32,000 nt of DNA, taken from Hyperthermus butylicus DSM 5456. Lineage in GTDB: Archaea > Thermoproteota > Thermoprotei_A > Sulfolobales > Pyrodictiaceae. Shown piece after piece: positions 1 through 32,000 of this stretch. Position 1 is the first letter of the stretch. Each line of letters opens with the position of its first letter. Where the stretch lies: positions 1,290,001-1,322,000 of the forward strand of contig NC_008818.1 of NCBI RefSeq assembly GCF_000015145.1, read 5' to 3'. A program made the position numbers and the translations under genes. Under the pieces are notes generated by a model that had not been told where the DNA came from, did not search any database, and saw only the letters and a program-made list of their open reading frames with translations.

Positions 1-1
1 T

Positions 2-142
2 GTTAAGCGCGGCGAGAATGCAGAATGCATAATAATAATAGATTTGTCTAAGAGCACGCGAAGTATTGACGAGATAAAATCAGAGCTTTCAGCCATGGAG
101 GATGTCCATTTTGTCCAGATAAAACAGCTGCAGCATAGATAG
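2..142 (+). CDS. 3' end (46 codons plus TAG) of an unidentified upstream gene; the C-terminus reads ...AECIIIIDLSKSTRSIDEIKSELSAMEDVHFVQIKQLQHR*
   Basis: My own translation of frame 2 is open from the window edge to TAG at 140-142. The beta-alpha-beta-like pattern is reminiscent of a small regulatory (ACT-like) domain, but the fragment is too short to assign. Confidence 0.3.
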   Translation, partial: VKRGENAECIIIIDLSKSTRSIDEIKSELSAMEDVHFVQIKQLQHR

Positions 143-311
143 CGCTCAGTCGGTGGTATGGTCTTCATCGCGGCGGCTCAAGGCGGGTAGAGCTGCATCA
201 CGGCGCCCATAAGTATAGTCTAAGTATGCGGGTTTTTAGCGCTACATTACTTCTTTTACCCTAACATGTTAAGAGGGATTCCAGAGCTGAGTAATAACCC
301 TGGGGAGCTAT

Positions 312-1073
312 ATGGGGTTTAGAGCCGTCTACCCCGCAGCAACAAAGTTTAAGTATATAATCCAGACTATTGCAAAGGTTATGGATGAAATACCATTCAT
401 TGTTGCGCAAGACGGTCTAGACGTAAGAACGCTAACACCTGACAAGACGACAATGATTATACTAAGGCTTCCCGTTACAGCCTTCGAAGAGTACCAGTTA
501 GACGAGGATAAGAAGACATTCATAGTGCTAGCTGACGAGCTTAACAAGGTTGCTAAGCGTGGTACGCGAAATGATATTGTTGAGCTGAAGCTTGACGAGG
601 AGCATCGTAGACTTGAGGTTAACTTCATAGATAAAAAGACTAATGTTGTACGTAGCTTCTATGTATCTCTTCGTGAGGGTACTGTTGAAGAGCTTGCTGA
701 ACCGCAGGTGGAGCTAACGGTTACAGCGAAAATGATGGCTGACGACTTTAAGAATGTTATAAATGATGCAAAGATAGTAAGCGACGAAGTCGAGTTTGCG
801 GCGTACGAGGATAGAATAGAAGTTTATGCTGAGTCGGCTCAGAAGAAGTATATGGGTGTACTCAAGGTTGGCATGCCACTTATAACGTTAAATGTTGAAG
901 GCGGTACCCCGATACGTGCTAAGTACTCGATAGACTTGCTGAAAGCGGCTGTTAAGGCAACAACGGCTGCTAATACCGTAACACTGGAATATGGTGAGGC
1001 ATTGCCGATGAGACTAAGCTTTGACCTGCCCGGCGGCGGGCTGTTAATATACTGGATATCGCCCAGAGTCTAG
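312..1073 (+). CDS. pcn: DNA polymerase sliding clamp (PCNA homologue)
   Basis: 253 aa, the typical PCNA length. It shows the two-domain repeat pattern, and its N-terminus (FRAVYPAATKFKYIIQTIAKVMDEIPFIVAQDGLDVRTL) and C-terminal PMRLSF...GGLLIYWISPR segment are typical of crenarchaeal PCNA subunits. Confidence 0.88.
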   Translation: MGFRAVYPAATKFKYIIQTIAKVMDEIPFIVAQDGLDVRTLTPDKTTMIILRLPVTAFEEYQLDEDKKTFIVLADELNKVAKRGTRNDIVELKLDEEHRRLEVNFIDKKTNVVRSFYVSLREGTVEELAEPQVELTVTAKMMADDFKNVINDAKIVSDEVEFAAYEDRIEVYAESAQKKYMGVLKVGMPLITLNVEGGTPIRAKYSIDLLKAAVKATTAANTVTLEYGEALPMRLSFDLPGGGLLIYWISPRV

Positions 1074-1315
1074 CCTCCCTCAAGCTTTCTCAGAAGTTCC
1101 TCTAAGGCCCTCCTAGCTTCCTCAAGCTTAGGCTGGGGCTTGGCTGCAGGCTGTACATGTCTAAGCGTGGGGAACCATGCAGGCCTAGGACATATGCTCC
1201 GCTCGGGGCATGCAAGGCAACAGTATGGACATATAATTCTCTCTGGATGTAGCCAGCACTGCCTGGTTGGGCGGTGTCTTCCACAGATGCTACAGCGCTC
1301 CCAGTAAATGCTCAT
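1070..1315 (-). CDS. Small Cys-rich putative metal-binding protein with a C-terminal coiled-coil tail (hypothetical)
   Basis: The ORF is 1070-1426, but I prefer the internal ATG at 1315 (MSIYWERCSICGRH...). There are 8 Cys in about 45 aa (CSIC, CPYCC, C-x6-C), followed by KLEEARRALEELLRKLE. Its stop overlaps the PCNA stop by 4 nt, convergently. Confidence 0.45.
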   Translation of the reverse strand: MSIYWERCSICGRHRPTRQCWLHPERIICPYCCLACPERSICPRPAWFPTLRHVQPAAKPQPKLEEARRALEELLRKLEGG

Positions 1316-1529
1316 GACTGGAAGCCCAGCCTTACACTTAACAATATAGGAACGATATAAAGGGTTGAGGACTAGCCTAGATTTACGGCTGACCGATGAG
1401 AGTGCAGTAATCGCGGCGGGGCACAATACTCGAGGTAAGCCCCGTTTTGTAGGCTGCCTCGAGGGATGATGCCGTGGCCAAAAATTAAAGAGTTTAAGTC
1501 CAAGGAACTAGGAGCAACAGTTAGAATGG

Positions 1530-1922
1530 GTGACAGCTTTGGCGAAGGTTATAGTTGAAGTAGATATGGCCAAGTACAAGCACGTAGATCTCTCTGCGCA
1601 AACAGCCCTACAGCTATTGGAGAAAATAGAAGAAAGACTGGGCTATAAGACTCAAGATGTTGAGGAAGCTAAGAGATATATACGGAACTTCAAGGAATTC
1701 TATGAGTACATGCGTAAAAAGTTTAAGGATTATCTTGCGCCACCTCGCAGGCCTGACGACTATATTAGGGGTCGAGTTGTTGTGGACAAGATAAAGCTGT
1801 ACACAAGCGATAATGGCGAAGAACGTGTTGTAATAATATTTGATAGAAGAATTGATGTAGGTCTTATTGAGCAGGTACTCCGTGAGCTAGGGTTTGAGGT
1901 TGAGGTGGAACGTGCTTTTTGA
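1530..1922 (+). CDS. Hypothetical protein of 130 aa (118 aa if the start is ATG 1566)
   Basis: Long ORF with coding-like composition. An A/T-rich AAAAATTAAAG box lies at about 1481-1491 upstream. I recognise no family motif. Confidence 0.5.
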   Translation: MTALAKVIVEVDMAKYKHVDLSAQTALQLLEKIEERLGYKTQDVEEAKRYIRNFKEFYEYMRKKFKDYLAPPRRPDDYIRGRVVVDKIKLYTSDNGEERVVIIFDRRIDVGLIEQVLRELGFEVEVERAF

Positions 1923-1969
1923 GCTTCTAGTCTATGCCGAGTCATAGGTCGCTTTATCCTTCCATTGCG

Positions 1970-2236
1970 CTACTTTTTCCTTGCTCGGCGTCGCTTCTCG
2001 AGAGATGGTATTGCTATCGACTGTAGCATTGTGATGGCTTCTTCAGTTCTATATTCTCCCTTAGCGAGCTTCTCTATTATTTCCGTTCTTGCGACCATAG
2101 CTTCTAGAAGAGCGGCATTTACATCTATGTCTACAGTAACGACTTCCTCTTCAGCCTCCTCTTCAGCTGTTGTTATTGTTACTTCCCCTTCCTCTATGGG
2201 TTCTGTCACAAACTCCTCCTCCGACATAGAAGCCAC
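1970..2236 (-). CDS. Small acidic-N/basic-C helical protein; possible RNA polymerase subunit Rpo13
   Basis: 88 aa. The N-terminus is very acidic (EEEFVTEPIEEGE...AEEEAEEE), the centre is helical (LLEAMVARTEIIEKLAKGEYRTEEAITML), and the tail is basic (KRRRARKK). An AGGTGG SD lies 7 nt upstream of the ATG. The architecture matches my memory of Sulfolobus Rpo13. The antisense ORF 1965-2243 is low-complexity Ser-rich and was rejected. Confidence 0.4.
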   Translation of the reverse strand: MASMSEEEFVTEPIEEGEVTITTAEEEAEEEVVTVDIDVNAALLEAMVARTEIIEKLAKGEYRTEEAITMLQSIAIPSLEKRRRARKK

Positions 2237-2276
2237 CTTTTAAGGCATTCTTGTATTCCATATAGCCGACACACAG

Positions 2277-2291
2277 CTACAGCTGCTGTAG
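2277..2291. repeat. Perfect 15-nt palindrome CTACAGC-T-GCTGTAG in the promoter region of the 88-aa gene
   Basis: Read directly from the sequence. On the minus strand it lies immediately downstream of an AAAATATTA TATA-like box (2292-2300) and upstream of ATG 2236. Confidence 0.3.
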
Positions 2292-2305
2292 TAATATTTT
2301 CTACC

Positions 2306-4231
2306 CTAATCGCGGGTAAGATCTTCTACGTCTATCCTTACAAGAAGTGGTGTTCTAATTTCAGGATCACGTATGATAGCATAGCCTGGCTTGATTATAT
2401 GCAGTGTTAGCTCTAGAGCAGCTCGGTGTTCCTCGTTTACTTCAACTGCAAGACTTTGTGCAAGATACTTTACTACTTTGGGCTCATCATGCCTCAGTAC
2501 TATTCGAAGCAGCGTGTTTGCAAGGATCATTTCGTCTAGTTCATTGGGTTGTTGCGTGATTATGAGTAGGGCTACGCCGTATTTTCTCAATTCTGCTGCA
2601 TAGTTTCCCACTATGCTGCCAGCAACATCTCTTGATGCAAATATGTGTGCCTCATCTATCACTATTAGGAAGTCAAGCTTGTCTGATTGACCCCGCTGCT
2701 TGAAATACGTATATAGGCGTCTTAGAAGTGTATTTACTGTAAGTACTTGTTGCACTGTGGAGGGTGTCCCTGATAAATCAATTATCGTTACGTGACCTGG
2801 CCTCAGCATCTCTCGGGGGTTAATCGTTCTACCGCTAAAGAGGCTCAGTTCGAGACTGCGTATATGCATTAGCAGTCTTAGGCCACGCTCGTCGTTTCGT
2901 GCTATTCTCGCGAGAATTTGTGTTAAGTCCCTAAGTGTTGGTGGCTCCCTATTCCAGGTTGTAGGGTCTTCAAGCATGATTCCCTTAGCTTCATAGGCTA
3001 GTCTAAGTGCTTCCTCGAGGAGTTCTGCTTGTAAGGGGCCAAGCCTAAACAGCTTCCTAAATAGCTCTACGAGTTCTACAATACGCTCCGATGGGTTAAA
3101 CCCCATATGATCAAGGGGGTTTATTGATATCTTGCTTACATCGAGGTGTATTAGTGGTATTCTATCTGATAGTTTTGCTTTGTACTCGCCATGAGGATCT
3201 ATTACCACTACGGCAAGGTCATTGTGTGTTTCTATTGCAGCCATTATAATTCTTGACGCTAGTGTAGTTTTGCCCGAGCCCGTTACTCCTGTCACCAATG
3301 CATGTATAGGTCTTGAGAGTAATGGCTTGTAGGGTATCGGCTTACGTAGCCTTTCCCACCAGTAGATATAGCCAGCGCCTATATGGCCTTCGATTCTATA
3401 TTTTCTCCTTGGCAGCTTAGCTAGGTATGCTAGCGCATACCCTATAGGTTCGGCTCTTCTGGCTTCCAGTGTGCGTGCAGCCTCTAGCTCTTCCAGATTT
3501 AGTGCTGCTATTAGCGCAAGTACTGTATAAGGGGCTATAGGTGTCGTTACGCCTGCTAGTAGTACTTCTAGCGGTAGTATAGCCATCTTGTCTGTTTCGT
3601 GTGCTCCGGCGTTTGCTGAAAGGGCAATGAGCACAAGTGGGGTTACAGCCAATACTGTGGTATCGTAGAATATAGGTGTCCGTGATGTTGCGTAGATTAC
3701 TTTCAGTGTTGCATATAGTGGTAGTGTATAGGCCGTTGTAAGATATAGTACTTGGTGGGGATTCTTGCATAGGCTATCTCTCAGATTATGTTTTGACAGT
3801 TTTTCCATGAACTCATCAACATATACTCCCCTGAAGTATCTTACCCCAAAGAAGGCTAGGAGTCCAAGATTGATTAACGCTGCTGTACTAGTTAGCGCCG
3901 CGGCAAATACTACTTCAAGGGAGAGTTCGGGCTGAATTTCCCTACCTATAAGCGGTGTCACTGGGTATAGTAGTAGTTGCATGCTAAGGTCTCCTAGTGT
4001 CTCAAGGGCAAATACTATGCTACTTACGGCTAGGTATATGAGAGCTATGGCTGACACTACTGCTGAACTTGTTGTTAGCGGTACTATTACGGCTGCTACT
4101 GCGATTGGTATTTGTAAGGGATAGCCTAAGGCTAACACTAGTGCCAGTGTTATGGCTACAGCTGCTAGCGATGCTAATAACCTGGTATCCAGTACAGCTA
4201 CCCTGGCGGTAATTGGGCCGTATCGTAGCAA
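2306..4231 (-). CDS. Membrane-anchored HerA/FtsK-superfamily (DUF87-like) P-loop ATPase
   Basis: 641 aa. The N-terminal ~250 aa is strongly hydrophobic with multiple predicted TM helices. Walker A is GVTGSGKTT (3266-3289, minus) and Walker B is FLIVIDEAHIF. The HerA-like segment ALLIITQQPNELDEMILANTLLRIVLR is present. The start is TTG at 4231 and is uncertain. Confidence 0.8.
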   Translation of the reverse strand: MLRYGPITARVAVLDTRLLASLAAVAITLALVLALGYPLQIPIAVAAVIVPLTTSSAVVSAIALIYLAVSSIVFALETLGDLSMQLLLYPVTPLIGREIQPELSLEVVFAAALTSTAALINLGLLAFFGVRYFRGVYVDEFMEKLSKHNLRDSLCKNPHQVLYLTTAYTLPLYATLKVIYATSRTPIFYDTTVLAVTPLVLIALSANAGAHETDKMAILPLEVLLAGVTTPIAPYTVLALIAALNLEELEAARTLEARRAEPIGYALAYLAKLPRRKYRIEGHIGAGYIYWWERLRKPIPYKPLLSRPIHALVTGVTGSGKTTLASRIIMAAIETHNDLAVVVIDPHGEYKAKLSDRIPLIHLDVSKISINPLDHMGFNPSERIVELVELFRKLFRLGPLQAELLEEALRLAYEAKGIMLEDPTTWNREPPTLRDLTQILARIARNDERGLRLLMHIRSLELSLFSGRTINPREMLRPGHVTIIDLSGTPSTVQQVLTVNTLLRRLYTYFKQRGQSDKLDFLIVIDEAHIFASRDVAGSIVGNYAAELRKYGVALLIITQQPNELDEMILANTLLRIVLRHDEPKVVKYLAQSLAVEVNEEHRAALELTLHIIKPGYAIIRDPEIRTPLLVRIDVEDLTRD

Positions 4232-4256
4232 GGATAGCTAAACCTCGTGCGAGGCT

Positions 4257-7133
4257 GTGGAGGGCTTGCCCAGGGGTTTTGGCCAGACCAGTGTACAGGG
4301 CGCGTTTAGGCTACTGCACCCCGTGCTTAGAGCGGTACTCCCTAGGTACGGGTATATAAGGCCGACAGAGATCCAGGAGAAGGCTATACCGCTCATACTT
4401 CGTGGGAACCATGTACTTATTGTTGCTCCTACAGGTAGTGGTAAGACTGAGGCTGCACTCCTCCCTGCTATGAGTTCCATCCTGCCTATGCGCGGGTTTA
4501 CCGGGAAGATATATGTGGTTTACATTACGCCTCTCCGTAGCTTAAACCGTGACATCTTTGCGAGAATGAAATCGCTCGCTTCAAGTGTTGGACTTAGGCT
4601 TGAAGTACGGCATGGTGATAGTACGGAGCTCGAGAAGAGGAGATTTCTCGAGAATCCGCCGCACATAATGATTACTACGCCTGAATCATTCTATTTCCTG
4701 CTTAGCGTTGAGAAGTTTAGGGAGGCGATAAGCGAGCTTAAGTACGTTATAGTTGATGAGGTACACGAACTCGTTGGGGACAAGAGAGGTGCTGAGCTGA
4801 GCCTAGCGCTTGAACGTGCTATATCACTCTATGTTAAGGGTAAGGTACAACTTGTAGGGCTTTCTGCAACTGTTGCCGAGCCTGAGCTTGTTGTCCGTAA
4901 ACTCTTTGGCTCTAGGTATGTTCGCATTGTTGAGGCTAGTATGGCAAGAAAGTATAATGTAGGAGTGGTTTTGCCTAGCAGGGACAATACTGTTAATGGA
5001 CTCGAACTCTCGGAGTTTAACGAAGAGCTTTACGAGGATACAATTGATCGTATTGCGTATATAGCGAATGTTATACGTGAGAAAGGATCGGTCATAGTAT
5101 TCACTAATACGCGTGACACGGCTGAGCTTATAGGCGCTCTCCTAAAGAAGGTTCTAGGCGAGAATAGTATTGAAGTGCATCATGGGAGCCTTAGCAGGGA
5201 ACACAGACTGTCCATAGAGGAAAGGTTTCGCAAAGGCGAGATAGCGGCTCTAGTTGCTACTTCTAGTCTCGAACTAGGCATAGACATCGGTCATGTTGGC
5301 TATGTTGTACAATACCTATCACCTAGGCAGGTTGTTAAACTCGTTCAGCGTGTTGGCCGTGCGCGTCATCGCGCTGGGGAGGCTGCGGCGGGTGTTGTTG
5401 TAGCTTCGCGTAATCTTTTCGACGTATTAGAGTCTGCAGTTATAGCTGCCAGAACTAGTAGAGGTAACCTTGAAAAGCTTAAGCCTCCGCATGCGCCGCT
5501 TGATGCCCTTGTGCACCAGGTTGCTGGTACCGTCATAGAAAACCCTGGTATAGACATCGGCAAGCTATACCTTCTAGTGACGAGGAGCGGATTCTATGAG
5601 GGCCTAGATTTTGACGAGTTTATGGCAGTACTCTCCTACATGGAGCATGCTGGGATAATCCGCATACGTGACGGCAAGCTCTATCCGGGGAGAAAGTGTA
5701 TGAGCTATTACTTCAACTCAACAATGATAACGGAAAGCATTCAGTATCCAGTATATGATGTGGTTAGCGGTAAGAGGATAGGACTACTTGATGAAGAGTT
5801 TGTGGCTTCGCTCGATGTTGGCGAGAAGTTTGTGCTCGCAGGAAGAGTTTGGGAGGTTGTAGGCTTTGACGAAAACGGGGTTCGTGTTAAGCCTTCTAGC
5901 GAGGATAGACTCATACCCCCCGCATGGGAGGGCGATCTCATACCTGTAGAGCATAACGTTGCTAGAGAGGTTGCTAGTATTCTCCGTAGATTCGGAGAGG
6001 GGCACACGGAAGTTCTGGACATGTACCCTCTTAGCGATACGGCACGCCGCTACGTTGGTGAAAAGCTCCTACAGGCTATGCGTGAACTAGGATTTCTACC
6101 GCACGATAGAAGGATACTTGTAGAACACTATGGTGATACTTATGTTGTCTATGTTTTCCTTGGCAGTAGGGGTAACAAGTCGTTAGAATACCTCCTAGCC
6201 TACTACATATCGCAAATTAAGGGTTACAACGTATTATCGGCAAGTACACCTTACGCGATTGTGCTTAAGCTTCCAGAACGCAGTGAACCAGGACTCGTAG
6301 AGATGGTTATCAAGAGGCTAGCAGAGCTACCGCCCAGCACATTAGAGGAAATGTATGTTGAAGCCGTAAAGAAGAGCAGGCTATACAGCTGGATACTATA
6401 CCGTGTAGCTCAGCGTGCTGGTGCTCTCCCTGCATCAAGGAGGGCACGTGACCCCTCAATGCTAAAGAGGGTCGTAGCTCAACTCGCCAACACGATACTT
6501 GGTGTTGAAGCCCTAAGAGAATTCGAGAATAGGAAAGGCAATCTAGAAGTTGTCAAGGCTCTGCTTCGAGATGTCGGGAAGGGTTATGTTCTAATAAGCA
6601 CCGTGTCAAGGCGTAATCCTTCACCGTTGACGGAAGACATTATCTCCGAGGCACTTTTTAGCGATAGGGTTGTAAGAACCCAGATGCCAGCAACACTTGT
6701 TGCAGAAGCCGTTAAGAGGCGTATCAAAGCGAGACAGGTTATACTCATATGTCTGGTCTGTGGCTACAAGTGGCAGCGTAGGGTATCCGAGCTGCCTCAA
6801 GAGATAAAGTGTCCAAATTGTTCATCAAAACTAGTCTACGTTACAACCGTTGAGGAAAAAGCTAGAGATGCCAGCATGCTAGCTATGAAGCGTAAACGTG
6901 TTGGACTATCGCGAAGCGAGAATAAGAGGATGCGCGAGTACATCGAGGTTGCAAATCTAGTAATGGACTATGGCAGGTATGCTGTAGAGGCGTTGGTTGC
7001 TCGTGGTGTAGGTGTTTCAACGGCGAGGCGTGTATTGCAAAAACTTGTATTTAGCGAGGATGCCTTCTATAAGGCTCTTGTAGAGGCTGAAGCAAAGTAT
7101 TACAAGTATGCGTATAAGCTTAGGAAGAAATAG
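4257..7133 (+). CDS. lhr: Lhr-type ATP-dependent DExH-box helicase (superfamily 2) with a C-terminal zinc ribbon
   Basis: 958 aa. Q-motif and motif I read PTEIQEKAIP...VAPTGSGKTEA (Walker A at 4425-4448). Motif II is DEVHE (4755-4766), followed by SAT, then TSSLELGIDIG and QRVGRARH. The C-terminus carries CLVCGYKW...CPNCSS. The GTG start is only 25 nt from the divergent ATPase start, so one or both starts may be internal. Confidence 0.85.
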   Translation: MEGLPRGFGQTSVQGAFRLLHPVLRAVLPRYGYIRPTEIQEKAIPLILRGNHVLIVAPTGSGKTEAALLPAMSSILPMRGFTGKIYVVYITPLRSLNRDIFARMKSLASSVGLRLEVRHGDSTELEKRRFLENPPHIMITTPESFYFLLSVEKFREAISELKYVIVDEVHELVGDKRGAELSLALERAISLYVKGKVQLVGLSATVAEPELVVRKLFGSRYVRIVEASMARKYNVGVVLPSRDNTVNGLELSEFNEELYEDTIDRIAYIANVIREKGSVIVFTNTRDTAELIGALLKKVLGENSIEVHHGSLSREHRLSIEERFRKGEIAALVATSSLELGIDIGHVGYVVQYLSPRQVVKLVQRVGRARHRAGEAAAGVVVASRNLFDVLESAVIAARTSRGNLEKLKPPHAPLDALVHQVAGTVIENPGIDIGKLYLLVTRSGFYEGLDFDEFMAVLSYMEHAGIIRIRDGKLYPGRKCMSYYFNSTMITESIQYPVYDVVSGKRIGLLDEEFVASLDVGEKFVLAGRVWEVVGFDENGVRVKPSSEDRLIPPAWEGDLIPVEHNVAREVASILRRFGEGHTEVLDMYPLSDTARRYVGEKLLQAMRELGFLPHDRRILVEHYGDTYVVYVFLGSRGNKSLEYLLAYYISQIKGYNVLSASTPYAIVLKLPERSEPGLVEMVIKRLAELPPSTLEEMYVEAVKKSRLYSWILYRVAQRAGALPASRRARDPSMLKRVVAQLANTILGVEALREFENRKGNLEVVKALLRDVGKGYVLISTVSRRNPSPLTEDIISEALFSDRVVRTQMPATLVAEAVKRRIKARQVILICLVCGYKWQRRVSELPQEIKCPNCSSKLVYVTTVEEKARDASMLAMKRKRVGLSRSENKRMREYIEVANLVMDYGRYAVEALVARGVGVSTARRVLQKLVFSEDAFYKALVEAEAKYYKYAYKLRKK

Positions 7134-7203
7134 GCGAGTGTTAGTTTCAGCTATGTCTGTGGCGGTTAGGCGTTTAGATGGCTCGGGAATAGTAGGGTAA
7201 GGA

Positions 7204-7467
7204 ATGGCGGACATAACGGAATTCATAAACATGTTGACCATTAGGATAGTGAGCATTGCTTGGGGCTTGTTCCTCCTAGCATGGAGTATCGGCTGGCTAC
7301 TCAAGGGCGCACCGATCCCGTTTGCACGGCTCAAACGGACAGGACAAGACCTCGTAGAGGATGCAGTATGGGCTGCCTTTTGGCTTGCTGTGGGCTCCTC
7401 AATATTTGCACTAATATCCTACGTAGTTAGCAATGTCGCTCCAAACCCTACCGTTCCACAGCCCTAG
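7204..7467 (+). CDS. Small 2-TM membrane protein (CedA1-like position)
   Basis: 87 aa with two hydrophobic helices (~aa 12-33 and 55-76). It is the first gene of a tightly packed four-gene operon. It shares the motif P-[IL]-P-x2-RLK[RK]-x4-L-[VI]-[EQ]-D-[AS]-[VI]-WAA with the N-terminus of the next gene. Confidence 0.55.
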   Translation: MADITEFINMLTIRIVSIAWGLFLLAWSIGWLLKGAPIPFARLKRTGQDLVEDAVWAAFWLAVGSSIFALISYVVSNVAPNPTVPQP

Positions 7468-7476
7468 CCATGGTGG

Positions 7477-8925
7477 TTGATGATGACAGAGCCCAGTCTG
7501 ACAATGTTAGAGCCCATAGAGTTTCTAGCTATAGCTTCTCAGCTCGCAGTCCTAACTTACTATCTTGGCGTATTAATATATGCTCTGCCACTGCCAATCT
7601 ATAGGCTGAAAAAGTGGGCACCAATACTTATACAAGACTCGATATGGGCTGCCATATTAATATTCACGTACTCGTTACTACTAAGCTTCTCAGATAGCCT
7701 GGCAGGCTATAGCGGTATTAGTCTAGAATCCCTCGTGGCCTACATGCAGCTCGTAATCGCAATAGTTATGTCAGTAAACTTTATAGCAAGAGCTTTTATT
7801 ACTTCACTCTCAATGCTACCTGTTAGCCTACACCACGTAGCGAGCGTCATCCTCCTACCAATCCACATGTTCCAATACGGGATAATCCTATCCTCAACCA
7901 TGGTAATGATATTGGCTCTAATCCTTATTGGTGCCAAGGCTAAGCTTGCAGCACTAGGGATAACACTTATAGCAATGCCCTTCAGAATCGGTAGAAATGC
8001 AGGAGCATCAATACTCGCATTCGTACTAGTAGCCAATGTTATGCTGCCATTTCTACCTTATTGGATTGGTCTTATACTATCTAGTATTGGTCTAGCATAT
8101 GATGATATAGCAACTTACAATTCTACGATGTATGTAAACATGTGGGGCACCATATCGGACCAGTATGGGGGCTATCCAGCTGGCGGCGTTATACTATTCA
8201 TGAAGCCCGATGACCCTGATACAAGGTATTGGTTTAAAGTGCATAACGATGGAACATACTACATAAATAGACCATTCAAATACATAAGGGCTGGAGACTA
8301 TATAGTCTACATGGAGTATCTTGGGTACCTAGTTCACCTAATTCCAACCTACGTCAAGTTGCCTGATAACGCCTCTCTAACTTATAGGCTTTCAACCGCA
8401 GAGTATGAGCTACATTTTCGTGCAGCCGAGAACTATGTATTTTTACGTCCTCACGGTGTGTTAATACCAGCATCATGCAAAATTGATGGCTTCGAGAGAT
8501 ACGTTAATGGTGTAAAGCTGGTATGTTTGCCCACGAATAGCATTTTACAGTTATATCTTGCCTATCCAGAGCAGTGTAGTGTAGACCTAGAGTCTAATGC
8601 AAGTATGACGCTTACATCTGTAGAGTTAGTACCTTGGTATGGAATTCTGGTGGTTAAGAAAGAGTATAGAGCTAGTGTAGACGAGTCTACAAGGCTCGAA
8701 ATCAAAGCTAATGTGGTTTGTAGAGGTGCTGTACCAGAACTTCAGGTTGAAGAAGGGGTAGCAGAGCCCAAGAAAAGTGCACTTGTAGAGCTTTTGACGC
8801 TAATAACGTTCTTTATAGCATATCCTGTTGCTGTATTCTCGTATTTAACAGTCATGTCGATGGTTACGCTTGCAGTTGCAAGACTATTGGGTGCACTTTC
8901 ACCAAGGATTATATTTGATTACTAA
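7477..8925 (+). CDS. Polytopic membrane protein with a beta-rich extracytoplasmic domain and a C-terminal TM anchor (CedA-like position)
   Basis: 482 aa. About 6 hydrophobic helices lie in aa 15-215. A soluble region (~aa 215-440) carries N-x-S/T sequons (NST, NAS, NAS), and a hydrophobic C-terminal anchor follows. ATG codons at 7480 and 7483 follow the TTG, with a GGTGG SD just upstream. Confidence 0.55.
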   Translation: MMMTEPSLTMLEPIEFLAIASQLAVLTYYLGVLIYALPLPIYRLKKWAPILIQDSIWAAILIFTYSLLLSFSDSLAGYSGISLESLVAYMQLVIAIVMSVNFIARAFITSLSMLPVSLHHVASVILLPIHMFQYGIILSSTMVMILALILIGAKAKLAALGITLIAMPFRIGRNAGASILAFVLVANVMLPFLPYWIGLILSSIGLAYDDIATYNSTMYVNMWGTISDQYGGYPAGGVILFMKPDDPDTRYWFKVHNDGTYYINRPFKYIRAGDYIVYMEYLGYLVHLIPTYVKLPDNASLTYRLSTAEYELHFRAAENYVFLRPHGVLIPASCKIDGFERYVNGVKLVCLPTNSILQLYLAYPEQCSVDLESNASMTLTSVELVPWYGILVVKKEYRASVDESTRLEIKANVVCRGAVPELQVEEGVAEPKKSALVELLTLITFFIAYPVAVFSYLTVMSMVTLAVARLLGALSPRIIFDY

Positions 8926-8930
8926 GGTTA

Positions 8931-9119
8931 ATGGTGATGCGTATGCGTATTGAGCTAAAACTCGATATCAAGACATCAACAATAATAGCCTTCGTTATTG
9001 CTATTTACGGGTTTATAGTTGGTATACTTTCCGACAATACTGTCCTCCAAGCAATATCTACTGTCAATGCCATAATGCTTGCGTTACTCCTTATAAGAAT
9101 TGTAAGAGGTGAAGTCTAG
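8931..9119 (+). CDS. Small 2-TM membrane protein (CedA2-like position)
   Basis: 62 aa (58 aa if the start is ATG 8943, which is preceded by GGTGAT). It has two hydrophobic helices. Its stop TAG (9117-9119) directly abuts the ATG of the downstream ATPase. Confidence 0.45.
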   Translation: MVMRMRIELKLDIKTSTIIAFVIAIYGFIVGILSDNTVLQAISTVNAIMLALLLIRIVRGEV

Positions 9120-10460
9120 ATGGATCCGGTCTCGCTCATCGTAGTTGCTGCTGGGGCTACAGCTATACTAGTAAACATGCTCAACAGCCGAGGCCTCATA
9201 TCATTGGGAGTGGGATTTACGAGAAAACTATCCATGCACAACAATAGTCATTGCGTGGGTAGCAGATCCGAGTGCCTGGTTGGTATAGCTGTTACTGGAA
9301 CCGAGTGCATAATGTCTATCTTTATGCGCGGTGTCTTGGAGAAGGTGATGTCTCTAGAGAATATTTGTGGTGTGATAGTCCTTGGCCGCAAAGTAGATTA
9401 TAATGCTGCTACCAGGTTACTAGAATCAAAGCTAATAATGTACCAGGTTGAGCTTGAGAGAAATCCAGCCAATACACGTGCAAAGAGAATGCTTGAGCTC
9501 CTAGAAGCTATTAGATCTGAAATAAACAAGTATAGGGATCCGGTGAACCTGCAACTCGTATTCCTCGTCTGCAAGTCGCATAGTGGTGCAGAGATAGCAG
9601 CTGTGCTTAAGCCACTAAAGTCAATGTTACAGCCATATCGCTGCAAAATATCCCTAACCAGCATATCACTTGGGGGAAATTTTCCAAGACGTGGAGGGAC
9701 AGTATTATCTGGCAGTAAGGCTCTGAGGGAACTTGGCAGAGTAGCCTTACCACTTAGTATTTTAGAGTTTGCACGTGAATCGCAGCTATCAATACCTATA
9801 GGTGTTGACCTACTTGCAGGTGGCTTCCCAATATTTCTCCCAATCCACGACGAGTATGGCGCTAGACACACGCTCGTAGTGGGTCCATCTGGTCGAGGCA
9901 AGACATATCTACTTGGAAGAATTGTAGCACTAGTACTAGCGTTGCTTCCGCATCGCGTAGTGGTGGTTGACCCGAAGGGAGACCTAGCTGGCCTCATAGA
10001 CTCTTTTTGTGGTTGCAGTGAAGTGGTAGAGGTCATTGATGATAGCGATGAAGAATACTTGTCAAGAATAGTACATGACAAAGTCAGAGAGCTACTTGAG
10101 CGCAGTCGTTACGCGGTGCTGGTTGTTGATGAAGCTTGGAGACTCGCTGGATCCCATGCACTAAACGTAGCTCTTCGCGAGGGTAGAAGCAGGGGGTTAG
10201 CAGTTATCATGGCTTCGCAGCAGCCTGGAGACTTTACGACAACACACTGGGCAAATACTAGCAATGTAATAGTATTTGGTTCAAAGGATAGAAGCTATAT
10301 CAGCCTAGTAGCGAGGTACAGCGGTATAGAGCCTAGGTCGCTAGAACACCTTACACACCTAGATATCGGCGAGGCATTGATAAGGTATAGCAATACGAGT
10401 ATCGCAATACCCTTCCGGGTTCTTGAACCACCACTGATAACAGTTAAGAGGCCTCCCTAG
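9120..10460 (+). CDS. VirB4/HerA-like P-loop ATPase with an N-terminal TM helix (CedB-like)
   Basis: 446 aa with a hydrophobic N-terminus (LIVVAAGATAILV). Walker A is GPSGRGKT (9882-9905). Walker B is LVVDEAWRL, the DEAW signature typical of VirB4/TrbE-type ATPases, followed by GLAVIMASQQPGDF. It is translationally coupled to the preceding membrane genes. Confidence 0.65.
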   Translation: MDPVSLIVVAAGATAILVNMLNSRGLISLGVGFTRKLSMHNNSHCVGSRSECLVGIAVTGTECIMSIFMRGVLEKVMSLENICGVIVLGRKVDYNAATRLLESKLIMYQVELERNPANTRAKRMLELLEAIRSEINKYRDPVNLQLVFLVCKSHSGAEIAAVLKPLKSMLQPYRCKISLTSISLGGNFPRRGGTVLSGSKALRELGRVALPLSILEFARESQLSIPIGVDLLAGGFPIFLPIHDEYGARHTLVVGPSGRGKTYLLGRIVALVLALLPHRVVVVDPKGDLAGLIDSFCGCSEVVEVIDDSDEEYLSRIVHDKVRELLERSRYAVLVVDEAWRLAGSHALNVALREGRSRGLAVIMASQQPGDFTTTHWANTSNVIVFGSKDRSYISLVARYSGIEPRSLEHLTHLDIGEALIRYSNTSIAIPFRVLEPPLITVKRPP

Positions 10461-10494
10461 CGCCGCCCTATAGGCTGGGATAGGTGGTAGGTAC

Positions 10495-11211
10495 ATGGGT
10501 AAGCGGCTAATAGTACAGCGTAGAGGTAAGGGCTCTCCACTATACAGAAGCCGGCCATGGCTGCACCCGGCCCCAGCAAGGTATCCGCCACTAACACCTG
10601 TAACGCTACGCGGCAGAGTCGTAGAACTAGTCCACGACCCTGGTAGATGGGTTCCACTAGCACATATAGTGCTAGAAAACGGGGATGAATTCTACATCCC
10701 AGCAGCTGAGGGCATGTATGTTGGCCAGATAATAGAGATAGGTCCTGATGCCAGGCCGGTGAATGGTAACATACTACCGGTAGGCAAGATACCGGAGGGT
10801 ACCCAGGTATATAATATTGAAATAAGGCCTGGTGATGGCGGAAAGCTCGTCAGAGCCTATGGCACCTACGCAATAATCCTTGGGCGCAGCGGAAACAAGA
10901 CGATAATACAACTGCCAAGCGGTAAGGTAAAGGAAGTACCAAACGATGCAAGAGCGACAATAGGCATAGTGGCAGGTGCAGGTAGGCTCGAAAAGCCGCT
11001 GCTCAAGGCTGGTGCAGCTTACTACAAGTGGAGTGCCAAGCCACACGTGTGGCCACGCGTACGCGGCGTAGCAATGAACGCTGTCAACCACCCACACGGT
11101 GGTGGCAGCCACCAGAGCCCAAGCTTCCCAACAACGGTATCCCGTAATGCGCCACCAGGCCGCAAGGTAGGCCACATAGCAGCACGCTCAACGGGCAGGA
11201 GGAAGAGGTAA
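10495..11211 (+). CDS. rpl2p: 50S ribosomal protein uL2 (L2P)
   Basis: 238 aa starting [15 protein letters not shown], with the conserved ...[14 protein letters not shown]... motif. An AGGTGG SD lies upstream. Confidence 0.97.
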
Positions 11212-11257
11212 TAATCGTATATTAGCACCCAGCATAGAGGGGGATGGAGGGGGTTCG

Positions 11258-11725
11258 ATGGTCCAGACACAGCTAAGGCTCGATGAGGAAATGAAGAAGT
11301 GGCTTGAAACACTGCCACCAGAGTGGAAGAAGTTCCGCTACCGTGGCTACACGCTAGAAGAACTACTGGCAATGCCCATGGATCAGTTCATAAAGCTCCT
11401 ACCAGCAAGGCAGCGCCGCAGCTTGCTAAGAGGTCTAACAGACGCGCAGCGCCGCCTCCTCTGGAAGATTAGGAAGGCAAGGCAGAAGATGCTCCAGGGC
11501 AAGAAGGTTGTAGTGAAGACGCATGTCAGGGACATGATTATACTTCCAGAAATGGTTGGTCTTACAATAGCCGTCTACAATGGCAAAGAGTTCATACCAG
11601 TAAAGATAACCCCAGAAATGATAGGCCACTATCTAGGCGAGTTCAGTCCAACATGCAAGCAGGTACAGCACGGCGAGCCAGGCCTAAAGGCTACAAGGAG
11701 CACGCTGCACGTAGCCCTCAAGTAG
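11258..11725 (+). CDS. rps19p: 30S ribosomal protein uS19 (S19P)
   Basis: 155 aa containing ...[32 protein letters not shown]..., characteristic of S19. It directly follows uL2, as in the canonical order. Confidence 0.95.
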
Positions 11726-11742
11726 CCAATGCGAACTATCCA

Positions 11743-11747
11743 TTTTT
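11743..11747 (+). terminator. Oligo-T tract (TTTTT), candidate archaeal terminator after uS19
   Basis: The T5 run lies 18 nt downstream of the uS19 stop. Archaeal RNA polymerase terminates at oligo-T tracts. Confidence 0.35.
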
Positions 11748-11848
11748 ACTGCTATTCTGCGCCCTATTGTACGCTCTACCTTAGCCTCCAATCATAGTAT
11801 GTTACAGTCATAGTCCTAGCCTTCAGACTGCTGGAGGCTTGCGGATCA

Positions 11849-12409
11849 GTGGCATCTAGAAAGGAGATGATGAGGCTTAAATATAACATTACTTGTGCAA
11901 ACTATGATGAGCTATATGGGGAGGAGCAGCGAGAAAAGTATGAGTGTACACTACGCAAAACCCCAGGAATAAAAGGGATAATCCTTGACGATGGATGTGG
12001 AACGGCATTGTTTGTCGAGTTTCTCAAAGAGAAGAACATGATAAAAACAATCAAGTCCTACATCTGTCTAGACTTAACACCTTGTATGCTAGACAAGGCT
12101 AGAGAGAGAATAGAGAGGCTCAATATAGGCCATATCATCGACCTAGTAGAGGCTGATGCTGAACACATACCTCTCAGAAGCAAGTCGGTAGACTACACGT
12201 TCTCATTCACGGTAATAGACCTGCTCGAGGACATAAAGCAAGGCGTAAATGAGATAGACCGTGTGACAAGAATCAGAGCCTACGTGTCAAGTCTAAAGAA
12301 GGCGAGCAACACCATGATAAAGCCGGCAGCAAAGAAGTATGGATTAACACTCTGCGAAACCAGCAAGGACATAGTATTTATGCGAGAAACGAAAAGCTCA
12401 GCTGGTTGA
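11849..12409 (+). CDS. Class I SAM-dependent methyltransferase (substrate unknown)
   Basis: 186 aa. Motif I is ILDDGCGTALF, and the acidic post-I residue and CLDLTPCML follow at typical Rossmann-fold methyltransferase spacing. GTG start. Confidence 0.7.
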   Translation: MASRKEMMRLKYNITCANYDELYGEEQREKYECTLRKTPGIKGIILDDGCGTALFVEFLKEKNMIKTIKSYICLDLTPCMLDKARERIERLNIGHIIDLVEADAEHIPLRSKSVDYTFSFTVIDLLEDIKQGVNEIDRVTRIRAYVSSLKKASNTMIKPAAKKYGLTLCETSKDIVFMRETKSSAG

Positions 12410-12447
12410 TCCCTCATCATATCCCTCCTCAGCCTATCGGGCTCGCA

Positions 12448-12942
12448 TCATCGCAGGGAAGGATTATTCCCGTGCTGACACCTCTCCACTGCGGGCACAA
12501 GATACTTCTTAACCATAGACTTAACAAGCTCGTATACTTTGGGCGAGAACTCTATCACAATACGCTCACCGTTACGTAACACAAGCTCTAGCTTAGCGGG
12601 CTCAACCTCCTGACCTCCCGGACGCCTTTCAGCTCTCTTCGCAATGCTTCGCCTTGGCGAGGGCTTAGAAATGTTATAGCTTTTTATGTCGCAGTATCTT
12701 ATCACAATATCATAGGGCTCTGAAGCTTCGCCTACGCGTCGGCGCTTCTTCCTCAACGAGTATATGAACATGTCTACGCGTTGCTGAAGCCCCGTTCTTG
12801 GCCTCATACGCTCCCAAAACTCTCCAAGATAGACTAGCCTTAACTCGTCATCCTCAAACAGCATGTCGTAGTGTATTCTGTCAGGACCGCGTCTAACCCA
12901 GACACTGTACACAATTCTGTCCTCGCTAGGAGAAGACACCAT
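12448..12942 (-). CDS. Hypothetical protein (164 aa)
   Basis: Long ORF convergent with the methyltransferase. It is rich in charged residues with a basic central segment (KKRRRV, RRSIAKRAERRPGG). No family recognised. Confidence 0.5.
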   Translation of the reverse strand: MVSSPSEDRIVYSVWVRRGPDRIHYDMLFEDDELRLVYLGEFWERMRPRTGLQQRVDMFIYSLRKKRRRVGEASEPYDIVIRYCDIKSYNISKPSPRRSIAKRAERRPGGQEVEPAKLELVLRNGERIVIEFSPKVYELVKSMVKKYLVPAVERCQHGNNPSLR

Positions 12943-13085
12943 AACCCCCGACTAGCAATAGAATAACACCCCAGCATATAGTTCTCAGCCAGCAGCATAA
13001 CCTCGGGTCGCATTGTAGGGTTTTCACAACCGCTAGGAGTAATAGAGGGGTAAGCTACGTAGCTCTGATGGGGGGTTGAGGTATT

Positions 13086-14087
13086 GTGGAAAGGGATGTT
13101 GAGAAGGAGTTACTCTACAGGCTGGGGCTCGGCGAGAGTAGCGGGAGGGAGTCTTCTGCTGTTGATATTGAGGGGAAGGTCAGGCAGATCTATGGCCAGC
13201 TGGTAGCAGAGTATAGTGGCAAGCCTGTTCGAAACCCCTATGAGATACAGAGGCTTCTCCGCGATCGCTACAAGCTGCTCGTGAGCGAGAACTTGGTAAA
13301 GCTTGTTGTAGCAGCATTTCTAGCAGGGAGGCCGGTCCTTTTCGAAGGGCCCCCAGGTACTGGTAAGACGGAGATAGCTGAAGCCATACTAACACTGTGG
13401 GCGGGAAAACAAGCATTCATAATAACGTGTAGCGAGAACTACGACGAGTATAGGGTTATAGGAGACTTCCACCCACTCATGGCACTAAGATATGGATTTA
13501 ACGAGGCGAGTTTTATTCCAAGACCCTTGCTTGCAGCCCTAATACTTGATGCTGGTGTTCTAGTAGACGAGATAAGACGTAGTAGCGAGGAGCTTCAGAA
13601 CCTCCTACTAGACATCATTGATAAGCGGCGTATAATAGTGCCGGAGATACGTAGAGTGTTTAGGGCTAGAGGTATCGGGTTCCAGATGATATTTACCAGC
13701 AACCCCGAGGACTTTGCTCAGAATGAGCTGAGCGATGCCTTCCTAAGGCGTGTTGTAAGAATACCGTTTAGATACCCATCACCCGAGGAGGAGGCGGAAA
13801 TAGTGAGGCTGAGATATGACGTAGAAGTGGAACTCGAACCAAGCTTACTCAAGGCCATGATAATGACCGTAAACATTCTACGCGAAAAGGCAGCCTATAA
13901 GCCAGGTCCCTCGGATACTGTTCTCTGGGCAAGAATTGCTGGTAGGCTCGCAAAGCTACGTGGTGCGAATAAGGTAGAGATGCGGGACGTTGTTGAGGCA
14001 GCAGTAATAACGTTGTATAAGCGTGTAGGGGAGGAGGACATAGTTGATGAAGCACTCGAAAAAGTTTTTGGGCAAAAACCAGGGTGA
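13086..14087 (+). CDS. MoxR/CoxD-like AAA+ ATPase
   Basis: 333 aa. Walker A is GPPGTGKT (13347-13370), Walker B is VLVDEIRRS (MoxR DEINR-like), and sensor-1 is FTSNP. GTG start with an upstream GAGGT SD. Confidence 0.85.
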   Translation: MERDVEKELLYRLGLGESSGRESSAVDIEGKVRQIYGQLVAEYSGKPVRNPYEIQRLLRDRYKLLVSENLVKLVVAAFLAGRPVLFEGPPGTGKTEIAEAILTLWAGKQAFIITCSENYDEYRVIGDFHPLMALRYGFNEASFIPRPLLAALILDAGVLVDEIRRSSEELQNLLLDIIDKRRIIVPEIRRVFRARGIGFQMIFTSNPEDFAQNELSDAFLRRVVRIPFRYPSPEEEAEIVRLRYDVEVELEPSLLKAMIMTVNILREKAAYKPGPSDTVLWARIAGRLAKLRGANKVEMRDVVEAAVITLYKRVGEEDIVDEALEKVFGQKPG

Positions 14088-16056
14088 AGAAGCTGACTAC
14101 AAAGCACTGTCTCTCGCTGTAGCGGAGGCTGCACGCCGGGCAGGTGTACGAGTCTCAACCTCCGAGGTTGTCGACGCAGCTAGGCTGCTAGCACTCTACG
14201 CTGCCATCTCGTCGAAGCCTCTATCACTCGAAGACTATGTAGCAGTATTCACATCAGTGTATGCTAAGAGAGGTGAAGACGAGCAGGTAGTTGTAGAGGC
14301 CGTAAAGAGGGTAATTATCGGTCCTGAGGCTGGGAGAGCTAGTGTAGAGCAGCGGATCAAAAGGGATCTTGAAGCTCTAGGGCTAGATTACGGTGATAAA
14401 ATATCAAGACACAAGCTTTCAAGTCTAAAGAAAAGCGATAGGGCGCGCACGGCTTATGCAAGGCTAAAACTCCTAGGGATAATAAGGCGTAGTCGCCATG
14501 GCGAGTATGTTGTCTCGCAGGAGAAGGCCAAGAGGATAATGGGTGAGATAGCCAGGCGATACGGAGATATAGATAATGCGCTCGCAGAAGCTATAGCAAA
14601 CAGTATAGCTAGAAACACGAGTCTCGCCAGCCTTCTGGGGTCAGAGCTACTCAAATACCTCGACCTTGAGAGTCTGAATCTCGCGACATTAGCGAAGCTA
14701 TACAGTAATCTACACAGGGAGAAGTGGCTGCAGAAGGTAATAACGGGCATAATTAGCCGGAAAATTGCTGAGGGAGAAACACCGCCAAACCCTGAGAGGA
14801 TATACGACATCTTAAGACGTGAAGGTATGGATAGTCGTGTTCTAGCAGGTTTGCTTCGTAGTAATCCACGCCTTGCAGCTAGAGCTGCAAAAGACTATGG
14901 CTTCCAGACAGTCCTAGATATAGCGTCGTCGATTGCTAGCTACGACTCCCAGAGAGCAGCAGAAATACTTGCACATGCTAGCGGGCTTAAGCAGAGCCAG
15001 AAAACATTCCTACGCAACTACATCACGAGGCTTGGAGTAACCTATGCGCTCGAGCTTGCAAAGCATACTGGTGTAGCTCAGCTTCTAGCAAGAGCTGTCC
15101 AGGTAAGGGAGAGTTTGATTCGAAGCCTCTCAAGGCCCGAGGAAGCCCCAGCTCATCTTGACATGGCTCTTGCAGAGTACGAAAAGCTAGTATCTGAATA
15201 CAATTCCGCAAGCAGCGAGATACCAGACCGTCTACGCAATATTATAGAGGGGGAGATTAGGAGCCTTGCTAGCCTAGTACATGCTGCAAGCACAGGCAAC
15301 ACATATGCTCTTCTTAAGGGGTTAACGCGGCAGCTACCAGTTTGGCAGGCCCTACAATTCCTAACAGATGTTGCTTCAGCAAGTAGTGACCCGAAAACAA
15401 AGAGGTATGCGTTAATGCTAGCTCTACTAACGTGGAAGAGGGCAGTATCGACGACGGGACCAAGGCTCTCTAGGAGGCGGAAATATACGGTTACCCGTGG
15501 AAGACTCGATGCTAGAAAGGCTATCTACGGGATACTCCGCTTTGACCCCTACACTCCAATATACCGTAGGAGGGTTAGGACAGCACGCTACGTCGTGGTA
15601 CTAGACAAGAGTGGTAGCATGCGTGAATATTCACTAACAGCGCTATTAGCCTCAGCTTCTCTCGCGCCAGCCATAACAAGGCTAGTCCTCTTCGACAGTG
15701 AGGTAAGGGTAATCGATAGGCTTGAACAAGCATCTGTCCCGAAAATAATATCCCTGCTCTTTAAGACAAGCTTTGAAGGCTATACAGACGTCGTGCGCGC
15801 TCTCGAAGAGTCAACCCGTGGGCTGGCACCCTCAAAACTGGTGGTGATAAGCGACTTGCATCAAACGGTGCCATCCAGAAAATCTGTTGACGAGGTACTC
15901 CGAGGTATGAGAACGTCTGGATGGCGTATAGCGGTAGTAGCTCCGCCAACGTTGGATCCGCGGTTGGCAAGGAGGATAACTGGTATTGTAAAATTATACA
16001 CGGTGTCAAAACCAGCTGATGTAGCTCGTGTTATAAGGAGGCTAATAGCTGCTTAG
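14047..16056 (+). CDS. CoxE-like von Willebrand factor A (VWA) domain protein with a ~500-aa helical N-terminal extension
   Basis: The C-terminal VWA domain has a MIDAS motif in VVVLDKSGSM (DKSGS at 15604-15618), preceded by the Arg-rich CoxE-like segment RRRKYTVTRGRLDARKAIY. The gene overlaps the MoxR gene by 41-44 nt (ATG 14047 or TTG 14044), which suggests coupling. Confidence 0.8.
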   Translation: MKHSKKFLGKNQGEEADYKALSLAVAEAARRAGVRVSTSEVVDAARLLALYAAISSKPLSLEDYVAVFTSVYAKRGEDEQVVVEAVKRVIIGPEAGRASVEQRIKRDLEALGLDYGDKISRHKLSSLKKSDRARTAYARLKLLGIIRRSRHGEYVVSQEKAKRIMGEIARRYGDIDNALAEAIANSIARNTSLASLLGSELLKYLDLESLNLATLAKLYSNLHREKWLQKVITGIISRKIAEGETPPNPERIYDILRREGMDSRVLAGLLRSNPRLAARAAKDYGFQTVLDIASSIASYDSQRAAEILAHASGLKQSQKTFLRNYITRLGVTYALELAKHTGVAQLLARAVQVRESLIRSLSRPEEAPAHLDMALAEYEKLVSEYNSASSEIPDRLRNIIEGEIRSLASLVHAASTGNTYALLKGLTRQLPVWQALQFLTDVASASSDPKTKRYALMLALLTWKRAVSTTGPRLSRRRKYTVTRGRLDARKAIYGILRFDPYTPIYRRRVRTARYVVVLDKSGSMREYSLTALLASASLAPAITRLVLFDSEVRVIDRLEQASVPKIISLLFKTSFEGYTDVVRALEESTRGLAPSKLVVISDLHQTVPSRKSVDEVLRGMRTSGWRIAVVAPPTLDPRLARRITGIVKLYTVSKPADVARVIRRLIAA

Positions 16057-16316
16057 CGGCTAGCATCAACCACGTAGACTTTAATGCCAAAGACGGTATC
16101 GTCAGCAGCTCTTCTAATTACCTCCTCAACAGTCTTCTTCGCCTCCTCCAGGTTGTCCTCAACCCTGACATCAACGTAGTAGAGTTCCGGTACGACCCTT
16201 GAACGTTCAACTCTTAAGTCGTAGCCTAGGCTCTTAAGCGCTGATAATATCTTCTCAGCGGACTCCTCGTAGTAGGTGTTAAAGAACACTCTAATAGCCC
16301 GCACAGCCCGGGTCAA
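16053..16316 (-). CDS. Small hypothetical alpha/beta protein (87 aa)
   Basis: The ORF begins 4 nt downstream of the stop of the upstream minus-strand gene, giving operon-like packing. TTG start is uncertain. No family recognised. Confidence 0.45.
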   Translation of the reverse strand: MTRAVRAIRVFFNTYYEESAEKILSALKSLGYDLRVERSRVVPELYYVDVRVEDNLEEAKKTVEEVIRRAADDTVFGIKVYVVDASR

Positions 16317-16319
16317 GGC

Positions 16320-16913
16320 CTAGCCGAACCTCGCAATATACTCGTCAATGTCGTATATCCTTCGGCAGCGGGAATTAAGCTCTTCCACGGCTACTGGCTC
16401 AAAACCCTTCTCGCGTAGAAACCTCATGATGCTATGCCACTCTACTAGAACCTCTGTAGCAGCTTGAAACTCTCCCGGGAAAACCCTCGCTATAAGCTCG
16501 GGCTTAGCCGCTAGCATTTCTAGGAGTTTTCCACCAGCCTTCTCAACCCACAAGCACTTACGTGACACCATAAGTCTGCCAGTGGGCATCTCGAGCAGCA
16601 ATGGATACATCCTACACGCGAGTGGCTTTACGCCGTGAATCCTACACCGTTTTGTAGAGGTGTCGAAGAACGGGCAAAACCCCTTGATAAGCCAGCGATA
16701 TAGCAATACAACGCAGTCACCGTCTGTGCTGGCGTAGGCTTGTAGAGGCTTAAAGCTGACAGCTACAGAGTACTCCTCCGCAAGGTCCTCTAAAACCCTC
16801 TTCTCCCACGGAAAGACGACTGGTGCCTCATACTCCTCGCGGAAGAAGCAACAAGTATCACAGAATAGGCACGTAAACCTGGGTACACTCCCGCTAGCCT
16901 CAGACCCCGCCAA
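16320..16913 (-). CDS. YkgJ/UPF0153-type cysteine-cluster (CxxCxxCC) putative Fe-S or zinc protein
   Basis: 197 aa with CLFCDTCC near the N-terminus and a second cluster, FCPFFD...KRCRIHGVKPLACRMYP, typical of the CxxCxxCC family. TTG start. Confidence 0.65.
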   Translation of the reverse strand: MAGSEASGSVPRFTCLFCDTCCFFREEYEAPVVFPWEKRVLEDLAEEYSVAVSFKPLQAYASTDGDCVVLLYRWLIKGFCPFFDTSTKRCRIHGVKPLACRMYPLLLEMPTGRLMVSRKCLWVEKAGGKLLEMLAAKPELIARVFPGEFQAATEVLVEWHSIMRFLREKGFEPVAVEELNSRCRRIYDIDEYIARFG

Positions 16914-16956
16914 CGCTACTCACCACAGAGCAGTGCTATGATACCACTAGAACCTC

Positions 16957-17014
16957 GTGATGAGGGGTGCAAACGCCTAGCCCGCAGCGGCTGTGACGAG
17001 TTGAACCCGGCTGA
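16957..17014 (+). ncRNA. Weak candidate C/D-box sRNA
   Basis: C box GTGATGA (16957-16963), C'-like GTGACGA (16993-16999), an 11-nt spacer, then D box CTGA (17011-17014). The total of ~58 nt matches archaeal C/D sRNA size. The D' position (CCTA) is non-canonical and there is no clear terminal stem. Confidence 0.2.
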
Positions 17015-17368
17015 GGGCCTCAGTAGAAGGGGTATTTCAGCACGTAGCCCCGCTTCAGCACTCGGCAAACACATCACTGGCCATATAGACACATGAGCTG
17101 TGGACGGATTTATTAGGCATACTCGCTCTGCCTCCGTCTAGTGGAGGTGCTCAAGGCATGGGTGGTAGGCAGCGCACAAGCTTGTTCATGACACGTGAGG
17201 AAAGCAAGGCAAGCAAGCAGGCTCGGAGAAAGGGCAAGACGAAGTAGCAACTACAGCATAGTGGTAGTTTTTAAGCTTCTAGCTATCCGGATTCTGTGTT
17301 TCTCATCTTTCTGGTGTACAACGGGTAGCCTGACAGCCTCTCCGTCCTCTCTGTGGGGTGTAGTGAGG

Positions 17369-18211
17369 ATGTCGTGGCAGCCGCCTCCACGCAAAGTGAA
17401 GCTAGTAGCGGCTGTACCAGCCTCATACACTTCCACCGAGGGTGATCTACGCCATAAGACCATCAAGGTTGGCCTCCTCGGTAGACTCTTTGCAGTCTAC
17501 CGTGTCGACGAGGCAATCGTGTATATTGATAGGCCTGCATACTGGCGTGATGCAGAACTTATGAGAAAGATACTGGAGTACATGGTTACTGCGCCATATC
17601 TCCGAAAGAAGATCTATCCACCAAACGTGCCCGAGTTACGCTACGCTAGCCTTCTTCCACCACTTCAGCTTCCAACGCATGGTGTTGGAGGTCCGGTGGA
17701 TGGAGAGGTGCGTCAAGCGCTGGTTCTAAGGGCTTCTGGTGGACGAGCACTTGTTGAGGCTGGGTTAGAGGAGCCCGTATGGGTTAGAGGCAGGTTTCAT
17801 CGTGGCCAGCGTATACTGGTGCGTATAGTGTCCGTCGAACGTGGTATCGTAGAGCCGGTCGAGGATGAATTAGTTTACAATGGGTTCAAGGTAACTATAG
17901 TTGAAGGATTGTCGCGACTCCTATCAAAGTATCGGAATTATACACGTATAGCGACTAGTAGAAAGGGCAGGCTTGTAGACGCTGAGCTGCTCTCCCAGAT
18001 AGGATCCAGGTCCTCCAGTGGGCCTGGAGTACTGGTGCTCTTTGGTGCACCGGACCTGGGTCTCTACGAGCTGGCTGAGCTTGAGAACCTAAAACTGGAG
18101 GATCTTGTGGACTATGTGGTTAACACTATCCCACAACAGGGCACCAAGACTGTTCGGGTTGAGGAGGCTGTGGCAGCTACGCTGGCGTTGCTAAACCTTG
18201 TGCTCAGCTAG
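17369..18211 (+). CDS. DUF171/SPOUT-family putative RNA methyltransferase
   Basis: The ORF opens at 17195, but its first 58 codons look non-coding (Cys/Ser/Trp-rich). I prefer ATG 17369 (MSWQPPPRKVKLVAAVPAS...), which is preceded by GTGAGG. The 281-aa length and the C-terminal VLFGAPDLGL ... VNTIPQQGTKTVRVEEAV segment resemble the trefoil-knot SAM-binding region of this family. Confidence 0.6.
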   Translation: MSWQPPPRKVKLVAAVPASYTSTEGDLRHKTIKVGLLGRLFAVYRVDEAIVYIDRPAYWRDAELMRKILEYMVTAPYLRKKIYPPNVPELRYASLLPPLQLPTHGVGGPVDGEVRQALVLRASGGRALVEAGLEEPVWVRGRFHRGQRILVRIVSVERGIVEPVEDELVYNGFKVTIVEGLSRLLSKYRNYTRIATSRKGRLVDAELLSQIGSRSSSGPGVLVLFGAPDLGLYELAELENLKLEDLVDYVVNTIPQQGTKTVRVEEAVAATLALLNLVLS

Positions 18212-18310
18212 GCACGTAGCTCCTATGGGAGGCTTAGGGATAAAAAGCGCTGGTTAGCTGTGTGCAGCGATTCGGGTAGGGTTGCTAGGAAGGATAGGCG
18301 GTGATGCATA

Positions 18311-19354
18311 GTGGGTGCACGAAAAAAGCATGCGCCTCGACGTGGAAGCTTAGGACTCCGGCCGCGTAAGCGTGCCTCGAGGCTAGTGCCTAGAGTGAAG
18401 AGTTGGCCGGAGGTTCAGAGCGAGAACCCGCTGCCGCTTGCATTCCTGGCATACAAGGTTGGCATGACACATGTATATGTAATAGATGATGAGCCGGGCT
18501 CAATAACCCATGGTAGAGAAATATTCATGCCCGTCACAGTACTCGAAGCGCCACCAATGGTTGTCACAGCGGTAAGAGTCTACGGCTATGATCCCAACAT
18601 AGGCCTATACACGCTCAGTGAGGCATGGGCTCAGCCCGAGACGCTCGTGGAAAAGTACAACCTTGACATATACCGTGTAGTTCCAAGGCTACGCTTCCCA
18701 GACCCGGACAAGGCTGTTAAGAAGCTTGAGGGCCTACTAGACAAGGTCTATGATGTCCGCATCATAGCAGCTACACAGCCTAGGCTCGTTGGCGGTCTCA
18801 GCAAGAAGAAGCCAGACCTACTAGAGATAAAGATCGGTGGCGGCAGCAGCATAGAGGACCGCTTCAACTATGCAGTTAAGCTGCTAGGCTCGGAGCTAAA
18901 GGTCTCCGATGTATTCCGCGAGGGGCAGTTTGTAGATGTTATAGCTGTGACTAAGGGTAAGGGCTTCCAGGGTGTAATCAAGAGGTTTGGTGTCAAGGAG
19001 CTGCCGAGATGGCACAAGCACAGGAAGGGTAGCAGGAGCGGCCCCGGTACAAGAGGTCCAGCAACATCATTCTCGTGGAGCGAGGTGCCACAGCCAGGCC
19101 AGATGGGCTTCCACCGCAGGACAGAGTACAACAAGCGCATACTAAAGATAGGCGACAACGGCCTCGAAATCACCCCAGCGGGCGGCTTCCTACACTACGG
19201 CATTGTTAGGAGCACCTACATACTGCTAGCAGGCAGTATACCGGGTACACCTAAGAGGCCAATAGTGCTGAGGCACCCGGTAAGGCCACGCTGGATGCCG
19301 GAGGCACCACCAAAGATAACATACATAAGCCTTGCAAGCAAGCAGGGCAACTAG
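18311..19354 (+). CDS. rpl3p: 50S ribosomal protein uL3 (L3P)
   Basis: 347 aa containing FLAYKVGMTHV and VTKGKGFQGVIKRFGV. GTG start is preceded by GGTGAT (18299-18304). Confidence 0.95.
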   Translation: MGARKKHAPRRGSLGLRPRKRASRLVPRVKSWPEVQSENPLPLAFLAYKVGMTHVYVIDDEPGSITHGREIFMPVTVLEAPPMVVTAVRVYGYDPNIGLYTLSEAWAQPETLVEKYNLDIYRVVPRLRFPDPDKAVKKLEGLLDKVYDVRIIAATQPRLVGGLSKKKPDLLEIKIGGGSSIEDRFNYAVKLLGSELKVSDVFREGQFVDVIAVTKGKGFQGVIKRFGVKELPRWHKHRKGSRSGPGTRGPATSFSWSEVPQPGQMGFHRRTEYNKRILKIGDNGLEITPAGGFLHYGIVRSTYILLAGSIPGTPKRPIVLRHPVRPRWMPEAPPKITYISLASKQGN

Positions 19355-19422
19355 CCTAGGGCGCACCAATCGGTGAACGTGTGGGCCAGGAGGTGTAGGC
19401 GTTGGCGTCGAAGATAGGCTCA

Positions 19423-20235
19423 ATGATATTCCTGCTTGCGACACAGCCGCCTCGCGTACCAGTATACAACCTAGAGGGCAGTGTAGCTGAGGAGGTGCAG
19501 CTGCCCAGAGTCTTCGGGCTCCCCGTGCGCATAGACCTCATAAGGCGTGCATTCCTTTCGGAGTTCACAGCAAGACTCCAGCCAAAGGGCAGGGATCCAC
19601 TAGCTGGTAAGAGGACTACTGCTAGAAGCTTCGGTGTAGGCCTGGGTATTGCTAGGGTTCCGAGAATACCCGGCCTAGGCAGAGCAGCATTCATAAACTC
19701 GGCAGTTGGCGGTCATTTGGCGCACCCGCCAAGGGTCGAGAAGAAGATACATGAGGAGATAAACAAGAAGGAGAAGAAGCTTGCAACAGCTTCAGCGCTA
19801 GCTGCAACTGCAAGAAAGGAGTTCGTAGAGAAGCGTGGCCACAGGTTTCCGGCACAGACAGTCCCCGTAATAGTAGTTGACGAAGTCGAAACCAGCATTA
19901 CGAGGGTCAAGGAGGCGAAACTGCTGCTAGAAAAGCTGGGCGTCTGGAGCGACATTGAGAGGGCGAAGGAGAGGACAAGGATACGTGCTGGTAAGGGTAA
20001 GAGGCGTGGCAGGAGATACATAACGCCCAAGAGCATCCTCTTCATAGTATCGAACCACAACTCTTCCTTCGCGAGGGCCGTAGCAGGGCTACCCGGCGTA
20101 GATGTAGCTGAGCCATGGAATGTTAATGTGCTACAGCTAGCACCCGGTGGAGTGCCTGGCAGGCTCACAGTGATAACCCGCAGTGCCCTCGAAGAGCTAG
20201 GCAAGAGGTTTGACTCGATACTCCTTCAGATCTAA
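19423..20235 (+). CDS. rpl4p: 50S ribosomal protein uL4 (L4P)
   Basis: Contains VPVYNLEGSVAEEVQLP..., RAGKGKRRGRRY and the L4 family core. The ORF opens at TTG 19402, and I chose ATG 19423 as the likely start. Confidence 0.92.
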   Translation: MIFLLATQPPRVPVYNLEGSVAEEVQLPRVFGLPVRIDLIRRAFLSEFTARLQPKGRDPLAGKRTTARSFGVGLGIARVPRIPGLGRAAFINSAVGGHLAHPPRVEKKIHEEINKKEKKLATASALAATARKEFVEKRGHRFPAQTVPVIVVDEVETSITRVKEAKLLLEKLGVWSDIERAKERTRIRAGKGKRRGRRYITPKSILFIVSNHNSSFARAVAGLPGVDVAEPWNVNVLQLAPGGVPGRLTVITRSALEELGKRFDSILLQI

Positions 20236-20265
20236 CACTCTTAGCCGGTAGAGGGGTGACGAAGT

Positions 20266-20532
20266 ATGACACGTACGCCCTGGGACATAATCATAAGGCC
20301 CGTGCAGAGCGAAAAAGCGCTCAAGCTAATAGAGGAGCAGAACACGCTAACGTTCATAGTTGACAGAAAGGCAACCAAGCACGACATTAAGAGAGCAGTT
20401 GAGGAGGCGTTTGGCGTAAAGGTTGTCAAGGTTAACACTCTGATAACGCCGCGCGGCGAAAAGAAGGCCTATGTAAAGCTTGCAAAAGAGTACAGCGCGG
20501 CAGATGTAGCAGCAAGGCTTGGCCTACTCTAA
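20266..20532 (+). CDS. rpl23p: 50S ribosomal protein uL23 (L23P)
   Basis: 88 aa reading [45 protein letters not shown].... Confidence 0.95.
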
Positions 20533-20593
20533 GCATCCTAGCCTTGTTTCATCAAACTTATTTTGGCTAGTGGGACACTATATCACTCATTCT

Positions 20594-20647
20594 GGAGCCC
20601 GCGCGAGTGCCCCGTGTACCGGGGCCCGGTGAGCGCGCGGAGGCTCC
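20594..20647 (+). other. GC-rich compound hairpin in the uL23-uL22 spacer
   Basis: Pairings read directly: GGAGCC (20594-99) with GGCTCC (20642-47), CGCGCG (20600-05) with CGCGCG (20634-39), and GCCCCG (20609-14) with CGGGGC (20620-25). The loop is TGTAC, with an asymmetric internal loop and a GA bulge. Confidence 0.35.
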
Positions 20648-20880
20648 ACCCCTAGGCGTCAGGCCCCTCGCACAACTCGCTCTCGCTATTCTCGTGTACC
20701 CATCCTCTACCTCCTGGATTTGTACTATCCTAATCCTAGGAAGGGGAGGCGTCTTTGGCTGTGGGGCTGCCCGAGCTGGGGGTCACTCGCAATCCAACTC
20801 CACACCTTGCCTGTAAATGTTCGGTGCAGGTCAGCTCGTTCATCCCCCAGTATCTATAGTCGTGGGTGCCTCCTTAACGT

Positions 20881-20888
20881 ATTTTATT
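20881..20888 (+). promoter_or_regulatory. TATA-like box ATTTTATT, candidate internal promoter for the uL22-led operon segment
   Basis: This is the only A/T-rich box in a GC-rich spacer, about 80 nt upstream of the uL22 ATG, which itself has a GGTGG SD. The position is inferred and not verified. Confidence 0.25.
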
Positions 20889-20964
20889 GGGCTCTAGGGT
20901 TTGCTGCGAGGATGGGCAGGTATTAAGGGTGGTACTGGGCGGTGCTGGGCTGGGTGGTGTGGTA

Positions 20965-21435
20965 ATGCCTACATGGCATTACTCAGTACGGGTTGACGAG
21001 GAGAAGTCCGCTAAGGCTATGGTATGGGATGCGCCTATATCCTACAAGAAGATTGTAGAGCTAGCTCGGCTCCTTAAGGGTATGAAGGTTGATGAGGCTC
21101 GTCGTTTCCTTGAGAGGGTTGCTAGGGGCGAGGAGCCCATACCTGTGAGGAGGTATAGTGGGAAGCAAGCTCACCACCGTGGCCTAGCTGCCAAGTATAA
21201 GTGGCCGATTGGTAGGTACCCGGTGAAGGCTGCTAAGATACTGTTGAGGCTGCTGGACAATGTTACGAATAACGCGGAGGTTAAGGGGCTTGACACTGAA
21301 AGGCTCCGCATAGTACATATAGCTGTTCACAAGGGCAGGGTGCTTAAGCGGTGGATGCCCCGCGCCTTTGGTAGGGCGACGCCGAAGTTCAAGAAGTATA
21401 GCCATATAGAGATAGTTGTGGCGGAGGAGGAGTAG
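20965..21435 (+). CDS. rpl22p: 50S ribosomal protein uL22 (L22P)
   Basis: The ORF opens at 20887, but the conserved N-terminus begins at ATG 20965 (MPTWHYSVRVDEEKSAKAMVWDAPISYKK), preceded by GGTGGTGTGG. Confidence 0.92.
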   Translation: MPTWHYSVRVDEEKSAKAMVWDAPISYKKIVELARLLKGMKVDEARRFLERVARGEEPIPVRRYSGKQAHHRGLAAKYKWPIGRYPVKAAKILLRLLDNVTNNAEVKGLDTERLRIVHIAVHKGRVLKRWMPRAFGRATPKFKKYSHIEIVVAEEE

Positions 21436-21437
21436 CC

Positions 21438-22181
21438 GTGGTGCTCATAAAGAGGTACTTCATCAAGAAGGCTATGGTGCAGACGCAGATAGATGAGTAT
21501 CTAGCCAAGAGGTTCTACCGTGCTGGTTATGCTGGTGTGCAGATCATACAGTTTCCGCTCGGTACACGCGTGATAATATATGCTGAGAGGCCGGCAATGA
21601 TTATTGGTAGGCGTGGCGAGACCATAAGGCAGCTAGCAGCGATATTTGAGCACGAGTTTGGCCTCTCAAACCCTCAGATAACAGTGAGGAGGGTCGAAAA
21701 CCCTGATCTGAATGCCCGCGTGGTAGCTTCAAGGATAGCGGTGCTCCTCGAGAGGGGCGCTTATTACCGACGAGTGGCCAACGTCATGGCTAGACGTGTC
21801 CTCAACGCTGGAGCTATAGGCGTGCAGATAGTGATTAGCGGTAAGCTGCGTACGGAGCGTGCACGCTACGAGAAGGTTCGCCGCGGCAAGGTGTACACTA
21901 CGGGTCACCAGGTAGAGTACATGGTTGACCGTGCAGTAATGCATGTCACGCTTAAGCCTGGTGTTCTAGGCATAGAGGTCATGATAGTAAAGCCTGCAAA
22001 GCCCAGTGACTACGTGAGGATAAAGCAGCCTGAAGAGGTTAAGGAGTTCATAGAGCAGGTTAGGAGCGAGCTCGAAAAAGCTAGGGCTGCAGAAGCTGCG
22101 GCAGCTGTGGCACAGCAGGGCGAGGTTGTAGGGGAGGCTCCAAATACACCTCTCGAGGAACAGGGTCAGAAGCAGGGGTGA
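21438..22181 (+). CDS. rps3p: 30S ribosomal protein uS3 (S3P)
   Basis: 247 aa with a KH-domain region (IIYAERPAMIIGRRGETIRQL) and the S3 C-terminal domain. GTG start. Confidence 0.95.
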   Translation: MVLIKRYFIKKAMVQTQIDEYLAKRFYRAGYAGVQIIQFPLGTRVIIYAERPAMIIGRRGETIRQLAAIFEHEFGLSNPQITVRRVENPDLNARVVASRIAVLLERGAYYRRVANVMARRVLNAGAIGVQIVISGKLRTERARYEKVRRGKVYTTGHQVEYMVDRAVMHVTLKPGVLGIEVMIVKPAKPSDYVRIKQPEEVKEFIEQVRSELEKARAAEAAAAVAQQGEVVGEAPNTPLEEQGQKQG

Positions 22182-22187
22182 TAGTGT

Positions 22188-22421
22188 ATGGCTAAGTACA
22201 TGATTAAGACGGATGATATCCGGAAGATGAGTCCAGAGGAGAGGCTAAAGAAGCTACAGGAGCTGAAGGAGGAGCTGGTAAAGCTCCGGCTCAAGGCGGC
22301 TGTTGGTACTCTCGAAAACCCCGGCGCCATAAGGGCTATCAGGAAGACCATCGCCAGGATCTTGACAGTTATGCGTGAGGAAGAGCTTGCAAAGCAGCGC
22401 GGCGAGAAGGGGAAACGCTAG
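22188..22421 (+). CDS. rpl29p: 50S ribosomal protein uL29 (L29P)
   Basis: 77 aa reading IRKMSPEERLKKLQELKEELVKLR. Confidence 0.93.
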   Translation: MAKYMIKTDDIRKMSPEERLKKLQELKEELVKLRLKAAVGTLENPGAIRAIRKTIARILTVMREEELAKQRGEKGKR

Positions 22422-22450
22422 GACTCCTGTCTTGGCGCTGGGGGCTTGTT

Positions 22451-22786
22451 TTGAAGCGTACTGCGTGGAACATTGTTTTCCACAGCCTCATAGGTCTCCG
22501 CGCTCGCGTCCTCGCTACGAGTGACCCGGGCCTCCGCGGTCTCGAGGGCGTAGTTGTTGAGGAGACTAGGCACAGTCTAGTCGTCGAGACGAGGGATGGG
22601 CGGAGGGTTCGTGTACTAAAGGCAAACTCTATTTTCCTCTTCCAGCTGCCTGGGGGCTCCTGGGTTGTTGTTAGAGGAGAGGAAATAGCCGGGAGTCTAG
22701 CTGAGCGTGTTAAGAGGCTGGGTAGGCTAAAGGGGGTAGGATGGCTTGTCCGTGCGGGTGAGAAACGTAGGTATACCAGGGGTTAA
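22451..22786 (+). CDS. rnp1: RNase P protein component 1 (Rpp29/Pop4 homologue)
   Basis: HSLIGLRARVLATSDPGLRGLEGVVVEETRHSLVVE matches the conserved archaeal Rpp29 core. It sits in the canonical position between uL29 and uS17. TTG start. Confidence 0.85.
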   Translation: MKRTAWNIVFHSLIGLRARVLATSDPGLRGLEGVVVEETRHSLVVETRDGRRVRVLKANSIFLFQLPGGSWVVVRGEEIAGSLAERVKRLGRLKGVGWLVRAGEKRRYTRG

Positions 22787-23096
22787 GCCCCCAGAGCGAA
22801 CCTGCAACGACCCCAAGTGTCCGTGGCACGGTAAGGTTAGGGTTAGAGGCCTCATACTCACCGGTGTAGTTATCAAGAACAAGATGAAGAATACTGTGGT
22901 TGTAGAGAGGGAGTACCTTTACTACGACAGGAAGTACAAGAGGTATGAGAGGCGCCGTAGCAGGATACACGCCCACAACCCGCCATGCATCAACGCGCAG
23001 CCAGGAGACATAGTAATCATTGGCGAGACTAGGCCGCTAGCAAAGACAGTACACTTCGTAGTGCTTGGCGTTGTAGGAAAGAAGCCGTTGAGCTAG
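22746..23096 (+). CDS. rps17p: 30S ribosomal protein uS17 (S17P)
   Basis: Contains NVGIPGVKPPERTCNDPKCPWHGKVRVRG.... The start could be TTG 22746 or GTG 22752/22758. It overlaps the rnp1 3' end. Confidence 0.93.
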   Translation: MSVRVRNVGIPGVKPPERTCNDPKCPWHGKVRVRGLILTGVVIKNKMKNTVVVEREYLYYDRKYKRYERRRSRIHAHNPPCINAQPGDIVIIGETRPLAKTVHFVVLGVVGKKPLS

Positions 23097-23162
23097 CTTG
23101 GCGGGAAACCCTATTACTAGGCGTCCGCTACGCATAGCCCCAACGCGGGTGGGTGGAATAGC

Positions 23163-23579
23163 ATGCCCAAGGGTGCTGCTGGAGCTGGTCCACGCAGGCA
23201 CATAGCTGCAGGTCTACAGGTTGGCAGCTATGTGAAGGTAGCCGATAACAGTGGTGCTAAGGAGGCAATGATAATAGGCGTTATTGGCTACAAGGGTAGG
23301 CTGCGCCGTATACCACCAGCAGCGGTTGGCGACATGGTAGTTGTGACTGTGAAGAAGGGTACACCGGAGATGAGGAAGCAGGTTGTGAGAGCGATAGTCA
23401 TCAGGCAGAGGAGGCCCTACCGCCGCCCCGACGGCACCTGGATAGCTTTCGAGGACAATGCAGTGGTCATAGTGAGCCCGGATGGTACGCCAAAGGGCAG
23501 CGAGATACGTGGCCCCGTGGCTAGAGAGGCTGCTGAGCGCTGGCCAAAGGTTGCCAACATAGCCAGCATAATAATCTAA
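23163..23579 (+). CDS. rpl14p: 50S ribosomal protein uL14 (L14P)
   Basis: 138 aa reading [21 protein letters not shown]. Confidence 0.96.
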
Positions 23580-23599
23580 GGCGCCTAGCCTGGGGTGTT

Positions 23600-24055
23600 G
23601 TGTATATGCGGTGGGTTAAGTCTTCGCAGCCCAGGAAGCAGCGTCGCGCGCTCTTCAACGCTCCCCTCCACAAGCGGCAGAAGCTTATGGCTGCACCGCT
23701 AAGCCCCGAGCTGAGGAAGCAGTATGGCATTCGTAGCCTTCCAGTAAGGGTTGGTGACGAAGTTGTAATAATGCGTGGCGACTTCAAGGGGCACCGTGGC
23801 AAGGTTGTACGTGTAGACCTGCGCCGCATGCGGATATTCGTTGAGGGCGTAACGATCACCAATGCTAGGGGTGAGCCTCGCTACTACCCGATACACCCCT
23901 CCAACGTTATGATAGTCTCACTAAACCTTGACGATGAGAGGAGGAGGCAGATAATAGAGAGGAAGAGGAGGCAGCGTGAGCTACAGCTAGCACTAATGAA
24001 GGCAGCGGCGGGGGGCTCAGCTGAAGCTATAGGGGAGGAGGGGAAGGCTAGCTAA
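23600..24055 (+). CDS. rpl24p: 50S ribosomal protein uL24 (L24P)
   Basis: Contains [21 protein letters not shown] and the KOW motif [24 protein letters not shown] 23600 or ATG 23606. Confidence 0.94.
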
Positions 24056-24080
24056 GCACCGGGTTTGAGGTGGTAAGGTT

Positions 24081-24848
24081 ATGGCGCGAATGGGTGGTAG
24101 GAGGCACCTAAAGACGCTGGCTGCGCCAAAGTTCTGGCCTGTAAGGCAGCGTGCTGGCATATTTACGGTTAAGCCGTCGCCGGGGCCCCACCCGATAGAG
24201 CGGTCGATACCTCTACTCATACTGGTCCGCGATGTGCTGGGCTACGCTAAGACTGCTAGAGAGGCAAGGAAGCTAATAGCAGAGGGCCACTTCAAGATCG
24301 ACGGGAGGGTTAGGAGGAACTACAAGTACCCAGTCGGCTTCATGGATGTGATAGAGATAGTTGACACTGGTGAGTTCTACCGCGTCCTACCATATCCAAC
24401 AAGGTTCTTCACCCTACACCCGATATCGAAGGAGGAGGCGCAGTTCAAGCTGGGTAGGATAGAGGACAAGAGCACGGTCAAGGGTGGCCACATCCAGCTA
24501 CACCTACACGATGGCCGAAACGTGCTCATTAGGGTATCTGACCCGACAAACCCCGTGGAGGCCAAGCCGTACAAGACGCTAGGCACAGTCAAGATCTCCA
24601 TACCAGAACAGCAACTCCTAGGCTACGCTCCGCTCGAGGTTGGTAGCCTAGTGATAATCTTTGGCGGTCGCAACGTTGGCCGTGTAGGCCGCATAGTCTC
24701 GATACAGCCTGGCATGAGGCGCCGCGGAATAGTAACAATAGAGGATGCAAGGGGCGAGAAGATACAGACAAGCCTTGAGTACGTATTCGTCATAGCTCCG
24801 CCCAACGAGGAGCCCTGGATAAGCCTACCGGAGGGTGCGTGGAAGTGA
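24081..24848 (+). CDS. rps4e: 30S ribosomal protein eS4 (S4e)
   Basis: 255 aa starting [21 protein letters not shown]. Confidence 0.95.
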
Positions 24849-25435
24849 CGGCGGCAGTTACCACGCAGGCACGCATACCCCTCACTCCGGAGCAGATAGA
24901 GGAGATACACCGCAAGTGGGATAGCAATCCAATGCTAAAGCCAAGGATAGTAAAGGTTACAGTCAATATTGGTGTTGGCGAGTCTGGTGAGAGGCTGCAG
25001 AAGGCTATCAAGGTTCTCGAGATGCTTACAGGACAAAAGCCGGCCGTCAGAAAGGCCAAGAAGACTATAAGGGATTTCGGCATAAGGAAGGGTGAACCAA
25101 TAGCAGCGATGGTTACGCTGCGTGGCGAGAAGGCAATAGAGTTCCTTAAGAGGGTACTGCCTGCAATAGGTAATAAGCTGCGAGAGAGCCAGTTTGATGA
25201 ATTTGGCAACGTCTCGTTCGGCATAAAGGAGCATATTCTGATACCCGGTGTACGCTACGATCCCGAGATAGGAGTCTTCGGCATGGACATAGCGATTACG
25301 ATTGAGAGGCCAGGCTACCGCGTAATGAGGAGGCGGAGGGCCCGCAGCAGAGTTCCACGCAGGCACCGTGTAACAAAGGAGGAGGCAATGCTCCTACTAC
25401 ACGAGCTATTCGGGGTAAGCATAGAGCCAAAATAA
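24839..25435 (+). CDS. rpl5p: 50S ribosomal protein uL5 (L5P)
   Basis: Contains [27 protein letters not shown] start overlaps the eS4 end by 10 nt. Confidence 0.94.
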
Positions 25436-25475
25436 ACCCGTACACCGGGGGACTGGGTAGCCTGGGGTGGATGAT

Positions 25476-25640
25476 ATGGGCAAGTATAGGCCTCCGCGCG
25501 TGGTAAAGTATGGGCGCGGAGCATATCGATGCCAGCGCTGCGGCAGTCACGATGCAGTCATAAAGAAGTATGGGCTAATGCTATGCAGGCAGTGTTTCCG
25601 CGAGCTAGCAGTTAGCCTAGGTTTCAGAAAGTACATGTAA
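25476..25640 (+). CDS. rps14p: 30S ribosomal protein uS14 (zinc-ribbon type, 54 aa)
   Basis: Absent from the supplied ORF track, apparently because it is too short. My translation is [54 protein letters not shown]. It has CxxC...CxxC and sits in the canonical uL5-uS14-uS8 position. Confidence 0.9.
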
Positions 25641-25656
25641 TAAGGGGTGAACCGGG

Positions 25657-26058
25657 ATGGTCATGCTCGACACACTTGCAAATGCAATGGCAGCAATCGT
25701 AAATGCTGAGATGAGGGCTAAGCCAGAAGTAATCATAATGCCTGCTTCAAAGCTTATAGCAAACGTGCTCCGTGTCATGCAGCGCGAGGGCTACATAGGC
25801 GAGTTCGAGTATATAGATGATGGGCGCTGGGGCAAGATAAGGGTTAGACTGCTGGGCAGGATAAACAAGGCAGGCGTAATCAAGCCAAGGTTCTCGGTGA
25901 AGTACAAGGACTTGATAAGGATGCCTGACTGGCTGAGAAAGTATCTGCCAAGCAGGGATATAGGTATACTAATAATATCTACTAGCCAGGGCGTAATGTC
26001 TCACCGTGAAGCCATACAGCGCAGGATAGGCGGCGTCCTGCTGGCATATGTCTACTAG
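25657..26058 (+). CDS. rps8p: 30S ribosomal protein uS8 (S8P)
   Basis: 133 aa reading [18 protein letters not shown] with C-terminal [19 protein letters not shown] is present. Confidence 0.95.
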
Positions 26059-26217
26059 CCCCTAGAGCCACTCCACTACCCTTGTTTTCGCTTGTTCCCA
26101 GTACATGTCTTCTCAGGTTCTCGCTGGGCCGCGTATGCCTCCTGCATCGTGGATACTGGGTGTTAGGCGGTAGGCTCTAAATAGGGGGTAGAGCATCGCG
26201 GAGCTGGGGTGTAGGTA

Positions 26218-26778
26218 TTGGCTAAGGCGGTGTATGTTGCTGAGGAGGTTAGGGTGCCGGAGGGCGTTGAGGTTAGCATTGACGGGCTAAAGGTGACTGT
26301 GAAGGGCCCTAAAGGCGAGCTTACCCGGGACTTCTCGCACGCCAGGAACATCGTGATAAGGCTTGACGAGGATGAGGAGGGTAAGAAGGTTGTTGTGGAG
26401 GCATACTTCGCTAACCGGCGTGTTAAGGCGCTTGTGGGTACTATTGCTGCCCACATCGAGAACATGATTACTGGTGTAACGAAGGGATTCCGTTACAAGC
26501 TCAAGATAGTCTACTCGCACTTCCCTGTAACAGTTAAGGTGCAGGGTGACAAGGTGGTAATCGAGAACTTCCTCGGCGAGAAGGCGCCGCGTATAGCGAA
26601 GATAATGCCAGGCGTGACTGTTAAGGTTCAGAAGGATGATGTTATCGTGGAGGGTATAGATATAGAGGCGGTTGGTCAGACTGCTGCAAACATAGAGCAG
26701 GCGACTAAGGTTAAGGATAAGGATAGGCGTGTTTTCATAGACGGCATATACATCTACGAGAAGGGGGTGGCTGAGTAA
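26218..26778 (+). CDS. rpl6p: 50S ribosomal protein uL6 (L6P)
   Basis: 186 aa containing [23 protein letters not shown] and [13 protein letters not shown] start. Confidence 0.93.
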
Positions 26779-27146
26779 TGGTCGAGCAGGGGAAGGATAT
26801 AGAGAGGCTCCTACGCATACGTAGGAGGCTCAAGGCTAGGAAGCCCGTGTTCCTCCGTAATCTATGGTGGAAATTCCCCAAGTTCAAGAATGACCCGAAG
26901 TGGAGGAAGCCTAAGGGCATAGACAACCCGATGAGGCTAAGGCTCAAGGGGCGACCGCCGATAGTCGAGGTTGGCTACCGTAGCCCAGCAGCTGTACGTG
27001 GGCTACACCCGACTGGGCTGCAGCCAGTAACAGTCTCAAATCCAGCTGAGCTTGATAGGCTCGACCCAGCGAGACACATAGTCTATATAGCCTCGGGTGT
27101 TGGGCTACGCAAGCGGCTCGAGATTATAGAGAAGGCAAAAGCCTAA
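26778..27146 (+). CDS. rpl32e: 50S ribosomal protein eL32 (L32e)
   Basis: Contains WRKPKGIDNPMRLRLKGRPPIVEVGYRSPAAVRGLHPTG. The ATG overlaps the uL6 TAA (TAATG). Confidence 0.93.
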   Translation: MVEQGKDIERLLRIRRRLKARKPVFLRNLWWKFPKFKNDPKWRKPKGIDNPMRLRLKGRPPIVEVGYRSPAAVRGLHPTGLQPVTVSNPAELDRLDPARHIVYIASGVGLRKRLEIIEKAKA

Positions 27147-27190
27147 GGGGTTTAGGGTGGCAAACGCATAGGTACGTGGGGTGAAGTAGT

Positions 27191-27652
27191 GTGACCGACC
27201 TCTCCATGCAGAAGAGGCTAGCCGCTGAGGTGCTCGGTGTAGGGGTGTCAAGGATCTGGATTGATCCATCAAGGATAGAGGATGTAGCTAGCGCTATTAC
27301 TAGGGAGGAGATAAAGAGGCTAATAAAGGAGGGTGTCATACAGGTAAAGCCGACCCATAGCCCCTCCAGGGGCAGGTGGAGGGAGCGCCACGAGGCACGC
27401 AAGAAGGGTAGGCACCGCGGTCCAGGCAGGCGTAAGGGTGATGCTACTGCTCGTAGGGATCCGAAGGAGGAGTGGATGCACAGGATAAGGAAGATACGCC
27501 GCTACCTACGCTACCTACGCGACCATGGCGTGATAGACAGGAAGACTTACAGGAAGCTGTACATGTGGGCTAAGGGCGGTATGTTCCCAACATTCTCGGC
27601 ACTGCAGCGTTGGCTCGAGGAGCATGGCTACCCTACAAGCGTGAAGAAGTAG
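27191..27652 (+). CDS. rpl19e: 50S ribosomal protein eL19 (L19e)
   Basis: Contains LSMQKRLAAEVLGVGVSRIWIDP and an Arg/Lys-rich centre. GTG start. Confidence 0.93.
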   Translation: MTDLSMQKRLAAEVLGVGVSRIWIDPSRIEDVASAITREEIKRLIKEGVIQVKPTHSPSRGRWRERHEARKKGRHRGPGRRKGDATARRDPKEEWMHRIRKIRRYLRYLRDHGVIDRKTYRKLYMWAKGGMFPTFSALQRWLEEHGYPTSVKK

Positions 27653-27711
27653 GTGTTGCTGAGCCACACGTCTCGCCCAGTATTTGGCTCCCTGTCTCCT
27701 CTCCTGGCTCG

Positions 27712-27756
27712 CCGAGGTCCCTCCCCTACTCAGCTTATTAGGGGTGGGGGCCTCGG
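27712..27756 (+). other. Imperfect ~17-bp hairpin in the eL19-uL18 spacer
   Basis: CCGAGG (27712-17) pairs with CCTCGG (27751-56). The inner arm TCCCTCCCCTA pairs with TAGGGGTGGGGG through G-U wobbles and one bulged T. The loop is centred on CTCAGCT. Confidence 0.3.
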
Positions 27757-27804
27757 TTCCACGGCTCTGGGTGCTAGGCTAGAGGGGCACTGTGGTGGAG
27801 CATT

Positions 27805-28440
27805 ATGGCGCATGGCCCTCGCTACAAGGTGCCCAGGCGTAGGCGGAGGGAGGGTAAGACAAACTACTACAAGCGCTACGTAATGGTTCTCTCGGGTAAG
27901 CCCAGGTTCGTTGTCAGGAGGACTAACCAGTACATCTGGGTACAAGTGATAATAGCTAAGCCCCAGGGTGACGTCACGGTGGCAGCTGCTCATAGCAGGG
28001 AGCTGGTAAAGAAGTATGGCTGGCTGGGTGGCACCAAGAACACTCCTGCTGCCTACCTGACTGGGCTCCTAGCAGCGCTTCGTGCACTCAAGGCCGGCAT
28101 AACCTACGCAGTTCTCGACATTGGCCTGCACAGGCCGACGCGTGGTGCTCGCGTCTTCGCAGCTCTCAAGGGCGCCCTGGATGCTGGCCTGGAGATACCT
28201 CACAGCGAGGAGGTGCTCCCCGAGGAGTACCGTATACGTGGCGAGCACATAGCAAAGTATGCTGCAATGCTGAAGGAGCAGAACCCGGAGCTCTACGAGA
28301 AACGGTTTAGCCTATACCTCGCCCGTGGCTTAAACCCTGAGGACCTGCCGCAGCACTTTGAGGAGGTTAAGAATAAAATCCTAGAGGAGTACCGTGAGGT
28401 TCTTGAGAAGGTTAAGGCAGAAGCTGCTGTGGAGGCGTGA
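27805..28440 (+). CDS. rpl18p: 50S ribosomal protein uL18 (L18P/L5e)
   Basis: 211 aa starting [24 protein letters not shown]. Confidence 0.94.
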
Positions 28441-29087
28441 TAGCGATGAGCCTCTCGCCCTATGAGCTGGAGCAGGAATGGCAGCCGAGAACCTACGTTG
28501 GCAGGCTAGTGAAGGAGGGGCGTATACGCAGCCTCTCAGAAATCTTCGAGAAGAACCTGCCAATACTGGAGCCCGAGATAGTAGACTACCTAATAGGCCC
28601 GGAGCTGAAGTCCGAGACTGTCGATGTTAGGCTCGTGCAGAAGATGACTGATGCAGGTAGGATTAACAGGTTCAGGGTAGTCGTCGTCATAGGTAATGAG
28701 AACGGTTTTGTGGGTGTGGGCCAGGGTAAGGCCAGGCAGCTAGCCGTGGCTATAGAGAAGGCTATACGCAACGCAAAGCTCAACATAATCCCTGTCCGCA
28801 GAGGCTGCGGCAGCTGGGAGTGTCTCTGCAGCGAGCCACACAGCGTACCCTTCACGGTGCGGGGGAAGAGTGGCAGCGTTGAGGTGATCCTAAAGCCAGC
28901 GCCGAGGGGTACCGGGCTGGTGGCAGGTGACGCTGCTAAGGTTGTGCTGAGGCTTGCAGGTATAAGGGATGTCTGGAGCTTCACCAAGGGAGACACTAGG
29001 ACAACCATAAACTTTGTCAAGGCAACCTACAACGCGCTCAAACAGACATACAAGTTCGTAACACCACTAGACTGGGCGCGCACCTAG
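28437..29087 (+). CDS. rps5p: 30S ribosomal protein uS5 (S5P)
   Basis: Contains [32 protein letters not shown]. The start is GTG 28437, overlapping the uL18 stop, or ATG 28446 downstream of GGAGG. Confidence 0.94.
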
Positions 29088-29118
29088 GCAGAGCAGGGGC
29101 TCTGGGGGTGAGTGAGGA

Positions 29119-29673
29119 GTGACGGCTGTGGCTGCTGCACGCGAGGCTGAGAAGAAAGAGGAGGGACAGAAGCAGGTAAAGCTCTACGCGATAATAAGGA
29201 TACGTGGCCGCGTCGATGTACACCCAGACGTCGAGTATACGCTTAAGCTGCTAAGGCTACACCGTAAGTTCCACCTAGTACTCTACCCGTCGACGCTGCC
29301 GGGCATCGAAAGGATGATACATAAGGTGAAGGACTGGGTTACATGGGGCGAAATAGACCGTGATACGCTGGTAGAGCTGTTGAGGAGGAGGGGCAGGATA
29401 TCTGGTAACAAGCCTCTAACAGACGAGTATGTACAGGAGAAGCTAGGGCTCAAGGGCGGTATAGAGGAGCTTGCCGACAAGCTGCTCAAGGGAGAAATAA
29501 TGCTCCACAAGCTCTACGACAAGCAGAAGAAGATATGGATAATCAAGCCGGTATTCCGGCTACACCCGCCAAGAGGCGGCTTCAAGGGCAGCATCAAGAA
29601 GCCCTATGGCGCAGGCGGCGAGCTAGGCTACCGCGGGCCAGCGATAAACGAGCTTATAAGACGCATGCTCTAA
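29119..29673 (+). CDS. rpl30p: 50S ribosomal protein uL30 (L30P/L7e)
   Basis: Contains [32 protein letters not shown] start. Confidence 0.93.
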
Positions 29674-29704
29674 CAAGGCTAGGCACTGTGGGGGTGCCTG
29701 ATTC

Positions 29705-30160
29705 ATGGTTGTGCGTAGGAGGAAAAAGAGTCGCCACCTAAGAGGCAGAACCAGGACGATGGGCTGGGGTCGTATAGGTCAGCATAGGGGTAGCGGTAGC
29801 AGGGGAGGCTTTGGCGCTGCCGGCATGCACAAGCACATGTGGACCTGGGTAGTAAAGTACGCTCCAACATGGTTCGGCAAGCATGGCTTCAACAGGCCAC
29901 AGATATACGAGCTCAAGGCGTCAGAGATAAACGTTGGAGAGCTGGCTGAGAAGCTTGATGCATGGCTAAGGGAAGGTGTTGCCAAGCAGGAGGAGGGTAA
30001 GATAGTGGTGAACCTTGCAGAGCTAGGCTACGCGAAGCTGCTAGGACGCGGCAAGATAACAAGGCCAGTAAAGGTCATAGTACCCGCAGCGACGGAACGT
30101 GCTGTCAAGAAGATAGAGGAGGCTGGCGGCGAAGTAGTAATACTCAAGCAGCAAGGGTAA
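29705..30160 (+). CDS. rpl15p: 50S ribosomal protein uL15 (L15P)
   Basis: Contains KKSRHLRGRTRTMGWGRIGQHRGSGSRGG. Confidence 0.94.
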   Translation: MVVRRRKKSRHLRGRTRTMGWGRIGQHRGSGSRGGFGAAGMHKHMWTWVVKYAPTWFGKHGFNRPQIYELKASEINVGELAEKLDAWLREGVAKQEEGKIVVNLAELGYAKLLGRGKITRPVKVIVPAATERAVKKIEEAGGEVVILKQQG

Positions 30161-30342
30161 CGCTGTTTCTCGAGTCCTGCAGCTCCTCCTTTCTGCTCTA
30201 CACGTGTGTTCGCACATCTTGAACCAGCTTTGCCCTATGCCGGGGGCCTCTTCTGGTTCTTCTGCCCAAGCTTGCCGGGCCTTTCCTCTCCTTAGGCCTG
30301 GTTGATGTGCTTGTGCTACTGTTTGGCTGTATGAGTAGGGTC

Positions 30343-30348
30343 TATATA
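30343..30348 (+). promoter_or_regulatory. TATATA box, candidate secY promoter
   Basis: TATATA lies ~36-41 nt upstream of the secY ATG (30384) at the end of a 223-nt spacer. This spacing would give a short 5' leader. Inferred only. Confidence 0.3.
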
Positions 30349-30383
30349 CTGGCTACTTCACTGCTAGCGCGCGGGCTAGGCTT

Positions 30384-31778
30384 ATGGGCGTCTTGGAGGT
30401 TTTGGCTGAGGTTTCGCGGTATATACCGGCGGCTGCCAAGCCTGCTAGGAGGCCAACACTACCAACGAGGCTTATGTGGACTGGTCTCGTGGTGCTACTC
30501 TACCTTATCATGAGCGAGATACCACTAGTGGGCGTTTACGGGTATGGGCAGGCTACCCAGGCAACTCTAATGTCGATGCTTCTAGGCATGAATATTGGTA
30601 CGTTGATGACGCTTGGTATAGGCCCCATAGTAACTGCTGGCATCGTGCTAGAGGTGCTGGTTGGCGGCAAGCTGATAGAGCTAGACCTAACCAAGCCTAG
30701 GGACCGTAAGATATTCATGGGTGCCCAGCGCACCCTAGCGCTGCTCTTCGCGCTGCTCGAAGCGGCAGCTTATGTAATCGGGTGCCGGTTCTGGATATCA
30801 GCCTTTGCTAGTAGCCCGGAGGTGTGTCCGCCAATATCAACAGCGGTGAAGATAATTGTTGTGTTACAGTTAGTCTTTGCAACACTAGTACTAATGTGGT
30901 TCGACGAAATGATCCGCAACGGCTGGGGTATAGGCTCGGCGCTCAGCCTGTTCATTGTGGCTAGCGTGGTTAAGGGATTGTTCTGGCAGCTGGCAGGGTC
31001 AACCAAGGTTGCTACGCCGGAGGGACAGCCAGTATACTATGGTTGGCTAGCCCACGTGGTCTCAACCGGCGACCTCGGCGTGCTGAGGCGCGGCATGCCA
31101 GACATGGTTGGGTTCCTGGCGACAATAGCGATCATAATGGTGCTGATATACTTCCAGCTTATGAGGGTCTACATACCGGTCACCAGCCCGAGGTATGGCA
31201 GCATAAAGACTAGGATACCGCTAAACTTCATCTACGTGACAAACATCCCTATACTATTCGTAGCCATAGCAGTCTCAGACATCAAGGTATTCGAGATCGT
31301 AATAGCTAGCTTACTCGGCGCCGACAACCCCCTAGTGAGGGGCATGGATGTACTATACAACTATGTGAGCCCACCTCGTGGCCTCTTAGCGGCGGTTGCT
31401 GACCCGCTACGAACACTAACCTTCGCCCTGGCATGGCTAGCACTAGGCCTTCTCTTCGGCTTTATCTGGGTTGAGATAGCAGGCCTCAGTCCGAGGCAGC
31501 AGGCAGAAAACCTGATAAAATCTGGCATGGAGCTCCCCGGTATACGCAAGAATGTCAAGCTGCTTGAGCGCATACTAGCACGCTACATCTACCCGCTAAC
31601 AGTGATAAGCTCACTGCTAGTAACAACGATGGCCATACTAGCAGACGTGTTCGGCGCCTACGGCACAGGCTCGGGCCTAGTACTACTCGTAGGTATAATC
31701 TACAACTTCTACCAGGCCCTGGTATACGAGCGTACGCTAGAGATGTACCCAACGCTACAGAGGCTACTAGGCCGCTGA
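30384..31778 (+). CDS. secY: Preprotein translocase subunit SecY
   Basis: 464 aa, polytopic (~10 TM). The N-terminus (PTLPTRLMWTGLVVLLYLIMSEIPLVG), GIGPIVTAGIVLEVL and the canonical position after uL15 all fit SecY. Confidence 0.95.
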   Translation: MGVLEVLAEVSRYIPAAAKPARRPTLPTRLMWTGLVVLLYLIMSEIPLVGVYGYGQATQATLMSMLLGMNIGTLMTLGIGPIVTAGIVLEVLVGGKLIELDLTKPRDRKIFMGAQRTLALLFALLEAAAYVIGCRFWISAFASSPEVCPPISTAVKIIVVLQLVFATLVLMWFDEMIRNGWGIGSALSLFIVASVVKGLFWQLAGSTKVATPEGQPVYYGWLAHVVSTGDLGVLRRGMPDMVGFLATIAIIMVLIYFQLMRVYIPVTSPRYGSIKTRIPLNFIYVTNIPILFVAIAVSDIKVFEIVIASLLGADNPLVRGMDVLYNYVSPPRGLLAAVADPLRTLTFALAWLALGLLFGFIWVEIAGLSPRQQAENLIKSGMELPGIRKNVKLLERILARYIYPLTVISSLLVTTMAILADVFGAYGTGSGLVLLVGIIYNFYQALVYERTLEMYPTLQRLLGR

Positions 31779-31806
31779 CGCAGCTCCTCCCCTTCCTGGG
31801 CTCAGG

Positions 31807-31811
31807 TTTTT
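31807..31811 (+). terminator. Oligo-T tract (TTTTT) after secY
   Basis: The T5 run lies 29 nt downstream of the secY stop. It could alternatively be part of an A/T box for adkA. Confidence 0.3.
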
Positions 31812-31892
31812 ATGAGCCCAGCTCCTCCGGCCCTGCTTGCCCGGGAAACTGGAGCCCAATACACCCATGCCCGGCGCTCTGGGTGTAGGGCT

Positions 31893-32000
31893 ATGGTTCT
31901 CCGAAACCCCTTCATAACAGTGATTGTCACCGGCGTGCCTGGTGTGGGTAAGACAACGGTCCTGGGCAGGGTTGCAGAGAAGCTTCGCAGCAAGGGTGTA
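31893..32000 (+). CDS. adkA: Archaeal-type adenylate kinase, 5' fragment that runs off the window
   Basis: My translation is MVLRNPFITVIVTGVPGVGKTTVLGRVAEKLRSKGV.... The VTGVPGVGKTT P-loop and the position after secY are canonical for archaeal adkA. The antisense ORF 31802-31993 was rejected. Confidence 0.8.
   Translation, partial: MVLRNPFITVIVTGVPGVGKTTVLGRVAEKLRSKGV

Follow-up and report, generated by a model that had tools for sequence, protein, structure and literature searches.

A membrane-anchored HerA-type ATPase encoded head to head with the helicase aLhr1 beside the ced genes of Hyperthermus butylicus, and its possible place in archaeal DNA exchange

To our knowledge, the Ced system is the sole machine by which archaeal cells import chromosomal DNA from one another; it is related to the conjugation systems of bacteria and has been domesticated. 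Among the ring-forming ATPases of the FtsK-HerA superfamily, HerA, the archaeal end-resection helicase, and its relatives are hexameric DNA translocases, and VirD4/TraG/TrwB and FtsK/SpoIIIE move DNA at the membrane. The list of Ced parts was enlarged in 2025 by CedD, CedE and UpsC. CedD, described as a VirD4-like second ATPase of the system (PMC11868833, PMC11823120), corresponds to the SSO0283 family (Saci_0667 / SiRe_1715; NCBIfam NF053655) and has a demonstrated role in DNA import; Ced in the Sulfolobales needs a second HerA-type ATPase, and TedD sits within the ted locus. The published ortholog table (Recalde et al. Table S1) assigns CedA and CedB of H. butylicus to Hbut_1291 and Hbut_1292 and lists as CedD Hbut_0386, Pyrfu_0100, Tagg_1287, APE_2093 and others, none of which adjoins ced. 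No ATPase exporting DNA from Ced donor cells is named in the literature.

A second well-described protein is aLhr1, a 3'-5' repair and recombination helicase defined by a C-terminal Zn-finger-like motif and an HTH (PMC8301817) and near-universal in archaea, with or without Ced (PMC8301817, PMC10003305). Deletion of alhr1 in S. acidocaldarius lowers the frequency of homologous recombination 5-fold, and the enzyme dissociates Holliday junctions in vitro. It is not listed among the genes of S. islandicus induced more than 30-fold by NQO, and no conserved gene neighbour had previously been reported for it (PMC8301817).

The window analysed here is a stretch of 32,000 nt from H. butylicus DSM 5456, in which a membrane-bound HerA-type ATPase (hereafter TM-HerA) and an Lhr-type helicase are encoded next to the ced genes (Table 1). 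The gene layout drawn in an earlier note from the letters of the sequence holds: the 641-aa protein joins a hydrophobic, multi-helix N-terminus to a HerA/DUF87 ATPase, the divergent 958-aa helicase carries Lhr-type domains and motifs with a C-terminal CxxC...CxxC ribbon, the start codons lie 25 nt apart, and 70 nt separate the helicase stop at 7133 from the cedA1 ATG at 7204. A protein database search returned an H. butylicus protein with 100% identity to TM-HerA. The TTG of TM-HerA is the sole start codon that preserves the conserved first TM helix, while for aLhr1 an alternative start, TTG at 4266, is possible. A literature text search found no paper mentioning Hbut_1289, Hbut_1290 or Hbut_0386 in its text.

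Table 1. Features of the TM-HerA/aLhr1 pair and the adjoining ced genes (positions within the window).
Feature	Coordinates	Strand	Evidence
TM-HerA, 641 aa, TTG start	2306..4231	-	ORF and translation; probably Hbut_1289 (by position)
HerA/VirB4-type P-loop motor domain, aa 306-641	2309..3316	-	Pfam DUF87, AF2 pLDDT >90, Foldseek
ELRKYG, then ITQQP	2576-2593 (ELRKYG)	-	motif scan
Walker B VIDEAH, aa 524-529	2645-2662	-	motif scan
Walker A GVTGSGKT, aa 315-322	3266-3289	-	motif scan
Beta-strand linker from membrane domain to ATPase, aa 258-305	3317..3460	-	AF2 strands 264-272 and 290-301, pLDDT ~90
N-terminal polytopic membrane domain, aa 1-257, 5-7 TM helices	3461..4231	-	hydropathy and AF2
TM-HerA/aLhr1 intergenic spacer, 25 nt, AT-rich element ATAGCTAAA/TTTAGCTAT at 4234-4242	4232..4256	.	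sequence
aLhr1-type SF2 helicase, 958 aa, GTG start	4257..7133	+	Pfam, NCBIfam, motifs; probably Hbut_1290
DDRE-like motif TAGTTTCAGC 5' of cedA1, outside the TM-HerA/aLhr1 pair	7142..7151	+	
cedA1	7204..7467	+	NCBIfam CedA1, 127.7 bits (cut-off 100)
cedA	7477..8925	+	NCBIfam CedA, 124 bits (N-terminal 200 aa); Hbut_1291 in Recalde Table S1
62-aa ORF between cedA and cedB	8931..9119	+	
cedB	9120..10460	+	NCBIfam CedB, 74 bits; Hbut_1292 in Recalde Table S1

TM-HerA belongs to the broad HerA clade of the FtsK-HerA superfamily, as seen from its DUF87/HerA central domain (PF01935; 69 bits, E 8e-19, cut-off 23.2), its Walker A and B motifs, a conserved arginine and a HerA/VirB4 fold. The motor is intact, and the catalytic motifs are all kept in 63 homologs, with G315, G318, G320, K321, D345, H347, E349, E527, E547, R549, K550, Q560 and N572 invariant across these family members. 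The top Foldseek matches of the motor are the DndH C-domain, HerA and VirB4 (E 1e-16 to 1e-12), the VirB4 structures 4ag5 and 4ag6 being among the best, and the top 50 contain no coupling proteins. Scored against proteins in the PDB, the family profile gives 124 bits for DptH, about 100 for HerA and 76 for VirB4, against 43 for FtsK, confined to a 60-aa stretch, and 27 for TrwB (1e9r), confined to the P-loop. By these profile and fold comparisons TM-HerA is HerA/VirB4-like by descent and not FtsK/VirD4-like.

The earlier note had likened the protein to coupling proteins and FtsK-type pumps. What stands of this is the architecture, in which a membrane anchor at the N-terminus precedes a ring ATPase, of one superfamily with those of VirD4/TraG/TrwB and FtsK/SpoIIIE, which are built in this way too; the likeness is one of analogy, since the profile favours DptH, HerA and VirB4 over FtsK and TrwB. 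TM-HerA lacks the all-alpha domain and the FtsK gamma domain and has no extension past the motor. Its scores for FtsK_SpoIIIE (PF01580, 19.9 bits, cut-off 24) and T4SS-DNA_transf (PF02534, 12.3 bits, cut-off 20.1) fall below the cut-offs, and the match to PF10412 (26.4 bits) covers only the P-loop at aa 309-375, so that no TraG/TrwB-type domain is recognised. CedB, whose gene lies 5 kb off within this block, shares the superfamily with TM-HerA but forms a separate clade, used as the outgroup of the tree; the N-terminal domain of VirB4 and CedB is missing from TM-HerA, which scores 46.5 bits on the CedB model NF041017 (cut-off 700). HerA and the HerA-like proteins of defence systems (Sir2-HerA, DUF4297-HerA, DndH/DptH) have the closest motor domains by profile and fold, though TM-HerA carries a polytopic anchor in place of the HAS-barrel and has no NurA, Mre11, Rad50 or effector partner, its neighbours being aLhr1 and Rpo13 rather than nurA, mre11 or rad50. 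On the HerA models NF040819 and NF040937 it reaches 63 and 61 bits (cut-offs 970 and 800).

The N-terminal domain is hydrophobic throughout, hydropathy indicating 5-7 TM segments, and the AF2 model places helices across aa 6-257 at pLDDT 50-70. This architecture is common to about 90 of the best 150 representatives. Its sequence is weakly conserved (mean column identity 26%, only M1 invariant), and it is probably an anchor. Kinship with the CedA/VirB6 channel was ruled out by an hhalign probability of 0.2% against CedA.

Around this protein, which is not CedB and is a different gene from the published CedD, lies a sharply bounded and unnamed family. Members score 376-499 bits on the family profile and the next proteins at most 133 bits; in a database of 5.8 billion proteins the scores run from 498 down to 248 bits and then fall to 195. 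Word-indexed searches returned 8 matches with full-length TM-HerA and 19 with the alignment, the low yields being due to the hydrophobic N-terminus. In the databases searched, the family is seen only in Ced-bearing crenarchaea of the Desulfurococcales type. No member was detected in Sulfolobaceae, although Ced operates there, and the family is missing from other archaea with aLhr1. An origin from a mobile element or virus was rejected, as IMG/VR viral contigs yielded only two weak relatives and plasmids only generic DUF87 matches. Identities between lineages are 28-38% for TM-HerA (ATPase half only), 25-37% for CedA, 29-33% for CedB and 33-50% for Lhr, reaching 76% for PCNA and 77-89% for L2; judged by these values, TM-HerA evolves as fast as CedA and CedB.

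The helicase, by its domain composition, is aLhr1. It contains DEAD (PF00270), Helicase_C (PF00271), WH_Lhr (PF19306) and DEAD_assoc (PF08494) domains, scores 449 bits on NCBIfam PRK13767, and has a DEVH box at aa 167 and a C-terminal Cys4 ribbon, CLVC-x17-CPNC (aa 832-855, nt 6750-6821), followed by a helical tail, so that the SF2 core, the winged helix, Lhr domain 4 and the Cys-rich C-terminus are all present. The same complete architecture, including the C-terminal Cys4, is found in SacaLhr1 (Saci_0814) and SiRe_1605; the window aLhr1 differs in being paired with TM-HerA, as it is throughout one crenarchaeal group.

Homologous loci (labelled L below) were compared across 13 informative lineages. 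Of these, 11 retain the aLhr1 and TM-HerA genes head to head, which makes the pair the most stable adjacency of the region; the spacers are short (25-183 nt) in all homologous loci. The ced operon lies less than 5 kb away in eight of the 13 (the window, L001, L002/3, L082/83, L085, L006, L087/88 and L093), while in the other five (L005, L014, L021, L030 and L086) no ced genes occur within 10 kb, family HMMs included; the pair is retained nonetheless in L014, L021, L030 and L086. It is broken in L001 and L005, where TM-HerA stays in place; L001 has no Lhr, and TM-HerA there adjoins cedA1 directly, head to head. On gene order, then, the conserved unit is the aLhr1/TM-HerA pair rather than the pair with ced. 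The suggestion that 2.3-10.5 kb forms one module is accordingly upheld in part: its synteny check comes out in favour of linkage, which recurs at TM-HerA identities of 28-38%, but the ced-less loci do not conform. Mapped onto the TM-HerA tree, the presence of ced fits one ancestral arrangement followed by losses, so the adjacency counts as approximately one event. Also preserved in order within the surrounding block are PCNA, Rpo13 and ribosomal genes (L2/S19 or L3), and inherited gene order therefore explains the adjacency at least equally well.

Regulatory motifs were searched as a further sign of association. The DDRE damage-response motif has been defined in PMC6061795; the 10-mer found 5' of cedA1 in the window occurs identically (TAGTTTCAGC) in a Sulfolobales-type tfb3 promoter on L090. 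ANTTTC is present 5' of cedA1 in six of seven promoter regions and absent upstream of TM-HerA and Lhr in the 21 promoter regions listed (19 independent; up to 110 nt for TM-HerA). With this motif as the only proxy, nothing points positively to the pair being co-regulated with ced. The absence is a weak negative, since a genuine cedD (on L090) has no ANTTTC within 130 nt upstream either.

The reading we favour, plausible though unproven and with a chance somewhat short of even, is that TM-HerA serves the Ced apparatus next to it as a third, accessory motor. It would sit as a hexamer at the cytoplasmic side of the membrane, thread DNA at the expense of ATP and hand it between the channel of CedA/CedB and the recombination machinery of the cytoplasm, where aLhr1 works. 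What ties TM-HerA to DNA exchange is inherited gene order and a Ced-like evolutionary rate. A Ced role is favoured by an intact motor with the fold of the DNA-translocating HerA, VirB4 and DndH, by the recurrent proximity of ced and the persistence of the pair, by the restriction to Ced-bearing taxa, by the precedent of a second HerA-type Ced ATPase and by the recombination phenotype of aLhr1. It is disfavoured by the five ced-less lineages, the housekeeping character of the block, Sulfolobaceae that run Ced without this family, the missing ANTTTC at the pair (a weak point) and the general role of aLhr1, outside the strongest NQO response. A bolder form, in which the pair is a missing part of chromosomal DNA exchange in the Desulfurococcales, with aLhr1 unwinding DNA or preparing ssDNA and TM-HerA, as a third, membrane-tethered motor, feeding it through the Ced conduit, either for donor-side export or for the hand-over from CedA/CedB to recombination, we consider rather unlikely. 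The absence of the TM-HerA/Lhr/ced combination from the described Ced system, suspected in the earlier note, is borne out. TM-HerA is a concrete candidate, a membrane HerA-type motor fixed beside ced and paired with a recombination helicase. The family and its pairing with aLhr1 are real and previously undescribed, and even if the Ced link should be wrong, they would add a new family of restricted taxonomic range and, for aLhr1, the first gene partner reported to be conserved.

The pair could instead work apart from Ced, as a membrane-proximal unit for repair, recombination or chromosome clearing, FtsK-like by analogy, with the ced adjacency merely inherited. This is a somewhat unlikely but serious competitor. 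It accounts for the persistence of the pair where ced is not nearby, for the informational genes that always occupy the TM-HerA flank opposite Lhr (Rpo13, a 130-aa ORF, PCNA), for the general repair and recombination phenotypes of aLhr1 and for a pair promoter free of the DDRE motif. An essential housekeeping translocase would, however, hardly be expected to diverge to 28-38% identity between related genera or to leave its N-terminal domain unconserved; the pair is also broken in two lineages that keep TM-HerA, and Sulfolobaceae and other aLhr1-bearing archaea manage without the family.

Distinctly unlikely, in our view, is that TM-HerA and aLhr1 are unrelated both to each other and to Ced, TM-HerA having some other substrate or role and the layout reflecting a dense genome. 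Conservation of the whole 12-kb block, including PCNA, Rpo13, L2 and S19, would agree with this, as would the motif search, which gave no co-regulation signal. Yet the HerA-clade relatives of known function act on DNA. The pair moreover survives rearrangement on both flanks, L006, L087 and L093 having gained a PAPS-reductase gene between Lhr and ced, and L086 ParA and DUF72 genes that separate TM-HerA from PCNA.

That TM-HerA is the true Desulfurococcales counterpart of CedD, with the published Hbut_0386 being another paralog, we regard as very unlikely. The resemblance is real: both are membrane-bound crenarchaeal HerA-clade ATPases sharing the motor motifs D-P/W-HGEY, EL/IRKY and ITQ-P, both are tied to T4SS-like DNA exchange, TM-HerA by position only, and TM-HerA adjoins ced as TedD adjoins ted. 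CedD is also the best NCBIfam match of TM-HerA, at 82.5 bits on NF053655, covering the entire ATPase domain (model positions 223-526) and leaving positions 1-222 unmatched, far from the equivalog cut-off of 600. The accepted H. butylicus CedB (74 bits) and CedA (124 bits) likewise score far below their own cut-offs on these Sulfolobales-trained models. As a comparator, a genuine Sulfolobales cedD locus was recovered from a metagenome via a published qPCR primer (L090:4864-6489), its product scoring 771.7 bits on NF053655 over positions 1-527. BLASTP aligns TM-HerA to this CedD at 57 bits (23% identity over the motor only, aa 310-628) and to the window CedB at 31 bits. Set against this are the ortholog table, which names proteins not near ced, and the low specificity of the scores: unrelated HerA-likes reach 77-108 bits on the CedD model, and genuine CedD, at 118 bits on the profile of TM-HerA, falls midway in the range of 104-133 covered by generic HerA-likes. 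In a neighbour-joining tree with 200 bootstraps, a crude method with one CedD sequence, from Sulfolobales, 66% of the replicates place CedD as sister of generic HerA-likes and 7% as sister of TM-HerA. The N-termini differ as well: in CedD, Walker A is preceded by 2 TM helices (aa 5-45) and then by ~185 aa that form a VirB4-NTD-like domain, and in TM-HerA 5-7 TM helices lead to a linker of ~50 aa in that domain's position. With the Sulfolobales protein as comparator, the identity of TM-HerA with CedD was thus rejected on table, BLASTP, profile and tree, and a membrane HerA-like ATPase near ced should not automatically be taken for CedD; DNA import has been demonstrated for CedD, whereas TM-HerA is known here from its sequence.

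An anti-virus defence module combining a HerA-type ATPase with an Lhr-like helicase, on the pattern of Dnd/Dpt, BREX BrxHI or Shango, is highly improbable. PADLOC does match the ATPase to HerA (93 bits), DndH (81) and mad8 (78) and the helicase to BrxHI (309) and SngC (302), and among PDB proteins the family profile matches DptH best. The PADLOC matches, however, go no further than shared domains, and the surroundings contain no nuclease, Sir2 or other effector. In every lineage the pair occurs as a single copy, is inherited vertically and is fixed among housekeeping genes; it is essentially absent from viral contigs, and on plasmids the matches are generic DUF87 ones.

The 25-nt spacer between TM-HerA and aLhr1 is itself possibly a minimal bidirectional core promoter, a candidate suggested by its AT-rich element, and L014, L021 and L030 have a conserved TATA-like CTTATACG in common.

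The membrane-anchored HerA-type ATPase of the window (TM-HerA) and its helicase neighbour lie head to head with their starts 25 nt apart, and cedA1 begins 70 nt past the helicase stop, both distances being those that the earlier note had read from the DNA. Residues 1-257 of TM-HerA are hydrophobic, with 5-7 transmembrane (TM) segments by hydropathy, and the AlphaFold model has helices at residues 6-257 (pLDDT 50-70), two confident beta strands at residues 264-301 between helices and motor, and a motor domain (pLDDT >90) carrying GVTGSGKT, VIDEAH, ELRKYG and ITQQP, which Pfam assigns to DUF87/HerA with 69 bits. The fusion of a membrane domain to a HerA/DUF87 ATPase is borne out in every feature and position, as is a divergent Lhr-type helicase with a C-terminal CxxC...CxxC ribbon, the protein combining DEAD, Helicase_C, WH_Lhr and DEAD_assoc domains with a Cys4 ribbon (CLVC-x17-CPNC, residues 832-855). 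These domains, with the Cys4 motif and a helical tail at the C-terminus, identify the helicase as aLhr1 as defined in PMC8301817, a survey that reports aLhr1 from most euryarchaeal and nearly all TACK genomes and found no conserved neighbour for it. The S. acidocaldarius protein, SacaLhr1 (Saci_0814), takes Holliday junctions apart, and cells deleted for it recombine at a 5-fold lower frequency and are more sensitive to helix-distorting damage.

Coordinates of features in the window and in related loci (L numbers, loci carrying a TM-HerA family member)
Feature	Sequence	Coordinates	Strand	Remarks
PCNA	window	312-1073		
118-aa ORF	window	1070-1426	-	adjoins PCNA
130-aa ORF	window	1530-1922	+	near PCNA, Rpo13
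Rpo13	window	1970-2236	-	
TM-HerA	window	2306-4231	-	641 aa, TTG start
AT-rich element ATAGCTAAA	window	4234-4242		
Lhr helicase	window	4257-7133	+	958 aa, GTG start
ANTTTC element TAGTTTCAGC	window	7142-7151		53-62 nt upstream of cedA1 ATG
TATA-like TTTAGAT	window	7173-7179		
cedA1	window	7204-7467		87 aa
Two-helix ORF between cedA and cedB	window	8931-9119		62 aa
rpl2, rps19	window	10495-11725		start 34 nt after cedB
MoxR-VWA pair	window	13086-16056		333 and 670 aa
Ribosomal cluster	window	18311-31778		L3 18311, L4 19402, L22 20887, S3 21438, S4e 24081, SecY 30384
PAPS-reductase-like insert	L006	4113-6144		
PAPS-reductase-like insert	L087	5169-7100		
PAPS-reductase-like insert	L093	5159-7108		
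PAPS-reductase-like insert	L086	4932-6989		
cedB in two pieces	L085	3733-5029		291+160 aa
cedB in two pieces	L088	1631-3311		172+383 aa

Against the PDB, the family profile scores 124 bits with the C-terminal domain of DptH/DndH, about 100 with HerA, 76 with VirB4, 58 with STIV B204, 52 with EccC, 43 with FtsK and 27 with TrwB, the last across the P-loop only. Foldseek with the TM-HerA model finds DndH-C, the HerA proteins of S. solfataricus and T. kodakarensis, and VirB4, with no coupling protein among the top 50 matches, while Pfam FtsK_SpoIIIE (19.9 bits, cut-off 24) and T4SS-DNA_transf (12.3 bits, cut-off 20.1) both fall short. What TM-HerA shares with FtsK and VirD4 is thus its layout, a membrane anchor joined to a ring motor, and not descent; the proposed coupling-protein-like pump stands as an architectural analogy only.

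Searched exhaustively with phmmer, 1.84 billion representatives yielded 3,757 matches, and among the best 150 about 90 show the architecture of 4-7 TM helices within ~250 aa followed by the motor, at total lengths of 560-660 aa. A motor-domain profile built from 13 members sets the family sharply apart, scoring 376-499 bits on members in the examined loci and at most 133 on the next proteins, and running from 498 down to 248 bits in a 5.8-billion-protein database before falling to 195. Named members come from Hyperthermus, Pyrofollis japonicus and otherwise only MAGs (labelled Pyrodictium, Thermosphaera, Desulfurococcaceae, Desulfurococcales, Thermoprotei and "Sulfolobales archaeon"), no Sulfolobaceae isolate being among those recovered by the locus scan and the protein-database profile searches. 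Across 63 members, G315, G318, G320, K321, D345, H347, E349, E527, E547, R549, K550, Q560 and N572 of the motor are invariant; the N-terminal domain, with a mean column identity of 26% and M1 as its sole invariant residue, seems to behave as an anchor, not a conserved channel. Kinship of this domain with CedA was rejected (hhalign probability 0.2%). Neither the family nor its pairing with aLhr1 appears to have been described in the literature searched.

Fifteen distinct lineages with a family member, drawn from a genome scan and contig look-ups, were examined, thirteen of them informative (L004 and L084 are cut off). In eleven of the thirteen, aLhr1 is the head-to-head neighbour of TM-HerA (window, L002/3, L006, L014, L021, L030, L082/83, L085, L086, L087/88, L093), and it is missing beside it in L001 and L005. 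The linkage to ced proposed earlier likewise recurs, the operon lying less than 5 kb away in eight: directly after Lhr in the window, L002/3, L082/83 and L085, after an inserted PAPS-reductase gene in L006, L087/88 and L093, and abutting TM-HerA without Lhr in L001. Within 10 kb, L005, L014, L021, L030 and L086 showed no ced in a search that included HMMs from the family's own Ced proteins. The flank opposite Lhr carries in all lineages (Rpo13), the 130-aa ORF, PCNA and the 118-aa ORF, the two small ORFs, which match nothing in Pfam or NCBIfam, being kept there in nearly all loci, and past ced lie L2-S19 or RNA-methyltransferase-L3 in all ced-bearing loci. The PAPS-reductase-like gene of Desulfurococcaceae-type loci (~640-685 aa) stands on the opposite strand between aLhr1 and ced; in L086 it carries Fe-S motifs and still adjoins Lhr though ced is gone.

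In the TM-HerA tree, ced-adjacent lineages make up one whole clade and part of a second, and a third is without ced, which fits one ancestral block (PCNA...TM-HerA<>aLhr1-ced-ribosomal genes) from which parts were lost afterwards, so that the ced adjacency counts as roughly one evolutionary event. Conservation of the block extends equally to unrelated housekeeping genes, and its most robust unit is the aLhr1<>TM-HerA pair, which persists despite insertions on both flanks. Identity to H. butylicus across lineages is 28-38% for TM-HerA (motor half only), 25-37% for CedA, 29-33% for CedB, 33-50% for Lhr, 28-76% for PCNA and 77-89% for L2; the rate of TM-HerA is thus that of the Ced membrane and motor proteins and not that of its housekeeping neighbours.

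From this inherited synteny and rate comes the hypothesis of a link to Ced: TM-HerA is tentatively read, at less than even confidence, as a HerA-clade ring translocase tethered at the membrane, which would act on DNA, work together with aLhr1 and serve as accessory motor of the neighbouring Ced apparatus. Of the extended Ced-linked module proposed before, architecture, pair and recurring synteny are retained, and the functional tie to Ced stays hypothetical. Independent functioning of the pair is a doubtful but serious contender, for which its persistence in loci without ced would speak and against which the Ced-like rate would count. The list of S. islandicus genes that NQO induces more than 30-fold (Wu et al. 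supplement) does not include aLhr1, and Sulfolobales aLhr1 does not adjoin cedD (SiRe_1605 vs SiRe_1715). Two genes unrelated to each other, merely carried along with a block that also preserves housekeeping genes, are rather unlikely given the durability of the pair. A speculative and rather unlikely extension has the pair provide the so far unassigned step of donor-side export or hand-over in the Ced system.

ANTTTC, the Sulfolobales damage-response element bound by Orc1-2 (PMC6061795), occurs upstream of cedA1 in six of seven independent lineages (background rate 0.087 per 110 nt; P(>=5/6) = 2.8e-5). The window's TAGTTTCAGC, with a TATA-like element between it and cedA1, recurs letter for letter in the Sulfolobales-type tfb3 promoter of L090, a contig with a genuine cedD. 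Recurrence and identity suggest that the ced damage regulon may reach Desulfurococcales. None of 21 regions upstream of Lhr/TM-HerA holds ANTTTC (19 counted as independent; P(0/19) = 0.18), an absence that says little since the genuine, strongly induced cedD has no ANTTTC within 130 nt either. Within the 25-nt spacer lies a single AT-rich element, ATAGCTAAA, and a TATA-like CTTATACG between both starts is common to three related loci, suggesting that the two genes may share one bidirectional core promoter. Where Lhr starts is ambiguous (4257-4268), GTG giving the 25-nt spacer and an alternative TTG at 4266 lying ~25-30 nt from the AT-rich element, the spacing expected of a leaderless transcript.

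Two 2025 papers added CedD to the system, a membrane-bound, HerA-FtsK-superfamily ATPase called VirD4-like, essential for DNA import and with homologs reported from Desulfurococcales and Acidilobales (PMC11868833, PMC11823120). CedD is the best NCBIfam match of TM-HerA, but with just 82.5 bits (cut-off 600) and over model positions 223-526 only; unrelated HerA-likes reach 77-108 bits on the same model. In the Recalde et al. bioRxiv supplement, CedA, CedB and CedD of H. butylicus are Hbut_1291, Hbut_1292 and Hbut_0386, and the CedD locus is distant from ced in every listed Desulfurococcales genome; TM-HerA is by position about Hbut_1289 and hence a different gene. The cedD primer given for qPCR in the supplement of Wu et al. 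has exact matches on two metagenome contigs; on L090 the match falls within a 541-aa ORF that scores 771.7 bits across the full CedD model and has the neighbourhood published for cedD (S17e, an Urm1-like gene, thermosome beta, TFB3). In this CedD, about 185 aa separate two TM helices from the motor that follows, and BLASTP aligns TM-HerA with it in the motor only (residues 310-628 vs 233-532; 23% identity, 57 bits; 31 bits with the window's own CedB). On the family profile it scores 118 bits, mid-range of generic HerA-likes from euryarchaea and bacteria (104-133 bits), and a crude neighbour-joining tree of motor domains (200 bootstraps, CedB as outgroup, one CedD sequence, of Sulfolobales type) makes it sister to these in 66% and to TM-HerA in 7%. 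Gene table, motor-only alignment, profile score and tree all speak against orthology, and it is concluded, with one CedD sequence in a crude tree, that TM-HerA is probably a separate HerA-clade family; that it is the true CedD equivalent is improbable, and a defence module is very improbable.

Past cedA1, which scores 127.7 bits on NCBIfam (cut-off 100), follow cedA, the 62-aa ORF and cedB. In the published Ced table, cedA1 and the 62-aa ORF correspond to the '+/-' (unannotated) entries of H. butylicus, and every related ced operon has a small ORF of 53-81 aa in the position of the latter. In metagenomic L085 and L088, cedB is called in two pieces, and a pseudogene, a frameshift or a faulty assembly could be behind this. 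Between rpl2/rps19 and the ribosomal cluster where they normally reside lie unrelated genes over about 6.5 kb, a split also seen in L001, L002, L082 and L085, whereas the Desulfurococcaceae loci L087 and L093 have RNA-methyltransferase-L3 after cedB instead. Downstream in the window, a MoxR-like AAA_5 ATPase overlaps the start of a VWA/CoxE-like protein, an arrangement typical of such pairs and also kept in L001.

Follow-up and report, generated by a model that had tools for sequence, protein, structure and literature searches.

The analysed window was a 32,000-nt stretch of the Hyperthermus butylicus DSM 5456 genome (RefSeq assembly GCF_000015145.1, contig NC_008818.1, positions 1,290,001–1,322,000, forward strand). 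Two of the encoded proteins were 100% identical to deposited H. butylicus DSM 5456 records. Four ORFs on the same (+) strand spanned positions 7204–10460 of this window and were separated by spacers of 9, 5 and 0 nt. Transmembrane segments were called by a Kyte-Doolittle hydropathy scan, which revealed two hydrophobic helices in the 87-aa protein, a polytopic 482-aa protein, two helices in the 62-aa protein and one N-terminal helix in the 446-aa protein. An earlier note, made from the sequence alone, had described four co-directional genes with these spacers, the same helix counts, and a 446-aa ATPase carrying a Walker A GPSGRGKT and a DEAW-type Walker B. The ORF listing, the hydropathy scan and the translation bore out these descriptions in turn, both Walker motifs being present. 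The predicted features of the locus are collected in Table 1.

Table 1. Predicted features of the H. butylicus locus. Positions are counted from the first letter of the window; residues are those of the encoded protein.
Feature	Position	Strand	Remarks
Likely cedD, 641 aa; N-terminal polytopic membrane domain (about residues 1–260) and DUF87/HerA-type ATPase	2306–4231	−	Divergent, upstream of the operon
Lhr-type DEAD/DEAH helicase, 958 aa	4257–7133	+	Immediately upstream of cedA1; Pfam domains
cedA1, 87-aa VirB2-like Ced pilin with two hydrophobic helices	7204–7467	+	ATG start; NCBIfam and PDB 8DFU matches
cedA, 482-aa polytopic, putatively VirB6-like membrane protein	7477–8925	+	TTG start; NCBIfam Ced_CedA match
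CedA helical membrane core	Residues 13–211, nt 7513–8109	+	Part of cedA
CedA all-beta ectodomain	Residues 222–429, nt 8140–8763	+	Part of cedA
CedA C-terminal TM helix	Residues 435–470, nt 8779–8886	+	Part of cedA
62-aa two-helix membrane hairpin, CedA2 position	8931–9119	+	ATG start; position and topology
cedB, 446-aa membrane-anchored FtsK-HerA-superfamily (VirB4/HerA-like) ATPase	9120–10460	+	ATG start; NCBIfam CedB best
CedB N-terminal TM helix	Residues 3–21	+	Kyte-Doolittle
CedB Walker A GPSGRGKT	Residues 255–262, nt 9882–9905	+	
CedB Walker B VLVVDEAW	Residues 333–340, nt 10116–10139	+	
rpl2 and rps19	10495–11725	+	Directly 3' of cedB, 34-nt spacer

The 87-aa protein scored 127.7 bits against the NCBIfam model Ced_CedA1 (NF041797), which passes the cutoff of 100, and a phmmer search matched its residues 2–73 to PDB 8DFU, the Aeropyrum pernix pilin, at E = 1.7e-24. 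It was approximately 65% identical to this solved pilin across 72 aligned residues, and its identity to counterparts at related loci ranged from 48 to 70%. Judged by these matches, the protein is CedA1, a conjugative-type pilin. The earlier statement that no pilin lay nearby was wrong, as the first gene of the operon itself encodes the VirB2-like pilin. CedA1 homologues have been published for all Pyrodictiaceae, including Hyperthermus (10.1101/2024.12.30.630787).

The polytopic 482-aa protein, for which the earlier note had proposed a search for similarity to CedA, matched NCBIfam Ced_CedA (NF041796) at E = 6.5e-36, residues 10–200 aligning with positions 1–191 of the 259-position model. The score of 124 bits was far under the equivalog cutoff of 330. 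From its sequence, the protein is classed as CedA. Hydropathy analysis revealed approximately six helices within residues 16–193 and one at residues 436–468, with about 235 non-hydrophobic residues between them. CedA1 could be aligned by BLASTP with CedA residues 14–59 (37% identity, E = 4e-8), and the CedA family profile matched the pilin structure 8DFU at E = 5e-5; a pilin-like CedA N-terminus is a relationship given by Beltran et al. 2023 (PMC9905601). The AF2 model of CedA had a mean pLDDT of 79. Foldseek comparison of this model against PDB gave no significant match and did not reproduce the VirB6 link.

The earlier note had regarded CedA as unusually large, with an extra ectodomain, and had on that account raised the options of a divergent Ced or of a separate translocon. 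The ectodomain was confirmed. Large size does not make this CedA a variant, since each of the 82 CedA proteins collected outside Sulfolobaceae measured 444–618 aa. The ectodomain of approximately 210 residues is always present in Ced systems outside Sulfolobaceae. It is a fast-evolving, sequon-rich beta-sandwich, with only about 12% identity between H. butylicus and A. pernix. No Pfam family matched it, and a PDB profile search gave matches at E > 1 only, one of which was a CarboxypepD_reg-like domain. When 1.84 billion representatives were searched, the matches were essentially other long CedA proteins, together with a few giant surface proteins with Ig/fn3/PPC repeats, whose E-values were weak. 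The domain is a generic beta-sandwich, and nothing more specific was concluded. No description of the long-form CedA ectodomain was found in the publications consulted.

The 62-aa protein could be assigned as CedA2 only by its position and two-TM topology. A two-TM ORF of 45–68 aa sat in the slot between cedA and cedB at 28 of 55 loci, and the cedA-cedB gap was bimodal, being either 130–210 nt or at most 20 nt. When 24 of the slot ORFs were aligned, no conserved residues were seen, and neither the PDB profile search nor Pfam scans of each slot member gave a family or PDB match for the 62-aa protein. A VirB3/TraL analogue had been suggested by a weak TIGR02762 TraL match (E = 0.087) and by the position just 5' of a VirB4-like gene; this reading was dropped, the alignment, the PDB profile and the per-member Pfam scans having given no VirB3, VirB2 or TraL signal. 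CedA2 is unconserved among species (PMC9905601). The gene for this hairpin is lineage-specific.

The NCBIfam ranking of the 446-aa ATPase placed CedB first (E = 9.7e-21), followed by the antiphage HerA (6e-7) and DSB-repair HerA (7e-4) families. The score of 74 bits against the CedB model was far under the equivalog cutoff of 700, and the CedD model gave 16 bits. The protein aligned over its full length with A. pernix CedB (APE_0219), whose gene adjoins that of the solved pilin. The motifs GPxGxGKT and DExWR were invariant among H. butylicus, APE_0219 and Acidilobaceae CedB, and the N-terminal helix motif was common to other CedB proteins. Assignment of the 446-aa ATPase as CedB is supported by these comparisons, and the proposal that it would fall with CedB rather than with the NurA-associated HerA family held good by the NCBIfam ranking and the APE_0219 alignment. 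An end-resection helicase of the HerA-NurA type was considered and rejected, the scores being 18 bits against helicase_HerA (cutoff 970) and 11 bits against HerA_Thermprot; nor did the window yield a gene for NurA, Mre11 or Rad50.

With the CedB model, Foldseek ranked SIR2/HerA (3.5e-13), TrwK/VirB4 (8RTB_A; 1.2e-11) and Sulfolobus solfataricus HerA (4e-11) at similar levels, and a PDB profile search with CedB placed HerA-type ATPases at the top, with VirB4 (4AG5) at only 1.5e-3. PDB comparison does not distinguish CedB from HerA-type ATPases, and, contrary to the earlier claim, the DEAW motif is not diagnostic of VirB4. The deposited NCBI record of CedB is 362 aa long, 84 N-terminal residues short of the 446-aa reading; the longer reading is the better supported, as judged from the APE_0219 alignment and the shared N-terminal helix.

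Related loci were found by scanning genome contigs with the CedA1 alignment; a scan with a single CedA sequence gave no matches. Among the 75 related loci with enough downstream sequence to show gene order, 52 had cedA1, cedA and cedB adjacent, and because this order recurs so often the four-gene cluster is far beyond chance. The comparison of gene neighbourhoods proposed earlier thus had a clear outcome, the order being kept in A. pernix and many other genomes: genomes with cedA1-cedA-(small ORF)-cedB numbered dozens across Pyrodictiaceae, Desulfurococcaceae and Acidilobaceae. Direct observation covers the homology of three proteins out of the four, the domain layout and the conserved synteny. 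The four genes very probably form a Ced (crenarchaeal exchange of DNA) locus on the chromosome, an orthologue of the one in A. pernix, for which a cryo-EM structure of the pilus exists. Of the match to cedA1-cedA-cedA2-cedB drawn in the earlier note, the CedA1, CedA and CedB parts stood by homology and synteny, and the CedA2 part stood by position and topology alone.

The sub-cutoff scores of CedA and CedB, together with a CedA that exceeds the 259-position Sulfolobales model by approximately 220 residues, could be read as signs of a distinct T4SS-like translocon that resembles Ced in architecture only. As a control, the accepted A. pernix orthologues were scored against the same Sulfolobales-trained models and gave 119 (CedA1), 109 (CedA) and 46 bits (CedB); the accepted A. 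pernix CedA and CedB are thus sub-cutoff in the same way, which speaks against a distinct system. Moreover, CedA1 does pass its cutoff and closely resembles the A. pernix pilin, every one of the 82 loci has the long CedA, and synteny with A. pernix runs on through rpl2 and a methyltransferase gene. We consider a distinct translocon extremely improbable; the A. pernix synteny, the scores, the 8DFU match and the conserved order effectively refute this alternative, which the earlier note had left standing.

Upstream of the operon, the divergent 641-aa ORF had CedD as its best NCBIfam match (E = 2.6e-23, 82 bits, far under the cutoff of 600), with CedB at 2e-12, and matched Pfam DUF87 at 8e-19. 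At 20 of 52 loci a homologue of this CedD-like protein was encoded upstream of cedA1, no more than 7 kb away. From these matches the protein is likely CedD, which is VirD4-like and essential for import (PMC11823120). The 958-aa helicase carried the Pfam domains DEAD, Helicase_C, WH_Lhr and DEAD_assoc. Lhr adjoined cedA1 in 12 of 62 loci and was at most 3.5 kb away in five more; a functional tie between Lhr and the Ced operon is one that we only infer. Downstream, the L2 gene was directly 3' of cedB in 28 of 51 loci. The main ribosomal protein cluster of the window had no L2-S19 pair between L23 and L22, and rpl2-rps19 is relocated to directly after cedB. The pair may be co-transcribed with the Ced operon, and this physical link may explain why A. 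pernix Ced pili are made without UV induction. A scan for bacterial sigma-70 promoters and terminators gave fewer sites than shuffled controls; these models are bacterial and uninformative for an archaeon.

The operon genes appear related to T4SS VirB2, VirB6 and VirB4, and the GC content of the operon region (0.41–0.46) was below that of the ribosomal cluster in the same window (0.50–0.57). Both observations would suit a locus left over from a conjugative plasmid or element that had integrated. A lower GC content is, however, expected of membrane-protein genes, the window showed neither an integrase nor a relaxase and neither a tRNA gene nor an attachment site at one, the distribution is not patchy, and the locus lies between PCNA/Lhr and ribosomal protein genes at the same place across several families. 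An origin as such a remnant has very little to recommend it, and the earlier view that this was not an obvious integrated conjugative element agrees with these results. The Ced locus is chromosomal and non-mobile.

Sulfolobus genetics and the A. pernix structure are the sources from which we infer pilus formation, DNA import and the direction of transfer in H. butylicus, and likewise what the ectodomain, the small protein, CedD and Lhr do. On this model, CedA1 would insert in the membrane as a helical hairpin and would polymerise, along with lipids, to give a hollow pilus of the conjugative type. At the base of the pilus, CedA would act as a VirB6-like platform or channel, with a pilin-like hairpin at its N-terminus and with its beta-sandwich, located in the last outward-facing loop, projecting outside the cell. 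The 62-aa hairpin may be an accessory membrane subunit. CedB, tethered by its N-terminal helix and probably hexameric, would use ATP to drive assembly and/or DNA translocation, and the CedD-like second ATPase encoded upstream would probably be its VirD4-like partner.

Ups pili have a species-recognition role in Sulfolobales. It is conceivable, although we regard it as rather doubtful, that the fast-evolving and probably glycosylated ectodomain, which all long-form CedA proteins of Ups-less Crenarchaeota carry, crosses the S-layer and serves in recognising the partner cell or in docking the pilus, in place of Ups species recognition, and that the CedD-like ATPase and Lhr are parts of the machine, Lhr handling the incoming strand.

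To our knowledge, DNA import by Ced has been demonstrated in Sulfolobales alone, where the system is induced by DNA damage. A true Ced orthologue that builds a pilus could thus serve mainly adhesion, cell-cell contact or DNA export in Pyrodictiaceae, which are without Ups pili and live in cannula-linked networks. The tight cedB-rpl2 linkage suggests expression beyond DNA damage, and the CedA ectodomain evolves rapidly and resembles surface beta-sandwiches. In Sa. islandicus, CedA1 and CedE are reported to aid export as well (PMC11868833). Against this, the Sulfolobus import core has its counterparts here in CedA, CedA1, CedB and the CedD-like protein, and the neighbouring Lhr and PCNA genes are DNA-handling genes. 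Such a change of function is improbable in our view, and a Ced locus acting in DNA import is preferred. H. butylicus and its relatives are genetically intractable, and Ups pili are absent from Desulfurococcales (PMC9905601).

The H. butylicus locus represents the archaeal Ced machinery known from earlier work, a relative of bacterial conjugation systems that is encoded on the chromosome, forms a pilus and brings in DNA, and it is ordinary for its group. The chief result is correct annotation: in place of the deposited names 'hypothetical' or 'conserved crenarchaeal protein', the designation cedA1-cedA-(cedA2-like)-cedB is appropriate, with a probable cedD upstream of it. What is understood about Ced stays as it was; the by-products are comparative, namely the ectodomain, the small hairpin gene and the rpl2-rps19 link.

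Comparison with known systems places the locus closest to the Ced locus of A. pernix K1 (CedA1 APE_0220a, 87 aa), where cedA1, a long cedA and cedB are likewise followed by rpl2 and a methyltransferase gene. CedA is 452 aa in A. pernix and 482 aa in H. butylicus, CedB is 461 and 446 aa, respectively, and both CedB proteins have the N-terminal anchor helix. Unlike in H. butylicus, cedA and cedB of A. pernix are only 20 nt apart with no small ORF in between, and no Lhr or CedD-like gene lies directly upstream in the retrieved locus. The Ced systems of Sulfolobus acidocaldarius and Saccharolobus islandicus (CedA, CedA1, CedA2, CedB and CedD) share the component set, with the 62-aa hairpin as a candidate CedA2, and the membrane topologies; among the Sulfolobales-trained models, the CedA1 equivalog is passed by the H. 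butylicus protein, and CedA, CedB and CedD are the best families of the others. The Sulfolobales CedA model has no counterpart of the H. butylicus ectodomain, and the CedB model has 590 positions, the H. butylicus protein being shorter. In S. acidocaldarius cedB is not known to be linked to cedA, whereas in H. butylicus they lie in one operon.

The core of bacterial T4SS and conjugation systems (VirB2, VirB6 and VirB4; TrwL, TrwI and TrwK of R388) similarly combines a hairpin pilin, a polytopic platform and a membrane-associated FtsK-HerA ATPase, and the CedB model aligned with TrwK/VirB4 in 8RTB and 7O41 at E values of approximately 1e-10 to 1e-11. Unlike these systems, the Ced locus is chromosomal and 'domesticated', without a relaxase and without a VirB7-10 outer complex, and the published work has Ced importing DNA rather than exporting it. 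The Ted system of Thermoproteales (TedC, TedA, TedB and TedD) is an analogous domesticated conjugation-like importer located near DNA-repair genes; Ced and Ted components share no recognisable sequence similarity (PMC9905601), whereas the H. butylicus proteins match the Ced models directly.

An ORF listing reproduced exactly the four co-directional ORFs at 7204–10460 that the earlier note had read as a Ced-like operon, with spacers of 9, 5 and 0 nt from 5' to 3', and a hydropathy scan returned the topologies proposed for all four proteins. In the 482-aa protein, approximately six helices could be placed within residues 16–193 and one at 436–468, with about 235 non-hydrophobic residues between them. 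The expected motifs of the 446-aa ATPase were present as Walker A GPSGRGKT (residues 255–262) and VLVVDEAW (residues 333–340).

Features of the Ced locus and its surroundings (window positions)
Feature	Length (aa)	Position	Strand	Remarks
CedD-like ATPase	641	2306-4231	-	N-terminal polytopic membrane domain and DUF87 ATPase; upstream, divergent
Lhr-type helicase	958	4257-7133	+	between CedD-like gene and cedA1
cedA1	87	7204-7467	+	two hydrophobic helices
cedA	482	7477-8925	+	polytopic
small two-helix protein	62	8931-9119	+	between cedA and cedB
cedB ATPase	446	9120-10460	+	N-terminal helix
rpl2-rps19		10495-11725		34 nt past cedB stop codon
main ribosomal cluster		18311-21435		L3-L4-L23-L22-S3; L23 20266-20532, L22 20887-21435

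The 87-aa protein scored 127.7 bits on the NCBIfam CedA1 equivalog model (cutoff 100) and matched, over residues 2–73, the protein chain in PDB 8DFU, where the Ced pilus of Aeropyrum pernix was solved by cryo-EM (E = 1.7e-24). Because of this score and match, it is identified as CedA1, the VirB2-like pilin of Beltran et al. 2023 (PMC9905601); the operon thus begins with the gene for the pilin that the earlier note had not seen nearby. The 482-aa protein matched the NCBIfam CedA model over residues 10–200 (E = 6.5e-36), a similarity that had been set beforehand as a test. Its first 60 or so residues were pilin-like, with 37% identity to the neighbouring CedA1 (E = 4e-8), and the CedA family profile matched 8DFU at 5e-5, a CedA–CedA1 relationship already reported (PMC9905601).

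The AlphaFold model of CedA (10-sequence alignment, mean pLDDT 79) comprised a helical bundle (13–211), an all-beta ectodomain of two sandwich-like halves (222–429) and a final TM helix (435–470); Foldseek of this model against the PDB found no significant structural neighbour. The large size of CedA had been taken as a possible sign of a variant; however, all 82 collected CedA proteins were 444–618 aa long, and an ectodomain-only profile searched against 1.84 billion cluster representatives found 37 proteins, nearly all of 460–500 aa with the domain in the same position. The ectodomain (window 8140–8763) was essentially unique to long-form CedA among these representatives. The only matches outside long-form CedA were to surface proteins with Ig-like, fn3 and PPC repeats, with weak E-values, and N-X-S/T sequons occurred at 14.6 per 1000 residues in ectodomains, 0 in membrane parts and 2.3 in the cytosolic proteins of the window. 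These matches and the sequon enrichment, together with the six preceding helices and a pilin-like N-terminus that likely faces outward, are consistent with an extracellular ectodomain. Mean pairwise identity was 18% for the ectodomain and 33% for the membrane core, the former evolving about twice as fast. No description of the ectodomain could be found in the Ced literature searched, the original 2016 report lying outside that search.

For the ATPase, similarity to the CedB clade had likewise been set as a test, and CedB was the best NCBIfam family (E = 9.7e-21), followed by antiphage HerA (6e-7), VirB4 (2e-5), DSB-repair HerA (7e-4) and CedD (3e-3). Both CedA and CedB of the window scored well under their equivalog cutoffs. 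The accepted A. pernix orthologues obtained 119 bits (CedA1), 109 (CedA) and 46 (CedB) on the same models, and because they behave alike, the CedA and CedB models were evidently trained on Sulfolobales. The DEAW motif was invariant in the CedB family alignment. It did not tie the protein to VirB4 in particular, as the family profile against PDB sequences placed HerA types first (1e-9), then FtsK/EccC, TrwB/VirD4 (4e-6) and VirB4 4AG5 (1.5e-3), and Foldseek of the CedB AlphaFold model (pLDDT 70, rising above 85 in the ATPase domain) ranked SIR2/HerA (3.5e-13) above TrwK/VirB4 of the R388 T4SS (1.2e-11) and S. solfataricus HerA (4e-11). The accurate label is "VirB4/HerA-like", matching literature usage. 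The deposited NCBI protein, at 362 aa, misses the first 84 residues (window 9120–9371), including the conserved N-terminal membrane helix. Since the motif of this helix (MDP followed by a hydrophobic stretch and RN or N) is common to Acidilobaceae and Aeropyrum CedB, and a hydrophobic helix starts 36 of 55 CedB ORFs, homologues support the 446-aa reading from the ATG at 9120 over the deposited one.

A scan with the CedA1 alignment, using one genome per species, gave 161 relatives, of which 80 loci were kept, annotated by HMMs built from our own alignments and analysed. The loci came from Pyrodictiaceae, Desulfurococcaceae, Acidilobaceae, Thermogladius, Caldisphaera and MAGs labelled Sulfolobales, and the gene order of the window was also found in three metagenomic relatives. 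Conserved synteny of the four genes, a further test, was observed for cedA1-cedA (adjoining in 82/82 loci with CedA) and cedB (adjacent in 52/75 loci with enough downstream sequence), and 28/55 loci carried a two-helix ORF of 45–68 aa within long cedA-cedB gaps. The ATPase match, the CedA match and this synteny, by which the identification was to be judged, all favoured Ced.

The cedA-cedB gap was bimodal, with 130–210 nt in Pyrodictiaceae and Desulfurococcaceae and at most 20 nt in Acidilobaceae and Aeropyrum. On alignment, the gap ORFs had topology alone in common, and no family or PDB match was found. The 62-aa protein, earlier proposed as CedA2, is a counterpart of CedA2 in position and topology; CedA2 is reported not to be conserved between species (PMC9905601), in agreement with these variable ORFs. 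In the metagenomic contig L003, a 53-aa two-TM ORF between cedA and cedB (9480–9641) was skipped by the gene caller, and Ced loci in general probably contain more micro-ORFs of this kind than their annotations show.

Upstream, the best family match of the 641-aa protein was CedD (E = 2.6e-23). According to PMC11823120 and PMC11868833, CedD is a second, VirD4-like ATPase that was recently shown to be indispensable to import in Sulfolobales; Desulfurococcales and Acidilobales are reported to have it as well. A CedD-like gene lay within 7 kb of cedA1 in 20/52 loci, and Lhr adjoined cedA1 in 12/62, with 5 more at 3.5 kb or less. This linkage could be functional, or merely gene order inherited by related genomes; a literature search found no paper mentioning Lhr together with CedA and CedB. 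PCNA (312–1073), the CedD-like ATPase and Lhr formed a conserved block directly upstream of cedA1 in Pyrodictiaceae, and a looser one in Desulfurococcaceae and Thermogladius.

Downstream, rpl2-rps19 was absent from its canonical slot between L23 and L22 and lay approximately 9 kb upstream of it, after cedB. The short spacing, the presence of L2 immediately 3' of cedB in 28/51 loci and the overlap of rpl2 with cedB in two relatives (contigs L003 and L004) raise the possibility that this DNA-import ATPase gene is co-transcribed with essential ribosomal protein genes. An overlapping pair encoding a MoxR-type AAA_5 ATPase and a VWA/CoxE protein (13086–16056), downstream of the methyltransferase gene, occupied the same place in L003, with no evident Ced link. 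Three ORFs of 118–164 aa without Pfam or NCBIfam match (1530–1922, +; 1070–1426, -; 12448–12942, -) were matched in L003 and L004 by counterparts of similar size in the same places. No gene for an integrase, a relaxase or a tRNA was found within the window, as the earlier note had observed for the first two. GC content was 0.41–0.49 over the PCNA-to-cedB stretch (1–10000) and 0.51–0.57 over the ribosomal cluster (17000–32000); as the conserved synteny extends across families, recent horizontal transfer is a less likely cause of this difference than membrane-protein composition and expression level.

Going by the A. pernix structure and by genetics in Sulfolobus, H. butylicus would form pili and import DNA; what the ectodomain, the small protein, CedD and Lhr would do is read from the same sources. 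By homology, a CedA platform would carry a hollow pilus, built from lipids and from CedA1 subunits drawn out of the membrane, with energy from CedB, anchored by its N-terminal helix. CedD would probably serve as coupling or translocating ATPase, and partner-cell DNA would be imported and then used in recombinational repair.

Observed directly were the homologies, the domain arrangement and the synteny of the locus, and its remaining interest lies in comparative details (ectodomain, small ORF, neighbours). Ced in Desulfurococcales has been known ever since its discovery. CedA1 homologues were reported in all Pyrodictiaceae, Hyperthermus included (2024 preprint, 10.1101/2024.12.30.630787). The A. 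pernix locus runs from the solved pilin gene to a 452-aa CedA, a 461-aa CedB (APE_0219), rpl2 and a methyltransferase, in the order seen in the window. The alternative of a divergent variant or distinct translocon is contradicted by this identical order and the long CedA throughout, and the above-cutoff CedA1, the best family matches of CedA and CedB and the A. pernix synteny bear out the Ced identification. Since Ced is known in Desulfurococcales, the A. pernix pilus is solved and CedA1 is reported in Hyperthermus, the H. butylicus locus is a known Ced system, correctly recognised, and not a new variant.
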